From: an uncultured delta proteobacterium
Lineage (GTDB): Bacteria; Myxococcota; Myxococcia; Myxococcales; Myxococcaceae
Direction of reading: 5' to 3'
DNA: 64,000 bases
NCBI GenBank assembly: GCA_963771175.1
Contig: CAVYSY010000033.1
Coordinates: 480,001-544,000 of the forward strand
Part shown: in pieces, positions 1 to 64,000 of the stretch
Layout of the letters: every line of letters begins with the position of its first letter
Position numbering within the stretch: position 1 is the stretch's first letter
Translations under genes and position numbers: made by a program
Notes under the pieces: model-generated
Seen by the model: the letters and a program-made list of their open reading frames with translations, nothing else
What the model was told of the DNA's origin: nothing
Database searches by the model: none

Positions 1-801
1 GCGATAGGGCAGCACCGACACCGCGGTGATCGCCACCAGGAGGTAGAGAACCGTGGCGATCACCAGGGCCAGGAGCAGCCCCAGCGGCAGCAGGGTGCGC
101 GGTCGCTTCACCTCCTCGGCGACATTGAGGATGTCCTCGAAGCCGATGAAGGAGAAGAACGTCAGCACCGCGCCCTGGAGCAGCAGTCCCAGGGAGAGGC
201 CAGCCGCCGCGTCCCCCTGCCCCGCTGGAGGTGGCGTCTCCAGGTAGTCGACCGAGCCCCAGGAGCCCACGCCCACGGCGATGACGATGAGCAGCCCGGA
301 GAGCTCGACCGTCGTGCAGAGGATGTTCATCCACGTGCTCTCGCGCATGCCCCGGAAGACGACGAGCGTGAGCAGCGCCAGGAAGGTGATGACGAGCACC
401 TCGGTGGGCCACCGCACGCCCAGGGTCTGCACATAACCGGCGATGACGCGAGAGCCGGTGGCCATCGACGTCAGGCCCGAGGCCGCCACGCCCAGTCCAA
501 TGAGGTAGGAGATGAAGGGCACCCGGAAGGCACGGTGGGCGACATAGGCCGCGCCCGCCGCGCGGGGGTAGCGAGAGCCGATGTTGGCGTAACTCAGGCC
601 CGTCAACAGGGCGACGAGCATCGACATGACGAAGGCCAGCCAGACGGCGTTGCCCATGACCCCCGCCGCCTTGCCAATCAGCCCGTAGATGCCCGCCCCG
701 AGCATGTCCCCCACACCGTAGACCGTCAGCGCTCCCAGGCCCATGGTCCGGACCAGGGTCGGCTCGGAGGAGGAGGAAGGAGTGTCTTCGCCTGAGGCCA
801 T
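1..801 (-). CDS. APC-family amino acid permease (runs off the left edge)
   Basis: Manual translation from ATG at 801: MASGEDTPSSSEPTLVRTMGLGALTVYGVGDMLGAGIYGLIGKAAG...LSYANIGSRYPRAAGAAYVAHRAF. Has the GAGIY and P-x-AG motifs of APC permeases and many hydrophobic helices. Confidence 0.9.
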   Translation of the reverse strand, partial: MASGEDTPSSSSEPTLVRTMGLGALTVYGVGDMLGAGIYGLIGKAAGVMGNAVWLAFVMSMLVALLTGLSYANIGSRYPRAAGAAYVAHRAFRVPFISYLIGLGVAASGLTSMATGSRVIAGYVQTLGVRWPTEVLVITFLALLTLVVFRGMRESTWMNILCTTVELSGLLIVIAVGVGSWGSVDYLETPPPAGQGDAAAGLSLGLLLQGAVLTFFSFIGFEDILNVAEEVKRPRTLLPLGLLLALVIATVLYLLVAITAVSVLPYR

Positions 802-957
802 GGCCCCTGAGTTACTCACGCCCCCCGGCTCCGGGACGAGCCGCTCCCGGCGTCTCCTGTCCAGAAGCCGCTACCAGTGAAGAATGGTGGACGATGGAGG
901 ACAGGTTCGGGGGGTTGGGGGAGGAAGGCCCGTGCGAAGGGCTGGCATCATGGAGCC

Positions 958-1383
958 ATGAGGAAGGTGCTCTGGCTCGTCGGCTACCTCTGGGCATTCC
1001 CAGTGACCGCGCTGGGTCTGCTGCTCGCCATGCTCTTCGCGCGCCTCGACTCGGTGGACGAGGAGTACGTCCTCCACTTCGTCGTGCAGCCCCGGGGGCC
1101 GCTCGCGTGGTACGTGCGCTGCTTCCACATCACCGCCTTCACCTTGGGTGCGGTGGTGACGTACGCCGGGGCGGATGGCCCGAGGCAGGTCCGGCTGGTG
1201 CGCCACGAGCGCGCGCACGTCATGCAGACGCTCATCCTCGGCCCGCTGTTCCTCCCCCTCTATGCCCTCTCCTCACTCTGGCAGCTCGTGCGCGGGCGTC
1301 ACCCGTACCACGACAACTGGTTCGAGGTCCGGGCGCGCGCCGCGGAAGTCCCGGGCTATCGCACGCTGCGCCTCGTCCGCTAA
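958..1383 (+). CDS. Small membrane-anchored protein with a zincin-like HExxH motif
   Basis: MRKVLWLVGYLWAFP hydrophobic N-terminus; LVRHERAHVMQ and downstream DNWFE. Confidence 0.6.
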   Translation: MRKVLWLVGYLWAFPVTALGLLLAMLFARLDSVDEEYVLHFVVQPRGPLAWYVRCFHITAFTLGAVVTYAGADGPRQVRLVRHERAHVMQTLILGPLFLPLYALSSLWQLVRGRHPYHDNWFEVRARAAEVPGYRTLRLVR

Positions 1384-1424
1384 CGCTCCGCAGGGGCCTC
1401 CGTTCATGGGAGGATGGCCCCACC

Positions 1425-2009
1425 ATGCCCCCAGCCATTCGCGGCTTCATGTCCAGGATGATCCTCGACGCGGCCCGGAGCCTGCCGGCCGAGAAGCAGC
1501 GCAGGGTGTTCGCCGCCGTCCCCCCGGAGGTGGTCTCGCTCATCGAATCCACGCCGCGGCTGGGCTGGGTCCCCCTCGACGAGAACCTCAAGCTGTCGGA
1601 CGCCCTGCACCAGGTGCTGGGGGACCCGGGCTTCCGCAACTTCTTCGCGAGCGTCTCGGACCGCATGCTGGCCTACCCGTTGCTGCAGTCGTTCTTCGAC
1701 GGGGCCATCCGGCTCTTCGGCCTGACGCCCCAGGCCATGCTGAAGTGGTCCACCTATGCATGGGAGCAGGCGTTCCGGGACAGCGGGAAGCTCCTGTATC
1801 AGCCCCTCCGGGAGGCAATGGACAAGGGGCATGTCCAGATGGTGCTGGAAGGCTTCCCGTCCGGGATGCTGCGCACGGGCACCTTCCCGGAGTCGCTCGC
1901 GGGGACCTTCGACCTGTTCCTGCGGCGGGTGTCCAAGAAAGGCCAGGTGAACATCCTCAGCGTCGAGCTGTCCAAGGGACGTGTGCTCTACGACATCACC
2001 TGGGACTAG
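1425..2009 (+). CDS. Hypothetical protein
   Basis: C-terminal part of ORF 894..2009 from MPPAIRGFMSRMILDAA; globular-looking sequence with GC3-biased codons. Confidence 0.65.
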   Translation: MPPAIRGFMSRMILDAARSLPAEKQRRVFAAVPPEVVSLIESTPRLGWVPLDENLKLSDALHQVLGDPGFRNFFASVSDRMLAYPLLQSFFDGAIRLFGLTPQAMLKWSTYAWEQAFRDSGKLLYQPLREAMDKGHVQMVLEGFPSGMLRTGTFPESLAGTFDLFLRRVSKKGQVNILSVELSKGRVLYDITWD

Positions 2010-2060
2010 CCAGTTCCGCCGGCTCAGAACACTCCGTCGAAGAGCCGCCAGCCCGCCTCG

Positions 2061-2090
2061 TGACGCAACGCACCAAGCTGACGCAACGCA
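2061..2090. repeat. Perfect 12-bp direct repeat TGACGCAACGCA x2 upstream of the SGNH gene; possible operator
   Basis: Copies at 2061-2072 and 2079-2090, followed by an AT-rich stretch at about 2125-2170. Confidence 0.5.
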
Positions 2091-2237
2091 TGGGGGAACG
2101 CTCCTGGGAAGTACCCGCGCTACTGGATTCAACCCAAACATTATCAAGCATCAGAACTTCATGTTATACCAGTGAAGCCGGCGAATCCGCCGAGCCCCGC
2201 CTCACACACTCATCCCAATCTCCCCCCAGGAGCATCC

Positions 2238-3314
2238 ATGTTCACCCGATCCAACGGGCAAGGCACGTCCCTTGCCGTGGCGCTCGCGGCCAGCCTCGCC
2301 GTGGGCGGCACCGCCGCTGCCAGCACCCTCAACCAGAACACCTCGTGGACCGTCACCCGCACGGGCGCGACCTCGACGTATCGCGTCGTGGCCTACGGCG
2401 ACTCCATCTTCGCGGGCTACAACGGCTCCATCTTCAACGTGGCCCGGCGCGCGGCGCCCGTCGTCGAGGGCGAGTACCTGGCCAAGGACTTCCTCAGCAA
2501 CATCGAGATCGTCCGCCGCACCAAGTCCGGCGCCAAGGCCGACGACATCTATAACAACAAGATCATCGCCGAGCGCTCGTACATGCAGGCGGCCAACACC
2601 CGCGTGGTGATGTTCGAGATGTGCGGCAACGACTACCTGCAGGCGCGCTCTGCCTTCACGGACCAGACGGGCACCTGCAGCTATGCCGGCCTGGACACGG
2701 CCCTGGCCAACTGCACCTCGTACATGGAGAAGGCCATGCAGGCCATCAACACGTACGCGACCGCGGCCAAGGCCAAGATCGTCATGAACATCTATTACCC
2801 GGGTTACGCCGCGGACAACGTGCTCACCAACTGCACGGACTCCGCCACCGGGGCCAAGGTGAACAAGCAGTCCAAGTTCCTGCCCTACCTGGCCAAGAGC
2901 AACTGGCGGACCTGCAGCCTGGCGGCGAAGTACGGCTTCCAGTGCGCCGACTCGTTCGCCGATTACATGGGCGCCGACTACGACTCCAACGGTGACGGAC
3001 AGATCGACCGCGACGCCCTCCGCTACATCGCGGGCGAGACCGAGGCCAACTACGTCAACCGCATCACCACCACGCTGCGCTCGACCCTCCGCGACGCCAA
3101 CACGCACTTCGTCAGCTCGAGCGCCAGCTACGACTACATCCAGTCGGACAACACCCACCCGACCTACTACGGCACGACCATGAGCGGCACGAGCTCCGGC
3201 GCTCCGGCCTTCACCGACACGCAGATCGTGAACGGCAAGAACCCCGAGTGGAACAAGTGGGGCCATGAGCGCGCCGGCTGGCTCATGTCCACGATGGACC
3301 CGGCCACGCCGTAA
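2238..3314 (+). CDS. Secreted SGNH/GDSL-family hydrolase
   Basis: Signal peptide (LAVALAASLAVGGTAAA); block I VAYGDS, block III CGND, block V DNTHP; AGGAG RBS. Confidence 0.85.
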   Translation: MFTRSNGQGTSLAVALAASLAVGGTAAASTLNQNTSWTVTRTGATSTYRVVAYGDSIFAGYNGSIFNVARRAAPVVEGEYLAKDFLSNIEIVRRTKSGAKADDIYNNKIIAERSYMQAANTRVVMFEMCGNDYLQARSAFTDQTGTCSYAGLDTALANCTSYMEKAMQAINTYATAAKAKIVMNIYYPGYAADNVLTNCTDSATGAKVNKQSKFLPYLAKSNWRTCSLAAKYGFQCADSFADYMGADYDSNGDGQIDRDALRYIAGETEANYVNRITTTLRSTLRDANTHFVSSSASYDYIQSDNTHPTYYGTTMSGTSSGAPAFTDTQIVNGKNPEWNKWGHERAGWLMSTMDPATP

Positions 3315-3318
3315 CCTG

Positions 3319-3368
3319 CCCTCCATCCCCGTCCCTCTCCCCGCGCGGGAGGGGGTCGGGGTGAGGGG
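3319..3368. repeat. Imperfect palindromic REP-like element or terminator
   Basis: CCCTCCATCCCCGTCCCTCTCCC-cgcgc-GGGAGGGGGTCGGGGTGAGGGG directly after the stop codon. Confidence 0.55.
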
Positions 3369-3439
3369 ACTCCGAGGATGGAGCCGCGTGGCCCGGATGA
3401 TAGGGTGCGCGCCCACGGCGGCAGGACGCCGCGCTCCGG

Positions 3440-4882
3440 ATGACCCCCTCCCCCACTCTGGCCTCGCCCCCTTCTCCCTCACGGACCGTCACCGCGGAAG
3501 GCGTGTTCGCCCCGCTGGTGCTCGCCGGCCATGCGCTGCTGGCCTTCGCGCTGGCGCGGACGCGGGGGCACTACAACGGTGACTTCATCTTCGTCGTGGG
3601 TGGGGCCCTGCTGCTCTGGCTCGTGGGGATGGGCGTGTCGCGTCAGTCCCCGGCGGAGGCGGTGCGCGCCAGGACGCGCGCCTGGGCCTGGGGCGTGGCA
3701 GCCTTCTTCACCCTCTACAACCTCGTCCTCGAGCCGGGAACCAACCTGAAGGCCGGAGCCGACTCTCGGCCCTTCGTGCTCCTGGGCGGTATCGCGGTGC
3801 TGCTCGTGGGAAGCTGTGTCTCGCCCACGGCCCCCTCCTCGCGCTTCCTCCGGCTGCTGCGCGGAGCACGCACGGTCGGGTTCTTCGTGCTTCCGCTCGC
3901 GCTCGGGCTACAGCTCATCGCCGCCTCACCCTCGCCCCAGATCGACGTCTGGGAGATCCACCAGCAGGGGGCGCGCTCGCTGCTGAGTGGCCTGCCCGTC
4001 TACGGCGGAGCCCTCCAGACCGTCGACTCGTACACCTTCGCGAGGGCCATCGACTCCTACGCCTACCCGCCGCTCAACCTCCTCCTCACCACCGCCGCAT
4101 ATGCACTCACGGGAGAGACGCGGCATGCGCAGCTCGTCTGCATGGTGCTCGGGGCCTTCTTCTTCTGGCGTGCCGCGCGGCGCCAGGTGGAGCCGGGGGA
4201 TGCGCTCCCCGAGCTGCTCGTGGCCTGTCTTCTCTTCCACCCGAGGGGCCTCTTCACGCTGGAGCAGGCCTGGGGCGAGCCACTCGCGCTGCCCTTCCTC
4301 GGCGCCTTCGTGTACTTCCTGGGCGAGGGCCGGAGGACGGCCGCCGCGGTGGCCCTCGGGCTGCTCTGCGCGACGAAGCAGCACTTCGTGCTGTACCTGC
4401 CCTTCGCCCTGCTGCTGCCCGGGGTGGGTTGGCGGGGCGTGGCCATCGCGGTGGGGACGGCGGCGGCCACCTTCGTGCCCTTCCTCGCATGGACGCCGGG
4501 AGGCCTGTGGAGGGATCTGGTGGTGCACCATCTCACCAACCCCTTCCGGCCGGACTCGCTCTCGCTCACGGCCTGGTTCTTCCACCGGGGACAGAGCCTG
4601 CCGGGGTGGCTCGGGTTCGCGGGCACACTGGCTGTATGGGCGCTGACGCTCCGGCACCGACATCGGCCCGAGGCCGTCCTGCTGGGGAGCGCGGTGGCCT
4701 TCGGGGTGTTCTTCTTCCTGGGACGGCAGGCGTTCTGCAACTACTACTACCAGGTGGGCGCCACAGTGCTCGCGGCGGTCATCGCCTCCATGCGGAGCCC
4801 CACGGCCCGGGAGGGGCAAGGGGCCGGGCCCGGCGTCCCGGAGCGGGCTGGCGCCACTGGCACGCCCCCGCTGGCGGCCTGA
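3440..4882 (+). CDS. Multi-pass membrane protein, GT-C/GT87-like glycosyltransferase
   Basis: More than 10 hydrophobic segments; QIDVW, YAYPP and ATKQ motifs resembling GT87. Confidence 0.6.
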   Translation: MTPSPTLASPPSPSRTVTAEGVFAPLVLAGHALLAFALARTRGHYNGDFIFVVGGALLLWLVGMGVSRQSPAEAVRARTRAWAWGVAAFFTLYNLVLEPGTNLKAGADSRPFVLLGGIAVLLVGSCVSPTAPSSRFLRLLRGARTVGFFVLPLALGLQLIAASPSPQIDVWEIHQQGARSLLSGLPVYGGALQTVDSYTFARAIDSYAYPPLNLLLTTAAYALTGETRHAQLVCMVLGAFFFWRAARRQVEPGDALPELLVACLLFHPRGLFTLEQAWGEPLALPFLGAFVYFLGEGRRTAAAVALGLLCATKQHFVLYLPFALLLPGVGWRGVAIAVGTAAATFVPFLAWTPGGLWRDLVVHHLTNPFRPDSLSLTAWFFHRGQSLPGWLGFAGTLAVWALTLRHRHRPEAVLLGSAVAFGVFFFLGRQAFCNYYYQVGATVLAAVIASMRSPTAREGQGAGPGVPERAGATGTPPLAA

Positions 4883-4944
4883 CGCGCGAGCCGCGGGGCA
4901 GAGCCCTCAACAGCCCAGGTGTTCCTGGGTATAGGGTGCGAACC

Positions 4945-5751
4945 ATGAATCAGATGCTGGAGCTTCGAGGCCGGTGGACCCTCATCACCGGGGCGTCGTC
5001 CGGGCTGGGCGTGGAAATCGCCCGGACCATCGCAAGGGACCATGGCGGCCATGTCCTCCTGGTGGCGCGGCGGCGCGACCGGCTGGAGGCGCTGTGCGAG
5101 GAGCTGCGCTCGCGACATGGGGTGCAGGCCGCCTGCATCGCGGCCGACCTGTCGCGCCCCGAGGACGTGGAGCGCATCTTCACCGAGGCCACGCACGAGC
5201 GGGACATCCACGCCGTCATCCTCAACGCCGGCGTGACGTACTGGGGCGAGGCGATGAAGCTGGGCTGGAGCGAGTTCCAGGCCATGCTGGACACCAACGT
5301 CACCAGCATGGTGCGGCTCTCCAGCCTCTTCATGCCCTACCTCGTCGAGCGCAAGACGCGGGGCGGGCTGCTGCTCGTCTCCAGCGTGGCGGGGCTCATC
5401 CCGGTGCCGTACCAGGCGGCCTACAGCGGCACCAAGGCCTTCGTCACCAGCTACGGGCAGTGCCTCGGGCAGGAGGTGCGGCACACGGGTGTATCCGTCA
5501 CCGTCTTCGCCCCGGGAGGCATCGCCACGGAGCTGCTGGACAAGGCCGGACTGTCCAACCGCTTCAAGGCGGGCGACCTGGGAGTGATGAGCGCCGAGGC
5601 GTGCGCCGCCCACGCGGTGCGGGCCTTCATCCGCCGCAAGGAGCTCTACGTCCCCGGGCTGCTCAACCAGACGCTGGCCCTGGCCGCCAAGGTGCTCCCG
5701 CGCGGCTTCATGGCCCAGCGCACCGCCGCCATGTACAAGCCCGAGCGCTGA
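4945..5751 (+). CDS. Short-chain dehydrogenase/reductase
   Basis: TGASSGLG, LNAG and catalytic YSGTK. Confidence 0.92.
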   Translation: MNQMLELRGRWTLITGASSGLGVEIARTIARDHGGHVLLVARRRDRLEALCEELRSRHGVQAACIAADLSRPEDVERIFTEATHERDIHAVILNAGVTYWGEAMKLGWSEFQAMLDTNVTSMVRLSSLFMPYLVERKTRGGLLLVSSVAGLIPVPYQAAYSGTKAFVTSYGQCLGQEVRHTGVSVTVFAPGGIATELLDKAGLSNRFKAGDLGVMSAEACAAHAVRAFIRRKELYVPGLLNQTLALAAKVLPRGFMAQRTAAMYKPER

Positions 5752-5777
5752 GCCGCCTCGCGCTCCGGGTCTTCCCC

Positions 5778-6962
5778 TCACACGTGTCGGGGCCGGCGCC
5801 AGAAGGGAGGGCGCCAGGAGCCTCGTTTCTGGAGCTGCTCCGCCACATCTCCCTTCAGGGGCAGGTTGAGGCGCTCTCGCCGGAGCAGGAGCAGCTCGCG
5901 GATGACGATCTGACAGGTGCCCACGATGGGCACCGCCAGGAAGGCGCCGAGCACGCCAGCCAGCTCGGCGAAGAGGATGATGCCGAGCAGCGTCACCAGC
6001 GGGTTGAGTGCCACGGCGCGCTTGTAGATGATGGGCGCGAGCACGTGGTTCTCGAACTGTTGGTAGAGGATGACGTAGACGCCCACCGCCAGGAAGTCCC
6101 ACACCCCACCCGAGGCGAGGGCCACCAGCGACAGGATGATGCCCGCGAGCGTGGCCCCCACCAGGGGAATGAGACTGCCCAGGCCGGAGAGGATGCCGAG
6201 TGGCAGGAAGTAGGGAACGCCGAGGATGGCCAGGAAGGTGGTGGCGCAGATGGAATTCACCACGGCGATGATGGCCAGCCCGCCGAGGTAGCCCCCCACC
6301 GAGGTGTACACCTTGCCCAGCACCCGCTCGTAGCGCTCGCGGTGGGCCGGGAGGGACTCGGCGAGCGCGCCCCGCACCAGGCGGCCGCCGTAGATGAGCA
6401 TGAAGATGACGAGGAAGAGCACGGTGACGACGGCGCCCACCCCGGCCAGCACACTGCCCACCACGTGCAGCGCGGGATCCACGGCCCGCTGCAACAGCGA
6501 GGACTCTCCCTGCCCGAGCGCGCCCAACCGCTGGTCGAGGTCCACGCGCGCATTGAGCCCCTGGTAGAGGGACGTCTGTTGGACGCGCTCACTGAGCTCT
6601 GGCAGGCGCTCGGCCAGCTCCCGGACCTGCGCCACCGCGGAAGGGACGATGAGGAAGCTCGCGCCGACGATCGCCCCCAACAGCCCCCCCATCACCAGCC
6701 CGATGGCCAGCGGTCGCCTCACCCCCCACCTCTCCAGCAGCGCCACCGCGTGGTTGAGCGCCACCGCCAGCAGGACGGCCGTCACGGTGAGGGTGAGGGT
6801 CACGATGCCATGGAGCAGCAGGTAGATGGCCGCCACTACGCCCACGACGCTGGCGCAGATGGTGAGCACGGTCTTCACCGTCACCTGGGAGCGCGGCACG
6901 GGCACCGGCTCACGGTCATTCACCGGCTCGATGGACGGACGGACGGGCCTCTCGGGCTCCAC
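5778..6962 (-). CDS. AI-2E family transporter
   Basis: LIPLVGA, QQFENHVLAPII, LNPLVTLLGII and GVLGAFLAVP motifs; GTG start after a GGAG RBS. Confidence 0.9.
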   Translation of the reverse strand: MEPERPVRPSIEPVNDREPVPVPRSQVTVKTVLTICASVVGVVAAIYLLLHGIVTLTLTVTAVLLAVALNHAVALLERWGVRRPLAIGLVMGGLLGAIVGASFLIVPSAVAQVRELAERLPELSERVQQTSLYQGLNARVDLDQRLGALGQGESSLLQRAVDPALHVVGSVLAGVGAVVTVLFLVIFMLIYGGRLVRGALAESLPAHRERYERVLGKVYTSVGGYLGGLAIIAVVNSICATTFLAILGVPYFLPLGILSGLGSLIPLVGATLAGIILSLVALASGGVWDFLAVGVYVILYQQFENHVLAPIIYKRAVALNPLVTLLGIILFAELAGVLGAFLAVPIVGTCQIVIRELLLLRRERLNLPLKGDVAEQLQKRGSWRPPFWRRPRHV

Positions 6963-7245
6963 TCTCACCTCTCCCTGGTGACACGGGCCTGCGAGAAAGC
7001 TGGGGCTCCGCCGGCCGTAGCGGCAGTGCTCGAAGCCACCGGGGGAGCCAACCGCCCGCTCGCCCGGATGCCCTTGGATAAGGTGCCCTCGGTCCCCGCC
7101 CCTGCTCCGAAAAGTTCCCCTCATGGGGGAGGCTCCTCTCGGTTATCGGCCGGCGGTCCACTCGGGCCCCGCCTCTCAGCGAGCCATGCGCTCGGGGCAA
7201 GGTCGTACGCTCCGGCAGGGAGCACGCGACTAGAATGCCGCCGCG

Positions 7246-8373
7246 ATGCGCGACAACCGTTGGACCGATGAATTTCTCGAGGACTTCCGCCAGCAGGGCG
7301 ACCCACTCGCGGACGAGACCGTGAAGAACCTGTTCCGTCAGGGGCAGGTGGAGACCGCCAACGCGTTGATGAAGCAGCTCATCCGGAACGACCAACTCGT
7401 GCCCGACACGCTGCCCGCGCCGCTGCGTGAGTACCTCGTGAACACCGAGAGCCTGCCGTCATGGGCGGACCCGGAGCTCATCCTCCAGGGAGAGGCACTG
7501 TTCGGCCGGTACGGGCCGCAGGCGGTCGTCTCCCTCTTCTGCGGGGCCCTGCCGGCGAGCTACGCGGCGGCGAAGGGCGTCCAGGTCATCCACCTCACCG
7601 CCCGGCTGGCGACGAACCCCTTCCGCCGCATCATGGAGACGGCGCAGATGCTGATGGACGTGATGGCCCCGGGTGGCCTCGAGCCGGGCGGCACCGGCAT
7701 CCGGAGCGCGCAGAAGGTGCGGCTGATGCACGCGGCGGTGCGCCACCTCATCCTGGAGAGCGGCGAGTGGAACCCCGAGTGGGGACACCCCATCAACCAG
7801 GAGGACCTGGCGGGGACGCTCGCCGACTTCTCGTACGCTGTCATCGTGGGCATGGAGAAGCTGGGCTGCACGCTGTCCGCGCGGGAGCAGAACGCCTACT
7901 TCCACTGCTGGAGGGTGGTGGGGCACGTGCTGGGGTTGGACCCGACCGTGCTCCCGGAGGACATGGAGGACTGCGCGGCGCTCGCCCAGGCCATCCAGCG
8001 ACGCCACTTCCGCGCGAGCCCCGAGGGGCAGGAGCTCACACGCGCGCTCATCGAGATGGCCGAGCACGTCACGCCGGGCGACCTCTTCGATGGACTGGCG
8101 GCCTCGCTCATCCGCCACATCCTGGGCGAGGAGATCGCCGAGATGCTGAAGGTGCCGCCCGCGGACTGGACCCGGCACCTGATCGGCCCGCTCGCGCTGC
8201 TGGGGAAGGCCTCGGACGAGCTGGGAGACCGCTCCCGGGCGATGGCGAAGCTCGCGGAGCTGTTCGGCCGGAAGCTGGTGGAGGGAATGATATGGATGAA
8301 CCGCGGTGCCGAGCGGCCTCCGTTCCGTATCCCCCACGCGCTGCGGGAGGCGTGGAACGTGGAAGGCCGGTAG
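7246..8373 (+). CDS. Oxygenase of the MpaB / DUF2236 / Lcp-like family
   Basis: RRIMETAQM, KVRLMHAAVRH, PINQEDLAGT and WRVVGHVLG motifs. Confidence 0.85.
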   Translation: MRDNRWTDEFLEDFRQQGDPLADETVKNLFRQGQVETANALMKQLIRNDQLVPDTLPAPLREYLVNTESLPSWADPELILQGEALFGRYGPQAVVSLFCGALPASYAAAKGVQVIHLTARLATNPFRRIMETAQMLMDVMAPGGLEPGGTGIRSAQKVRLMHAAVRHLILESGEWNPEWGHPINQEDLAGTLADFSYAVIVGMEKLGCTLSAREQNAYFHCWRVVGHVLGLDPTVLPEDMEDCAALAQAIQRRHFRASPEGQELTRALIEMAEHVTPGDLFDGLAASLIRHILGEEIAEMLKVPPADWTRHLIGPLALLGKASDELGDRSRAMAKLAELFGRKLVEGMIWMNRGAERPPFRIPHALREAWNVEGR

Positions 8374-8434
8374 TGGCTAGAGTGAGCGCGCGCGAGCGGT
8401 TGCTGAACGAGCACCCGCCTGGCGGGGAGACACG

Positions 8435-9382
8435 GTGAAGCGACTGTTCGTCACGGGTGGCACGGGGTTCATCGGAAGCGCGTTCGTCCCGCTGGCGAAG
8501 GAGGCCGGCCATCAGGTGCACCTGCTCACCCGGAGCGAGCGGTCCGCCGAGCGGTGGGCACGCGCGGGAGTCACTCCGGTGCTGGGGGATCTGCTCACTC
8601 CGGGGCCCTGGCAGGAGGAGGCGGCGGCGAGCGAGTGGGTGGTGCACCTCGCGCAGCCGCTCACCTTCGGAGGCCGGGTGACGCGCAAGCGGGCCGAGGT
8701 CTACCGCGAGCAGCGGCTGTACATGGACAGGCTGCTGCTGGAGTCGCTGAAGCCAGGGGTGGCGCGGAGGGTGCTCTACGTCGGTGGCACCAGCTACTAC
8801 GGCAACCAGGGTCCCCGGCTGGTGACGGAGGACAGCCCGCCGAGGCCCTCGGGCTGGGGGCCGTACATCGCGCCCGCCATCGAGCTGCTGCCGGGCTACG
8901 TGGCGCGCGGGCTGCCACTGGTGGAGGCCTACCCCGGCTCGGTGTACGGGCTGGGTTCCTGGTTCGAGGAGTACATGCTGAAGCCGCTCGAGGAGGGCAA
9001 GCGGCTCGTCGGCCTGAAGGAGACGCTGAACCGGTGCATGTCACCCATCCACGTGGAGGACTGCGCGCGGGCCCTCCTGCACCTGCTGGAGCACGGCGAA
9101 GTGGGCCAACGCTACTTCGTGGTGGATGACGAGCCGGTGCCCTTCGCGGAGCTGAGCCGGGTGGCCGCCGCGGCCCTGGGGGTGAGCTTCCGCCGGGTCC
9201 TCCTCCCCCGGTGGGTGAGCAACCTGGCGATGGGACCGGTGGTGACGGACTCGCTGACGGCGGAGGCGCGGCTGTCCAACGCGCGCCTGCACGGCACGGG
9301 CTTCCAGCTCCGCTACCCCACCATCCGCGAGGGCGTCCCCGCGCTGGTGAAGCAGTGGTTGGAGAAGCAGGGCCGGAGCTGA
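8435..9382 (+). CDS. NAD-dependent epimerase/dehydratase family protein
   Basis: VTGGTGFIG Rossmann motif; IHVEDCARA. Confidence 0.88.
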   Translation: MKRLFVTGGTGFIGSAFVPLAKEAGHQVHLLTRSERSAERWARAGVTPVLGDLLTPGPWQEEAAASEWVVHLAQPLTFGGRVTRKRAEVYREQRLYMDRLLLESLKPGVARRVLYVGGTSYYGNQGPRLVTEDSPPRPSGWGPYIAPAIELLPGYVARGLPLVEAYPGSVYGLGSWFEEYMLKPLEEGKRLVGLKETLNRCMSPIHVEDCARALLHLLEHGEVGQRYFVVDDEPVPFAELSRVAAAALGVSFRRVLLPRWVSNLAMGPVVTDSLTAEARLSNARLHGTGFQLRYPTIREGVPALVKQWLEKQGRS

Positions 9383-9392
9383 GCGCTCCCCG

Positions 9393-10475
9393 TCAGACGC
9401 GCAGGTCGCCTTCGAGCGCCACCCGACCGGACAGCAGCTTGGAGATGTGCAGGAGCCGCTCCGTGCCCAGGCGCATGAGCGCCGCGCGCACCCGCGGCTG
9501 GCTGGCGAGGTACTGGTCGAAGGCGTCGCGCCCCAGTCGCAGCAGGTGGCACGGCGTCTCCGCGCGCACCGTGGCGCTCGCCGGCTGTCCGAGCAGCAGG
9601 GAAATCTCCCCGAAGACATCTCCCTCGCGCAGCGAGGAGAAGGCGGTCTGCCGTCCATCGGGGTGGCGCAACACCGGGGTGCACTGGCCCTGCAGCAGCA
9701 GGTAGAGGCCATCGCCCTTCTGGCCCTGCTCGATGATGACGTGCCTGGCGTCCACCATCCGCAGCTCGAAGCTACGGGCCAGCGCCTGCCGCTGCTCGGG
9801 AGCCAGCGTGGTGAAGACCGGGTTGCTGCGCATCACGTTGGCCAGCAGCCGCTCCCGGTAGAAGGTCCGCACCGTCTCGCCGACCGCGGGGTACTTCAGG
9901 GCGATGCGCTCCAACCGCGTCCGGATGAGCTCGAGCGCCACGGTGCGCCGGGTGGCCACCACGGTCGCCATCCGCGGGCTCTCGGAGACGAGGGCAATCT
10001 CCCCGATGAACTCGCCCTCCCCCAGCGAGGCCAGCGTGCGCCGCTCCCCGCCCTCGAGCTGGCGCACCACGTCCACCTGCCCCTCCGCGAGGGCGAACAT
10101 GGAGCGGCCCGGCTCGCCCTCGGTGATGAGGTTCTGCCCGGCCTTGAAGGTCCGCAGCTCCAGGGCACCCAGCAGGGCCATGAAGGGCTCGCGGCCGAGC
10201 TGCGAGAAGAGGGGCACCCGGGGCAGCGCCCCGGCACTGGCGATGGGAGCGCCCTTGCCCGGAGCGTCGGGCCGCGCGTAGAGGTCCGCCAGGAGCTGGG
10301 GGGTGCGCACATGGGCCGGCTCGAGCTGGAGGAGCACCCGGCACAGCGCGATGGCACGCAGCGGCTGTCCCTGCCGGGCCCAATCGGAGGCCACGGTCTC
10401 ACCAGCGGCGAGGGCCTCGGGAGTGCGGCCGAGCGAGAGGAGCCGCTCGACCTCCAGCTGGAGTGGGTCGGACAT
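9393..10475 (-). CDS. Protein with two cyclic-nucleotide-binding domains and an N-terminal TPR-like segment
   Basis: GEFIGEIALVSESPRMATV and GDVFGEISLLLGQPASATV phosphate-binding cassettes. Confidence 0.88.
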   Translation of the reverse strand: MSDPLQLEVERLLSLGRTPEALAAGETVASDWARQGQPLRAIALCRVLLQLEPAHVRTPQLLADLYARPDAPGKGAPIASAGALPRVPLFSQLGREPFMALLGALELRTFKAGQNLITEGEPGRSMFALAEGQVDVVRQLEGGERRTLASLGEGEFIGEIALVSESPRMATVVATRRTVALELIRTRLERIALKYPAVGETVRTFYRERLLANVMRSNPVFTTLAPEQRQALARSFELRMVDARHVIIEQGQKGDGLYLLLQGQCTPVLRHPDGRQTAFSSLREGDVFGEISLLLGQPASATVRAETPCHLLRLGRDAFDQYLASQPRVRAALMRLGTERLLHISKLLSGRVALEGDLRV

Positions 10476-10689
10476 GTCCCCCCTGTATGCCACAGCCCCC
10501 CCGGTCCGCGCAGCCGCGAGGTGAGCTCGCCTGCCTGGGATGTACGCGGATGCAGGGTCGCCGTCACACACCGAACACCTGCGGCGAGCATGGGGGGAGG
10601 CCCTCGCCCCACCTGGGCCCGGCGCTTCCCGGGCTTATACCCGAGGCCCACCTTCTCGGGGCGAAGCCTGCCGGCAGGAGAGCCAGGTC

Positions 10690-12694
10690 ATGAAACATCC
10701 CGCGTCACCGAGAGTCGTCACCTTCGTAGGACCCCAGGGCGTGGGCAAGACGACCCTGTTCGAGTCCCTGCTGCGTTCCACGGGAGCGGAAGGACTCCGC
10801 GCCACGAGCGGCCCCGGCGCCACCGTGGAACGGAGCATGACGCTCGAGCTGTCCGTGGCCCACACCGAGTTCCTGGGCGAACAGTGGACCTTCATCGACA
10901 CGCCGGGGGCACCGGAGTTCTCCCAGGAGGCGCGCCACGCGCTGATGGTGAGCGACGCGGCCGTGGTGGTGTGTGACGCCTCGCCCGAGCGCGCGGCCGC
11001 CCTCGCTCCCCTCTTCGCCTTCCTGGATGCGCGCCACATCCCCCACCTGCTCTTCCTCAACGTGCTCGAGAACGAAGGCACGTCGGTGCGCGAGGTGCTG
11101 GACGACGCTCCAGGCCGTCTCCTCGCGGCCCCTGGTGCTGCGAGAGATTCCCCTGCGCGAGGGCGGGCAGCTCGTGGGCGTGGTGGACCTGGTGAGCGAG
11201 CGCGCCTGGGGCGAGGGGAAGGATGGGAAGCCCGCGCTCATGTCGCTGCCGGATGCGGACCGCCCGCGCGAGGAGAGCTCGCGGCGCCAGCTCCTCGAGC
11301 GGCTGGCGGACCTGGATGACAAGCTGCTCGAGCAGCTCCTCGAGGACGTGGTGCCTCCGCCGGACGCGCTCTACGGGCAGTTCGAGAAGGCCCTGCGCGA
11401 GGACCGGCTGGTGCCCGTCTTCCTCGGCTCGGCGGAACGGGGACTCGGCCTGGAGCGGCTGCTCAAGGGCCTGAGACACGAGGTGCCCACGGCGGAGGAG
11501 ACGCGCGAGCGCCTGGGACTCCACGGGGACGGAGCTCCCCTGGTGCAGTCCTTCAAGACGCAGCACCTGCCCCACGTGGGCAAGCTGTCCATGGTGCGCG
11601 TCTGGCGCGGGCAGGTGGAGGACGGCGGCACGATGGCCGGCTCGCGGGTGAGCGGCGTGCAGCGGGTGCATGGGAGCAAGCAGACGTCCGTCGGCGCGGG
11701 CCGCGCGGGTGAGGTGGTGTCCATCGGGCGGGTGGATGCGATGCGCACGGGCGACTTCGCCGACCCCGAGGGCGTGCGCCACCCCGAGGACTGGCCCCTG
11801 GCGCCCCCTCCGGTGCACCAGCTCGCCATCGTCGCCGAGAAGCGCACGGACGACGTGAAGCTGACGGGCGCGCTGGCCCGGCTGGTGGAGGAGGACCCCT
11901 CCCTCTCGGTGGACCAGGAGGCGGACTCGCAGATGCTGCTGCTGGGCGGCCAGGGCGAGATGCACCTGCGCGAGGCCGTCGAGCACCTGCGCACGCGCTT
12001 GCGTGTCCCGGTGGCGACGCGCCCACTGCCCATCCCCTACCGGGAGACAATCCGCAAGCAGAGCTCGCACCACGCGCGCTTCAAGCGGCAGTCCGGCGGG
12101 CACGGGCAGTTCGGTGACGTGGTGGTGGACGTGCAGCCGCTGCCGCGCGGCGAGGGCTTCCGCTTCACCTCGGCCGTGGTGGGCGGGGTCGTCCCCCGGC
12201 AGTACATCCCCGCGGTGGAGGAAGGCGTGAAGGATGGCCTGAAGCGCGGGCCGCTCGGCTTCCCCGTGGTGGACGTGGCCGTCACCCTCACCGGCGGCAC
12301 CTACCACTCGGTGGACAGCTCGGATCAGGCCTTCCGCACCACGGGGCGCCTGGCCATGGTGGAGATACTTCCCAAGCTGGAGCCGGTGCTGCTCGAGCCC
12401 ATCCTCCACGTGGACATCCACGTGCCGCGCGAGGCCACCTCGCGGGCGCAGCGGCTCGTCACCAGCCGCCGCGGACAGCTCCTCGGCTTCGAGGCCAACG
12501 CCGACATGCCCGGCTGGGACACCCTCACCGCCTACGTGCCCCAGGCGGAGATGCAGGGATTCATCGTGGAGTTGCGCTCGGCCACCTCCGGCCTGGGCAG
12601 CTTCGTGGCGCGGCATGACCACTACTCGGAGCTGGTGGGCAAGCAGGCCGATCGCGTGGTGAGCCACTACCAGGAAGAGGCCGGGCAGCGGTGA
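10690..12694 (+). CDS. Elongation factor G-like paralogue, about 667 aa (one apparent +1 frameshift near 11104)
   Basis: G1 GPQGVGKTT, DTPG, EEDPSL, GQGEMHL, YRETI, KRQSGGHGQFG, YHSVDSS, LLEPI; split across ORFs 10540 and 10973. Confidence 0.9.
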
Positions 12695-12712
12695 GCGGGG
12701 GGCCTCGCCCCG

Positions 12713-13579
12713 TCACGGCGGGGGCGGCGCGAGCGCGCGCAGCCCCTCGGCGATGGCGAGGGCGATGTTTCCCATCAGGTCCTGCCGCGCGTTGACGACA
12801 TAGAGGTGCGGGGTGAGCGCCCACACCTCGCGCACCACGCGCCGGGGAGTGGGAGGCGGCTGGGTGCTCAGCTCGGCCTGGAGCAGCGGCAGCACCTTGT
12901 CGGACAGGCGCAGCGCGGTATCCATGACGAAGAGGGCCAGGTGGGGACGCAGTGCGCGCACGCGCCGGAAGAAGGCGCCCACCTCGTCCGAGGCCAGGTG
13001 CTTGGGCGGCGAGGACTTCATCTCCAGGTAGAGCAGCCGTCCCTCGGCCGCGGCCACCACGTCCAGGTCTCCGCCCACCTCGGGCGCGTGGAACTTCACC
13101 CCCACGGCCACGTCGAAACCGAGCCGCCCGCGCAGCTCGCGCGCCACGTACCACTCCAGCGTGCCGCCGAAGTTGTGCGCCCGATAGCGCAGGCGGTAGC
13201 GCCCGCCGGCCTCTCGCTCCGCGAGCCCGAGCGCCACCAGTTCCTCGGCGACCTGGGCGGCCTGCTCGGTCTTGAGGTAGCGCGTGGCCTCGGTGGGAGA
13301 GAAGCTGCCGCCCCGGAGGATGGCGCCCCGGAGGAAGAGGCGGAAGGAGTAGTGGCCGAGTCGCTCCGCGAGCCGCTCGGCGGCCTCGCCCTCGAGGTCC
13401 ACGGGAAAGGGCAGGTCCAACGGGGCCACGGTGGGCTGGAAGCCCCGGCGCACCAGCATGGCCAGGGCCTCGCCGCCGGGCGGCAGCAACAGCCTGGGCG
13501 AAGGGAGTGCCCCCACGGCCCGCAGCTCCAGGTCACGAGCCGAGGAACGGTCACCAGGAGGGGGCGGCGGCTGCGTCAT
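12713..13579 (-). CDS. Hypothetical protein with a PD-(D/E)xK nuclease-like C-terminal domain
   Basis: GGTLEWYVARE...DLDVVAAAEGRLLYLEMKS; preceded by a winged-helix-like segment (EELVALGLAEREAGGRYRL). Confidence 0.6.
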   Translation of the reverse strand: MTQPPPPPGDRSSARDLELRAVGALPSPRLLLPPGGEALAMLVRRGFQPTVAPLDLPFPVDLEGEAAERLAERLGHYSFRLFLRGAILRGGSFSPTEATRYLKTEQAAQVAEELVALGLAEREAGGRYRLRYRAHNFGGTLEWYVARELRGRLGFDVAVGVKFHAPEVGGDLDVVAAAEGRLLYLEMKSSPPKHLASDEVGAFFRRVRALRPHLALFVMDTALRLSDKVLPLLQAELSTQPPPTPRRVVREVWALTPHLYVVNARQDLMGNIALAIAEGLRALAPPPP

Positions 13580-13622
13580 GCCCACATCCTGGCCGACGCG
13601 GGCGGCCCCGCTCAATGCCGCG

Positions 13623-14264
<642 letters not shown>

Positions 14265-14454
14265 GCGAGCGCCAAATTACCATCAAATGAGAACCGTGTG
14301 CCTGTCCCCGGCGAGCCGCGGTGCGTCAACTCGGGCCCGCCTGGCACCTCCGCGACCAGGCTGCGCGTTCCAGCGCCAGGCGAACCAGCCGGGCACCACG
14401 TACGGGTAGAAGTGAGGTGTAGATCGTTTTCCAAGGGCGTTCGTTGAAGCCCCC

Positions 14455-15633
14455 ATGCTCAAGTCCTCGATCCTCTGCCTCGGCCTGTTGACGCTGCCCG
14501 GACTCGCCTCCGCGGAGAGCCAGCGCACCACCAAACCCGCCACCCAGACCCAGCCCCCCGTGTCCCCCGGGACGCTCGAGGCGGCCATCTCCGCCCCCCG
14601 GGTGCAGATCGCCATCCTGCTGGACACCAGCAGCAGCATGGACGGGCTCATCGAGCAGACCAAGCGCCAGCTCTGGACGGTGGTGAATGCCTTCCAGAAC
14701 GCCCGGCGCGATGGCCAGTCCGCCCAGTTGGAGATCGCCCTCTACGAGTACGGCAACGACACGCTCTCGCGCGAGGGCGGCTTCATCCGCCAGGTGGTGC
14801 CGCTCACCACGGACCTGGACCGGGTGTCCGAGCAGCTCTTCGCCCTGAAGACCAACGGCGGCAACGAGTACTGCGGCCAGGTCATCCAGAAGGCGACCCA
14901 GCAGCTCGAGTGGAGCAAGTCGAAGAAGGACCTGAAGCTCATCTACATCGCGGGCAACGAGCCCTTCTCGCAGGGGCCGGTGTCGCACCAGACGGCCATC
15001 GCGGCGGCGAAGGAGCACGGCATCGTGGTGAACACCATCCACTGTGGCCCGGCGGAAATCGGGGCGCGCAGTGGCTGGGCCGAGGGGGCAAAGTTGGCGG
15101 GCGGACAGCCCTTCAACATCGACCAGAACCGGGCGGTGGCGATGATCGCCGCGCCCCAGGACGAGGAGATCTCGAAGCTGGGCGTGGAGCTGAACAAGAC
15201 CTACCTGGGCTACGGGAGGGGCGGCGCGGAGGCGAAGAAGCGGCAGGCGGCTCAGGACGACAACGCCAGCTCGAACGCGGTCAGCGCCACCACGCGCGCG
15301 GTGTCCAAGGCCTCGCGTCTCTATGACAACTCGAGCTGGGACCTGGTGGACGGGACGAAGAAGGGCGCGGTGAAGCTGGAGGCCCTCAAGGACGAGGAAC
15401 TCCCCGAGGAGCTGCGCGGCAAGAGCGCCGACGAGCGCAAGGCCGTCGTGGAGGCCAAGGAGAAGGAGCGCTCGGCGCTCCAGGCCCGCATCCAGCAGCT
15501 CAACCAGGAGCGGCAGAAGTACCTCGCGGAGAAGCAGAAGGAGCAGGCCTCCGAGGGCAACGACACGCTCGACAAGGCCATCCTCCAGTCGGTGCAGACC
15601 CAGGCCAAGGCCCAGAGCTTCACCCTGGAGTAG
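14455..15633 (+). CDS. Secreted von Willebrand factor A domain protein
   Basis: Signal peptide; MIDAS motif LLDTSSSM; IAGNE; C-terminal coiled coil. Confidence 0.88.
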   Translation: MLKSSILCLGLLTLPGLASAESQRTTKPATQTQPPVSPGTLEAAISAPRVQIAILLDTSSSMDGLIEQTKRQLWTVVNAFQNARRDGQSAQLEIALYEYGNDTLSREGGFIRQVVPLTTDLDRVSEQLFALKTNGGNEYCGQVIQKATQQLEWSKSKKDLKLIYIAGNEPFSQGPVSHQTAIAAAKEHGIVVNTIHCGPAEIGARSGWAEGAKLAGGQPFNIDQNRAVAMIAAPQDEEISKLGVELNKTYLGYGRGGAEAKKRQAAQDDNASSNAVSATTRAVSKASRLYDNSSWDLVDGTKKGAVKLEALKDEELPEELRGKSADERKAVVEAKEKERSALQARIQQLNQERQKYLAEKQKEQASEGNDTLDKAILQSVQTQAKAQSFTLE

Positions 15634-15754
15634 GGGCGGGCATGGGGGCTGGCTCGGCCGCCCCCCTCTCAGGCGAAATGACGCATGGCGTCGGATGCGG
15701 GGGGTGTGCCAAGCTGCGCGCCCCCCCGCTTCGCACAACCCACGAGGAAGCGTC

Positions 15755-16750
15755 TTGAGTCAGACACGCCTGGAGTTTGCCCGCAGCACGGAGAAGGAAC
15801 CCCATCTCGAGCGAGCCCGCGCCATCCTGCGTGCCCACCCCGAGATCAAGGAACTGTGCGGTCCGACGCCCATCACCGCCGTCTTCGTGGTGCTGCTGGT
15901 GGCGTCGCAGGTGGCCATCGCCTGGGCCCTGCGGGATTCACCCTGGTGGGCGCTGCTGGCCACCGCGTGGCTGGTGGGAGCCTTCATCGACCACGGCCTG
16001 TGGGTGCTGATCCACGAGTGCACCCACAACCTGGTCTTCCGCAGCCCGCGCCTCAACGCCGCCCTGCAGCTCTTCACCAACCTGCCCATCCTGTTCCCCG
16101 CGGCCGCCTCGTTCCGCAAGTACCACCTCATCCACCACCGCTTCCAAGGCGACCCCGAGCTGGATGCGGATCTGGCCACCCCCTTCGAGGCTCGGCTGAT
16201 CGGCAACTCGTTCTGGGGCAAGGCGTTCTGGCAGCTCAACTTCTGGGCCTTCCAGGCGATGCGGGTGCCTCGGCTCAGGCGGGTGCCGTTCTTCGATCGC
16301 TGGTACCTGGCCAACATGAGCATCCAGCTCGCATTCATCGCGGGCAGCTATGCCCTGCTCGGGCCTCGCGCGCTGGGCTACATGTTCCTGGCGTCCATCT
16401 TCGCCATCGGCCTGCATCCGCTGGGCGCGCGGTGGATTCAAGAGCACTTCCTCGTCAAGCCGCCCCAGGAGACGTACTCGTACTACGGGCCCCTCAACTG
16501 GGTGGCCTTCAACGTCGGCTACCACAACGAGCACCACGACGTGATGCGCGTGCCCTGGACGCGCCTGCCCAAGGTGCGCCAGCTCGCCCCCGAGTTCTAC
16601 GACTCGCTGCACGCCCACCACTCGTGGACGGCGCTGTGGCTGAAGTTCCTCTTCGATCCGTCCCTGTCGCTCTACAGCCGCATGACGCGCACGGGCGGCT
16701 CGGGGGATGAAACGGTGCAGGCCGAGGAGAGCGAGCAGAAGGCCGCCTGA
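15755..16750 (+). CDS. Membrane desaturase, sphingolipid delta-4 desaturase (DES1)-like
   Basis: N-terminal EPHLERARAILRAHPEIKELCGP; His boxes HECTH, HLIHH and HNEHH; ETYSYYGPLNWVAFNVGYHNEHHD; TTG start after GAGGA. Confidence 0.88.
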   Translation: MSQTRLEFARSTEKEPHLERARAILRAHPEIKELCGPTPITAVFVVLLVASQVAIAWALRDSPWWALLATAWLVGAFIDHGLWVLIHECTHNLVFRSPRLNAALQLFTNLPILFPAAASFRKYHLIHHRFQGDPELDADLATPFEARLIGNSFWGKAFWQLNFWAFQAMRVPRLRRVPFFDRWYLANMSIQLAFIAGSYALLGPRALGYMFLASIFAIGLHPLGARWIQEHFLVKPPQETYSYYGPLNWVAFNVGYHNEHHDVMRVPWTRLPKVRQLAPEFYDSLHAHHSWTALWLKFLFDPSLSLYSRMTRTGGSGDETVQAEESEQKAA

Positions 16751-16751
16751 C

Positions 16752-17690
16752 ATGAACGAGCGTCGGGAACTGCGCGACAAGCTGGAGCAGGTCCAGTCGG
16801 AGCTCCGCCGGGTGCGGGAGCACATGGACAAGCTGCGGGCGCACCACGCGAAGGAGCGCGAGGGCCTCGAGCGGCAGTTGGAGCAGGCCCGGCGCGAGCT
16901 GGCCGAGCTGCGCGCCAGCGTCGCGAAGTCCGAGGCACTCGCGGCCATACCGACGTGGGAGCCCTCCATCGTCGGCACCGTGCTCGTGGCCCTCGCCCGG
17001 GTCCCAGCGCCCCGGGACGAGCAGGTGTTGATGGAGCTCGCGAGGGTGACTCGGATGTCACCCACGGACCTCCGTCTGCGGCTGGCGGCGCCGCCTCCAA
17101 TCCCCCTCCAGCGGCTGCCCCCCATCGACGCGGAGACGCTCGTCCGGGAGCTGCGGCGGGCGGGCTTCGCGGCGGTGAGCTACGAGCCCCCACCCCGCGC
17201 GACCGCCCATCCCCTACCGATCCGCGCCTTCCGTTTCGAGGAGACGGCGCTGCACCTGGAGAGCGAGCGCGGCGAGCACCTGACGGTGCCCTGGCGAGAG
17301 CTTCGCCTGCTGGTGCGCGGCCGGAGGAACACCACCACGGTGGAGACCCAGAAGGCGTCGTTCGTCGCCGAAAACGGGGAGCTTGTCCAGACGCCCCTCG
17401 CCGATGTGAAGGATGAGGACACCCACCACTTCCTGTGGGCGTACGGCGAAGGTCTCCGGGTCGCCTTCACGATCTCCACCGACTTCAGTGGCCTCGGAGC
17501 GCGACGGGCGCTGGCCAGGCTCACCAGTTTCCAGCCGCTGGCGGAGGAGCTGCGCCGGCGAGCGCCCCAGGTGGTCTATGACGACAGGCTCATGCGATTT
17601 CCGCGCATCTCGCTCCCCCTCGTGGACATGGAGCGGAGCCACGTGACGTTCGCCGATCTGCTGTGGCAGGCGGTGCGAGCGGGCCTGTAG
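16752..17690 (+). CDS. Hypothetical protein with an N-terminal coiled coil
   Basis: ATG 1 nt after the desaturase stop; MNERRELRDKLEQVQSELRR heptads. Confidence 0.65.
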   Translation: MNERRELRDKLEQVQSELRRVREHMDKLRAHHAKEREGLERQLEQARRELAELRASVAKSEALAAIPTWEPSIVGTVLVALARVPAPRDEQVLMELARVTRMSPTDLRLRLAAPPPIPLQRLPPIDAETLVRELRRAGFAAVSYEPPPRATAHPLPIRAFRFEETALHLESERGEHLTVPWRELRLLVRGRRNTTTVETQKASFVAENGELVQTPLADVKDEDTHHFLWAYGEGLRVAFTISTDFSGLGARRALARLTSFQPLAEELRRRAPQVVYDDRLMRFPRISLPLVDMERSHVTFADLLWQAVRAGL

Positions 17691-17708
17691 GAACCGCGGC
17701 TCCCTCGC

Positions 17709-18380
17709 TCAACCGCCCGCGGCGAGGGGGGACTCGGCGTAGCGGGTGAGGAGATCCTCGGGTGTGCCGAAGACGGCGATCGCCCCCGCGTCCATCAACT
17801 GCTCTTCCGAGAAACCGCCACACACGAGCCCGACGCACCGCATCCCCAGGCGCACGGCCCCTTCGACATCATAGGGGCTGCCCGCGACCGCCAGCGTCCC
17901 ATCGGTCCTATCGAGCCCCAGCAGCCGGATGGCCTCCGCGGGAATCTCCTCGTTCAACCGGGTGCGGTTCACCTCGGCATCCGTAGTGCTCGCGTCGATG
18001 AGCTCCTCCACTCCGAGCAGCTCGATGTAGTGCTCCAGCTCATCGGGGTCCGCGGTGGAAGCCAGGGCGATCCGCCAGCCATCGTCCCGCAGACGCCGGA
18101 GCAGCTCGGACCCTCCGGGGAAGGCCCTCACCCGGGGAAGGTACCGCTCGTGGAAGAGCGCGCGGTGGAAGCTCGCCAGCTCATCGGCATGGCGGTCGTG
18201 GTCCTCCTCCGGGAGGAATACGGAGACGAGCTGGTCACCATTGAGCGCCATCTGCGCGAGCACCCTCGGGAGGCGCACCTGGCGCCCATACCGCGCCAGT
18301 GCCTCTTGCCAGGCACGCGCACGCAGCACGTTGGCGTCCACCAGTGTCCCATCCACTTCGAAGATGATTGCCTTCGGCAC
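17709..18380 (-). CDS. HAD-superfamily hydrolase-like protein with degenerate catalytic motifs
   Basis: IIFEVDGTLVD (motif I), ALAST (motif II), VAGSPYDV (motif IV). Confidence 0.8.
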   Translation of the reverse strand: MPKAIIFEVDGTLVDANVLRARAWQEALARYGRQVRLPRVLAQMALNGDQLVSVFLPEEDHDRHADELASFHRALFHERYLPRVRAFPGGSELLRRLRDDGWRIALASTADPDELEHYIELLGVEELIDASTTDAEVNRTRLNEEIPAEAIRLLGLDRTDGTLAVAGSPYDVEGAVRLGMRCVGLVCGGFSEEQLMDAGAIAVFGTPEDLLTRYAESPLAAGG

Positions 18381-18702
18381 GCACGCTCTCCGGTTTGCAA
18401 AGTGCGCACGCCCAACATCGGTCGCCAGACATTAAAGTCCTGCCCCCTAGGTGCTGGAGGGGTCCATGGCCCCTCCCACCTACCGGATGAGGCTCGCGCC
18501 CGGCCCGCCCACTCCTGGGCAGGCGAGTAGCAGAGGGCTACCCGCCAGGGCCACACGCCCGTGGCCTCCGGGCCGCACCTCCGCGTCCGCCCGGACGCAC
18601 TCTAGGTGAAGCCGCTGCACCCCTGGGGTGGCCTGGGGATTGCTGCTATGAGGGGGCCTCTGCCGCGCCCTCCCTCGCGCGGCGCCTCTACCCGAGGCCC
18701 TC

Positions 18703-21700
18703 ATGCCCATTTCACCCCTGTCGGTTTCCCTCCTGCTGATGCACGCCGTCAGCCTCTCGCCCGCCTCCGTCCCGGCGAAAGGCAGCCAGGAGACGATCGT
18801 CACCCTGGACAAGGCGTCCCGGGTCGTCATCACCGCGCGCACTCCCTCTGGGACGGCGTGCGAGCTGGTCGACCACGTGCGCGGCCCCTTCGCCCAGAGC
18901 GGCACCGCCGGCCGCTCCAACTGCGAGCTGGATCAGCTGCTCGACGCGGGCACCTACAAGCTGCGCCTGACGTCCCGGACGAAGGGAAAGGGCACCCAGG
19001 GGAAGGTGACTCTCCAGGCGGTGCCCTACACCGAGGACAACGCCCAGCCGGTGCTGCTGGAGCCGGGCCGCGAGGTGCGCCAGGTGCTCGCCCCGCGTCA
19101 CCAGGCCTCCTTCTGGCTCAAGCTCGACCAGCGCCAGCCCGTCACCCTGCGGGTCTCCGGGCGCACCGTCGGGGACGTGAGGCTGTGGCGCAACGGCGCG
19201 TGGTGGGAGCCCGTCCCGGTGAAGGATGCCTCCACGCAGCCCCGCCCCGGCCAGCCCCAGTACGAGTGGTGGCTGGAGACGACGCTCGAGCCGGGCAGCT
19301 ACCTGCTCACCACCTATGGCACCTCCCCGAAGGACTGGACCGAGGGCAAGGAGGACAACACCCTCTCCGTGGCCTACGGCTTCCCGAAGGCGCCTCCGGA
19401 GCGCTCGCTGAGCATCACCCTCCCGCCCTGGGGCATGACCGCGGTGGAGCTGCCCTCGGGACCCACCGCCCTCTTCCTCTCGCGCGAGAGCGGCGCGCAG
19501 TCCAGCAGCCGCGTGAGCGTCCATGCCCTCTCCGACGACGGGGCCAGCAACGTCACCGACTCCTCGGAGGCGAGCTGCCTGATTCAACCCAAGGCGCTCA
19601 TCCCCCAGTGCAGCGCGATGGCGAGCGGCGGAGGCCGGCACGTGGCGGTGCTGCGCGGGGAGCCCGGCTCGCGGCTGATGCTGCAGTGGGCCCGGCTCTC
19701 GACGGAGAGCGACTTCACGGATGGGAGCTACGGCGCGGGCACCTACTCGCCGCGATTCAAGGTCTACACCAGCGGTGAGTACCTGGTCGGCCTCCACGAG
19801 GTGCCGCTCGATCCCGACAGCGCGCCCCTGGGGTGCATGCTGGAGCAGGAGACTCCGGACAACTGGGTACCCGTCGGCTTCGACGGGCCGGAGGTGGGCC
19901 CGGATCGCCCGTTCCGCCGCGCGTTCAACTACGACGGCTCGTCCGCCACCGTCTGGTTCCGGGTGGCGCGCTCCGGGCGCTACGTGTTCGCCACCAGTGG
20001 TGAGCGAAGGGGCCGCTGCGAGCTGTACCTGGTGGACGGTGCCAAACGCACCCGGCTCATCGAGACGGACCCGAAGGCGGAGACGTGCCGCATCCCCTAC
20101 ACGGCCTCGCCCGGCATGTACGAGCTGAAGCTGTACGGCGGCACCGAGGGCATCGAGCAGCTCACGCTGGCCGTCGAGGGCCGCGCGCCCACGGAGGACA
20201 CGCCCACCCGGACGTCGTGCCTGATTCCGCGCGCGAAGCTGCACAAGGAGGACACCTACCGCCTCGTCGGCAACCGGATCGGCCGAGGCTCGCTGCGCGG
20301 CCTCTCCCTGCGCCCGCTGCCGCTCACCTTCTCCGAGCCCCTGCCGGTGGTGCTCGACGGCCCGGGTCCGGTCGAGCTGTTCCTGGCCCGGGGAGGGCCC
20401 CTCGAGGTGCGCGCGACCGGGGGCGAGCCCTTCACCTGTGCCGTGGGAGGAACCCGGGTGGAGGCGCGAGACGGTCGCTGCCAGCTTCCGGCCGCGACGG
20501 GGACGCTCACGCTGAGCCAACCGGGGAGCGCATCCCTCAACCTGCTGGTGCACCGGCCCGCGCCGCCGCCTCCTCCCCCACCGCCGCTGAGCACGTACTC
20601 GCCGAGCTTCCCGCCGCTGCCCGCCCTGAAGCCGTCGGAGCCCGCCTGGTTCGACTTCGAGCGCGGCGAGTCGCACGCGCTCACCTTCGACGTCAAGCAG
20701 GAGGGCCTGTACCACGTGACGACGCAGGGACTGCTGGCCACCGAGTGCACCATCCGTACGCCGGTGGTGCCGCAGGTGGGCAACGCCTCGGGTGGAGGGC
20801 GCGGGCGCAACTGCCTCGTGTCCACCTACCTGCGGCCAGGCCGCTACCTGCTCACCGCTCGCACCACGGGGCAGAGCAAGGGCCGCGGCGCCGTGCTCCT
20901 GGAGCGCCGCGAGGTGAAGGCGGCCGAGGGAGTGAGCGCCGATGGCGAGGTGTTCTTCCGCGTCAACGCGGGCGACCTCATCCAGCAGAAGCTCACGGTG
21001 CCCCGCATGGATGACTACACCCTCTCCACCGCCGCGCCGGGCGCGCAGCTCCAGTGCCGCCTGGACGACCCGAAGGGGTGGCCGGTGGTGACGGTGCCCA
21101 CGCCCTGCGAGCAGTCGCTGCGGCTGGCCAAGGGCACCTACCTGTGGACGCAGCTCCCGCTGACGGTGGAGTCCATGCGCCGCACCGCCCTGGAGCGCGT
21201 GAAGCCCCCGGTGGTGCTCAAGGGCAACAAGGTGCACCCGGTGCTCTTCAATGAGTGGTACCGGGCGGACCTCGGCAAGGACGGCAAGGACGAGTTCTCC
21301 TTCGAGGTGCCGGCGCGGATGGAGGTGGCCTTCACGCTGACCCACGGCATGCAGGGGCGGCTCTACACCGTCGGCGCGGACAAGACGCTCAAGCCCGTGG
21401 AGGTCATCGCTCCGCAGACGGAGTACGCGCCCCCGCCCCCGCCGCCTCCACCCGAGCCCGAGTACTCGGAGCCCTCCGAGTCCCCTGAATCCTCCGAGTA
21501 CTCCGAGGGCGGGGAGTCGGGCGAAGGCGAGTCGCCTCCCGAGTACTCCGAGAGCACCGAGGAAGCCCCGCCGCCGGCAGAGGAGGAGAGCGCCCCGGCG
21601 GCCGTCGCCGAGCCGCTGCCCACGAAGGAGTCGCCGCCTCCCGAGGGAAAGCTCCTCGTGCTCGAGCCCGGGAAATACAAGCTGGTGGCCGAGCACAGCC

Positions 21701-24009
21701 GAGGGGACGTGGCCATCTCCTACGCGCTGTACCTGCGCACCGAGGTGCTCGCGCCGCCCATGGTCAAGGACGTGAGCGCCCCCAGCCGCATCCCGCTGGT
21801 GCTGCCCGTGGACGGTACGCTGCGCCTGTTCACGCGCGGACGCACGGACGTGCGCTGCCGCATCTTCGACGGGACGGGGCGCCTCGCGGTGGAGAGCGCG
21901 GACCATGGCGCGGACTGGAACTGCGCCATCGCCGAGCCGCTCCCCGCGGGCAGCTACACGCTGGTGCTGGAGAGCCAGACGCAACAGCCGGGCCCCACCG
22001 AGGTATCCGTGGCGCTGGCCCAGGTGACCGACGCCGGGGTGCTCGCCGAGAGTGGTGCGCTGGACGTGGGCACCGGCGTGGTGCGCGCCACGCTGCCGCC
22101 CGTGCCCGCCGAGGCGCTGCAGGAAGTCACCCTGCGTGCCAAGACGCCCTTCTCCTGCGCCCTGGAGGATGAGCGGGGCGCGGTGGTGTCGCGGCGCATG
22201 GACGTCCGCGAGTGCGTGACGCTGCTGAAGCCGGGGACCTCGCCCTGGCGCGTGCGCGTCTGGACGCTGGGCCTGCCCACCAAGGTGAGCACCAGCGTGG
22301 CGGCCCGTCCGCTGCGCCCGCTCTCCAGAGAGAGGCTTCCCACGGGAGAGGCCGCGAGCGCGCAGGTGCCGAGGCCCGGTCGCTACGAGACGGGCAGCGG
22401 CATCTTCTGCCTGCCCGCGTCCCAGCAGGGCCCCCTGAGGCCGTGCGGCCCCGAGGCCTCGCTGGAGTCCGGCGACTGGGTGTTCGGCGCTCCCGGTGCC
22501 ACCGCCGAGACGAAGCTCTCCCTCTCCGAGCGCGTGGACAAGCTCGAGAAGCCCGAGGAGGAGCGCACCCCGCTGACCCGGGACGTCACCCTGCTGCGCC
22601 AGCGCTCGCGGCAGTCCGCCATGCACCTGCTGCGCATGAGCGTGCCCTTCGGCGACCCGGCCTACCCGGCGTGCCGGCTGGACGGGGGCGTCGCGCAGCA
22701 GCGGGACTCCTCGTGCTTCGCGGCCACCGGGCCCACGGAGGAGTCGCTCGCGCGCTGGTGGACGCCCGCCGACGAACGAGGTGCGGCCACCCTCACGCGC
22801 ATCGCCATTCCCGTGCCCTCCTCCGCCGTGCCGCTGACGCCCGGCCTGCAGGACCTGACGTGGAGCGGGGGGCCCTCGCTCCGCATGGTGATGCCCGCCG
22901 AGCCGACGCGCGTGCAGCTCTCCCTGCCCCAGGACGCCTGGGCCGTGCTGGTGGATGGCAAGGGGGCGGCGGTGGACCTGTGCGCCCCCACCGACACGCT
23001 CTCCCGCTGTGTCCTGAGCGGCACGGGCGGCGTGGTGCTGCTCTGGTCCCCGGCCGAGTCCCGCGTGCAGACGGAGGTGGTCTCGGTGGAGGCGGCGAAG
23101 CCGGCCATCGCCCTCGCGAGCCTCTTCGAGGCCACCATCCGCGTGCCCGGCCAGCAGCCGCTGGCCTTCGGTGCGTCGCCGATGCTCCGGCGGCTGATGG
23201 TGAAGGGGGCGGCGCGGTGCGTGACCACGCTTGATGACGGAGCGCGGCTGGAAGGCTGCGACGTCCAGGTGCCTCCGGGCCGCCGGGGCGAGCTCCTGCT
23301 CGAGACGAACCCGGGGGGCCTGCGCGTGGTGCTCGCTCCACCCGAGGGATGGGCCGCGGCCCTGCTCCCCCCCGGCTCCAAGAGCAAGGTGCCCGAATTG
23401 CCCGCCGCGAAGGCCCTGCGGCTCTCCGGCGAGACGGTGGAGCGCACCCTGACGCTGCCCGCCGACGCCGTCGTCCACCTCCGCGCCGACACGGGCGTCT
23501 GCGGCCTCGGCCAGGACACCACGGTGCTGCTGGTGGACGGCCTCGAGCGCGGCTGCACCTTCGACCGGCTGCTGAAGGCCGGCACCTACCGCCTCATGGT
23601 GCGAGGCTTCGCCGATCAGCCCCTCTCCGGCAGCGTCACCTGGACGCACGAGCCGGTGAAGGAGCTGGCCGAGGGCGTCTCCAAGGACACGGGCTGGGTG
23701 GCGCCGGGCCAGACGCGCTACTTCCGCTTCAGCACCGCCTCGGCCGGCCACGTCGGCCTGGGGCTGCAGGTGCCCGCCGAGGTGCTCCAGTGCAGCGTGC
23801 TCGACACCACCCAGCGCGTGCTCGGCGAGGGCTGCCAGCAGTTCCTCGCGCTCGAGAAGGGCAGCTACCTGCTCGCCATCCACGCTCCGGCCACGCTGGA
23901 GCGTCCCCTCTCCTTCAAGCCCGTCCTCGTGGGACTCGCCGGCGCCAAGACCGAGGTGCCCGAGGAGTACCTCCGCGACTTCTTCAACCGTATCGGAGCC
24001 AACCCGTGA
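18703..24009 (+). CDS. 1768-aa probably secreted repeat protein; first gene of the alpha-2-macroglobulin operon
   Basis: Long ORF with GC3 bias; about 8 or more modules of the form C-x-L-x-D...C...L-x-x-G-x-Y-x-L; Pro/Glu/Ser-rich insert; GTGA overlap with the next gene. Confidence 0.85.
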   Translation: MPISPLSVSLLLMHAVSLSPASVPAKGSQETIVTLDKASRVVITARTPSGTACELVDHVRGPFAQSGTAGRSNCELDQLLDAGTYKLRLTSRTKGKGTQGKVTLQAVPYTEDNAQPVLLEPGREVRQVLAPRHQASFWLKLDQRQPVTLRVSGRTVGDVRLWRNGAWWEPVPVKDASTQPRPGQPQYEWWLETTLEPGSYLLTTYGTSPKDWTEGKEDNTLSVAYGFPKAPPERSLSITLPPWGMTAVELPSGPTALFLSRESGAQSSSRVSVHALSDDGASNVTDSSEASCLIQPKALIPQCSAMASGGGRHVAVLRGEPGSRLMLQWARLSTESDFTDGSYGAGTYSPRFKVYTSGEYLVGLHEVPLDPDSAPLGCMLEQETPDNWVPVGFDGPEVGPDRPFRRAFNYDGSSATVWFRVARSGRYVFATSGERRGRCELYLVDGAKRTRLIETDPKAETCRIPYTASPGMYELKLYGGTEGIEQLTLAVEGRAPTEDTPTRTSCLIPRAKLHKEDTYRLVGNRIGRGSLRGLSLRPLPLTFSEPLPVVLDGPGPVELFLARGGPLEVRATGGEPFTCAVGGTRVEARDGRCQLPAATGTLTLSQPGSASLNLLVHRPAPPPPPPPPLSTYSPSFPPLPALKPSEPAWFDFERGESHALTFDVKQEGLYHVTTQGLLATECTIRTPVVPQVGNASGGGRGRNCLVSTYLRPGRYLLTARTTGQSKGRGAVLLERREVKAAEGVSADGEVFFRVNAGDLIQQKLTVPRMDDYTLSTAAPGAQLQCRLDDPKGWPVVTVPTPCEQSLRLAKGTYLWTQLPLTVESMRRTALERVKPPVVLKGNKVHPVLFNEWYRADLGKDGKDEFSFEVPARMEVAFTLTHGMQGRLYTVGADKTLKPVEVIAPQTEYAPPPPPPPPEPEYSEPSESPESSEYSEGGESGEGESPPEYSESTEEAPPPAEEESAPAAVAEPLPTKESPPPEGKLLVLEPGKYKLVAEHSRGDVAISYALYLRTEVLAPPMVKDVSAPSRIPLVLPVDGTLRLFTRGRTDVRCRIFDGTGRLAVESADHGADWNCAIAEPLPAGSYTLVLESQTQQPGPTEVSVALAQVTDAGVLAESGALDVGTGVVRATLPPVPAEALQEVTLRAKTPFSCALEDERGAVVSRRMDVRECVTLLKPGTSPWRVRVWTLGLPTKVSTSVAARPLRPLSRERLPTGEAASAQVPRPGRYETGSGIFCLPASQQGPLRPCGPEASLESGDWVFGAPGATAETKLSLSERVDKLEKPEEERTPLTRDVTLLRQRSRQSAMHLLRMSVPFGDPAYPACRLDGGVAQQRDSSCFAATGPTEESLARWWTPADERGAATLTRIAIPVPSSAVPLTPGLQDLTWSGGPSLRMVMPAEPTRVQLSLPQDAWAVLVDGKGAAVDLCAPTDTLSRCVLSGTGGVVLLWSPAESRVQTEVVSVEAAKPAIALASLFEATIRVPGQQPLAFGASPMLRRLMVKGAARCVTTLDDGARLEGCDVQVPPGRRGELLLETNPGGLRVVLAPPEGWAAALLPPGSKSKVPELPAAKALRLSGETVERTLTLPADAVVHLRADTGVCGLGQDTTVLLVDGLERGCTFDRLLKAGTYRLMVRGFADQPLSGSVTWTHEPVKELAEGVSKDTGWVAPGQTRYFRFSTASAGHVGLGLQVPAEVLQCSVLDTTQRVLGEGCQQFLALEKGSYLLAIHAPATLERPLSFKPVLVGLAGAKTEVPEEYLRDFFNRIGANP

Positions 24010-27000
24010 AGCCGCTCCTGAAGTCCGTCCTGTCCCTGCTCCTGCTGCTGGCGGCCGTGCCCGCCGGGGCGCAGGAATACCGTCCGGCCGACGAGAGCCA
24101 GCGTCCCGAGGGAGGGGGGGTGAAGCTCCTCCCCGACCAGTTCCTGCGCGGCTTCGACCCGGTCACCGTCTACTTCCCCGACAACGTCGGGCCCGGCAAG
24201 CAGAGCGCCGACGACGGCGCGAAGCGGCTCAAGATGACGCCCTCGTGGCCCGGCCAGTGGTTCTGGGCCGACCGCAAGACGCTCCAGTTCCGCCCGGCCG
24301 AGCCCTGGCCCGCGCTGGCCCGCTTCTCCTTCGAGGCGGGCGGCGCGCGCAGAATCCTCACCACGATGATGTCGGCGCCCTCGGCGATGTCGCCGCAGCC
24401 CGACAGCACGGACCTGAGGCCCTTCCGCACCTTCACCCTCACCTTCCCGCAGGCGCTGCCGCTCGACTCGCTCAAGAAGATGCTCCGGCTGGAGGTGCGC
24501 GACCTGCCCGGCCTGGCGGACTCGCCCACGCGGGTGCTGAAGGACTGGACGCTGTCGCAGCTCCCGCGCGGCACCCAGCGCGAGCCGGCCGTCTACGCCA
24601 TCACCCTCGAGGAGGACGTGCCCGAGGGCAAGCAGCTCCGCGTCAACGTGAGCCTCGCGCTCGGGGACGAGGACAAGGTGCTGTGGGTGGGCCGGCTGTC
24701 CACGCGCCCCGCCTTCCACCTGCAGCAGGTGCACTGCGGCAGGGAGCAGTTCTCGCTGACGGGCGGAGCCTCCACGCCCCGGGACATGGCGCTCGCGTGC
24801 GGCAACCAGGGAGACCTGCCGCAGCTCGTCTTCTCCGCGCCGGTGGAGGACCTCGGCCTCACCGCGCTGAAGAAGCTGGTGCGCCTGGAGCCCGCGGTGC
24901 CGGACCTGCACTTCCAGTCGTACGGCACCCGCGTGGCGCTGCGCGGCAAGTTCGTCCCGGACACGCTCTACCGCATGCGCATCGGCGCCGCGCCCATCCG
25001 CGACGACAGCGGCCGACCCCTGCGCGACCCGGGAGACCTCCAGAGTCTTCTTCCACCTGGACTGGAAGAGCCCCTTCCTGCGCTGGATGCAGGCCACCGC
25101 CGTGCTGGAGGCCAACGGCCCGCGCATGCTGCCGCTGCAAGGCTACGGCGACGCGCGCGCCGACGTGCGCGTCTACCGGGTGGATCCGCTCCACCCCGGC
25201 CTGTGGCCCTTCCCCAGCCGGCCCATCGTCATCGACGAGGAGAGCGCGCCGCCCTTCCCCGGCGAGGAGCCCGCGGTGAGCGCGACGCCCGGCTACATCG
25301 GCGAGGACCAACTGGCCGCGCACATCCGGCTGCTGGGCTCGCCGCTCGTCTCCAAGCTGGTGGACCTGCCGCTGCCCAAGCGCGGTGGCACCACCACCTT
25401 CGGGCTGGACCTGGCGCCGCTGCTCGACCCGGTGGTGGGCAAGTCCCGACCCGGCACGTACCTCGTGGGCCTGCGGCGGCTCACCGGAGCGCCCGAGCGC
25501 GCCTACGTCCGCGTGCAGATCACCAACCTCTCGCTCAGCACGGTGGAGGAACGGGACAAGGCCATCTTCTTCGTGCGCACGCTGGATGACGCGAAGGAGG
25601 TGCGAGGCGCCCGCATCGTGCTGGAGGGCCAGCGCCGGGTGCCGGACCCGAAGCAGCCGAACCAGACGATGCAGCAGCCCTTCAAGCACGAGCTGACCAC
25701 GGACGCGGGAGGCCGGGCGAGCCTCGGCCCGCAGACGGACTGGGTGAGCCTCGAGCGCATCTCCGTGCAGAACGGGGACGACCTGCTGGTGCTGAACCCG
25801 CGCGAGCCGCCCTCGGCGTTCGCCAACAACCACTGGTCGCCGTCCTCGGGCTGGCTGGAGTGGCTGACGCAGCAGACGCCGCCGCCGCCGAACGACAGGC
25901 TGCGCGGCTTCATCTTCACCGAGCGCCCCATCTACCGGCCGGGCGAGACGGTCTACATCAAGGGCTTCCTGCGCAACGAGGTGGGCGGTGACTTCGTGGC
26001 CCCCGAGGACGCGAAGAAGTACACGCTGCGCGTGGAGGGGCCGGGCGACCAGCAGTGGGCGCTGCCGCTGAGCTTCACCGCGCTGTATGGCTTCTCCGCC
26101 GAGTTCCAGGAGGAGAACATCCCCACCGGCGAGTTCCGCGTGGTGCTGTTGGAGACGCGCTCGGAGAGGACGCTGGCGCGTCGGGACTTCCGGGTGGAGG
26201 CGTACCGCGTCCCCACCTTCGAGGTGCAGCTCTCCAGTCCCGCCACGGCGCGGCTGGACGCGGCCTTCAAGGTGAAGGCGGTGGCGCGCTACTACGCGGG
26301 CGGCAACGTGGCCGGACAGCCCATCGCCTGGACGGTGACGCGGCGCCCCTACTACTACGTGCCCAAGGGGCGCGAGGGCTTCCTCTTCGCCTCCAGCACC
26401 CAGTTCGCCCGCGAGGGCCAGAGCCGCGCCCCCGAGGTCATCACCCGCAACGCCACGCTGGACGACGCGGGCGCGGACGAGATGACGGTCAACCCGGCGC
26501 TCGACCTGGACGGCTCGGCGCGCATCTACCGCTTCGAGGCCACCGTCACGGGCGCGGACGACCAGCCCGTGTCGGCGGCGCAGGAGGTGCGGGCACTGCC
26601 GCCCTTCGTGCTGGGCATGAAGCTGCCGCGCTACTCGGACAAGCCGTTCACGCTCGCGCCGGAGCTCCTCGCGGTGGGCGTCGACGACAAGGCGGTGAAG
26701 GGCCAGGAGGTGCAGGTGCGCCTCTACAAGCGCATCTGGCACAGCCAGCTCCGCGAGACGCACTTCGCCACCGGCGAGGCGAAGTACGTCACCGAGCAGG
26801 AAGACGTGAAGCTCGCGGAGAAGACCATCACCACCGAGGAGAAGCCCGTCACGCCGGCCTTCGAGCTGAAGGAGGCGGGCGTGTACGTGGTGGAGCTGGT
26901 GGCGCGCGACAAGCTGGGGCGCGTGCAGACGCTCTCGGCGGACCTGTACGTGGGCGGGCAGACGCCGATTGCCTGGCAGAAGTCGCGCGAGGGCGTCTTC

Positions 27001-29760
27001 GGGCTCACCCCGGACAAGGACTCGTACAAGCCGGGCGAGACGGCACGCCTCATCGTCCAGAGCCCCTTCCAGGAGGGCCGCGCGCTGGTGGTGGTGGAGG
27101 AGCCGGGAGGCAACACCTACACCTGGCACGACGTGTCCGGCGGCAAGGCGGTGCACGAGCTGACCCTCCGTCCCCAGCACGTCCCCAACGTGCCGGTGCA
27201 CGTGGTGCTGATGCGCGGCCGACTCGGCGAGGGAGACAAGGACGACTCCCGCTACCGGCCGCAGACGCTCGGGGCCTCGGTGGACGTGAAGGTGGAGCCG
27301 GTGCGCAACCAGGTGGCGGTGGAAATCAAGCACCCGGAGACGGCGCGCCCTGGGGCCACGGTTCCGGTGGAGCTGACGCTCAAGGACGACCAGGGCAAGC
27401 CCCTGGCCGGCGAGGTGACGCTGTGGCTGGTGGACGAGGCCGTGCTGTCGCTCGCGCCGGAGGGGACGCTCAACCCGCTCGACGAGCTCATCCGGAGCAA
27501 CGCGCGCGGCACCACGCTGCGAGACACGCGCAACAACCTCGTGGGCAAGCTCTTCGAGCAGGAGGAGGAGCCCGGCGGTGACGGAGCCGAGGAGGAGGAG
27601 TCCGAGGGCGGCAGCAAGCGCGTGGTGCGCAAGAACTTCAAGACGGTGCCGTACTACCAGGCCACGCTGCAGGTGCCGGCATCGGGCAAGCTGACGGTGC
27701 AGGTGCCGCTGTCGGACGACCTCACCAACTTCCGCGTGCGAGCGGTAGCCATCTCCGGGCTGCAGCGCTTCGGCTACAAGCAGACGACGCTGCGCGTGCG
27801 GCTGCCGGTGCTGGCGCAGCCACAACTGCCGCGCTTCGTGCGCCAGGGAGACCGCTTCTGGGGCGGCGCGCTGGGCCGCGTGGTGGAAGGCAGTGGCGGC
27901 CCCGGCTCGGTGAAGGTCCAGATTTCCGGCCCGGCGGAGGCGCAGCCGCTGAGTCCCTCGGTGGAGCTGCAGGCCAACCGGGCCATGAGCTTCGTCACCC
28001 CCATCACCGTGAAGAGCGCGGACGTGTCCGAGCCCCAGTCTCTCAAGGTGCGCGTGGACATCGAGCGCAAGGCGGACAAGGCCGGAGACGCCTTCGAGGT
28101 GCAGCTCCCCGTGCTGCCGGACCGCACGGTGGAACACTTCGCGTACTTCGACACGTTGAAGGCCGGGAGCACCCCGCTGAAGCCGCTGCCCGAGCCGGCG
28201 CGCCCGGGCACCGCGTCCCAGGACGTGCTCATCACCTCCATCCCCGGTGTCCTCGAGCTGTACGCGGGCCTGGACTACCTGGCCGACTACCCGCACGGCT
28301 GCCTCGAGCAGAAGCTGTCGCAGCTCTACCCGGACGTGTCCCTGGGCGCGCTGCTCACCCAGCTCAAGCTGAACACGGTCTTCAGCAAGCAGCTCGCCTC
28401 GCACGTCCAGCGGCTCCAGGAGGAGATGGCCCAGTACCAGGACGCGCAGGGGCTGATGGCCTTCTGGCCGGGCGGGCCGGGCGACGTGCAGGTGACGGCG
28501 CAGACGGTGGAGTTCCTCGACGCGGCCCGGCGCGCGGGCCTGAAGGTGGACGAGAAGCTGCTGACGCGCGCGGTGGAAGGTCTCAAGCGCGTGCTGCGCA
28601 GCGACTACCCAGGCCTCGTGCAGGAGTGGCGCTACAGCCAGCAGACGGCGGCGCTGCGAGCCCTCGCCCGAGTGGGCGCGCTGGATGAGCACTACCTCAT
28701 CGACCTCTTCCAGCTCCGCGAGCGCCTGGACATCCAGAGCCTCGCGGACCTCGCCAGCACCATGTCCACCCAGCCTTCGCGCTACAGCTCCAACCTGGAG
28801 GTGCTGCGCAAGGAGTTGTGGGACAGCGTCATCATCAAGCTGAACAAGGGCAAGCCCGTCTTCGAGGGCCTCAAGTGGCGCCGCGCCGCGTGGGGCTACT
28901 ACGGCTTCCTCAGCACGCAGCCCTCCAGCGTGGCGGCCGTCTTCGAGGCGCTGGTGCGGATCGACCCGACCAACGAGCGGCTCGACCAGGTCCGCGACGC
29001 GCTCCTCTCCTACGCGAGCGCGGAGCTGGGCTTCGGCAGCACCTACGAGAACCGCCGCGCCCTGGCCGCCCTGGCCGTGTACCTGGAGAAGGCCAAACCG
29101 GCGGTGCCGGACACCACCGTGTCGCTCTCCTCGGGGAAGAACCTCCGCGTCAACGCGGACACGAAGACGGCCTCCACCGAGGTGGCCGGCGACGCGCCCC
29201 TCTCCGCCACCGTGAAGGGTGGGCCGGTGGGCGTACGCGTGGAGGCCCGCTACGTGCCGGCCACGCCGGGAGACAAGGTGGAGCCGCTCAAGCAGGGCTT
29301 CATCGTCTCGCGCAACGCCACCTGGCTGCACGCGGACGGCTCGGAGCAGACGTACTTCGACGACAAGGCTGGCGAGGTGAAGGCGCTGGCGGTGGGCGAC
29401 ATCCTGGAGCTGCACGCGCGGCTCGTCACCGAGGAGGACCGCAACCACGTGGCGCTGGTGGTGCCCTTCGCCGCGGGCCTGGAGCCCATGAACCCCGAGC
29501 TGGCGAATGCCTCCTCGGACGCGAAGCCGTCGCAGGCGGACTCGCTGACGCCGACCTACGTGCAGCGGCTGGACCACGAGGTCCGCTACTACTTCCTGCG
29601 ACTGCCGCGCGGCACGCACACCTTCCACTTCCGGGTGCGCGCCGCCACCGAGGGCTCCTTCGTCCACCCGGCGCCCTACGCCGAGATGATGTACCGGCAG
29701 TCGGTGCGCGGCCGCGGCGAGGGCCTGCGCATCGTGGTGAAGGGAGAGCATGAGAAGTAG
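24006..29760 (+). CDS. Bacterial alpha-2-macroglobulin, about 1917 aa (one apparent +1 frameshift near 25044)
   Basis: Signal peptide; FTERPIYRPGETVY (MG2); YKPGETA; VRKNF; SDDLTNFRVRAVA; thioester motif YPHGCLEQ at about 28300; AEMMY. Confidence 0.93.
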
Positions 29761-32118
29761 AAGCACACGCTGGCGGAGGGCGGCGGCGGTCGCCCTCGTG
29801 CTGGTGGCGGCGGGAGCGTGGTTCGTCTCCAGCCTTCAGGACGGGCTGCTCGCATATGAGCCCTCGCGCCTCGTGCTGGACCGGCGGGGCGCGTACCTGG
29901 GCGAGGTGCCCGGAACGGGCGAGGAGCTCGGCTACTGGCCGGTGCCCTACGTGCTGCCCGAGCGCATCGTCCAGGCCACGCTCACCACCGAGGACCGGCA
30001 CTTCTACGAGCACCCGGGCGTGTACCTGCCATCGGTGGGGCGCGCGCTGGTGCAGAACGTGCGCAACCTGCGCGTCATCTCCGGAGCGTCCACGCTGGCC
30101 ATGCAGGTAGCGCGGATGCAGACGCCCGGGGAGCGCAACCTGGGGCGCAAGGCGCGCGAGGCGGTGGAGGCCCTGCTGCTGGTGCGCAAGCACGGGCACG
30201 AGAAGGTGCTGCGTCAGTACCTGACCATCGCCCCGTACGGAAACCGGGTGCACGGAGTGGTGCGCGCCGCGCGCCTCTACTTCGACAAACCGGTGGAGGA
30301 CCTGTCGTGGGCGCAGGCGGCCTTCCTCGCGGGCCTGCCGCAGCTGCCCGGGCGGATGAACCCGTACACGGAGGAGGGCCTGCGCCGCGCCCTCAAGCGC
30401 AGCCACCGCATCCTCCGCGCGCTACACGAGCAAGGGCGTCCTCTCGCGCGAGGAGCTGGAGCAGGCCCGGCAGGCGGACCTCGGCCTCGTGCCCCGACCC
30501 CAGCGCATGCCCGAGGCGCTGCACGCGGTGCTGGAGTGGAGCGAGCTGTCCCGCGCGCGTGCCCAGCCCATCTCCGACGGCCACGCTGGACCTGGAGATT
30601 CAATCGAAGGTGGCGCACATCCTCCAGACGAACCTCAACCGGCTGGATGGCACGGGGGCGGGCAACACCGCCGCGCTGGTGGTGGACACGGAGACGGGAG
30701 ACATCCTCGCGTACGTGGGCTCGCGGGACTTCTTCAGCGAGGAGCACCGAGGAGCCATCGACTTCGTGAAGCAGCGGCGCTCGCCGGGCTCCACGCTCAA
30801 GCCCTTCATCTACGGGCTGGCGCTGGAGAAAGGCTCCGTCACCGCCGCCACCGAGCTGGCGGATACGCCGATGGACCTGCGGACGGAGAGCGGGCGGAGC
30901 TACCTGCCGGAGAACGTCAACCACAACTTCCTCGGGCCCATGCTGCTGCGCGAGGCGCTGAGCAACTCGCGCAACATCCCCGCCCTGCGCGTGCTGGAGG
31001 AGGTGGGAGTGGAGTCAACGCTGCGCTTCCTGGAGAAGGCGGGCGTGGGCGGCATCTCGTACGAGCCGGACCGGTACGGGCTCGGGCTGGCGATCGGCAA
31101 CCTGCACGTCACGCTGGAGGAATTGACGAGGCTTTACCTCGTGCTCTCCCATGAGGGCGAGACGCGCCCGCTGCGGCGCTTCGTCGACGAGCCCGTGGCC
31201 CCCTCACGCCGGCTGATGACGCGCGAGGCGGCACAACTGGTGCGCCATATCCTCGCGGACCCGCTGGCCCGGAGGCCGACGTTCGCCGCGGGCAGCGCGT
31301 TGGACTACCCGTACGCGGTGGCGGTGAAGACAGGCACCAGCCAGGGCTACCGCGACGCGTGGGCGGTGGCCTTCAGCGACCGGCTGCTCGTGGCCGTGTG
31401 GGTGGGCAACCACGACTGGCGCCGGATGAACGGCCTGGGCGGGCTCATGGGCGCGGCCGGCGCGGTGCATGAAATCCTGGACGCGGTGATGCCCGAGTGG
31501 CGCCCGTACCGGCCGGTGCTCGACACCTTCCCGCCGCCCGGGGGCGCGCTGGCGGTAGACGTGTGCACGCTGTCGGGCCGGCTGGCCGGCTCGGAGTGCC
31601 CGCACCGCAAGAGCGAGTGGTTCGTCCCGGGCACGGCCCCGACGGAGCCCTGCCCCTTCCACGCGCGCGTGAAGCTGGACCGGCGCAACGGCCTGCGCGC
31701 GGGCCCCACCTGCCCGGAGCGCGAGGTGGTGACGCGGGTGATGCTCGCGCTGCCCGAGGAGTACGCGCAGTGGGCGCGGCGGCAGCACCTGGACATCGCG
31801 CCGCTGCGGGAGAGCCCGCTCTGCCCGACCCACCCGGAGGAGTTGGAGCCGAAGGTGGCCATCCGCGAGCCAAGGGGCACGGTGCGACTGCTGTACGATC
31901 CGGACACGCCAGCCTCGGCCTCGACACTCCGGCTGGCGGCGGACGTGACACCGAGCACGGAGCCCATCGTGTGGATCGTCGACGGCGTGCCGGTGGCCAC
32001 GGTGAGCTGGCCGCACGAGTTCCGCTGGAGCGTCAGGCCCGGCCAGCACGTCATCACCGCGGCCATGGTGCACCGGCCCCAGGTCAGCCAGCCGGTGACG
32101 GTGGTAGTGGAAGATTAA
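29750..32118 (+). CDS. pbpC: Penicillin-binding protein 1C, about 788 aa (two apparent +1 frameshifts near 30434 and 30577)
   Basis: Transglycosylase motifs EDRHFYEHPGV and SGASTLAMQ; transpeptidase motifs STLK, SRN and KTGT; lies downstream of alpha-2-macroglobulin. Confidence 0.92.
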
Positions 32119-32128
32119 TACTACCCAG

Positions 32129-32876
32129 TCACTTGTCCCGGCTCCCCAGTGGGTACGGTTTGTTCGCCCACTTTGCACGCATCCGTGCCGCCCTTTTTCG
32201 CAGCTCGGCGAGATCGAGCGGGTTGGTCGCACGCCCCCAGTGCGCCACTACATGGCAATTCGGGCAGAGCAAAAGAAAGTCCTCCTTTTTGGGAGTCTTC
32301 ATGCCCTGCCCGACGGGCCGCTTGTGATGCACATGAATCAGCGTCTCGTACTCGGGGCCGTAGGCGTCGAAGCTCAGGTCGCATGCCTCGCAGGCATAGG
32401 GCTTCGAACGGCCTTGCAGTACAATTTTCCGGTTCCGGCTGCTCCGTTCAATCGCGTGGTGCGTGACGAGCTTCTTTCGGCCTTCCTCTTCGAGCGCTTC
32501 GTCAGTCGTGAGGACCATTTCATCTGGGGCGTCGGCGGGCGGGAACAGCGTCAGCACTCGGGCCGGACACTTCTTGCAGCGAGTGATCTTCCTCGAACGG
32601 CACGCCGTACCGGCTCACGAGGTGATCGATCAGCGCATTGGGGCTTTGGCTGCAGATCTTTTTGTACGCGCGCTGCGTCGCGCCGCCCGGACCATAGCGC
32701 TTATCGCTCGTTGCAATCCCACATTTCGCGCTGTGCAGCTTGACGTATCTCTCGCTCGTCTCCTGAAAGGTGTTGATGAAGAAGCCACCCCCGTTCTTCG
32801 CAACCCAGTCGAAGAAGGCTGTCGGCGGACTCGCGCTGTCAAACGTGCTGATCAACGCCTTCGGTTTCACAGGCAT
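32129..32876 (-). CDS. HNH endonuclease with an N-terminal Cys/His domain, about 248 aa (one apparent +1 frameshift near 32590)
   Basis: C-terminal EEGRKK..H..ER..CEAC..IHVHH..LCPNCH..H; N-terminal LHSAKC..KKICS..RCKKC once the frames are joined; visibly lower GC. Confidence 0.8.
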
Positions 32877-32960
32877 GCTCAACCTCAATGAGTAAGGAGC
32901 TAAACGGTACGCCGGGGTTATTTTTCACCTTTGCGAGATCGCTGGGCACCCAAATCTTCC

Positions 32961-33431
32961 ATGACCTTCAACGAACTTTCGGAGTTGCTGGAGAGGACCC
33001 CCGCGAAGAGCTTTGGCCAGGGGGTGAGCGACATGGAGCTCAACACCGCCAGTGCTGAACTGGGGGTGGACCTGACCGGTGGTTATCGGCTCTTCTTGAA
33101 GCGCTTTGGGTGGGGAGGCGTTGGGTCCATCGAGCTCTTTGGGCTCGGTGTGGATGTTCCGCCATACTTGAGCCTTACCGCGATGGCCAGGAGTGAGCGG
33201 GAGGAAGCGAGTCCCGCGCTCCCCGCGCATCTCCTTCCTTTGATGAACGACGGGGGAGGCAATCTCTACTGCCTTGATTCCCGGGTATCGGGAGAGCCCC
33301 CTGTGGTGTTCTGGGACCACACAGCCGGAGAGCAGCAGGAGCCCGCACGGGTGGCAGCTGACTTCACGACATGGCTGGCCGAACGGGTCGAGCGAGAGCT
33401 GGCTGGCGAGGCCGATGCTCAGGAATCGTAG
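32961..33431 (+). CDS. SMI1/KNR4 (SUKH) family protein
   Basis: ELGVDLTGGYRLFLKRFG, LMNDGGGNLYCLD, VVFWDH and VAADFTTWL motifs. Confidence 0.88.
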   Translation: MTFNELSELLERTPAKSFGQGVSDMELNTASAELGVDLTGGYRLFLKRFGWGGVGSIELFGLGVDVPPYLSLTAMARSEREEASPALPAHLLPLMNDGGGNLYCLDSRVSGEPPVVFWDHTAGEQQEPARVAADFTTWLAERVERELAGEADAQES

Positions 33432-33538
33432 CAGTTCACCCCATCTCGCTCAGCCCGGGATGCGCTCCCCATAGCAGGGGTGGAGAACGGGGCGTGCCCC
33501 GGTCCATGTCAGGGTGCCCCTCTAGAGTGCTCGGCGTC

Positions 33539-35947
33539 ATGAGACCCGAGAGAGAGCTGCACGACCTGTCTGGCGGGCAGAACGAGCCACTTCCGAAGCT
33601 GCCTGGGCGTGGCCAGTACACGGAGGGTGCCCGCCAGGAGAGGGTCGAGTTCCTCCAGCAGCACACGGGTATGCCTTTGCAGGCCTTGCAGCCGCTGTCG
33701 CTGCGGCCCGAGTCGCTGCTCCACAACGTGGAGAACCTGCTCGGGGCGGTCGAAGTACCCGTGGGAGTGGCCGGGCCCCTGCTGTTCCAGGGCCAGCATG
33801 CCCAGGGCACGCTCTTCCTCCCCGTGGCCACCACCGAGGGGGCCCTGGTCGCCTCCATCTGCCGTGGAGCGACCGCGCTCTCGCGCTCGGGCGGAGTGGT
33901 CACCCGGGTCCTCGCACAGCGGATGGTGCGAGCCCCCTTCTTCGAGTTCGACGGACTGGAGGAGGCCTGGCGCTTCTGCCGACTGCTGGAGGACTGCCTG
34001 CCCGCCCTCCGCGCACAGGTGCGGCGCGTGTCCGGCCACGCTCACCTGCTGGGCGTGGAGACGCAGGTGCTCGGCCGCTGCGTCTACACCCACTTCGTCT
34101 ATGAGACGGCGGACGCGGCCGGGCAGAACATGACGACGAGCTGCACCTGGTTCGCCTGCCAATGGCTGCTCGAGCGCCTGGAGCAGACCGGTCCGCGTCC
34201 GCGAATGTTCGTCGTGGACGGCAATGCCAGCGGCGACAAGAAAGTCGGCTTCCAGTCGTTCCTCGCCGGGCGGGGCACGCGCGTGGTGGCCGAGGTCCTG
34301 CTGACGCGCCAGAGCATCGAGCAGGTGCTGAAGACGACGCCCCAGGCACTCCTCGACGCCTACCAACTCTCGCTGGCCGCGGCCGTGCAGAGCGGGATGA
34401 TGGGCCACAACGTCAACGTGTCCAACGTGGTGGCTGGCGCCTTCGTCGCCACCGGCCAGGACGTCGCCTGCGTGCACGAGTCCAGCGTGGCTCAGCTGAT
34501 GCTGCGCCCCGAGCCGGAGGGCCTCTATGCCTCGATGCTGCTGCCCAGCCTGGTGGTGGGCACGGTGGGCGGTGGCACCCACCTGCCCCGGCAGCGAGCC
34601 CTGCTGGAGATGATGGGGTGTGCGGGCGAGGGGCAGACCCCGCGACTGGCGGAGATCATCGCTGGCTTCGCCCTGGCATTGGATCTCTCCACGCTCAGCG
34701 CGGTGATCAGCGGGCAGTTCGCCGCCGCGCACGAGCGGCTGGGGCGTAACCGCCCCGTGCGCTTCTTCTCCCGCGAGGATCTGACGGCGGACTTGCTGAA
34801 GCCGGCCCTGGAGCGCGCGGTACCGGGCGCCGAGTTGCTGGCGCTCGAGCCGCTGGGAGACCTGTCCCCAGGCGCCGGACTGCTCACCGAGCTCACCTCG
34901 CGCCGGCTCGGCCGCTCCAAGCAGATTGGCCACCAGCCCATGCGACTGCGGTACCGCACGGTCGGGGGCGAGCACGGCAGCCTCGAGCTCATGGTCAAGC
35001 TCAAGCCGCTGGACGAGGAGGTACTGCTGGCGGCTGGCACCGTGGCCGCGCTCGGAGGTGAGCGGCTGGCGCGGGCCTGGAGCCACTTCGGACGCCGCGT
35101 GGGTTTCGTCGGTACCCATTTGCGCGAGCTGGCCCTCGCGGAGCTGCGGGACGAGCGTCTGCGGCGGCACGCGCCGACGGTGTACCTCACCCACCGCGAC
35201 GACGCGCGCGAGGCCTATGTGCTGGTCATGGAGCTGCTGCGGGACGTGGAGCTGCTCGACAGCGCCGATGACCCGAGCGGCTGGGGCCCGGCGCAGCTGG
35301 AGGCGGCCCTGCGGGGCATCGCCCAGGTCCATGCCATCTGGTACGGGCGTGAGGACGAGCTGCTCGCACAGCCGTGGCTCGGCTACTGCTGGACAGCGCG
35401 GGGCATGGTCGAAGCGCGGGAGCTGTGGGAGGCGCTTCTGCGCCTGGCCGCGGACGAGTTGCCCGAGTGGTTCCCCCCCGAGGAGCTCGCCCTGCACGAG
35501 CGGCTGCTGGACACACTGCCCGAGTGGTGGGGGCAACTCGAGGCCCATCCCCGCACGCTCGTGCACAACGACTTCAACCCCCGCAACATCGCCCTGCGTG
35601 CCACTGGGGAGGGGCCGCGCCTGTGTGCCTATGACTGGGAGCTGGCCACCGCCCGCGCGCCCCAGCACGACCTGGCCGAGCTGCTCTCTTTCGTCCTCAC
35701 ACCCCAGGCCACGCACGCGCAGGTGGGGGCTCTGGTGGAGCTCCACCGACAGGCGCTCCAGGAGGCCACCGGCAGGCCCTTGGAGGCGCGGTCGTGGCGA
35801 GCCGGCTACGCGCTGTGCCTGCAGGACTTGCTGCTCCACCGCATGGGCCTGTACCTGCAGAGTCACGTCCACCGCGCCCAGCCCTTCACCGAGCGGGTGC
35901 TGCGTACCCTGCGCCACCTCATCCGCCTCGAGCGAGGCGAGAGCTGA
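33539..35947 (+). CDS. Class I HMG-CoA reductase-like domain fused to an APH/choline-kinase-like phosphotransferase, 802 aa
   Basis: ENLLG..VPVGVAGPL, ATTEGALVAS, DAAGQNM, GNASGDKK, TGQDVA, VGTVGGGT, AHERLGR; then TLVHNDFNPRNI and YDWE in the same frame. Confidence 0.9.
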   Translation: MRPERELHDLSGGQNEPLPKLPGRGQYTEGARQERVEFLQQHTGMPLQALQPLSLRPESLLHNVENLLGAVEVPVGVAGPLLFQGQHAQGTLFLPVATTEGALVASICRGATALSRSGGVVTRVLAQRMVRAPFFEFDGLEEAWRFCRLLEDCLPALRAQVRRVSGHAHLLGVETQVLGRCVYTHFVYETADAAGQNMTTSCTWFACQWLLERLEQTGPRPRMFVVDGNASGDKKVGFQSFLAGRGTRVVAEVLLTRQSIEQVLKTTPQALLDAYQLSLAAAVQSGMMGHNVNVSNVVAGAFVATGQDVACVHESSVAQLMLRPEPEGLYASMLLPSLVVGTVGGGTHLPRQRALLEMMGCAGEGQTPRLAEIIAGFALALDLSTLSAVISGQFAAAHERLGRNRPVRFFSREDLTADLLKPALERAVPGAELLALEPLGDLSPGAGLLTELTSRRLGRSKQIGHQPMRLRYRTVGGEHGSLELMVKLKPLDEEVLLAAGTVAALGGERLARAWSHFGRRVGFVGTHLRELALAELRDERLRRHAPTVYLTHRDDAREAYVLVMELLRDVELLDSADDPSGWGPAQLEAALRGIAQVHAIWYGREDELLAQPWLGYCWTARGMVEARELWEALLRLAADELPEWFPPEELALHERLLDTLPEWWGQLEAHPRTLVHNDFNPRNIALRATGEGPRLCAYDWELATARAPQHDLAELLSFVLTPQATHAQVGALVELHRQALQEATGRPLEARSWRAGYALCLQDLLLHRMGLYLQSHVHRAQPFTERVLRTLRHLIRLERGES

Positions 35948-35948
35948 C

Positions 35949-36872
35949 ATGGCACCGCTCGCCCTCTGTCTGGAGGTGCTGCCGCGGCTGCAGATCGCCT
36001 TCGCCGCCTTCCTCGCACTGCTGGCCTTCGCCCCGCAGAGCCGCCGGCTGTCCGCCGCCACCCGTCGCGGGCTGTGGATCAAACTGGTCGTCTTCTACCT
36101 CATCACCCACCTCTTCCTGCTGCTGCTGACGCTGGGCGGGGTGTGGCTCCACGCCGGCCTGCTCCTGGTGGGGATGGCGGCCTGCCGCGAGCTGGTGGGG
36201 GTGCTCCTGCCCGAGCCTGGGCAGGCCCCCTACCGCGCCATGGCCTGGGCCGGGTCGCTCGCCGCGCTGCTGCTCGCCCCCTCCGAGACGGCCGAGGGGC
36301 CCCTGCTGCTCGCGCTCCTGCTCGCCACGCTCGCCTTGCCCGTGCTCGGGCGCCGGCCCGCGGGCTGCCATGTGGCCGTGGCCTCCACGCTGCTGGTCGT
36401 GATGCTCGCCGGAGCTCTGCCCCTGCGGCTGCTGTGGCTGCGCCAGGAGCAGGGCCTCGCCGCGGCCTTCCTCTTCCTGCTCATCGTCCTCAATGACGGG
36501 TTCGCCGAGGCCTGCGGGCGGTTGTTCGGGCGCCGCCCCTTCTTCCAATCCATCAGCCCCCAGAAGACGCTCGAGGGGGCATTGGGAGGCACCGCCGCGG
36601 CTCTTGCCGGGGCACTGCTCTTCCACCCCCTGCTGCCAATTCCCGCCTGGCAGCGGCTGCTGCTGGGGCTCGTCGCTTCCGTGGCCGGCCACCTGGGAGA
36701 CCTGGTCTTCTCGGCCCTCAAGCGCAGCGTGGGGCGTAAGGACTTCGACTCGCTGCTGCCGTCCCATGGTGGGGTGCTGGACCGATTCGACAGCCTGTGG
36801 GTGGCCGCTCCCGCCTTCCACCATGCCTACGGCGCACTCATCTCGCTCACCCAGGAAGGAAGGACTCCATGA
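35949..36872 (+). CDS. Phosphatidate cytidylyltransferase family (CTP_transf_1) membrane protein
   Basis: NDGFA, ISPQKTLEG, GDLVFSALKR..GRKD..LLPSHGGVLDRFDS. Confidence 0.9.
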   Translation: MAPLALCLEVLPRLQIAFAAFLALLAFAPQSRRLSAATRRGLWIKLVVFYLITHLFLLLLTLGGVWLHAGLLLVGMAACRELVGVLLPEPGQAPYRAMAWAGSLAALLLAPSETAEGPLLLALLLATLALPVLGRRPAGCHVAVASTLLVVMLAGALPLRLLWLRQEQGLAAAFLFLLIVLNDGFAEACGRLFGRRPFFQSISPQKTLEGALGGTAAALAGALLFHPLLPIPAWQRLLLGLVASVAGHLGDLVFSALKRSVGRKDFDSLLPSHGGVLDRFDSLWVAAPAFHHAYGALISLTQEGRTP

Positions 36873-39568
36873 GCCATACCCCGTTCTGCCTCCTGTCCGA
36901 GGCTCGCGCACCCGCGCAGGTGGGAGGCAAGGCTCACTCCCTATGCCGCATGCTCGAGCTGGGACTGCCTGTTCCCGAGGGCTTCGTTGTCACCGATCTG
37001 GCCTTCCAGGCCTTCCTCGAGCAGGAGGACCTCGGTGCGCGACTGGCCAGACTGCGGGAGGGGCTCGTCCCCGGAGGGCTGGAGGCCATCCATCACGCCT
37101 CGCGGCAGATACAGGAACTGGTGCGCCAGACGCCCCTCCCAGAGCCCCTGCGCGCCGAGCTGGCCCGCTGGCGCGAGCGGGAGCTGGCCGCTCAGGAGCT
37201 CATCGTCCGCAGCTCCGCCGTGGGCGAAGACTCGAACGCCGCATCCTTCGCCGGACAGCTCGACTCCATCATCGGCGTGCGCACCCAGCAGGAGCTCGAA
37301 CGCGCGCTGGTGGACTGCTGGGCCTCCTACTGGTCAGCCCGCTCGCTGGCCTACCAGCTCGCGCGGGGGGTGGCGCTCTCCGGTATGGGCGTCATCGTCC
37401 AGCGGCTGGTGCACCCGCGACTGGCCGGAGTGCTCTTCACCCAGGGCCCCCAGCTCGAACAGGGGAAGATGCTGGCCGAGTACTGCCACGGTCACGGAGA
37501 GGCGCTCGTGTCCGGCCGCGTCGACCCCGGCCGCTTCACCCTCTCTCGCGCGGACGGCTCCTGGCATCGGCTCTCGTGGCCCGAGCACGTGGTGCCCCAG
37601 GACGAGGGGCTGCTGTTCTGCCCCGCCGCCCTGGAGTCCCTGCGCGCTGGAGGGCTGAGGCTCGAGGAGCGACTGGGCGGGCCGCAGGACGTGGAGTGGG
37701 TGGTGGATGAGCAGGGGCGGGTCCTCTTCGTCCAGTCGCGACCCATCACCGCCCCGCTGGAGGCTCGGCCGGCGGCCCCCGTGGCCCCCAGGCCTCCCGA
37801 GCCCCCGCGCCGCCCCATTCTCTGGTCCAACGCCAACATCAACGAGAACTTCCCGGACCCGGTCACGCCACTGCTGTATTCGGTGGCGGCGGAGGGCTAC
37901 TACCACTACTTCCGCAACCTGGCGCTGGTGCTGGGAGTGGAGCCCGAGCGGGTACGGCGCATGGAGCACCCGCTGCGCCAGCTCATCGGCGTGCATGGTG
38001 CACGGCTGTACTACAACCTCACGCACATCCACGACTTCCTGCGCAGCGCCCCCTTCGGCGAGCAGCTCAGCGGCTACTTCGATCGGTTCATCGGCGCCTC
38101 CTTCCAGGAAGGAGCCGAGGCGCGCGACGCGGGGGCGCGGTCCGGGGCGGGGCTGACCGAGGCGCTGGAGGTGGCCCGCATCTTCCTGTCCACCACGCAT
38201 GTGTACTCGGAGCTGGAGGAGCATATCCGCCAGTTCGAGCAGCGGGTCGAGGCCTTCAGCGCGCGCACCCACCCGCGCCTGCTGCGGGAGCGAGACTTGA
38301 TAGGGCTGCGCGAGGACCTTCGCGGCTTCCTGGAGATTCGCTTCCACCGCTGGGTGCAGGCCTCACTCGCGGACGCGGCGGCCATGGTGTGCTTCGGGGT
38401 GCTCGAGCAGGTGCTGGAAGCGGCCATGCCGGAGCCGGAGGAGCGCGCGCTGCATGGCACGCTGCTCAAGGGGCTGTCCGGACTGGTGAGCAGCGCCCCC
38501 ATCGAGCGGCTCTGGGAGCTGTCGCGGCAGGTGCGCGGCGACCGGCGGCTGCGCGAGCTCTTCGAGCGTGAGAAGGGCGCGGCGCTGCTGGAGCAGGTGA
38601 GGGCCGGCTCCTTTCCCGAGTTCCACAAGGCGCTCGAGCGCTACCTGGAGGACTGGGGCTTTCGTGGCTCGGGGGAGCTGATGCTCACCGTGCCGAACTT
38701 CCAGGAGGAGCCGGCGGGGCTGCTGGAGCTGCTGCGCGGCTACGTATCGCTGGAGGGGCCCTCGCCGGCCGAGCTGCTCCGGCAGCAGGGAGCGGAGCGG
38801 GAGGCGGCCACGGCCCGGGTGCTGGCGAGGCTGAGGCAGCGCGCGCTGGTGCCCGGGATGCCCCGGGCTCTCCAGGCGAGGCTCTTCTCGCGGCTGCTGG
38901 ATTGGACACAGCGGGCCATCGCCTTTCGCGAGCGGGCCCGGCTCAAGCAAGCCCTGCTCTACACCCGGCTGCGCGCCATTTCCCTGGCCATCGGCCAGCG
39001 ACTGGTGGAGCACGGCCGGGTGGAACGGAGGGAGGATGCGTTCTTCCTGACCTGGCAGGAGTTGGAGTCCCTGCTCGGGGGAAGTGCCATGTTCCCCCAG
39101 GGCGTGGCGGAACTGGTGGCCCTGCGCCGCCGCCAGCACGAGGTGCTCTCCAAGCAGCGCCCGCCGGATCGACTGGTGCTTCCCGAAGGGGCGTCCTGGG
39201 AGCCCGAGCCGTGGGCCTCCGCTGCCGAGCCCGCCATGGCGGGGCGCGGGGTGCTGTCCGGGGTGGGGACATGTGGCGGGCGGGTGAGTGCTCCCGCCGC
39301 GGTGATCCAGGAGCTGGCCGAGGCTCACCGATTGGCCCCCGGCGACATCCTCGTCACCCGGCAGACGGATCCGGGCTGGGCGCCGGTGTTCTTCCTCATC
39401 AAGGGACTGATCATGGAGCGAGGGGGCATGCTCTCACACGGTTCGATCATCGCTCGCGAGCTGGGCATACCGGCGGTGGTCGGAGCGAAGGATGCGACAC
39501 GGCGGATCCGCCACGGGCAGGTGGTGGATCTGGATGGGGACCTGGGCCATGTGCGCCTGGGGGAGTGA
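36869..39568 (+). CDS. PEP-synthase / rifampin-phosphotransferase-like dikinase, 899 aa
   Basis: VGGKA, VRSSAVGED..SFAGQ, GEALVSG, PQDVEW, VQSRPIT; C-terminal phospho-His domain TDPGW..GGMLSHGSIIARELGIPAVVG; ATGA overlap with the previous gene. Confidence 0.92.
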   Translation: MSHTPFCLLSEARAPAQVGGKAHSLCRMLELGLPVPEGFVVTDLAFQAFLEQEDLGARLARLREGLVPGGLEAIHHASRQIQELVRQTPLPEPLRAELARWRERELAAQELIVRSSAVGEDSNAASFAGQLDSIIGVRTQQELERALVDCWASYWSARSLAYQLARGVALSGMGVIVQRLVHPRLAGVLFTQGPQLEQGKMLAEYCHGHGEALVSGRVDPGRFTLSRADGSWHRLSWPEHVVPQDEGLLFCPAALESLRAGGLRLEERLGGPQDVEWVVDEQGRVLFVQSRPITAPLEARPAAPVAPRPPEPPRRPILWSNANINENFPDPVTPLLYSVAAEGYYHYFRNLALVLGVEPERVRRMEHPLRQLIGVHGARLYYNLTHIHDFLRSAPFGEQLSGYFDRFIGASFQEGAEARDAGARSGAGLTEALEVARIFLSTTHVYSELEEHIRQFEQRVEAFSARTHPRLLRERDLIGLREDLRGFLEIRFHRWVQASLADAAAMVCFGVLEQVLEAAMPEPEERALHGTLLKGLSGLVSSAPIERLWELSRQVRGDRRLRELFEREKGAALLEQVRAGSFPEFHKALERYLEDWGFRGSGELMLTVPNFQEEPAGLLELLRGYVSLEGPSPAELLRQQGAEREAATARVLARLRQRALVPGMPRALQARLFSRLLDWTQRAIAFRERARLKQALLYTRLRAISLAIGQRLVEHGRVERREDAFFLTWQELESLLGGSAMFPQGVAELVALRRRQHEVLSKQRPPDRLVLPEGASWEPEPWASAAEPAMAGRGVLSGVGTCGGRVSAPAAVIQELAEAHRLAPGDILVTRQTDPGWAPVFFLIKGLIMERGGMLSHGSIIARELGIPAVVGAKDATRRIRHGQVVDLDGDLGHVRLGE

Positions 39569-40658
39569 GGAGTTACGCGCCTACGTGCGCGAGCGCTTTC
39601 CGCTCGCGCTCTACGTGCCGCTGGCGGTGCTCCTCGCGGTGGCAGCGGAGGTGGGGAGCGGGACGGAGCCGCTGGCCATGCGAGTGCGAGACGTGCTGCT
39701 GGCCTGGGGGCTCGTCTTCCAGTTCCGGTTGTGGGACGACCTGGCGGACCGGGAGAGGGACAGGCAGGAGCGGCCAGAGCGGGTGTTGAGCCGGGCCCGC
39801 TCGCCGCGCCCCTTTCATCGGTTGCTGGCGGTGGCGGCGGGGAGCAACGTGGTGCTGCTCAGTCTGCCCCGGCCCTCGCTCCCGGTATTGGGCGGCTATC
39901 TGGCGCTCCAGGCCGCCTTTCTCGGAGGGTACGCGGTGCTTCGGCACCGGCCGCGGTGGCGGCTGGGCGCCGCACTCGCGGTCCTCGCCAAGTACCCGGC
40001 CTTTGTCGCCCTGCTCGCCATGCCCGTGCACGGTGCTCCCGCCTGGCGCTTGCCACTCGCCATGGCGGTGGTGTTCCTGTGCTTCGGCGTCCACGAGCTG
40101 CTGCACGACGAGCGGCTGCGCTCCTCTGCCCTGGCCCTGCCCGTGCTCGTCGGCCAGGCGCTGGTCCTGCAGGGGCTGCTGGGGGGGCTGGTGTGGGCCG
40201 TGCGCGAGCGGGGCGCGGGTTGGCTGGCGGTGCAGGCGGTGCCGTGCCTGGCCACCGCCACCCTGCTGGCCTGGCTCATCCACCGATGGAGTGGGGGCCG
40301 AGCACCCGGCCCATACGCCTACGCTCTCTTCGCCCTCTGCCTGCTGCAGCTGATATTGAGTTCCGCCTCAATCCCTACTCAGCCGGTGCGCCCCATCAAG
40401 GAAGCGGAGGGCCCCGCGGCGGCGGTGCAGCCTCCATCGACCGCGAAGTCCTGGCCGGTGATGAACGAGGCCTTGTCGCTGAAGAGGAAGACGACGAGCT
40501 CGGCCACCTCCTCGGGCAGCCCCACGCGGTTCATCGGGTGGAGCGAGGCGGCGAAGGCGCGCCCCTGTGGCTCATCGAGCCGCCAGCCATCGGTGGCCAT
40601 CTCCGACTCGACGACACCGGGGCTCACCGCGTTCACCCGGATGCCCTTCTGCGCATAG
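39549..40658 (+). CDS. UbiA-prenyltransferase-like membrane protein (true end uncertain, probably near 40380)
   Basis: YVRERFP, then Asp-rich FRLWDDLADRERDRQERPERVL; about 8 hydrophobic helices; the ORF tail runs antisense into the SDR gene. Confidence 0.65.
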   Translation: MCAWGSEELRAYVRERFPLALYVPLAVLLAVAAEVGSGTEPLAMRVRDVLLAWGLVFQFRLWDDLADRERDRQERPERVLSRARSPRPFHRLLAVAAGSNVVLLSLPRPSLPVLGGYLALQAAFLGGYAVLRHRPRWRLGAALAVLAKYPAFVALLAMPVHGAPAWRLPLAMAVVFLCFGVHELLHDERLRSSALALPVLVGQALVLQGLLGGLVWAVRERGAGWLAVQAVPCLATATLLAWLIHRWSGGRAPGPYAYALFALCLLQLILSSASIPTQPVRPIKEAEGPAAAVQPPSTAKSWPVMNEALSLKRKTTSSATSSGSPTRFIGWSEAAKARPCGSSSRQPSVAISDSTTPGLTAFTRMPFCA

Positions 40659-41173
40659 TCGATGGCGGCACCGCGCGAGAGCGCGACGACGCCGGCCTTG
40701 GAGGCACTGTAGCCAGAGAGCCCAGGCAGGGCGCGCGAGGCGCCCACCGAGGCACAGTTGACGATGGAGCCCCCTCCGTTCGCGAGCATGGCGTTGAGCT
40801 GATGCTTCATGCACCAGAAGGTGCCGCGGAGGTTGGTGTTCATCAGCAGGTCGAACTCGTCATTGGTCATCTCGGCGAGCGGCTTCATGATGCCGGCACC
40901 GGCATTGTTGAAGGCGCCGTCGAGACGGCCATAGGTGGAGACCGCGGTCCGGACGAGCGCCTCGATGTCCCGCTCGACTCGCATGTCGGCGTTGACCCAC
41001 GTCACCTCTCCACCACGCTCCCGGATGTGGGCGACGAGCTCACGGCCCTTGGCTTCGCGTCGCGCGCTCGCGACCACCTTGGCGCCCTCGGCGGCGAGCG
41101 CGATGGCCGTGGCTCGGCCGATGCCCGAGCTCGCGCCCGTCACGAGGATTACCTTGTCAGTCAACATGCCCAT
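40379..41173 (-). CDS. Short-chain dehydrogenase/reductase
   Basis: VTGASSGIG, FNNAG, YSASK, IRVNAVSPG, VDGG. Confidence 0.93.
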   Translation of the reverse strand: MGMLTDKVILVTGASSGIGRATAIALAAEGAKVVASARREAKGRELVAHIRERGGEVTWVNADMRVERDIEALVRTAVSTYGRLDGAFNNAGAGIMKPLAEMTNDEFDLLMNTNLRGTFWCMKHQLNAMLANGGGSIVNCASVGASRALPGLSGYSASKAGVVALSRGAAIDYAQKGIRVNAVSPGVVESEMATDGWRLDEPQGRAFAASLHPMNRVGLPEEVAELVVFLFSDKASFITGQDFAVDGGCTAAAGPSASLMGRTG

Positions 41174-41224
41174 CTCGCGTCCCCCAACACACAGTGTGAA
41201 CGGGCACCCGTCGCCGCTCAGGCC

Positions 41225-41239
41225 TGGCACCCGCGATGC
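41225..41239 (+). promoter_or_regulatory. Possible sigma-54 -24/-12 promoter for the thioesterase gene
   Basis: TGGCAC-CCGCG-ATGC (GG-N10-GC spacing) about 90 nt upstream of ATG 41326. Confidence 0.3.
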
Positions 41240-41325
41240 CCGGCTATTGTAACCGAGTAACTGACGCCCCACCTCGGGTGCGCCCCGACCCGGGGGATTG
41301 ACGGGACCCGCCCGTCCTCCGCAGC

Positions 41326-42117
41326 ATGACGTCACCCCGCATGCTCGTTCCTCCCGTCTACCGCCGCTGGGTGACCTGTCCTGAGCCGCGCCCGCAGGCG
41401 AGCCTCCGCCTGTTCTGCTTCCACTTCGCGGGAGGAGATGCCTCGCTCTTCCGGCTGTGGACGAAGCAGCTCCCCTCCTCCATCGAGGTGTGTCCCATCG
41501 AGCTGCCGGGCCGGGCCAGCCGCCGCGCCGAGCCCCCCATCACCGCCTTTCCCGAGCTGCTCGAGAAGGTGGCGAGCATGGTGCGCCCCTTCCTCAAGGA
41601 GCGCCCCTCCGTCTTCTTCGGGCACAGCTTCGGCGGCATCACCGCCTTCGAGCTGACGCGCTGGCTGCGCCGCCAGGGTGGCCCCCTACCGCTGCGCCTC
41701 TTCCTCTCGGCCTGCCCGGCCCTGCACGTGCGGCCCCGGCCCGCTCCTCCCATCAGCCACCTGTCGGACGCGGAGTTCCTGGAGCAGATCGCCTCCCGGT
41801 ATGGCGCGCCCCGGGACGTGCTCGCCAGTGATGACGTCCGGGACACGGTGCTGCCCGCGTTGCGCGCGGACCTGCTCGTCGCCGAGAGCTACCGCTACGC
41901 CGAGGAGCCACCGCTGGACGTGCCCATCTCGTCCTTCGGCGCCTGGGAGGACCCGGAGGTCAGCCCCGGGGAGGCGGAGGCGTGGAGCCAGCAGACCACC
42001 ACCGACTTCCGCCTGCGCATGTTCCCGGGCAACCACTTCTTCCTCGCGGCCGAGCGGGCCCGGCTGCACCAGGCCATCCTCGAGGATCTCCAGGGGCAGG
42101 TCGGCGTCAGCGCCTGA
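41326..42117 (+). CDS. Type II thioesterase
   Basis: RLFCFHFAGG, ELPGR, GHSFG, LPALRAD, FPGNHFF. Confidence 0.92.
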   Translation: MTSPRMLVPPVYRRWVTCPEPRPQASLRLFCFHFAGGDASLFRLWTKQLPSSIEVCPIELPGRASRRAEPPITAFPELLEKVASMVRPFLKERPSVFFGHSFGGITAFELTRWLRRQGGPLPLRLFLSACPALHVRPRPAPPISHLSDAEFLEQIASRYGAPRDVLASDDVRDTVLPALRADLLVAESYRYAEEPPLDVPISSFGAWEDPEVSPGEAEAWSQQTTTDFRLRMFPGNHFFLAAERARLHQAILEDLQGQVGVSA

Positions 42118-42226
42118 CGGGAGGCCCCGGCAATTTCCCCGGCGACCCGGGCGTTCCCGGTAGTCTTCCGCCCGCGCCGCCAGGCCTCCCCGCCCACCGG
42201 GCAGGCGGCCTCCGAGGACCCCGTAC

Positions 42227-43183
42227 GTGCTCACCCGCTACTCCGATTGGAAGAAGCCGACCGACGCGGCCTATGCATTCCAGCTCCGTGCGGTGGCTCC
42301 CGAGCGGGCGGACGGGTTCACCCCGGAGCTTCCCGCGCCTGGGACTCGGAGTGACATCCGGCAGGTCGCCCGAGAGGTCCTCGAGGACGGAGCGGCGGAC
42401 CGTTTCGAGCAGCGAATCCACCGCTGGTCCGGCCCGGAGGACGTGGTCGGCGAGGCGGGCGAGAAACCCTACGAGGGCCAGCAGCACACCTTCGCGGAGC
42501 ACGCGTGGCGGAACGCGCTCACGATGCGCGACCTCGACTCGGTGCTCCGGGGCGACGTCCTGGTGATGAGGGGCCGCGCCGGGCAGGCGGACTATGTGCT
42601 GCGCGACCACCACATGCTCGACGTGGCCCTCTACCACTACCGCACGACGGGGGAGCTGCCGCGCACCCTCTTCCACGCGGATCGCCACTCCGACTGGTGC
42701 AAGGACAGCTTCCTGGAGTCGCGCACGCCCCCGCAGGCGGCCACCTGGTGGAAGCTCTTCGAGGGGCTCAAGCGGCCGGAGGGCTCCGAGCCCGTGCTCA
42801 ACGAGCAGGACGTCTTCTTCACCACCGCCCAGGCCGAGCACCGGCCCTGGATGACCGGCCGGAACGTGGACGCCTCCCTCCGCGTCCCCTGGTTCGTGGA
42901 CACCGGCGAGCTGCACTGGCAGCAGGTGCTCGACCGGCCCGGCGCGACCGGGACGGATTGGGTCTCCTTGGACCTGGACTACTTCCAGCCCTCGCCGCAG
43001 CTCCGGCTGAGCGGTGGCCTCCTGCGGGATGCGCGCTTCCACGGGATGATGGCGGAGGCCCGGGTCCGGGTCTTCGTGCTCTCGCCCCAGTTCACCAATG
43101 GGGGAGACAAGATCGATCCCTGGGAGATCCAGGGCGGCCTCCACTCGACGCTCCGGCTGCTGAACCTGCTGCGCCGACCCTGA
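42227..43183 (+). CDS. Hypothetical metallo-hydrolase, UPF0489/arginase-deacetylase-like
   Basis: DHH, FHADRHSD and LDLDYF motifs. Confidence 0.55.
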   Translation: MLTRYSDWKKPTDAAYAFQLRAVAPERADGFTPELPAPGTRSDIRQVAREVLEDGAADRFEQRIHRWSGPEDVVGEAGEKPYEGQQHTFAEHAWRNALTMRDLDSVLRGDVLVMRGRAGQADYVLRDHHMLDVALYHYRTTGELPRTLFHADRHSDWCKDSFLESRTPPQAATWWKLFEGLKRPEGSEPVLNEQDVFFTTAQAEHRPWMTGRNVDASLRVPWFVDTGELHWQQVLDRPGATGTDWVSLDLDYFQPSPQLRLSGGLLRDARFHGMMAEARVRVFVLSPQFTNGGDKIDPWEIQGGLHSTLRLLNLLRRP

Positions 43184-43186
43184 AAG

Positions 43187-43228
43187 ACGACGGGCGGCCC
43201 CTCCGTGAGGAAGGACCGCCCATCGTTC
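43187..43228. terminator. Hairpin between convergent genes; probable terminator
   Basis: GACGACGGGCGGCCCTCC-gtga-GGAAGGACCGCCCATCGTT imperfect inverted repeat. Confidence 0.5.
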
Positions 43229-43249
43229 AACCCCTACAGCCCAGCCGGG

Positions 43250-45463
43250 TTACGGCTTGGTGTAGTTGAGGGTCAGGGTGTAGGAGCCCGCGGAGGCGCC
43301 GCGCACCATGACGTAGGCGTTGCTCTGACCGGCCGGCACCGTGAGGGTGCACGTCTCGGAGGCGCCGGACGCGTTCGAGCGGCAGTCGTAGGCGCTGGTG
43401 GTGGGCGCCGAGCCGAAGCGCACGTACAGGTCGGGGTTGCCCGAGCCCGTCATGGTCACCGTGAAGGAGGTGCCGGCCACCACGCTGTACGGGCCGTAGT
43501 TGTCGAGCTCGCGCTTGGCCACGGTGCCGCTGACCGTCTCGGTCACCGGCGTGCCGGTGCCGCCGCCCGAGCCGCTGTAGCTGCCCTTGAGGGTGACGCC
43601 CGAGTACGCCGAGTAGGCGTTGAGCATCACGTACCAGGTGCCCGCGGCCGGGTTGGTGAAGGAGCAGAGCTCCGCGTTGCCGCTCTTGTACGGACGGCAG
43701 TCGTAGGTGCTGGAGCTCGGGACGGCGCCGTAGCGCACGTACAGGTCCGCGTCACCCGTGCCGCCGCTGATCTCGAAGGCCACGCTCGGCTGACCGGCGG
43801 GCACCTCGAGCGAGTAGTACTTCTTGTTGCCGGAGCTGCCGGAGAGGCTGCTCACCGGCACGCCGTTGGTCAGCGGGTCGACCACCGGAGGCGGAGGAGG
43901 CACGCCCACGGCCTTCCAGGCCTCGTTGACGGCGCTCGCCTCGGCCGAGCCCGCACCGTAGAGGGCCTCGGCGGCCTGCACGGTGTACGTCTTGGCCTGC
44001 TCGAAGGTGGTGCCGGAGGTGAAGAGGTCCGTGTTGGCCTTGTAGAAGATGCGGCCGGCCTTCTCCGGGCCAATCGCCGCCACGGCGTTGCTCGTCTTGC
44101 CACGCGGGTGCGTGCCGCCCTTGGAGAGCATCGAGAACACCAGGTTGCTGATGCCCGAGCTGTAGTGCACGTCCACGCCCGAGGAGTAGTCGCCGTAGAA
44201 GTCGAGCGAGCTGCCGTCCTTGGCCGGGTCGTCCATGTAGCGGAGCGCGTCACCCGCGGTGGCCGGCGTCCAGATGTCCTCGCCAATCTTGAAGACGTCC
44301 GCGTCCACCGCCCAGCTGCGCGTCCAGCTCTCGCACACGCCGGCGAAGATGTCGGACATGGACTCGTTGAGGCCGCCGGACTCACCCGAGTACACGAGGT
44401 TCGACTCGGTGTCCGTCACGGCGTGGGTCAGCTCGTGGACGGTCACGTCCAGGTCCTTGCCCAGCTCGATGGAGTCCGTGCCGTTGCCGTCGCCGTACAC
44501 CATCTGGGTGCCGTCCCAGTAGGCGTTGACGTAGTTGGTGCTGTAGTGGACCGTGCTGGTGAGCGTGGCGCCCGCGTTGTCGTACGAGTCGCGACCGAAG
44601 AGCACGCTGTAGCACTCGTAGGTCTTCCCCAGCATGTCGTAGTTGATGTCGACGTGGGCATCGCCGATGGCGGCCTGGCCCTCGCTGCGCTTGAGGGTGC
44701 CCGGGGTGCTGGTGCCGTTGTTGGCCGAGTACACCTTGCGGTTCATCGCGGTGTGGATGAGCGGGTTCACCAGCAGGGTGCCGCCGCGCTCCGCGTCCAC
44801 GTAGACGAGGTCATCGGCGGGCATGCCGTCGCGCTCGCCCTTCACGCGAACCTCGTAGGCCAGCCGAGGCTCCTGGCTGCCCTCGGAGCGCAGGTAGAGC
44901 AGCTTCGCCCCGCCCTCGGCGAAGGCACCGCGCGCGGAGGAGCCGTCCACGGCCGCCTTCAGCGCGGCCTCGGGGGCGACCTTCGCCCGCGCGGGCGCCA
45001 GCGAGCCATCACGGGCCGAGCCGTTGGCGCCGTAGACATTGCCCGCCGCGTCCACGTGCACGACGAGCTCGCCGCCCACCACCGGGAGGCCGTTCTTCGT
45101 CTGCTGGAAGCGCAGGTGCCGGTGGCCCTGCTCGTCCACCGTGGTGCGCTGGAACACCAGGTCGTTCCCGCTCACCCGGAACACCGGGCCCACGAGGCTC
45201 AGCGCCTCACGCACATCCAGGTCCGCCGAGCGCGCCAGCGTGCCCTGTACCTGGGCCGCCCGACCGAACTGACCCCGGACGGAGTAGGGAACGCCCTCGT
45301 CGCTGCCCAGCACCTGGGCACCCTTGATGCGAGCCAGAGCAGAGCGGATGTCCGCGTCATCGCCCGCGCTCACGGGCGCCTCGCCCTCCTGCATCGAACC
45401 GCACGCGGCCAGGCTCGCACCGAGCCACGCCACACAAAACGTCTTCAAGAACCGGTTGCTCAC
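43250..45463 (-). CDS. M4 (thermolysin-family) metallopeptidase with propeptide and two PPC domains; lipoprotein signal
   Basis: LAAC lipobox; NAYWDG; HELTH; GGLNESMSD; DVHYSSG; PPC motifs GDADLYVRYG and GNPDLYVRFG. Confidence 0.95.
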   Translation of the reverse strand: MSNRFLKTFCVAWLGASLAACGSMQEGEAPVSAGDDADIRSALARIKGAQVLGSDEGVPYSVRGQFGRAAQVQGTLARSADLDVREALSLVGPVFRVSGNDLVFQRTTVDEQGHRHLRFQQTKNGLPVVGGELVVHVDAAGNVYGANGSARDGSLAPARAKVAPEAALKAAVDGSSARGAFAEGGAKLLYLRSEGSQEPRLAYEVRVKGERDGMPADDLVYVDAERGGTLLVNPLIHTAMNRKVYSANNGTSTPGTLKRSEGQAAIGDAHVDINYDMLGKTYECYSVLFGRDSYDNAGATLTSTVHYSTNYVNAYWDGTQMVYGDGNGTDSIELGKDLDVTVHELTHAVTDTESNLVYSGESGGLNESMSDIFAGVCESWTRSWAVDADVFKIGEDIWTPATAGDALRYMDDPAKDGSSLDFYGDYSSGVDVHYSSGISNLVFSMLSKGGTHPRGKTSNAVAAIGPEKAGRIFYKANTDLFTSGTTFEQAKTYTVQAAEALYGAGSAEASAVNEAWKAVGVPPPPPVVDPLTNGVPVSSLSGSSGNKKYYSLEVPAGQPSVAFEISGGTGDADLYVRYGAVPSSSTYDCRPYKSGNAELCSFTNPAAGTWYVMLNAYSAYSGVTLKGSYSGSGGGTGTPVTETVSGTVAKRELDNYGPYSVVAGTSFTVTMTGSGNPDLYVRFGSAPTTSAYDCRSNASGASETCTLTVPAGQSNAYVMVRGASAGSYTLTLNYTKP

Positions 45464-45615
45464 TCGCACCTCTCCGAAGAAGGTGCCTCTTTCTTGACAT
45501 GCATGTTGCTTGGGTTTCAAGGCGAGGTGCTGATTTTCCCGATTTTTTCCGATGACTATTTGTAAACGTCGAAGAGAAACCAACTGGCTCCTCTGTAAAT
45601 GCTGTCAGGGTGATG

Positions 45616-45642
45616 GGTTTTTCTCTGGCCGCGAGAAAAACC
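45616..45642. promoter_or_regulatory. Perfect 10-bp inverted repeat in a divergent promoter region
   Basis: GGTTTTTCTC-tggccgc-GAGAAAAACC. Confidence 0.5.
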
Positions 45643-45767
45643 AGTTCCCGGCGGGCCTCGAATGCCCACCATGAACGCCGCCTGGAACGGCGCGATGAAC
45701 CGGGGGAGGCGGGCCGCTATCCTGCGCTCCCCTCCCCTCGCGGCCCCAGGAACCCGAAGAGCCCTCC

Positions 45768-47057
45768 ATGAAGCTCACGAAGCTCCGCATCCACAAGTAC
45801 CGGGACGTCGCGCCTGACACCGAACTCGTGTTCAGCCCGTCCCTCAACCTGGTGCTCGGCGAGAACGGCACGGGCAGGACGATGCTGCTGGACCTGCTCG
45901 CCCTCGTCCTCTCCGCGGACTTCTCCGGGCTGCTCCGCGAGGAGTTCTCCCTGGAGTACGGCCTCGCCTTCCCCGGAGTGGACCTCCACATCTCCGTCCG
46001 GAACGAGACGCACACCCCCTCACGGCCGCGACTCTCCCCTCACGACAAGCTGGAGCTCCTGCCACTCCGCACCCCGGAGCCCGTGCCGGAGTTCGACCCT
46101 TTCATGGAACTGGTCCTCCAGCTCCACGAGCCCGCCTCCCGGCTGGTGATGCGCGCCGATGCCTCGGGCATCACCTGGGAGGTGGATGGCCAGTCCGCCT
46201 ACACCCAGTCCATGCGGTGGTCCCTGTTGGATCGCACCGTGTGGGTGGTGCTCTTCATGACGGCCCAGTCCCTCGAAGCCAAGGTCAAGGACCGGCTCAA
46301 GGAGCTGCTCCGCCGCACCTTCCTGCTCGCGCCCTCGCGCTTCGACGAGGTGCTCGGGTCGTTCGAGCGGATTGGCAGGATTGAATACGGCATGGAGATG
46401 CGGGGTGAGGAGGTGTTCCCCCTCGGGCTGATGGGGCTGCCCACGTGGATGCCGGGGCTGCTCCGGGAGCGGGTGGCCCGAGGGCCCCTGGCCGCTGCCA
46501 TCGACATCCTCCCCGAAGAAGTCGAACACGGCTTCCTCGCGAGGTTCATCGCCCTGGCCGGCTTCGCCACGGGGCGGTTCCGGGTGGAGCTGCTGGGCAA
46601 GCGCAGCTTCGAGGGGGGTGGGCGTCTGGAGTTCGGGCGCTTCGGCTTCAGCTTCACCCGACGGGATGGCTCGCTGGTGTCGCACGAGCACCTCAGCCAC
46701 GGGCAGAAGCGACTGCTGTCCTTCCTGTACTACCTGGACGTCAACGAGGACTTCGTCATCGCGGACGAGCTGGCCTCGGGCCTGCACCCGCGCTGGGTCG
46801 AGGCGTGTGTGCGAGAGCTCGACGATCGCCAGGCCTTCGTCACCAGTCAGAACCCTGTCCTGTTCGAGCACCTCCCGCTCGGATCCGCCGAGGACGTCCG
46901 CACCTCCCTCATCCACTGCGAGCTCGGCCCGCGGGAAGGCCGCGAGCAGCGGGTCTGGTGCAACCCCTCGGAAGAGACGGCCGCGAAGCTCTTCCGCGCG
47001 TACCGCGAGGGGAACACGCCGCTCGCGACCCTGCTGCGGACCCACGGCCTGTGGTGA
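45768..47057 (+). CDS. ABC/AAA_21-type ATPase-like protein with a degenerate Walker A
   Basis: MKLTKLRIHKYR, LNLVLGENGTGRT, signature LSHGQKR, Walker B VIADELASGLHP, VTSQN. Confidence 0.8.
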   Translation: MKLTKLRIHKYRDVAPDTELVFSPSLNLVLGENGTGRTMLLDLLALVLSADFSGLLREEFSLEYGLAFPGVDLHISVRNETHTPSRPRLSPHDKLELLPLRTPEPVPEFDPFMELVLQLHEPASRLVMRADASGITWEVDGQSAYTQSMRWSLLDRTVWVVLFMTAQSLEAKVKDRLKELLRRTFLLAPSRFDEVLGSFERIGRIEYGMEMRGEEVFPLGLMGLPTWMPGLLRERVARGPLAAAIDILPEEVEHGFLARFIALAGFATGRFRVELLGKRSFEGGGRLEFGRFGFSFTRRDGSLVSHEHLSHGQKRLLSFLYYLDVNEDFVIADELASGLHPRWVEACVRELDDRQAFVTSQNPVLFEHLPLGSAEDVRTSLIHCELGPREGREQRVWCNPSEETAAKLFRAYREGNTPLATLLRTHGLW

Positions 47058-47070
47058 GCGCCGGCGGCGT

Positions 47071-47949
47071 TCAGCCCTGGGCCTGCCGCTCCCGCTCCAG
47101 CTCGGCCCGGAAGAAGGCCCTGCCCTCGGCGAGCTTCTCCATGTAGGGCCGCACGTCCTCGCGGGACTCGGGAGACAGCAGCGCGAAGGGCGTCACGTGC
47201 TCGTCCGGCACGTAGCGGAACGTGAGGTTGATTCGCCGGGTCCTGAAGTCCGGCAGCTCGGGCGGCAGCAGGTGGCCGCCTCGGGTGTCCACCCGCTGCA
47301 CCCGGTGGAAGGTCTGATCCTTCCAGCGCGCACCACCGAAGAGCTGCAACGCGCCATCGTCGAGCCACTGCTCGAGCACCACCTCGTCGCGCTCACCCGG
47401 GCGAGAGGAGGTGACGAACTGGATGAGCGCGCGCTCGCCAAGGGAGAGCGAGGCCACCGGTCCCGGCTCGAAGTCCTTGTGCTCACCCACCCGCGCGGTG
47501 TCCACCCAGCGCCCGTCCTCCAGGCGGCTGCCGTAGAAGTTCACCAGGCAGGTGTTGAGGTGCCAGCCGGCGGGCATGTCCGGGCCGCGGAACATCCGGC
47601 GCGAGAGCTGCTCCATCTTGTCCACCTGACGCTGGAGCACCGCCGGGAAGGGCTCGGCCTTCACGCAGCGGTTCTTCACGCCCTTCGGCGGCCGGTAGTA
47701 GTCGAGGCACGCGAACTGCCAGTTGCCCAGCCAGTACACCGGGCGCAGCAGTCGCCGCTGGGGCTGTCCTGGGGGCGGCGGGAAGTGCTTGGAATAGCGC
47801 TCCTCCCACAGCGGATGCAGGGTGCCGAGCCAGGAGAGGATCTCCGCGCGGTCCGTCGCCGAGAGGAAGCTCGCGTTGTAATGGTGGCCCGGCGTGCGCT
47901 GGCGTGCCTTGTGAGACAGCGAGCGGCCGAAGCGGGGCGGGTAGGCCAT
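47071..47949 (-). CDS. AlkB-like 2-oxoglutarate/Fe(II) dioxygenase
   Basis: NTCLVNFY, HKD, VASLSLG, FHRV, RRINLTFR. Confidence 0.88.
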   Translation of the reverse strand: MAYPPRFGRSLSHKARQRTPGHHYNASFLSATDRAEILSWLGTLHPLWEERYSKHFPPPPGQPQRRLLRPVYWLGNWQFACLDYYRPPKGVKNRCVKAEPFPAVLQRQVDKMEQLSRRMFRGPDMPAGWHLNTCLVNFYGSRLEDGRWVDTARVGEHKDFEPGPVASLSLGERALIQFVTSSRPGERDEVVLEQWLDDGALQLFGGARWKDQTFHRVQRVDTRGGHLLPPELPDFRTRRINLTFRYVPDEHVTPFALLSPESREDVRPYMEKLAEGRAFFRAELERERQAQG

Positions 47950-48153
47950 GGGTTCTCCTTGCACTACCACAGCGCCCCGTGCATGGGGACTCGCTCCGAC
48001 GCTTCCCCTCCACCCGGGCGCGAGGCGCTTTGTAGGAATTCCGGACGTTTATGCCGCGCTGCCTCCCCTGGGGGGCGGGGGGGCAGGTCAACTCCGGCCG
48101 TTCTGCGCAATAATCGGGAGGTGCTCCGCAGAAAAGAAACAAAAGGAGGTCCT

Positions 48154-48972
48154 GTGGGCGAAAACTCGAACCTTGCCGTGGGTTTCCGCAACGTCGACCG
48201 GACCGAGGCGCCTGACAACGCGGTTCGCTTCCTGGATGCGCTCAACACCACGCACGAAGTGATGGAGATGCAGCGGCTCAGCAACGCCCTGCTGGAGGTA
48301 GGTGAAGGCTCGCGAATCCTGGACGCCGGCTGTGGCCTGGGTGAGCCCACCCGGGCTCTCGCTGCAATCGTGGGGCGGAGCGGACGGGTGGTGGGCGTCG
48401 ACCTGAGCGAGAGCATCCTGGCCGAGGCCTATCGGCGGACGGAGGGGACAGGGCTGTCCGTGGAGTACCTGGTGAGCGACATCCACCGGATGGACTTCCC
48501 CGACGAGAGCTTCGACGCGTGCCGCTCCTCCCGCGTCTTCATCTATCTGGACGATCCCCGCAAGGCGCTGAGTGAGCTGCTTCGAATCATCCGGCCGGGC
48601 GGCAGGGTGGTCATCTTCGAGCCCGAGCTGGACAGCTGGGTCCTGGACGGGCCGGATCGGAGCGTGGTCCGCAAGGTGGTCCACTTCTGGGCCGATCAAC
48701 TCCGCAACCCCTGGATCGGCCGGCAACTGCCGAGCCTTTTCCACTCCCTGGGCGCCCACAAGGTGACGTATCACCCGGTGGTGGGCACGTGGACCCTGGG
48801 CATGCTGGAGGTGTTCGGCGTGCACTCCGTACTGGACAAGGCCGTACTGGAGGGCGTGGTGACCCGGACGCAGGTGGACGACTGGCTCCGCTTCCTGGAG
48901 GCGTCCGAGCGTAACGGCACCTTCACCGGCACCATGACGGGAATGATCGTCCGCGGGTTCAAAGCAGCGTGA
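48154..48972 (+). CDS. Class I SAM-dependent methyltransferase
   Basis: ILDAGCGLG, VGVDLS, FPDESFD, IRPGG; GTG start after AAGGAGGT. Confidence 0.9.
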   Translation: MGENSNLAVGFRNVDRTEAPDNAVRFLDALNTTHEVMEMQRLSNALLEVGEGSRILDAGCGLGEPTRALAAIVGRSGRVVGVDLSESILAEAYRRTEGTGLSVEYLVSDIHRMDFPDESFDACRSSRVFIYLDDPRKALSELLRIIRPGGRVVIFEPELDSWVLDGPDRSVVRKVVHFWADQLRNPWIGRQLPSLFHSLGAHKVTYHPVVGTWTLGMLEVFGVHSVLDKAVLEGVVTRTQVDDWLRFLEASERNGTFTGTMTGMIVRGFKAA

Positions 48973-49021
48973 CGGTACAGTTCCGCCGCACCTATAACTC
49001 GTAGCACCTTGCTCATTTAAA

Positions 49022-49909
49022 ATGACCTCAATGGTGATGAATCACGCGGAAGACAGCATCGAGAGCGCGGGTGGGATGAAGCTGTACGCCCAGCGCTGGC
49101 GCCCGCAGGGGGAGCCCCGCACGGTGGTGGCCATCGTCCACGGCATCGGTGAGCACAGCGGACGGTTCAAGAAGATCGTCGAGCACCTCGTTCCCCGAGG
49201 CCATGCGGTGTACTCCGTGGATCTCCGGGGGCACGGGCGCTCCCCGGGCCAGCGCGGTCACCTGATGTCGTGGTCGGAGTACCGAGAGGACGTGAAGGCG
49301 CTGCTCGGATGGATTCGCGCGCAGGAGCCCGGCCGTCCCGTCTTCATCTACGGGCACAGCATGGGTGGGCTCATCGTGCTGGACTACATCCTGCGCCACC
49401 CGGAAGGGCTGAACGGCGCGGTCGTCAGCGGCGTCGCCCTGGATTCGGCCGTGGCGGGCCCGGCACTGATCGCCGCCGCGATCCTCTTCCCGCGCATCTG
49501 GCCGACCTTCCGCACCAAGGTGAACCTGAAGCCCGAGGCCCTGAGCCGGGATCCGGCGGTGGTCGCCGACTACCTGGCGGATCCGCTGACCCATCGCGAG
49601 TGCTCGGCCCGCTGGGCCGCCGAGGCCATCGCCGCCGGCCAGTTCGTGCGAGCCCATGCCTCGGAGCTGCGCGTGCCCCTGCTGATGCTCCACGGCGAGG
49701 CGGACAGCATCAACTACGCCAGCGGGACCCGTACGTTCTTCGATGCGGTGAGCTTGCCCGACAAGAAGATGCACCTCGTCCCGGGTGGCTACCATGAGCC
49801 GCACAGCGACCCCGGCTACGAGCAGGTGCTCCAGCTCGTGGAAGAGCACCTGCTCTCGCATGTGCCCGCGAACTCGCAGCCGAGGAACGTGAGCTCCGGC
49901 ACCGCCTGA
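49022..49909 (+). CDS. Lysophospholipase / monoacylglycerol-lipase-like alpha/beta hydrolase
   Basis: HGIGEHSGR, DLRGHGRS, GHSMGG, HGEAD, YHE. Confidence 0.92.
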   Translation: MTSMVMNHAEDSIESAGGMKLYAQRWRPQGEPRTVVAIVHGIGEHSGRFKKIVEHLVPRGHAVYSVDLRGHGRSPGQRGHLMSWSEYREDVKALLGWIRAQEPGRPVFIYGHSMGGLIVLDYILRHPEGLNGAVVSGVALDSAVAGPALIAAAILFPRIWPTFRTKVNLKPEALSRDPAVVADYLADPLTHRECSARWAAEAIAAGQFVRAHASELRVPLLMLHGEADSINYASGTRTFFDAVSLPDKKMHLVPGGYHEPHSDPGYEQVLQLVEEHLLSHVPANSQPRNVSSGTA

Positions 49910-49929
49910 GCCGCTCTGGAGAAAAAAGA

Positions 49930-50568
49930 ATGTTCAAGAAGGTTGTTCTCGCGCTCGCCGTCGCCCTCGTGGGCTTCGGCGCGGTGGTGGCATCACGGCC
50001 GTCCACCTTCCACGTCGAGCGCTCCATCACCGTGGCCGCCCCCGTCGAGCTCCCCTTCGGGCTGGTGAACGATTTCCACAAGTGGCGCTTCTGGTCGCCG
50101 TGGGAAGCGCTCGACCCGAAGATGAAGAGGACCTTCGACGGGCCCTTCGCAGGGCCCGGCGCCATCTACGCCTGGGCCGGCAACAAGGACGTCGGCAAGG
50201 GGCAGATGACCATCCTGGAGTCACAGCCCTACGAGAGCATCCGCATCCTGCTCGAGTTCACCGAGCCCTGGCCCGCCACGAGCAACACCACCGTCACCTT
50301 CCAGCCCGTCCCCGAGGGCATCCGGGTGACGTGGGCCATGGAGGGGAAGAACGATTTCATAGGCAAGGCCTTCTCCCTGTTCATGGACATGGACGCGATG
50401 ATCGGAAAGGACCTCGAGAAGGGCCTCGCCACCATCCAGTCGCTGACCGAGAACGAGGCGAAGAACCGGCGCGAGCGGGAGGCCCTGCTCAAGGCCAGGG
50501 CCGAGGAGGCCGCGCGGGCTGCCCAGGCTCCCGCTCCGGCGCCCCAGGCGACCCCGACCACGCCGTGA
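49930..50568 (+). CDS. SRPBCC (polyketide cyclase-like) family protein
   Basis: FHVERSITV, WSPW, YAWAGNKDVGKG, VTWAM, IGKDLEKGL. Confidence 0.9.
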   Translation: MFKKVVLALAVALVGFGAVVASRPSTFHVERSITVAAPVELPFGLVNDFHKWRFWSPWEALDPKMKRTFDGPFAGPGAIYAWAGNKDVGKGQMTILESQPYESIRILLEFTEPWPATSNTTVTFQPVPEGIRVTWAMEGKNDFIGKAFSLFMDMDAMIGKDLEKGLATIQSLTENEAKNRREREALLKARAEEAARAAQAPAPAPQATPTTP

Positions 50569-50595
50569 GCCAGGCCCGGGGCTTCCCGGCGAGCA

Positions 50596-50619
50596 GGGCC
50601 CTCCTGAGAGGGAGGGCCC
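50596..50619. terminator. GC-rich hairpin after the SRPBCC gene
   Basis: GGGCCCTCC-tgagag-GGAGGGCCC perfect 9-bp stem. Confidence 0.55.
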
Positions 50620-50771
50620 CGTGGCATGCCTCGCCGCCCACCCTCCATGCGCCCTACTGAGCCGAGGGCGACCTGACGACCGCCACTCGGGCGCGATGCG
50701 CACGATGAGGGAAAGGACACGTGCCGCCGCCCGGAGCCTGGGGCGTGGGCACCCCAGGATGGAGCGAGGCC

Positions 50772-51020
50772 ATGGACAAGAAGGAATGGCTCAACCGGCC
50801 CATGGGCATCCCGGTGGACCCGGAGAAGCAGAAGGACCCCGAGGCCGCCGGGGACCGGGTTCCCGTCGAGGGCCGTGCCGAGAGGTTGAACGACGTGACC
50901 GGCCAGGGTGGCGGCCAACGCACCGACGTCAGCGGCCACCCCACCAAGGACGAGGGAGTGAAGGGAGGCGCCTTCGAGAAGTACGGCGGACGGGGTGAGC
51001 CGCCAGAAGACATGGATTGA
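50772..51020 (+). CDS. Small hydrophilic hypothetical protein, 82 aa
   Basis: MDKKEWLNRPMGIPVDPEKQ after a GAGG RBS; GC3-biased codons. Confidence 0.5.
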   Translation: MDKKEWLNRPMGIPVDPEKQKDPEAAGDRVPVEGRAERLNDVTGQGGGQRTDVSGHPTKDEGVKGGAFEKYGGRGEPPEDMD

Positions 51021-51150
51021 CTCCGGACGAAGAGCGTCCATAGGGGGCGCCCCAGGGCCTTCTGTGCATCCAGCAACGCTTGGCTTTTGGACCTGGTGGC
51101 ATGCGGTCCTCCCTCCAAGCACGTGTCAGAGCGCGGCGTATCCTTCGGGA

Positions 51151-52389
51151 ATGATGCAGCGACACGCCTCCCGTATCGTCCTCCTCCTCTGGCTCACTGC
51201 GGGACTGGGCGCTCTCGGACAGGCCCCTACCCCGTCCGCCCAGGCGCAGGCGCCCCAGGTCACCTTCGAGGTGACGGTCCCTCCCGAGACCCCGCCGGAC
51301 GCGGAGGTGTGGCTCTCCGGAAACCACGCCGCCCTGGGCCAGTGGAACGGCGCGGGAGTGAAGCTGACGCGCTCGCCGGAGGGGCGCTACACCACCCGCC
51401 TGCCGCTGCCGGCGGGCACCGCGCTCGAGTACAAGGTAACGCGCGGCTCGTGGGCCACCGTGGAGAAGGACGCCTCCGGCCAGGAGCTCCCCAATCGCGC
51501 CTTGCGCGTGGACAGCCGCTCCGAGCGCGTCTCCCTCACCGTGGCCCGCTGGGCCGACCAGGGTGGCGCATCGCCCGCCCCCTCCACGGTCACGGGCAAC
51601 GTCCGCTACCTGCGCGACGTGACGTCGCGCCACCTGCCTCGCAAGCGCGACATCATCGTCTGGCTGCCGCCCGACTACGACACCAACCCGAAGCGCCGCT
51701 ACCCGGTGCTCTACATGCACGACGGGCAGAACCTGATGGACGCCGCCACCTCGTTCTCCGGCGAGTGGCACGTGGACGAGACGGCGCAACAGCTCGTGCG
51801 GGCCGGAGAGGTGGAGCCGCTCATCATCGTTGGCATCTACAACACCGAGGATCGCTTCTTCGAGTACACCCAGGTGCGCGACACCGGCGAGTACGCCCAG
51901 CTCGGCGGCGGCAACGCGGATGCCTACGGGCGATTCCTCGTCGAGGAACTCAAACCCCTCATCGACAAGACGTTCCGCACCCGGCCCGGCCCCGCGGACA
52001 CGGGACTCGCGGGCTCCTCGCTGGGAGGTCTGGTGACGATGTACCTGGGCCTGAACCATCCGGGCACCTTCCGGCGCCTGGGGGTGGTGTCCCCCTCCGT
52101 CTTCTGGGCCAACCGGGACATCCTCAACCGGGTGAAGGGCCTGCGGAAGAAGCCCGCCTCGCGCGTCTGGGTGGACATCGGCACCGAGGAGTCGAAAGGC
52201 AGCCAGGAGACGGTGGACGACACCCGGCTGCTGCGCGATGCGCTGGTGGCCCGGGGTTGGGTGCTCGGCAAGGACCTCCAGTACGTGGAGGTGCCCGGCG
52301 CATTCCACACCGAGAGCGCCTGGGCCGAGCGCTTCGACGACCTCCTCCGCTACCTCTACCGAGCCCCCGCGGCCCGACCCAAGCCCTGA
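51151..52389 (+). CDS. Secreted CBM20-like domain fused to an IroE/Fes-like alpha/beta esterase
   Basis: VTFEVTVP..VWLSGNHAALGQWN..LEYKVTRG; YPVLYMHDGQN; GSSLGG; HTESAW. Confidence 0.88.
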   Translation: MMQRHASRIVLLLWLTAGLGALGQAPTPSAQAQAPQVTFEVTVPPETPPDAEVWLSGNHAALGQWNGAGVKLTRSPEGRYTTRLPLPAGTALEYKVTRGSWATVEKDASGQELPNRALRVDSRSERVSLTVARWADQGGASPAPSTVTGNVRYLRDVTSRHLPRKRDIIVWLPPDYDTNPKRRYPVLYMHDGQNLMDAATSFSGEWHVDETAQQLVRAGEVEPLIIVGIYNTEDRFFEYTQVRDTGEYAQLGGGNADAYGRFLVEELKPLIDKTFRTRPGPADTGLAGSSLGGLVTMYLGLNHPGTFRRLGVVSPSVFWANRDILNRVKGLRKKPASRVWVDIGTEESKGSQETVDDTRLLRDALVARGWVLGKDLQYVEVPGAFHTESAWAERFDDLLRYLYRAPAARPKP

Positions 52390-52433
52390 GCTCGGGGCGC
52401 GCGGCCGCGACGTCCCTCACTCCGATGCGGCCG

Positions 52434-52564
52434 TCGGCACAGCCGCTCCAGGCCCTGTCTGTCGTTGGCACGCAAATGCGTGTTGGCGTGCAGGGAGAAG
52501 CCCTCCAGGAAGGCGCACCGGGGCTGCTTCTGGGAGGGGCCGGACGTCCAGCTGCTTCTGTCCA
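52434..52564 (-). mobile_element. Remnant of an IS91-family (Y2) transposase
   Basis: Translates to (W-T-E..L-D-V-R-P, frameshifted) KQPRCAFLEGFSLHANTHLRANDRQGLERLCR, stopping just before the expected catalytic Tyr. Confidence 0.75.
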
Positions 52565-52717
52565 TGCGCGCAATGCAAGAAAACTCATGTTCTCGAACTG
52601 CGAGAAGACAAATGATTTGGCCAGGCGGTCACCGAGCCTGGAGCCGGCTCCGCCTTGCGCCAGCCGGCCGCGGAGGCCGAGTGAAAAAAACACGGCCGGC
52701 GGGGGCATCAGTGCTAC

Positions 52718-54436
52718 GTGCGTGACACTGCAATCCCTCGCCAACCCCCTCCGGAGAGCGCTCCGGCCGACGTCAGGTCTCAAGACATGGTGATTCATCG
52801 CCTCGCGGAAACCCCCGAGCTGAACAACGCGCTGCTCGTCGGCTCCGCCGTGCTGTTCTCGCTGCTCTCCATCTGGTTCGTGCTCGGCACCTCCAGCTTT
52901 CTGCTCCACCAGGGCATCCGGGCGAGCGGTATCAGGTCCCTGGCCTCCGTGGGTGAGGGCCTCTCCAAGCGGGGACGGCTGCTGGCCGCCCTGCTCTCCA
53001 TCCCCGTCGTCCTCGCCGGTATTGGATTGCTCGGTTACGCGCTCTGGAGGGGAGCCGATCTGCAGCCCTGGTTCGAGCTGGCGCTGCTGGAGCTCACCCC
53101 CGACGTGCTCAAGGCCCTGGGGCGCGGCGTGGCCCTGGTGGTGCTGATGCTCATCAGCTTCTACACGCTGCAGCGCAGCGGCCGGCGCCTGATGGGCCGG
53201 GCCGAGCAGAAGTTGCGCGAGCGCCAGCTCCCCGAGGCGCAGCGCATCCACGTGGAGAAGCTGCTGGAGTGTCTGCCCTCGGTCCTCAACCTCGCGCTGG
53301 CCAACTCGGTGGTGCTCCTGGCGCTCCCGGCCCTGGCGCTCCCGGCTGCCGTCGAGTGGCTGATCACCACCACCCTGTACATCCTGCTGCTCGTCACCGG
53401 CGGGCGGGCGCTCGTGTTCCTGCTCTACTTCATGTCCGAGCGACTGGTGGCCTCCTGGGAGGACAAGAGCAAGGGCACGCGGCTCGAGGAGTACTACGTG
53501 GCCCTGCGCCGGCTGCTGCCGGTGGGCCAGAAGAGCCTCGAGGCCATCTCCTATATCTCCGTGGCGACCCTGATCGTCCGCCAGTTCCAGACACTGGAGC
53601 CCGTGGCGCCCTACGGCCCCATCCTGATCCGCATCGTCTCGATGTTCCTGGCCGCCAGCGTGTTCGTCGAGCTCAGCCGCGTCATGCTCTTCCGGCTGCT
53701 GTCGTCCAGCACCGCCACCACCGCCGACGATGTGCAGCGCCGGCGCCAGACGTTCGTCAGCCTGTTGCAGAGCATCATCAAGTACGTCATCTACTTCTGC
53801 GTCTGCATGATGGTCCTCAGCGATCTCGGCGTGGATCCGACGCCCATCCTGGCGGGCGCCGGCATCGTGGGCCTGACGGTGGGCCTGGGGGCCCAGGCCA
53901 TCGTGCAGGATCTGCTCAACGGCATCTTCCTGCTGTTCGAGGATCAGATCCTGAATGGAGACTACATCCGCATCGGCGACACCGAGGGAGTGGTGGAGGA
54001 GATCACTCCCCGGGTCACGCGCATCCGGGATCGCTACGGGCGCCTGCACATCATGCGCAATGGTGAAATCAAGAACGTCATCAATTACAGCCGGGGGTGG
54101 ACGCTGGCCGTGGTGGAGATGAGCGTTGCGTATGAATCGAACCTCAAGCTGGCACTCCAGGTCATCAACGAGTCCAGCTCCCGGCTTCCCGGGCTGCTCC
54201 CGGGCAAGGTCATCGAGACGCCCATGGTCATGGGGATCGAGACCATCGACGACAGCTGCCTCCGGATTCGCATCGAGACGAAGGTCTCTCCCGGGTGCCA
54301 TTACGAGGTGAAGCGGGTGCTGCACATGTTGCTGGTGGAGAGCTTCAACGCCAACAACCTGGAGATCCCCTACCCCAAGTCCGTCCAGTTCTCGGATCCG
54401 GCGCCGCTCGACCCGCCCCAGGACAAGGCTGCCTGA
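52718..54436 (+). CDS. MscS-family mechanosensitive channel (alternative start 52787)
   Basis: ILAGAGIVGLTVGLGAQAIVQDLLNGIFLLFEDQ..GDYI..GVVEEI..NGEI..NYSR..EIPYP. Confidence 0.92.
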   Translation: MRDTAIPRQPPPESAPADVRSQDMVIHRLAETPELNNALLVGSAVLFSLLSIWFVLGTSSFLLHQGIRASGIRSLASVGEGLSKRGRLLAALLSIPVVLAGIGLLGYALWRGADLQPWFELALLELTPDVLKALGRGVALVVLMLISFYTLQRSGRRLMGRAEQKLRERQLPEAQRIHVEKLLECLPSVLNLALANSVVLLALPALALPAAVEWLITTTLYILLLVTGGRALVFLLYFMSERLVASWEDKSKGTRLEEYYVALRRLLPVGQKSLEAISYISVATLIVRQFQTLEPVAPYGPILIRIVSMFLAASVFVELSRVMLFRLLSSSTATTADDVQRRRQTFVSLLQSIIKYVIYFCVCMMVLSDLGVDPTPILAGAGIVGLTVGLGAQAIVQDLLNGIFLLFEDQILNGDYIRIGDTEGVVEEITPRVTRIRDRYGRLHIMRNGEIKNVINYSRGWTLAVVEMSVAYESNLKLALQVINESSSRLPGLLPGKVIETPMVMGIETIDDSCLRIRIETKVSPGCHYEVKRVLHMLLVESFNANNLEIPYPKSVQFSDPAPLDPPQDKAA

Positions 54437-54497
54437 GCGCTCCTCGCCTGCTCGTCTCTCACCGGCGGGCAGGCGCGGACTTCAACGCCGCGCGAAG

Positions 54498-56926
<2,429 letters not shown>

Positions 56927-56932
56927 TAGGTC

Positions 56933-58342
56933 ATGGCGAATTTCGGGAAGCTGGTTGAGGAAGCCAAGAAGCAGCAGATGAGCCTCGGGACGGACGCGGC
57001 GCGCCAGCTGGCGACGACGACCAAGTCGGCCCCGCAGATGCAGGGAATCTCCTCCCGGTGGCTGCTCAAGCTGCTGCCGTGGGTGCAGGTCACCGGCGGC
57101 GTGTACCGCGTCAACCGCCGCTTGAGCTATGCCGTCGGCGACGGCCGGGTGACCTTCACCAGCACCGGCGCGAAGGTGCAGGTCATTCCGCAGGAGCTCA
57201 GCGAGCTGCCGCTGCTGCGCGGCTTCGACGACGCCGAGGTGCTGGCCGCCCTGGCCAACCGCTTCGAGCAGAAGGAGTTCAAGGCCGGTGACGTGCATCA
57301 CCGAGGCCGGCAAGGAGGCCGATTCGATCTGCCTCATCGCTCACGGCAAGGTGAACAAGATCGGCACCGGCAAGTACGGCGAGCAGACCGTGCTCGAGGT
57401 GCTGGCCGATGGCGACCACTACAGCTACGAGGTGCTGCTGGAGTCGCAGGACTACTGGCAGTTCACGGTCAAGGCCGTCACCTCGTGCACGGTGCTGATC
57501 CTCCAGCAGTCCGCGTTCGAGGCGGTGGTCGCCCAGGCCCCGTCGCTGCAGAAGCACATCGAGGACTTCAAGGCGCTCGCCAAGAAGAAGCAGGACAAGT
57601 CGGGCCAGGCCGACATCGAGCTGGCCGCGGGACATCATGGACGAGCCCGTGCTGCCGGGCACCTTCGTGGATTACGAGACCTCGCCCCGCGAGTACGAGC
57701 TGAGCGTGGCCCAGACCGTGCTCCAGATCCACACGCCGCGTCGCCGACCTGTTCAACGACCCGATGAACCAGACCCAGCAGCAGCTGCGTCTGACCGTCG
57801 AGGCGCTGAAGGAGCGCAAGGAGCACGAGCTGATCAACAACCGCGAGTTCGGCCTGCTGCACAACGCCGATCTCAAGCAGCGCATCCACACCCGCAGCGG
57901 GCCGCCGACGCCCGACGACATGGACGAGCTGCTGGCCACCGTGTGGAAGGATCCGTCCTTCTTCCTGGCCCACCCGCGCGCCATCGCCGCGTTCGGTCAG
58001 GAGTGCAACCGCCGCGGCATCTACCCCACCAGCGTCGACGTGAACGGCAACGCGGTCCCCGCCTGGCGCGGCGTCCCCATCTTCCCCTGCAACAAGATCC
58101 CCATCAGCGACACCCGCACCAGCTCCATCCTCCTGATGCGCGCGGGGGAGGAGAACCAGGGCGTCATCGGCCTGCACCAGGCGGGCATCCCCGACGAGAT
58201 CGAGCCCAGCCTGAACGTGCGGTTCATGGGCATCAACGAGAAGGCCGTCATCTCCTACCTCGTCAGCACCTACTTCTCCGCGGCGGTCCTCGTCCCCGAC
58301 GCGCTCGGCATCCTCGAGAGCGTCGAGATTGGCCGCGTCTAG
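56933..58342 (+). CDS. Family 2B encapsulin shell protein 1 with cNMP-fold insertion, about 468 aa (three apparent +1 frameshifts near 57296, 57636, 57736)
   Basis: [97 protein letters not shown]. Confidence 0.92.
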
Positions 58343-58388
58343 GAAGCAGGCGGTCTGAGGCAGTTCGGACACAGCTGAGGCACACCTC

Positions 58389-59800
58389 ATGGCGAATACG
58401 ATGAAGACGGGCAGCGGTGGCGGTGAAGTCGAAAAGCAGCAGATGAGCCTGGGGACGGCCGCTGCCCGTCAGCTGGCGACGACGACCAAGTCGCGGCCGC
58501 AGATGCAGGGAATCTCTCCCCGGTGGCTGTTGCGCATGCTGCCCTGGGTCCAGGTGTCCGGGTGGCGTGTACCGCGTCAACCGCCGTCTGACCTACTCCG
58601 TGGGTGACGGGCGCCTGAGCTTCGCCAACATCGGCGCCAGGGTGGAGGTCATTCCCCAGGAGCTGTGTGAGCTGCCGCTGCTGCGCGGCGTCGATGACGC
58701 CGAGGTGTTGATCCGCCCTGGCGGGCCGGTTCGTCCAGAAGGAGTTCAAGCCGGGCGAGCTGATCGTCGAGGCGGGCCAGCCCGCCGAGCATGTGGTCCT
58801 GCTCGCCCATGGCAAGGCTCACAAGCTGGGCCGGGGCGCGTATGGCGATCCGGTCATCCTCGAGGTGCTCGCCGACGGCGACCACTTCGGGGATCAGGCG
58901 GTGGTGGAGTCGAACGACTCGTGGAAGTTCACGGTCAAGGCGCTGACCCCGTGCACGGTGATGATGCTGCCGCAGCGGGTGTTCGAGGAGCTGCTCAAGC
59001 AGTCCGCGGTGCTGTCCGCTCACGTCGAGCAGGTCAAGGAGCGGTTGAGCAAGCCCCAGGACAAGGCGGGACAGGCCGCCATCGAGCTCGCCGCCGGCCA
59101 CTCGGGCGAGCCGGAGCTGCCGGGGACCTTCGTCGACTACGAGCTCAAGCCCCGCGAGTACGAGCTGAGCCTGGCCCAGACCCTGCTCAAGGTGCATACC
59201 CGTGTCGCCGATGTGTTCAACGACCCGATGAACCAGGTGGGGGAACAGGTCCGGTTGACCATCGAGGCCCTGCGCGAGCGGCAGGAAGACGAGATGATCA
59301 ACAACCGCGACTTCGGGCTGCTGCACAACGCCGACCTCAAGCAGCGCATCCATGCGCGCAGCGGGCCGCCCACGCCCGACGACCTGGACGATCTGCTCAG
59401 CCGGCGCAAGAAGTCGCGGTTCTTCCTGGCCCACCCGCGCACCATCTCCGCGTTTGGACAGGAGTGCACCCGCCGCGGGCTCTACCCGCCCGTCGTCGAA
59501 GTGGAGGGCAAGAAGTTCATCGGCTGGCGCGGAGTCCCCCTGCTGCCCTGCGACAAGATCCCCATCTCCTCCGACCGCACGACCTCCATCCTCGTGCTCC
59601 GGACCGGGAAGGAAGATCAAGGCGTCATCGGCCTGCGGCAGACGGGCATCCCGGATGAGGTCGAGCCCGGCCTCTCCGTGCGCCACATGGGCGTCAACGA
59701 GAAGGCCATCTCCTCCTACCTCGTCAGCACCTACTATTCCGCGGCCGTCCTCATCCCCGACGCGCTCGGCGTCCTGGAGAACATCCAGCTCGGGCGCTGA
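58389..59800 (+). CDS. Family 2B encapsulin shell protein 2 with cNMP-fold insertion, about 469 aa (two apparent +1 frameshifts near 58560, 58711)
   Basis: Paralogue of the previous gene: [66 protein letters not shown]. Confidence 0.92.
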
Positions 59801-59873
59801 CCGTCCTCATCAGGGGCGGGCCCCTGCATCCACCTGGGCCCGCTCGCCGAGGACCTCGGCAATCTTGCCCGAG

Positions 59874-60389
59874 TCAGTTGAGGACGGGAGAGCAGAAGCC
59901 CGCCTTGCAGGCCAGCCCGCTGCAGCACGACACGCCGGTGCCACAGGCCTGACTGCTGCCGGCGCAGCTCTGTCCCCCATCCACGGGCCCCGGGGACCCG
60001 GCGTCCGGCTCGGGCTGCGTGCTCCCACCATCGGGAGTCCCCGCATCGGCGGGCGGAGGCGTCCCCTCGTCGGGCTCGCTGGAGCCCTCGCACGCCCCCA
60101 GGTGGTCGCCGTGGTGCAGGTGGGCCTTCACCGCTGGGGCTCCCACGGTGATGGTGTGCGCGTTGTCCGGATTGCCCGGTGGGATGTGGCAGAGGGTGAC
60201 CCCTTCTTCCGCCTCGTCCGCCGCCGCCGGCGCGTCCTTGTCCACTCCCGGCGCGCCCCCCAGTGCCCCTCCCTGGTCCTCCGAGCCGGGGCCAACCTCC
60301 CCCGGTTGGGTGCTCACCCCGCACCCGCACAGGAGCAGCGTGCAGAGCGTCGCGAGCACGGCGGATGAAGTCATCGTCTGGAATCGCAT
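59874..60389 (-). CDS. Putative lipoprotein with a His-rich mini-domain and C-terminal six-Cys motif
   Basis: LLLCGC lipobox-like; VTLCHIPPGNPDNAHTITVGAPAVKAHLHHGDHLGAC; CAGSSQACGTGVSCCSGLACKAGFC. Confidence 0.75.
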   Translation of the reverse strand: MRFQTMTSSAVLATLCTLLLCGCGVSTQPGEVGPGSEDQGGALGGAPGVDKDAPAAADEAEEGVTLCHIPPGNPDNAHTITVGAPAVKAHLHHGDHLGACEGSSEPDEGTPPPADAGTPDGGSTQPEPDAGSPGPVDGGQSCAGSSQACGTGVSCCSGLACKAGFCSPVLN

Positions 60390-60657
60390 GAGCATCCTCA
60401 CTGTGTATGGCCTACGGTCACCCACGGAAAGCGTTGTCAGTCTTATCTCTCCTGGGCCTCACCACAATCCCCAATGCCATTCACATATGTGTCATGACGG
60501 AATTCACGCAAAGTGATTGCACCCCTCCCACCCAAAGCCAGCCACGGCGGAACGCCGTCCTTCCCGAGTTGCAATCCGCCCATCCAAGAGCATCCACGGT
60601 GGAACGTCCGTGCCTTGACAGGTTCAGACCCAAGCGGATGTGAGCCACCCGGGCAGG

Positions 60658-63051
60658 TCACCCCACCCCGGCGGCCCGCTTCCGGCGCTCCAGCAATACC
60701 GCGAGCCCGAGCAGCCCCAGGGTGCCGAGCGAGATGAGCGCCCCGAGCACCAGGCCGGGAGTGCGGTAGGAGAAGGAGACACGGTGGGTGCCGGCGGGGA
60801 CTCGCACTCCGCGCACGACGATGTTGGCCGGCAGAATGGGGGTGGGCTGCCCATCCACGGTCGCGCTCCACCCGTCGTAATACGGGTCGTTGAGCACCAA
60901 CGCCGTCGGCGCGCGAGCCTCCACCTCGAGCTCCACGGACTCGGGCGCGTAGTGGACGATGCGCACCTCGCCGGGTGCTCCGGCGGTGGGAAGCGCCTCG
61001 TCCCGCGGCGCGTCCGGGGGACACTCCAGGGCGACGTCCTGGCCGGGACGGAAGGAGCGCGAGAGGACGAGGGTGCGCGCGGCGGACGCGTCCGGCACGC
61101 AGCGGGGCGTGGCCAGGTAGGCGCGAGGGAGCGTGTGGGGGTTGCGGAGCAACACCGCATTGATACGGGGCTCCTCGGCGAGGATGACCTCCGGGTTGCC
61201 GGAGCCGCCGCGCTTGTAGACGTCCGCCTCGAGGGTGAGGTAGCGCACATTGTAGAGGCCGGAGAGGCGGCCCACCCAGGCATCGAGCGTTTCGAATGAG
61301 TTGAGCAGGCCCACCAACCGCCGGGATGCAGCGGGAAGGTAGGGCCCGGCGCCCTCCAGCTTCCAGAGCGCGGGCGTGACGGGCTCGAGCGCGGCGGCGA
61401 AGTTGACGGCCATGATGTCCACGGGATGGAGCCCCTCGGGCACGTAGTGCGGCTCGACCTCCCGCAGTCCCCCGAAGACCCGAGGCCGGACGGCGCCAGC
61501 ATCCGCCTCCGCCCGAAGGATGGCCTCCACGGTGCTCGTGGGCTGCTCCAGCACGTCCGTGTACGTCACGTGATACGTGCCCTCGTTGGCCAGGTAGAGC
61601 ACGGCGAACTGGAACCCGAGGATCGCCACCGCGCGTGGCACGGGCGAGTGCACCCGGGCCAGCACCACGCCCATCAGGACAAGCGTGACCGCGCCCACCC
61701 CAGCGGCCTGGAGGAAGTTGTCGTGGAGCATGCCCAGGGTGACGGAATCCGCCTTGCCCCAGAGGGTGGCGACCACCCCGTCCGAGAACCACCGCAGCCA
61801 CCACTCGCCCAACCCGAGCAGCCCCCAGAGCAGCGCGAGCGCGAAACCCGCCTGGGCCACGCGCCGCGCCAGGGAGGAGTCCCGCTGAATGGCCTCCAAC
61901 CCGGCGCCAGCACCCAGGGCACACGGGAACAGGAAGTAGGGCAGCAACTTCTCCGGGTAGCGGAAGGAGCTCCAGAGCGGGAACCACTTGTAGAGCCACC
62001 CGTACAGCGGAAGCTGGTGCGGCATCGTCAGGGCCACGAGGAAGAGCGAGAGCCCGGTCACCTTCCAGGTGAGTGGGTTGCGCCGGTGGACCCAGAGGGC
62101 GCTGCCCAGGAGCAGCACGGCCGGGAGCCCCAGGTACACCGAGTGGACCCAGAAGCCCCCCATCCCCGACTTGAACAGCTCATCCGCCATCCTGCCCGAG
62201 GCCGCCGTCCCCGACTCCGGGTCGAGGAAGAGCGCCCCGAAGAAGAGCTCGAACAGCCGCAGGGGGTGGAACGAGAAGTAGGTGGCCCCCTTGATGTCCG
62301 GCGCACTGGGGTATGCGTTCTTCAGCGTGGAGAAGAGGGAGAGGATCTGCACCGAGGACAGGAGCGCGCCGAGCACGATGAGCAACCCGGCCCGTGGCGC
62401 CACCCGCAGCATGCTGGAGCGTTCCGGACGCAGCAGCACGAGCACCAGCAACATGCCATTGCACATCGCGAAGCTCTGGGGATCTCCGCTGAGCAGCACG
62501 AGGGACAACAGGAGGGCCGCGGCGGCGGCACGGCCCGCGGAGGGCTGGCGGAGGAAGCGCTCCGCGCCCCAGAGGGCCCAGGGGAACGTGGCGGCCGCCA
62601 TGAGGTAGAGCAGGTTGTTGCTGATGCCCACCATGTAACCGCACAGCGCGTAGGCGAGCCCCGCCAGCAGCGCTGCGCCGCGCCCCATGCCCCACAGCCG
62701 GCCAAAGAGGTACACGCCTCCCAGCGCGGCCACGTAGGAGAGCAGCATGACGACCTTGAGCGCCACCCCGAGCGGCAGCAACAGGTAGAACAGGTTGGCG
62801 GGGTGGAAGGCTCCGGAGATGAGCATGCCCGCGTACGGCTGCCCCATCCCGTCGTAGGGGTACCAGTCCGGAAACTGGAGCTGGGACACGCGCTCGACCC
62901 AGTACTGCTTCAGCGGGTAGTAGACCCGGAGGATGTCGCGCGAGGCGAAGATCTTGTCGGAGAAGGTCGCCCGGTGAAAGTAGAGGAGCGGAAGGGCGAA
63001 GGCCGCGACGGCCAGCGCGAGGCGGGTCCTGGCCTGCTGGGAGAGAGACAT
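60658..63051 (-). CDS. YfhO-family multi-pass membrane protein (GT-C-like)
   Basis: RD..YYP, WYPYDGMGQP, FHP, YLG, FRYPEK; C-terminal LVLNDPYYDGWSATVDG..V-P-AG-H..F-Y. Confidence 0.88.
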   Translation of the reverse strand: MSLSQQARTRLALAVAAFALPLLYFHRATFSDKIFASRDILRVYYPLKQYWVERVSQLQFPDWYPYDGMGQPYAGMLISGAFHPANLFYLLLPLGVALKVVMLLSYVAALGGVYLFGRLWGMGRGAALLAGLAYALCGYMVGISNNLLYLMAAATFPWALWGAERFLRQPSAGRAAAAALLLSLVLLSGDPQSFAMCNGMLLVLVLLRPERSSMLRVAPRAGLLIVLGALLSSVQILSLFSTLKNAYPSAPDIKGATYFSFHPLRLFELFFGALFLDPESGTAASGRMADELFKSGMGGFWVHSVYLGLPAVLLLGSALWVHRRNPLTWKVTGLSLFLVALTMPHQLPLYGWLYKWFPLWSSFRYPEKLLPYFLFPCALGAGAGLEAIQRDSSLARRVAQAGFALALLWGLLGLGEWWLRWFSDGVVATLWGKADSVTLGMLHDNFLQAAGVGAVTLVLMGVVLARVHSPVPRAVAILGFQFAVLYLANEGTYHVTYTDVLEQPTSTVEAILRAEADAGAVRPRVFGGLREVEPHYVPEGLHPVDIMAVNFAAALEPVTPALWKLEGAGPYLPAASRRLVGLLNSFETLDAWVGRLSGLYNVRYLTLEADVYKRGGSGNPEVILAEEPRINAVLLRNPHTLPRAYLATPRCVPDASAARTLVLSRSFRPGQDVALECPPDAPRDEALPTAGAPGEVRIVHYAPESVELEVEARAPTALVLNDPYYDGWSATVDGQPTPILPANIVVRGVRVPAGTHRVSFSYRTPGLVLGALISLGTLGLLGLAVLLERRKRAAGVG

Positions 63052-63137
63052 GAGCTTCGAGGCGGTCGGGAGAGGCGACCGACCTTGCCAGGAGCGGATG
63101 GCGGCTCGCAACCTGACTCTTTCCGGAGTCTCCTGCC

Positions 63138-63764
63138 TCAGTCCTCCCCGCTCACGGGACGATCCGACCCCGGATGCCCGGCCGCGAGCGTCTCCTCTTC
63201 CCGCTCCTGGGTGAGCCCGGTGGAGCTGGAGAGCTTCGTGTCCCCGTGCGGGTTGTCCGCCCGCGCCACGGATTGAGAGTGCGCCCGCTCGGGCTGGGCC
63301 TCGGATAAGGGGTGCTGGCTGCCCGGCCGGCCCTCGGCCAGGGTGCGGCGGCTCGGGTCGAGGTGGACGTGCTCGAAGGGCGCGTCGGGCTCACGCGACG
63401 TGAAGAGGACGCTCATCGGCGCGGGCAGCGCCTCGCGGAGCCGGTGCAACGACCCGGGGGTCAGTGCCTCCGCCACGAGCTGGCAGACGACGCCGGTGTG
63501 CTCCACCGCGAGGCCGGGTCGCACCCCCGCCCGGCTCGCGACGCGCGCGTGGAACTCCGCGAGATTGAAGTCCTGGTGGGGCGTCACACCGCGCAGGCTC
63601 GCCGCCAGCGGAGCGGGCAGGTCCTCCGCCACTGCCTGGATGAGGGGCCAGCTCAATCGCTCACCCAGCGTCTCCAGCACCGCGCGAACGGTGCGCTCCG
63701 CCGCCTCCAGGCCAGGGAGCCCGGTGCGATCGGCAACGTGGGACAGGAACTCGTCGTGCGTCAT
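63138..63764 (-). CDS. DUF2267 domain protein
   Basis: MTHDEFLSHVADRTGL..AERTVRAVLETLGERL..LP; EFHARVASRAG. Confidence 0.8.
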   Translation of the reverse strand: MTHDEFLSHVADRTGLPGLEAAERTVRAVLETLGERLSWPLIQAVAEDLPAPLAASLRGVTPHQDFNLAEFHARVASRAGVRPGLAVEHTGVVCQLVAEALTPGSLHRLREALPAPMSVLFTSREPDAPFEHVHLDPSRRTLAEGRPGSQHPLSEAQPERAHSQSVARADNPHGDTKLSSSTGLTQEREEETLAAGHPGSDRPVSGED

Positions 63765-64000
63765 CGTCGTCCTCCTCGCGAAACCGCGGCTTCCTCCGGG
63801 GCATCGACCAACTCGTGGATGATGCGAAGGAGCTGGCCGGGCTCGATGGGCTTGACCAGGTGCACGTCGAACCCCGCCCCATGCGCGCGGCGGCGGTCGG
63901 AGTCCTGACCGTAACCGGTGATGGCGACCAGCTTGATCCCTTGGAGGGCGGGGACCTGGCGGATCCTCGCGGCCAGCTCATAGCCATCCATCACGGGGAG
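63761..64000 (-). CDS. C-terminal receiver domain, probably of a hybrid sensor kinase (runs off the right edge)
   Basis: LPVMDGYELA..LVAITGYGQDSDRRRAHGAGFDVHLVKP. Confidence 0.88.
   Translation of the reverse strand, partial: LPVMDGYELAARIRQVPALQGIKLVAITGYGQDSDRRRAHGAGFDVHLVKPIEPGQLLRIIHELVDAPEEAAVSRGGRR

Follow-up and report, generated by a model that had tools for sequence, protein, structure and literature searches.

We analysed a 64,000-nucleotide stretch of DNA from an uncultured delta proteobacterium (hereafter the window). It contains four co-directional genes, g1 to g4, which make up a single translationally coupled operon (Table 1). The ATG of g1 lies at 33539 and its TGA at 35945-35947, leaving a 1-nt gap before the g2 ATG at 35949. 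The stop codon of g2 and the start codon of g3 share an ATGA (36869-36872), and the g3 TGA (39566-39568) falls beyond an in-frame g4 ATG at 39549, producing a 20-nt overlap. With this g4 start, the gene junctions described in the initial annotation can be read directly in the sequence. The closest g4 homologues use an alternative ATG at 39534, which would extend the g3/g4 overlap to 35 nt. All four genes have the same coding signature, with GC contents at codon positions 1, 2, and 3 of ~0.77, 0.48, and 0.90.

Table 1. Features of the locus; positions are counted from the first letter of the window.
Feature	Position	Strand	Description
g1	33539-35947	+	802 aa, HMGR homologue fused to kinase
g2	35949-36872	+	307 aa, CdsA-family membrane CTP transferase (CTP_transf_1)
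g3	36869-39568	+	899 aa, ATP-grasp + phospho-His dikinase, rifampin-phosphotransferase/PigC architecture
g4	39534 or 39549 to ~40360 (conserved body); ORF open to 40658	+	UbiA-fold membrane transferase (putative)
SDR gene	40379-40381 (stop codon)	-	Convergent to g4

The end of the operon, originally set at 40380, needs correction. The g4 frame has no stop codon there and stays open to 40658; the stop codon at this position is that of the minus-strand SDR gene. Homologues of g4 are 275-282 aa long (58-85% identity) and their ends map to ~40355-40365. The ~99 extra codons of g4 have GC contents of 0.51/0.70/0.88, which is the composition of an antisense frame, and the tail beyond ~40360, antisense to the SDR gene, is neither conserved nor of coding composition. 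Thus, the conserved body of g4 stops near 40360. On the same grounds, the tail would reflect a lost stop codon or a small indel.

HMG-CoA reductase (HMGR) is an enzyme of the cholesterol pathway. The N-terminal part of g1 (residues ~32-403) is a class I HMGR homologue with a full-length match to the catalytic domain profile PF00368 (4.2e-102; profile positions 2-368 of 368). Its score against TIGR00533 (277.0 bits) is below the equivalog cut-off of 441.8, and among solved structures it is closest to the archaeal HMGR 6hr7 (2.9e-72). The Glu/Lys/Asp/His catalytic tetrad of class I HMGRs (E559, K691, D767, and H866 in the human enzyme) is retained as E100, K234/K235, D308, and H398 in T-T-E-G, D-K-K, G-Q-D, and A-H-E motifs, all invariant in 20/20 fusion proteins. 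A passage of PMC9500038 describes a salt bridge between the HMG carboxylate and human Lys735 or Arabidopsis Lys441. This position in g1 is aligned to Gln276 or to a gap. At the Lys735 columns, Lys or Arg is found in 4/45 rows of the fusion clade compared with 20/25 canonical ones, in an alignment region that is variable and where 5/25 canonical sequences also have neither residue. The equivalent of His752 is Asn in 43/45 fusion-clade rows, against His in 24/25 canonical ones. A quick, midpoint-rooted IQ-TREE phylogeny separates the 45-row fusion clade from the 25-row canonical HMGR clade (SH-aLRT 92 on both sides). On this sequence evidence, the fusion reductases are a clade distinct from canonical HMGR, apparently lacking the HMG carboxylate-binding lysine.

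The remainder of g1 (residues 411-802; window positions 34769-35944) is a small-molecule kinase of the APH/choline-kinase fold, which matches EcKL in Pfam at 7.4e-6. Residues K77/K79, H266, D268, N273, and D289 of the kinase are invariant in 25/25 sequences. Structural matches to its model (pLDDT 93.9) found by Foldseek include the APH-like protein 3dxp, corramycin phosphotransferase, PsiK, 25-hydroxysteroid kinase, and the choline kinase LicA. A search with the fusion protein returned 991 matches, and the best 120 of these all carry PF00368. A kinase-domain profile recovered 517 representatives of 50%-identity clusters at E<=1e-30; among the best 150 of them, 95 are at least 700 aa long, i.e., fused. 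Judged by these searches, the HMGR-kinase fusion is widespread among bacteria.

g2 matches PF01148 at 1e-44 and Thermotoga CdsA (4q2g) at 6.2e-14, and the C-terminal K-R...K-D...H-G-G...D-R-x-D signature of 4q2g aligns in g2. It scores 76.3 bits against the CdsA equivalog NF008635 (cut-off 385). Only four homologues cover at least 87% of the query at more than 45% identity (87%, 70%, 69%, and 48%), a fifth at 87% coverage being 31% identical; for most homologues, the match is confined to the C-terminal 30-60% of the protein. Two of the four full-length homologues are on contigs (51,777 and 63,490 nt) equal in size to those of close g1 and g4 homologues.

The Pfam domains of g3 are PF01326 (2.7e-57) and PF00391 (3.7e-24), with no others; the Pfam scan thus shows no PEP/pyruvate-binding barrel. 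Among solved structures, 5hv2, 5fbs, and 5hv1 are its best relatives; the 5hv1/5fbs group is presumably the Listeria rifampin phosphotransferase. Like this enzyme and the PigC/RedH ligases, g3 has an ATP-grasp domain followed by a substrate domain and a C-terminal swivelling His domain, and the catalytic histidine (H857, in a G-x-x-L-S-H motif) is invariant in 25/25 cluster homologues. However, g3 is far below every NCBIfam cut-off (bits/cut-off: PRK06241.2-2, 477/883; RPH, 328/999; PigC, 286/1300; RedH, 321/1350; PpsA, 247/598). It also differs in its conserved pairing with UbiA genes, which is not known for rifampin phosphotransferase or PigC/RedH: dikinase and UbiA genes are co-stranded in 27/27 loci that have both, and directly adjacent in 14.

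The initial annotation saw recognisable family motifs in every gene. Pfam recovers them for g1 to g3, but g4 has no match in Pfam (E<=0.01, including PF01040) or NCBIfam. Its assignment as UbiA-like is nevertheless upheld by structure. Foldseek comparison of the g4 AlphaFold model (pLDDT 92.8) with the PDB places UbiA superfamily proteins in all top seven positions (TM 0.54-0.66; probability 0.97-1.00), with DGGGP synthase (6m31/7bpu) best, followed by ApUbiA and AfUbiA. The E-values are weak (best 1.3e-3, none <=0.001), although the TM-scores are in line with the unbroken series of UbiA matches; identity to solved UbiA proteins is only 12-18%. Among 31 g4 homologues, 5 have a precomputed PF01040 match, and a related neighbour family matches PF01040 at 1.1e-4, under the cut-off. 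HMMs built from UbiA genes of the clusters match g4 at 3e-10 and 7e-11. The first acidic motif, D-D-x-x-D-x-x-x-D, has invariant D68, D69, and D76, and at least 90% of sequences keep D72; the second (E188-x-x-x-D192) is conserved as E-x-x-x-D instead of D-x-x-x-D. On its modelled structure, g4 is a putative UbiA-fold membrane transferase.

Catalytic residues are thus retained in alignments of all four enzymes, and all of the genes fall short of the NCBIfam cut-offs that define housekeeping enzymes. This, with the separate reductase clade, argues within the 64-kb window against the possibility, named in the initial annotation, that these are housekeeping copies.

We find that the genes are conserved together in other genomes. 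We surveyed 28 fusion loci from several phyla, each with at least 4 kb of flank on both sides. A dikinase accompanies the fusion in 18/28 loci, a UbiA gene in 15/28, both in 14/28, and a CarS/CdsA-type CTP transferase in 10/28; dikinase, UbiA, and CTP transferase occur together in 10/28. These ten full sets are from Photorhabdus (3), Kosakonia, Agitococcus, Moraxellaceae, Ectothiorhodospiraceae, Paenibacillus, Marinicrinis, and Aestuariivivens. A Flavobacteriaceae locus (L046) keeps the gene order of the window (fusion, CarS-like CTP transferase, dikinase, g4-family gene), flanked by a PlsC-type acyltransferase, a methyltransferase, and a fatty-acid desaturase. Other neighbours of the fusion are acyl-CoA ligase or GH3 (16/28), CDP-alcohol phosphatidyltransferase (12/28), GNAT-like (10/28), MMPL (8/28), and thymidylate-kinase-like genes (8/28). 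LolA-like genes are also seen in many loci. Among the recurrent neighbour families, one is similar to serine and archaetidylserine synthases and another to CDP-archaeol synthase. In four loci with no separate CarS match called, the CDP-alcohol transferase ORF is ~400 aa long instead of the usual ~207 aa, which suggests putative CarS fusions.

Partner sets vary. The dikinase is absent from 10/28 loci and the UbiA gene from 13/28, and all partner genes are missing from two loci (L001 and L006). Actinobacterial loci have the fusion alongside GH3, DUF6182, and thymidylate-kinase-like genes, while Bacteroidota loci have it alongside two thymidylate-kinase-like genes, an NTP_transf_5 nucleotidyltransferase, and an epimerase. 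These partner sets indicate that the fusion product can feed routes without a membrane transferase. Within its 64 kb, the window lacks genes for CDP-alcohol phosphatidyltransferase, CarS, acyl-CoA ligase, GNAT, MMPL, and LolA-like proteins.

The presence of CDP-alcohol phosphatidyltransferase, CarS-like, MMPL, and LolA-like genes in relatives strengthens the interpretation of the operon as a lipid pathway, as originally suggested. A full-text literature search found no description of the cluster, in agreement with the earlier statement that no characterised pathway has this gene set. In our best explanation, the operon belongs to a widespread, uncharacterised group of bacterial lipid-biosynthesis clusters centred on a distinct clade of HMGR homologues fused to a small-molecule kinase. 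Such gene sets occur across many bacterial phyla, and their probable product is a membrane lipid that has not been described. We give this explanation, including a route of reduction, phosphorylation, UbiA-type transfer, and CDP activation, a probability of roughly 45%.

We infer the substrates, step order, and product of this route from the enzyme classes established above. The reductase domain would use NAD(P)H to turn an acyl-CoA thioester into a primary alcohol. HMG-CoA is a possible substrate, but the missing carboxylate-binding lysine makes a less acidic CoA ester, of 3-hydroxyacyl or another type, likelier. The fused kinase would then phosphorylate the alcohol. At the membrane, g4 would link the resulting phospho-alcohol with a diphosphate-activated chain, prenyl or otherwise, just as glycerol phosphate is used by DGGGP synthase. 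The g3 dikinase may supply or regenerate the diphosphate donor, or add a second phosphate; this role is not explained by any precedent. With CTP, g2 would convert the lipid phosphate to a CDP-lipid, to which a CDP-alcohol phosphatidyltransferase, in-cluster in relatives and presumably encoded elsewhere in this genome, would add a head group. In relatives, MMPL and LolA-like proteins might carry the product to the envelope.

The same enzymes could instead synthesise the donor for the UbiA-fold transfer, in a manner resembling salvage. The fused kinase would make a monophosphate of the alcohol from the reductase (allylic if derived from an unsaturated acyl-CoA) and g3 a diphosphate; g4 would transfer the group onto an acceptor, and g2 would act on the acceptor or product. 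Plant phytol salvage follows a similar logic, with VTE5, a CTP_transf_1-family kinase, followed by VTE6 and then UbiA-type transferases. The retention of both acidic metal/diphosphate motifs in g4 and the co-stranded dikinase-UbiA pairs fit this scheme. Thymidylate-kinase-like genes in loci without a dikinase could perhaps make the diphosphate, and acyl-CoA ligase or GH3 could feed the reductase. However, Bacteroidota loci have a dikinase as well as two thymidylate-kinase-like genes, g2 has the full cytidylyltransferase signature rather than the look of a kinase-only family member, and the CDP-alcohol phosphatidyltransferase found with CarS in 12/28 loci is left unexplained by such a route alone. 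Furthermore, we know of no phospho-His dikinase that forms alkyl diphosphates. We regard this alternative as rather unlikely. Even less probable is a non-canonical mevalonate or isoprenoid route, in which g1 would convert HMG-CoA to mevalonate 5-phosphate, g3 would phosphorylate it further, and the prenyl chains would serve g4. The invariant catalytic tetrad speaks for it, as do the true HMGRs that are the closest solved relatives of g1, and a kinase right after the reductase mirrors the order of HMGR and mevalonate kinase; both pathways would phosphorylate the new alcohol at once. Yet the fold of the g1 kinase is that of APH/choline kinases rather than GHMP kinases, and the fusion clade stands apart from canonical HMGR, without the Lys735 and His752 equivalents. 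No HMG-CoA synthase, GHMP kinase, diphosphomevalonate decarboxylase, or IPP isomerase was detected by Pfam in 40 window ORFs, which agrees with the initial annotation that this is not a standard mevalonate operon, and mevalonate-pathway partners are absent from the recurrent neighbour families of 80 loci. The cluster also occurs in the enterobacteria Photorhabdus and Kosakonia, which use the MEP pathway.

Two further explanations are very improbable. Source annotations name relatives "HMG-CoA reductase (NADPH)" and "phosphatidate cytidylyltransferase", and the 64-kb view of the genome leaves room for these to be its only copies; the locus might be a chance juxtaposition of housekeeping HMGR, CdsA, and PEP synthase with a hypothetical membrane protein. 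Against this stand the equivalog scores far below cut-offs, the overlapping gene junctions, the recurrence of the functional set across phyla, the lack of a PEP/pyruvate-binding domain in g3, and the few full-length g2 relatives, which track the cluster. Similarly, the 5hv1/5fbs relatives of g3, together with the aminoglycoside and corramycin phosphotransferases among the structural neighbours of the kinase, could point to antibiotic resistance, xenobiotic modification, or anti-phage defence. This is hardly credible given the low RPH equivalog score of g3, the absence of PADLOC matches for any of the four proteins (0 of 4), and conserved partners that are lipid enzymes and lipid exporters.

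Returning to the lipid route, we consider it a possibility, albeit a doubtful one, that many bacteria make a glycerol-free phospholipid of a class not seen before. Its backbone would be a phospho-alcohol made by the fusion, with mevalonate phosphate or a diol phosphate as candidates, which would undergo DGGGP-synthase-like prenylation, CDP activation, head-group addition, and export to the envelope. If true, bacteria would be using an archaeal-style lipid logic, and the HMGR fold would serve a second function in physiology. The archaeal phospholipid pathway proceeds from DGGGP synthase, a UbiA family enzyme, to CarS and then archaetidylserine and related synthases. It shares with the operon the UbiA fold, DGGGP synthase being the best structural match of g4, and, by prediction, a lipid phosphate activated with CTP; relatives have CarS-like genes next to those for CDP-alcohol phosphatidyltransferase. 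In contrast, the CTP enzyme of the window is of CdsA type, with neither CarS nor a CDP-alcohol phosphatidyltransferase present, and the HMGR-kinase fusion and phospho-His dikinase have no counterpart in the archaeal pathway. The recurrent neighbour families include neither G1P dehydrogenase nor GGGP synthase.

There are also parallels with the Kennedy pathway, in which choline/ethanolamine kinase is followed by a cytidylyltransferase and a CDP-alcohol phosphotransferase. The g1 kinase has the ChoK/APH fold, with weak PF01633 matches in relatives and LicA and choline kinases structurally close; a CDP-activated intermediate is predicted, and relatives have a CDP-alcohol transferase. Unlike in the Kennedy pathway, the CTP enzyme is an integral-membrane protein of CdsA/CarS type rather than a soluble cytidylyltransferase, and the alcohol is predicted to be produced in situ by the reductase.

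HMG-CoA reductase (HMGR) is among the best-studied enzymes. Here, we describe a large bacterial HMGR clade that is fused to a kinase, comprises hundreds of clusters at 50% identity, and has no assigned role. One member (g1) opens an operon in the window, followed by genes for a CdsA-type CTP transferase (g2), a phospho-His dikinase (g3), and a UbiA-fold transferase (g4). UbiA-fold, CarS/CdsA, CDP-alcohol-transferase, MMPL, and LolA-like genes steadily accompany the fusion, and together they suggest that Pseudomonadota, Bacteroidota, Bacillota, Bdellovibrionota, and others make a membrane lipid not yet described. We place the operon with CDP-activated membrane-lipid synthesis, as a variant thereof, and there is a substantial chance that its product is an entirely new lipid class.

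Long spurious open reading frames (ORFs) are plentiful in the window because of its G+C content of ~70%. The four genes stand out among them by a common coding signature, with GC of ~0.77/0.48/0.90 at codon positions 1/2/3. Reading of the junction sequences bears out the 1-nt gap between g1 (TGA ending at 35947) and g2 (ATG at 35949), as well as the ATGA overlap of g2 and g3 at 36869-36872. At the g3/g4 overlap, g3 ends at 39568 and in-frame ATGs for g4 lie at 39549 and 39534; the closest homologs start at the latter. The end of g4 had been placed at 40380, where its frame has no stop; the ORF stays open to 40658. Homologs of g4 have 275-282 amino acids (aa) and end at ~40355-40365 in window coordinates. 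The tail (40359-40658) is ~99 codons long and lies opposite the 3' end of a convergent SDR gene (40379-41170); its codon-position GC (0.51/0.70/0.88) is that of the frame antisense to that gene. Thus, conservation of g4 extends to around 40360, and its stop has been lost or shifted relative to the homologs. A promoter and terminator scan was uninformative, with one promoter-like and three terminator-like sites, close to the yield from shuffled sequence. Composition does not indicate a foreign origin, as the GC of g1-g4 equals that of the window. Only a patch just upstream, from 32200 to ~33431, is low in GC (0.57-0.64 versus ~0.71); it contains a SUKH/SMI1-KNR4 immunity-type gene (32931-33431).

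The family assignments of g1-g3 are supported by Pfam. The N-terminal part of g1 is a full-length class-I HMGR domain (PF00368, 4.2e-102), with the archaeal HMGR 6hr7 as best solved relative. Its 390-residue C-terminal domain has a weak Pfam assignment to EcKL/APH, and a model of this domain (pLDDT 93.9) resembles small-molecule O-kinases, namely APH-like 3dxp, corramycin phosphotransferase, PsiK, 25-hydroxysteroid kinase, choline kinase LicA, and FN3K. Across the fusion family, the catalytic residues do not vary in either domain. The g2 product is a CdsA-family membrane CTP transferase (PF01148, 1e-44) whose cytidylyltransferase signature aligns to Thermotoga CdsA. In g3, Pfam detects ATP-grasp and C-terminal mobile His domains and no PEP/pyruvate barrel; His857 is invariant in 25/25 cluster homologs. 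The best solved relatives of g3 are the 5hv1/5fbs group, which we take to be rifampin phosphotransferase. Neither Pfam nor NCBIfam matches g4 itself, and PF01040 is carried by 5 of 31 g4 homologs. The UbiA-like identity initially proposed for g4 is nonetheless supported by HMMs built from cluster UbiA genes (3e-10 and 7e-11) and by a model (pLDDT 92.8) whose first seven structure matches are all UbiA-superfamily proteins, DGGGP synthase first (TM 0.54-0.66). The motifs D-D-x-x-D-x-x-x-D and E-x-x-x-D are kept. A complex prediction that paired g4 with the C-terminal two thirds of g3 had a score of 0.00 ("no answer"), which weighs neither way. Matches in Protein Atlas were confined to clusters automatically named "phosphotransferase".

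We find that the fusion reductases form their own clade, apart from presumably canonical HMGRs. In a quick, midpoint-rooted IQ-TREE phylogeny of 80 reductase domains (81 minus one that was too short), a 45-row fusion clade is separate from a 25-row stand-alone clade, presumably canonical HMGR, and from a clade of the unfused-cluster type. The fusion/stand-alone split has SH-aLRT support of 92 on either side. In human HMGR, Lys735 forms a salt bridge with the carboxylate of HMG (PMC9500038). The corresponding position in g1 aligns to Gln276 or a gap. Counted after six rows were relabeled by tree position, and mapped by alignment only in a variable region, Lys or Arg occurs at the Lys735 columns in 4/45 fusion-clade rows, 20/25 canonical rows, and 3/10 unfused cluster rows. 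The equivalent of His752 is Asn in 43/45 fusion-clade rows versus His in 24/25 canonical rows. The missing lysine and the His-to-Asn change suggest, without proving it, that the substrate lacks the carboxylate of HMG. The acyl-CoA ligase encoded in the clusters of many relatives fits a reductase substrate made on the spot.

Relatives of the fusion are widespread. There are 991 matches, and PF00368 is present in all of the best 120; most share 50-55% identity, and they are spread over many phyla. At least 870 aa are found in 80 of these 120, owing to an N-terminal extension of ~100 aa. A PilZ-like identity for this extension was rejected: a weak match below the Pfam cut-off appeared in one of four long fusions tested. 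A kinase-domain profile detects 517 representatives at E ≤ 1e-30, and 95 of the best 150 are fused (≥700 aa). Some relatives also have DUF3419 (BtaA-like) fused to the reductase-kinase. In four loci, the CDP-alcohol transferase ORF reaches ~400 aa, roughly double its usual size, and a separate CarS match is absent; these ORFs may be fusions with CarS.

To survey neighborhoods, one genome per species was scanned, yielding 80 loci, and HMMs of recurrent neighbor families were run over their six-frame translations. The fusion is present in 39 loci, and partner counts rest on the 28 with at least 4 kb on each side.

The g1 reading frame, partners of the fusion in the well-flanked loci, and loci (L) or fusion homologs (P) with particular gene content
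Feature	Position, count, or loci	Strand	Remark
g1, HMGR-kinase fusion	33539-35947	+	ATG 33539, TGA ending 35947 (junction sequence read)
Dikinase	18/28
UbiA gene	15/28
Dikinase and UbiA	14/28
CarS- or CdsA-type CTP transferase	10/28
CDP-alcohol phosphatidyltransferase	12/28
Acyl-CoA ligase or GH3	16/28
GNAT-like protein	10/28
MMPL transporter	8/28
Thymidylate-kinase-like genes	8/28
No partner of any listed kind	2/28		L001, L006
Full functional set	Photorhabdus (3), Kosakonia, Agitococcus, Moraxellaceae, Ectothiorhodospiraceae, Paenibacillus, Marinicrinis, Aestuariivivens
N-terminal extension	P0012, P0019 and others
DUF3419 fusion	L002, L004
Long CDP-alcohol transferase	L005, L016, L027, L030
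Context 1, no membrane transferase	L009, L015, L021, L022, L039		Actinobacteria; GH3, DUF6182, unknown 380-aa protein, thymidylate-kinase-like gene
Context 2, no membrane transferase	L024, L029, L033, L037, L044		Two thymidylate-kinase-like genes, NTP_transf_5, epimerase

The genes are kept together in other genomes, with the full functional set of the window in 10 loci. The Aestuariivivens locus has exactly the gene order of the window, with a CarS-like gene in place of the CdsA-like one, and is flanked by lipid genes that encode a PlsC-type acyltransferase, a desaturase, and a methyltransferase. Wherever a locus has both the dikinase and UbiA genes, they share a strand (27/27), and in 14 of these loci they are direct neighbors. 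Few full-length relatives of g2 exist, and two of them are on contigs equal in size (51,777 and 63,490 nt) to those of close g1/g4 relatives, from which we infer that at least two related organisms retain the operon. In a second group of loci, the reductase is unfused and is accompanied by UbiA, the dikinase, DUF3419, and families without known function. One recurrent neighbor family, C18, was considered as a CTP_transf_1 relative and rejected; profile comparison with g2 aligned only a D-x-x-A...K-x-x-E-G motif (8% probability), which is suggestive only.

In actinobacterial and Bacteroidota loci, the fusion has other partners (GH3, DUF6182, thymidylate-kinase-like genes, and NTP_transf_5). Thus, the fusion is a module of more than one route. 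These two conserved contexts of the fusion lack a membrane transferase, and the dikinase occurs in three of the five loci of the second (L024, L033, and L037).

The operon joins enzymes of recognizable class, with intact catalytic residues, and has a conserved link to lipid enzymes and lipid exporters. We propose that the reductase would convert an acyl-CoA to a primary alcohol, which the fused kinase would phosphorylate. The UbiA-fold enzyme, served by the dikinase, would then act at the membrane and join the phospho-alcohol to a chain activated by diphosphate, and the CdsA-like enzyme would make a CDP-lipid. The head group would come from a CDP-alcohol transferase, whose gene is part of the cluster in relatives and would lie elsewhere in this genome. 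This logic resembles the final reactions of archaeal phospholipid synthesis, the Kennedy pathway, and the start of the mevalonate pathway; the operon is a member of none of the three. In the main rival scheme, which involves no other enzymes, the g1 product would itself be the donor, an alcohol converted via its phosphate to the diphosphate and then transferred by UbiA.

Other explanations are disfavored, among them a mevalonate variant. A housekeeping role is at odds with the NCBIfam result, where none of g1-g3 reaches a housekeeping-enzyme cut-off. Resistance or defense is likewise disfavored; PADLOC, which would identify anti-phage defense, matches none of the four proteins. A PKS/NRPS or terpene cluster context was also rejected: the downstream thioesterase and SDR genes are not conserved with the operon, and the SDR gene is convergent.

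The initial annotation knew of no characterized pathway with this gene set, and a full-text search (subscription journals and preprint supplements being outside its scope) found no description of the cluster. In the available excerpt of the Lipocone paper, HMGR occurs only beside a GHMP kinase, in a different neighborhood (PMC12419801). Once known, the identity of the product would open a new branch of bacterial lipid biochemistry and bear on the archaeal/bacterial lipid divide. It would also provide functions for a phospho-His dikinase subfamily and several families (DUF3419 partners and the neighbor families C13, C18, C20, and C36), and new enzymes for producing phosphorylated alcohols.

Elsewhere in the window, a terpene synthase of 777 aa, in which PF19086 occurs twice, precedes two family-2 encapsulin shell genes (SrpI-like; 54596-59800), of which the second has a cNMP-binding domain at its N terminus. 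The arrangement suggests an encapsulin whose cargo is a terpene cyclase. The first shell gene (57637-58404) is apparently split over two frames, with profile positions 24-55 in the frame of 57637-58404 and 54-254 in that of 57704-58342, which may reflect a frameshift or sequencing error. The stretch 25087-32118 contains an alpha-2-macroglobulin gene (1557 aa) and, after it, a PBP1C-type gene. The transglycosylase part of the latter (29750-30769) overlaps its transpeptidase and BiPBP_C part (30307-32118) in another frame, which may reflect a frameshift. A 1785-aa ORF (18652-24009) has a strong coding signature (GC3 0.94) and no Pfam match at 1e-5. Within 45768-48048, an AAA ATPase has a weak likeness to defense ATPases (MADS3, 1e-7; PtuA, 3e-5; both far below cut-offs) and is adjoined on the opposite strand by a 2OG-Fe(II) oxygenase.

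Follow-up and report, generated by a model that had tools for sequence, protein, structure and literature searches.

A single gene in the window, the 64,000-nucleotide stretch of DNA analysed here, encodes an 802-residue protein in which an HMG-CoA-reductase-type domain is joined to a small-molecule kinase domain. Both domains keep their catalytic residues, the residues that bind the HMG carboxylate are lost, the gene heads a four-gene operon, and the partnership with the operon genes is conserved at other loci. On the basis of these sequence features, the fusion protein is probably a bifunctional acyl-thioester reductase and alcohol kinase that feeds an accessory, possibly ether-linked, phospholipid. 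Its substrate, the order of the steps and every product of the pathway proposed below are what we infer. The results point to a widespread, uncharacterised enzyme module that would turn activated acids into phosphorylated alcohols, as the opening part of a lipid pathway not yet studied.

The features of the fusion gene and its operon are as follows:
33539..35947, + strand: whole fusion gene P0001, 802 aa (translation, Pfam, homologue matches)
33632..34747, + strand: HMG-CoA-reductase-type (class I-like) thioester reductase domain, residues 32-403 (Pfam HMG-CoA_red)
34826..35944, + strand: APH/EcKL-fold small-molecule kinase domain, residues ~430-802 (Pfam, fold model)
35949..36872, + strand: CTP_transf_1 (CdsA-like) membrane cytidylyltransferase, 307 aa (ATG 1 nt past the fusion stop)
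36869..39568, + strand: PPDK_N + PEP-utilizers dikinase-type phosphotransferase (PEP-synthase/rifampicin-phosphotransferase-like), 900 aa (ATG overlaps the CdsA-like stop, ATGA)
39534..40658, + strand: divergent UbiA-like integral membrane transferase, motif RLWDDLADRERD (HMM match, homologues)

A reductase and a kinase in one reading frame

The translation of positions 33539-35947 (+) gave 802 residues with a single terminal stop, and the GC content at third positions stayed at 0.82-0.93 in this frame from ~33450 to 35850, unbroken across the domain junction. The one uninterrupted 802-aa frame seen in the preliminary description was thereby confirmed. The start at 33539 is also the start of an 88%-identical homologue. 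This homologue, likewise of 802 aa, is 91% identical over the kinase half searched and 88% identical in the full-length alignment. At least 621 database proteins and at least 582 genome loci match the fusion. Nearly all of the best 120 of the 621 matches to the kinase half are 750-1170 aa long and all 120 contain PF00368, the few shorter ones being contig-end pieces. In four independent public runs, the contigs over the gene run across the boundary between the domains and differ from it by substitutions, with no indels; one of 7209 bases, spanning 33400-36100, has 52 substitutions and 0 gaps. As the architecture is conserved in homologues and no indels occur in the four public assemblies, we rejected an assembly artefact, that is, a dropped stop or a frameshift joining two genes.

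The module is carried by oil-degrading Pseudomonadales, Myxococcota, actinomycetes and Spirochaetota, and is found in soil metagenomes. Isolates of Fluviicoccus keumensis, Thalassolituus pacificus and Zooshikella ganghwensis are among its culturable carriers. The full-length fusion was not found in the genomes of 40 relatives, which yielded only two reductase-only matches (39-40% identity), and the gene is therefore accessory among the relatives searched. No kinase paralogues were found in its own genome, and a look for RNA evidence listed no RNA data set for this DNA. A search of article full texts revealed no paper on the fusion or the gene set and no biochemically characterised member; the recurrent match, PMC12419801, mentions in its matching passages only an unrelated HMGR and GHMP-kinase neighbourhood.

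Residues 32-403 match positions 2 to 368 of the 368 in the Pfam profile HMG-CoA_red, PF00368 (E 3.6e-102; 342.6 bits, gathering score 27), and contain the motifs TTEG (residue 98), DAAGQN (192), GDKK (232), TGQD (305), GTVGGG (341) and AHERLG (397). Human HMGR residue numbers were mapped through a profile alignment to 7uli and 1dq8. The catalytic Glu559/Lys691/Asp767/His866 are kept as E100, K234, D308 and H398, so the earlier reading of four intact class I positions was correct. An alignment of 18 sequences shows no variation at the catalytic positions of either domain, and among the 120 fused proteins, the best of the 621 matches, those of the reductase are present in 113 (E), 114 (K), 117 (D) and 120 (H), the remainder being gaps. 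The pocket residues Ser565, Arg568, Arg590, Asp690, Lys691/692 and Asn755 are retained as well.

Meanwhile, three positions are changed: P0001 has D227 at the position of Ser684, L277 at that of Lys735 and N293 at that of His752. In the 120 fused proteins, the Ser684 position holds Glu in 96, Asp in 18, a gap in 6 and Ser in 0. The Lys735 position is variable (most often L 26, R 20, G 20, N 11 and H 9), with Lys outside the 8 commonest residues, and Asn occupies the His752 position in 113/120. According to the relevant passage of PMC9500038, Lys735 (human; Arabidopsis Lys441) forms a salt bridge with the HMG carboxylate, and Ser684 is the cis-loop residue that holds this carboxylate. The score of P0001 against the NCBIfam HMGR equivalog TIGR00533 is 277.3 bits, under the cut-off of 441.8. 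The invariant acidic residue that stands in for Ser684 would be at least as compatible with a cationic or polar substrate as with a plain fatty chain, and anion binding may persist in the 20/120 proteins that have Arg in place of Lys735. The DAAGQN that replaces DAMGMN is a real variant. In another genome of the same genus, an HMGR-like gene that is not fused also has DAAGQN and keeps Ser and His at the positions changed in the fusion, so the motif is not subfamily-specific and was rejected as a marker of new specificity.

The second half of the protein contains an EcKL Pfam match at residues 541-743 (26.2 bits against a cut-off of 22), and most homologues have a precomputed APH (PF01636) annotation. 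Its motifs are VKLKP (residue 486), HNDFNPRN (676) and YDWE (698), and all motifs named in the preliminary description were found in their places, including HNDFNPRN at nt 35564. The kinase residues K487, E530, H676, D678, N683 and D699 are kept; the ATP-binding K487, the HxDxxxxN loop (H676/D678/N683) and the metal-binding D699 are invariant or nearly so in two alignments. The AlphaFold model of the domain (pLDDT 95.3) has the bilobal kinase fold. At E<=0.001 it matched 277 chains in the PDB, and the 46 matches listed are without exception APH, choline-kinase or other small-molecule or putative kinases of the same fold. The nearest solved folds are the putative APH 3dxp, 25-hydroxysteroid kinase, PsiK and the choline, ethanolamine and homoserine kinases. 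No GHMP kinase domain was matched on P0001 in Pfam or NCBIfam. Thus, the EcKL match, the catalytic motifs and the predicted fold substantiate the proposed likeness to APH/choline kinases, and the presence of the HMG-CoA_red and EcKL domains in a single frame substantiates the fusion itself.

Partner genes and sister fusions

The four genes of the operon headed by the fusion are tightly coupled: the CdsA-like cytidylyltransferase gene begins after a gap of 1 nt, the dikinase gene overlaps it by ATGA, and the UbiA-like transferase gene overlaps the dikinase gene by 35 nt. The dikinase has the catalytic-His motif GGMLSH at residue 852. The UbiA-like assignment comes from an 80-residue HMM match (E 1.2e-8) and from homologues named by JGI only. 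These homologues have 276-282 aa and end near 40353, while the window ORF continues to 40658, which may reflect a lost stop or an assembly indel. No acyl-activating gene adjoins the window operon. The genes at 40379-43183 (an SDR, a thioesterase and a 318-aa ORF) were rejected as members of the system, as no relative of theirs lies near the fusion in 80 loci (E 1e-8). The sole exception is one SDR match ~8 kb from the fusion in locus L059.

The neighbourhoods were counted at the 50 HMGR-type fusion loci that have 5 kb or more of sequence to each side. The dikinase is present in 38, the UbiA-like gene in 39, both in 35 and neither in 8. Six of these last eight are from Streptomyces, where the fusion adjoins an MFS transporter and a small ORF. 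The gammaproteobacterial UbiA-like protein exceeds the cut-off of the prenyltransferase model NF004617 (285.6 bits against 239), and partner genes show weak matches to CarS and archaetidylserine synthase. The gammaproteobacterial cluster also encodes c5, a conserved protein of 380 aa, which was considered as a divergent DUF3419 and ruled out (hhalign probability 0.1).

The kinase domain was also searched against 1.84 billion representatives, giving 1132 matches at E<=1e-3. Of the best 150 relatives, 102 had at least 500 aa, and the first 58 of those were scanned with Pfam (E<=1e-15). The scan showed HMG-CoA_red in 19, the thioester reductase NAD_binding_4 in 34 (one of them also with AMP-binding and one also with PP-binding) and neither in 5. 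A motif count had indicated that most long kinase relatives lack the HMGR motifs; the Pfam scan explains them as NAD_binding_4 fusions. One kinase family is therefore joined to two unrelated thioester reductases and, as a primary alcohol is their common product, this points to that alcohol as the kinase substrate.

The same partners accompany the ACP-reductase-kinase fusions. In 21 metagenome loci of at least 8 kb, the dikinase occurs in 15 and the UbiA-like gene in 16. One such cluster has the order fatty acid desaturase, CarS-like, dikinase, UbiA-like, methyltransferase, PlsC-type acyltransferase, FAAL-like ligase and ACP-reductase-kinase. The best matches of this FAAL-like ligase are fatty acyl-AMP ligases, at scores under every curated NCBIfam cut-off. 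The window proteins are 42-51% (dikinase) and 32-41% (UbiA-like) identical to their ACP-type counterparts.

The proposed route and its alternatives

In the route that we propose, the HMGR-type domain would use two NAD(P)H to reduce a non-HMG acyl-CoA, most likely a fatty or fatty-like one to judge from the parallel NAD_binding_4 fusions and the partner genes, through the aldehyde to a primary alcohol, which the APH-fold kinase would convert with ATP into an alkyl (or alkenyl) phosphate. The other three enzymes of the operon would then take over this phosphate. The dikinase may add a second phosphate, the UbiA-like membrane enzyme may take the resulting alkyl diphosphate as an alkyl donor, and the CdsA-like enzyme may activate the lipid phosphate formed with CTP. 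The end product would be an accessory phospholipid, possibly ether-linked. Counting against this route are the acidic residue at the Ser684 position, the proteins with Arg at the Lys735 position, the eight loci with neither partner, the lack of an adjoining acyl-activating gene, the low scores of the FAAL-like ligase and the short match behind the UbiA-like assignment. UbiA-family chemistry, moreover, normally requires an allylic diphosphate, and a saturated fatty alcohol would not supply one.

A bolder version, which we put forward only tentatively and consider doubtful, is that the operon and its relatives make bacterial ether lipids in the archaeal style from fatty acids. A fatty or 2-alkenyl alcohol would be phosphorylated twice, by the fused kinase and by the dikinase, to an alkyl diphosphate; the UbiA-like enzyme would form the ether bond to glycerol phosphate, and CDP activation would follow.

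A different end use is conceivable but unlikely: a small polar (amino- or hydroxy-) acyl-CoA would be converted to an alcohol and its phosphate and then CDP-activated and attached to a lipid, so that, much as in the Kennedy pathway, a novel head group would result. The acidic residue at the Ser684 position in 114/120 fused proteins could pair with an amine, and the fold matches include choline and ethanolamine kinases. Of the 50 loci, 30 have CDP-alcohol phosphatidyltransferase genes and 8 have BtaA-like DUF3419 genes, and DUF3419 is fused to the fusion protein in two database members. On the other hand, the sister fusions use an ACP and a thioester reductase beside a FAAL-like ligase and a PlsC-type acyltransferase, and the UbiA-like enzyme would be left without a role. 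The known substrates of CTP_transf_1 and CarS-like enzymes are lipid phosphates and not soluble ones, and this preference also speaks against the head-group route.

It is still less probable that the kinase leaves the reductase's alcohol aside and phosphorylates a different hydroxyl, on a substrate bound to CoA or on a lipid; the two domains would then work in succession, but in another order. For the APH-type kinase domains of ACAD10/11, the substrate is said to be 4-hydroxyacyl-CoA. The only two sequence-level PDB matches of the kinase half, 3dxp (E 0.0035) and ACAD11 8v3v (E 0.0066), would fit such a role, as would an AidB-type acyl-CoA dehydrogenase two genes upstream of the fusion in Rhodococcus. 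Both matches are weak, however, and the occurrence of the same kinase on two unrelated alcohol-producing reductases points to the alcohol that they make.

The preliminary description had offered two readings, a non-homologous mevalonate kinase channelled to HMGR and a reductase-kinase acting on a different acyl-CoA. The first would make P0001 a true HMGR with a non-GHMP mevalonate kinase, yielding mevalonate 5-phosphate, which might feed an isoprenoid lipid through the UbiA-like and CarS/CdsA-like enzymes. It accords with the retained class I tetrad and most of the pocket, and with partners resembling archaeal isoprenoid-lipid enzymes. Nevertheless, we judge it very improbable and did not retain it, given the loss of Ser684 and Lys735 and the TIGR00533 score below the cut-off. 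A separate contig of the organism's genome bears a mevalonate operon that comprises a class-II-type HMGR, a mevalonate kinase of the GHMP family (C36:59633-60438) and the decarboxylase; Dxr was not found in this genome (81.7% completeness). The five gammaproteobacterial carriers tested are of the MEP type, with Dxr in 5/5 and mevalonate-diphosphate decarboxylase above the cut-off in 0/5. The fusion of the same kinase to ACP-thioester reductases also argues against mevalonate. The second reading, a different acyl-CoA, gains support from the lost HMG-carboxylate binders, the separate mevalonate operon and the MEP-type carriers, as well as from the same kinase on an unrelated thioester reductase with the same partner genes.

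Finally, a drug- or xenobiotic-modifying enzyme is the least credible option. APH-type kinases and rifampicin-phosphotransferase-type dikinases both include antibiotic inactivators, the dikinase scores 328 bits against the model for rifamycin phosphotransferase (cut-off 999), the fold matches include corramycin and aminoglycoside phosphotransferases, and the Streptomyces members adjoin an MFS transporter. All those scores are far under their cut-offs, however, and such a role would leave unexplained the reductase and the UbiA-like, CdsA/CarS-like, acyltransferase and lipid-exporter partners.

Comparison with known systems

P0001 shares with class I HMGR (EC 1.1.1.34; 6hr7, 7uli/8ecg, 1dq8) the fold family PF00368 (E 2.9e-72 to 6hr7), the catalytic Glu/Lys/Asp/His, GTVGGG and most of the pocket. 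It differs in Ser684 (Glu/Asp), Lys735 (variable), His752 (Asn) and DAMGMN (DAAGQN), falls under the equivalog cut-off, is fused to a kinase and has no linkage to mevalonate genes. The fusion proteins are named 'HMG-CoA reductase' or 'phosphotransferase' in databases, and through this naming genome-based reconstructions would assign a mevalonate step to bacteria that have only the MEP route.

The kinase resembles the APH/EcKL/choline-kinase types (3dxp, 25-hydroxysteroid kinase 9fsg/9ft5, LicA 4r7b) in its bilobal fold, ATP-binding Lys, HxDxxxxN and metal-binding Asp, but only distantly (TM 0.4-0.5, 11-18% identity). It forms a family of its own with 1132 representative clusters, mostly fused to thioester reductases among the long relatives scanned. 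A single protein for the conversion of acyl-CoA to alkyl phosphate would be a useful tool for fatty-alcohol derivatives.

Related systems are the uncharacterised ACP-thioester reductase-kinase fusions, whose kinase is 36-49% identical to that of the window and which share the dikinase, UbiA-like and CarS-like partners. Their reductase is of the SDR type and acts on a carrier-protein thioester, predicted to be loaded by the FAAL-like ligase, whereas the window enzyme should use a CoA thioester. The myxobacterial ElbD-type ether-lipid enzyme, a ligase-ACP-reductase-acyltransferase, resembles the proposed route in that an activated fatty acid is reduced to feed an ether lipid, but it is not known to have a kinase, a dikinase or a UbiA-like enzyme as a partner.

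If the ether-lipid reading is true, it bears on the origin of bacterial ether lipids in environmental samples and on the sharpness of the bacterial/archaeal lipid divide. The archaeal-style version, if true, would add a third, oxygen-independent bacterial ether-lipid route and a natural path from a carboxylic acid to an alkyl diphosphate. The partner genes of the fusion resemble the enzymes of archaeal polar-lipid assembly (the UbiA-family DGGGP synthase, CarS and archaetidylserine synthase). The differences are that the proposed donor would come from a reduced acyl thioester and not from isoprenoid synthesis, and that the window enzyme is of the CdsA type and not of the CarS type.

An intact fusion gene and its surroundings

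The translation of 33539-35947 on the plus strand gave 802 residues with a sole, terminal stop, and the third-position GC stayed at 0.82-0.93 over the entire gene, the junction near 34750 included. This agreed with the uninterrupted frame proposed in the preliminary description, and each motif named there was found in its place in the protein, P0001.

Layout of the fusion protein P0001
33539-35947 (+), HMG-CoA reductase-type domain followed by a kinase domain
Residues 32-403, HMG-CoA_red (Pfam, E 3.6e-102), with TTEG at 98, DAAGQN at 192, GDKK at 232, TGQD at 305 and AHERLG at 397
Residues 541-743, EcKL/APH-type kinase (Pfam); HNDFNPRN at 676 (nt 35564), YDWE at 698

A check for insertions and deletions mattered because the assembly has frame breaks elsewhere. 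Contigs from four public runs cover the gene and read across the domain junction, differing from the window by substitutions alone; a single 7209-base contig runs through the entire stretch, with 52 substitutions and no gap; the frameshift between the domains envisaged earlier was thus not seen in these contigs. The kinase half was also used for a search restricted to proteins of 441-1404 aa, which gave at least 621 matches. The best 120 of 621 listed were nearly all 750-1170 aa long and all contained PF00368, the few shorter ones being contig-end pieces. An 802-aa homolog among the matches listed shares 91% identity over the searched kinase half and 88% over the full-length alignment. When one genome was scanned for each species, at least 582 fusion loci were found. 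The fusion is genuine. Members of ~910 aa have an additional N-terminal domain of ~100 residues, which the window's protein does not have.

The full-length fusion was not found in a search of 40 relatives, of which 17 belong to the same genus, a further 7 to the family and a further 16 to the order; this search gave only two reductase-only matches (39-40% identity). Contigs of four other runs part from the window at 33426-33447, so a variable junction lies immediately before the operon. Over evolutionary time, the operon seems to be accessory and mobile.

Features upstream of the fusion
15695-16750 (+), fatty-acid desaturase whose N-terminal domain is that of sphingolipid delta-4 desaturases (Lipid_DES), ~17 kb before the operon
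18703-24009 (+), 1768-aa ORF, third-position GC 0.94, no Pfam family at E<=0.001
25087-29760, gene for a 1557-aa bacterial alpha-2-macroglobulin, just upstream of the split PBP1C
29750-30769 and 30307-32118 (+), PBP1C-type penicillin-binding protein divided between overlapping frames, with the transglycosylase on one and transpeptidase plus BiPBP_C on the other; the gene is frameshifted or the assembly has an indel
32129-33431, low-GC islet (0.54-0.62 vs about 0.71) carrying genes for an HNH endonuclease (-) and a SUKH/SMI1-KNR4 immunity-type protein (+)

The substrate pocket of the reductase domain

The catalytic residues E100, K234, D308 and H398 are invariant in an alignment of 18 diverse members, so the class I positions are kept, as had been claimed; among the 120 fused members listed they are present in 113, 114, 117 and 120, respectively, the remainder being gaps. 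The NCBIfam equivalog for NADPH HMGR scored P0001 at 277.3 bits, below its cut-off of 441.8. For the mapping of the pocket, the family profile was aligned to solved structures; the mapping is direct because the 7uli chain carries native numbering. The roles of the pocket residues were taken from PMC9500038. The equivalent of Ser684 is D227 in P0001 and, among the 120 fused members listed, Glu in 96, Asp in 18, a gap in 6 and Ser in 0. That of Lys735 is L277 and varies (L 26, R 20, G 20, N 11, H 9 and others), with Lys outside the eight commonest residues, and the His752 position is Asn in 113/120. Ser565, Arg568, Arg590, Asp690, Lys691/692 and Asn755 are retained in the fused family. The thioester chemistry is thus kept. 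At its other end, where that source places the hold on the HMG carboxylate, the pocket is remade and now has an acidic residue.

The variant cofactor motif noted earlier, DAAGQN instead of DAMGMN, is indeed present but not fusion-specific, as it occurs in 110/120 fused and 100/120 short unfused matches listed. As a marker of the pocket change it was ruled out, because an unfused HMGR-like gene in a genome of the same genus combines DAAGQN with Ser and His at these positions.

One kinase family with two reductase partners

Residues 405-802 were modelled with AlphaFold from a 27-sequence alignment (mean pLDDT 95.3), and Foldseek matched the model to 277 PDB chains at E<=0.001. Foremost among these were a putative APH (3dxp), 25-hydroxysteroid kinase, PsiK, YtaA and LicA choline kinase, along with corramycin phosphotransferase and N-acetylhexosamine, fructosamine-3-, ethanolamine and homoserine kinases, at TM-scores of 0.4-0.5 and identities of 11-18% to the top solved small-molecule kinases. 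The ATP-binding Lys K487, Glu E530, H676, D678, N683 and D699 are conserved in the kinase alignments. The model and alignments indicate an intact yet distant member of the small-molecule kinase fold, and the likeness to APH and choline kinases seen earlier is upheld by the Pfam match and LicA.

The kinase half alone was then searched against 1.84 billion representative proteins; 1132 matched at E<=1e-3, and 249 of these reached E<=1e-30. The best 150 of the 1132 comprised 86 of at least 750 aa, 16 of 500-749 aa and 48 shorter ones. The Pfam scan covered the first 58 of the 102 relatives of at least 500 aa: HMG-CoA_red was present in 19 and NAD_binding_4, an SDR-type thioester reductase, in 34 (one also with AMP-binding, one also with PP-binding, E<=1e-15); 5 had neither at E<=1e-15. 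One kinase family is thus fused to two unrelated enzymes that both reduce a thioester to an aldehyde or alcohol, the most telling result of this analysis. Its simplest reading is that the kinase would take the alcohol made by the reductase. Two database proteins of 1167-1170 aa, P0112 and P0119, have an N-terminal DUF3419 (BtaA-like) domain ahead of the reductase-kinase.

The preliminary description offered two readings. That of a reductase-kinase acting on another acyl-CoA is supported by the remade pocket and by the same kinase on an unrelated thioester reductase. The other, a non-homologous mevalonate kinase channelled to HMGR, is not supported. Another contig of the window's own genome (C36) carries a separate operon of HMGR, GHMP mevalonate kinase, a second GHMP kinase and diphosphomevalonate decarboxylase; Dxr was not found in this genome (81.7% completeness). 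Among five gammaproteobacterial isolates carrying the fusion, Dxr was over the cut-off in 5/5 and the decarboxylase in 0/5, with one weak match (22 bits). Mevalonate phosphorylation in this genome therefore does not need the fusion, and elsewhere the remaining pathway does not accompany it. The HMGR of the C36 operon contains the EEPSVVAA motif of the class-II type. This operon (57400-61950, -) is spread over several frames, which suggests assembly indel errors or decay.

Operon, gene neighbourhoods and a candidate lipid pathway

The fusion is the first of four tightly coupled genes.

Genes downstream of the fusion, in order
CTP_transf_1 (CdsA-like) gene, ATG 1 nt past the fusion's stop
PPDK_N + PEP-utilizers dikinase, ATG overlapping the preceding stop (ATGA)
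Divergent UbiA-like membrane protein (RLWDDLADRERD), overlapping the dikinase end by 35 nt

The dikinase has an intact His motif, GGMLSH; its best NCBIfam matches ('phosphoenolpyruvate synthase' models, rifamycin phosphotransferase, PigC/RedH) are all below cut-off. The UbiA-like assignment rests on the profile of c3, a conserved neighbour family (E 1.2e-8 over 80 residues), whose members score 285.6 bits with NF004617 'prenyltransferase' (cut-off 239), and on two homologs named 4-hydroxybenzoate polyprenyltransferase by JGI. At 40353-40658 this ORF runs ~100 codons past the end of its 83-85%-identical homologs and overlaps an opposite-strand SDR gene, likely through a lost stop or indel.

Neighbours were counted at the 50 of 80 kept genome loci with at least 5 kb on either side of the fusion.

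Neighbours of the fusion (loci of 50)
Dikinase, 38; UbiA-like, 39; both, 35
Neither, 8 (six Streptomyces, one Polyangium MAG, one unclassified)
AMP-binding ligase, 39
CarS- or CdsA-like, 31
CDP-alcohol phosphatidyltransferase, 30
MMPL transporter, 31
LolA-like, 21
DUF3419 (BtaA-like), 8

In Gammaproteobacteria the genes typically run LolA-like, unknown, MMPL, UbiA-like, fusion, dikinase, unknown, fatty-acid-CoA-ligase family (above the NF006754 cut-off), PssA-like and CarS-like. In Streptomyces loci without either partner the context is different: in L034, L059, L065 and L066 (~8400-12900) the fusion has an MFS_3-type transporter on one side and, on the other, a conserved ORF of 122-156 aa without family. 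In L068 and L073 (Rhodococcus, Nocardia; 5600-22300), an acyl-CoA ligase and an AidB-type acyl-CoA dehydrogenase flank the fusion and UbiA-like gene, together with KS-ACP-TE polyketide synthase and NRPS modules.

Starting from the observed domains, residues, operon and partnerships, we infer the following steps. The fusion protein would reduce an acyl-CoA to a primary alcohol and phosphorylate it, and the dikinase may supply the second phosphate; PPDK itself phosphorylates phosphate. The UbiA-like enzyme could then use the diphosphate as an alkyl donor, and the CdsA-like enzyme would activate the resulting lipid phosphate with CTP. It seems reasonably probable to us that the reductase-to-kinase step belongs to a lipid pathway and acts on an acyl thioester other than that of HMG; the complete ether-lipid scheme is doubtful. 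What chiefly counts against the proposal is that the acidic pocket residue is invariant, that UbiA enzymes usually need allylic donors, that the window lacks an acyl-activating gene and that the Streptomyces context differs. Literature searches found no study of the fusion or its gene set.

A further comparison is with the fusions of the same kinase family to NAD_binding_4 (ACP-reductase-kinases). A metagenome scan with these fusions gave 80 loci; among the 21 of that type of at least 8 kb, the dikinase was present in 15 and the UbiA-like gene in 16, and three of the five without both had no upstream flank. One cluster comprises a fatty-acid desaturase, CarS-like, dikinase, UbiA-like, methyltransferase, PlsC-type acyltransferase, a ligase (best matches fatty acyl-AMP ligases, below cut-offs) and ACP + thioester reductase (above the TIGR01746 cut-off) + kinase. 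The window's dikinase is 42-51% identical to those of the ACP-reductase type and 27-30% to gammaproteobacterial ones; its UbiA-like protein shares 32-41% with those of ACP-reductase-type clusters. From these shared partners and identities, the HMGR-type and ACP-reductase-type modules look interchangeable within one pathway.
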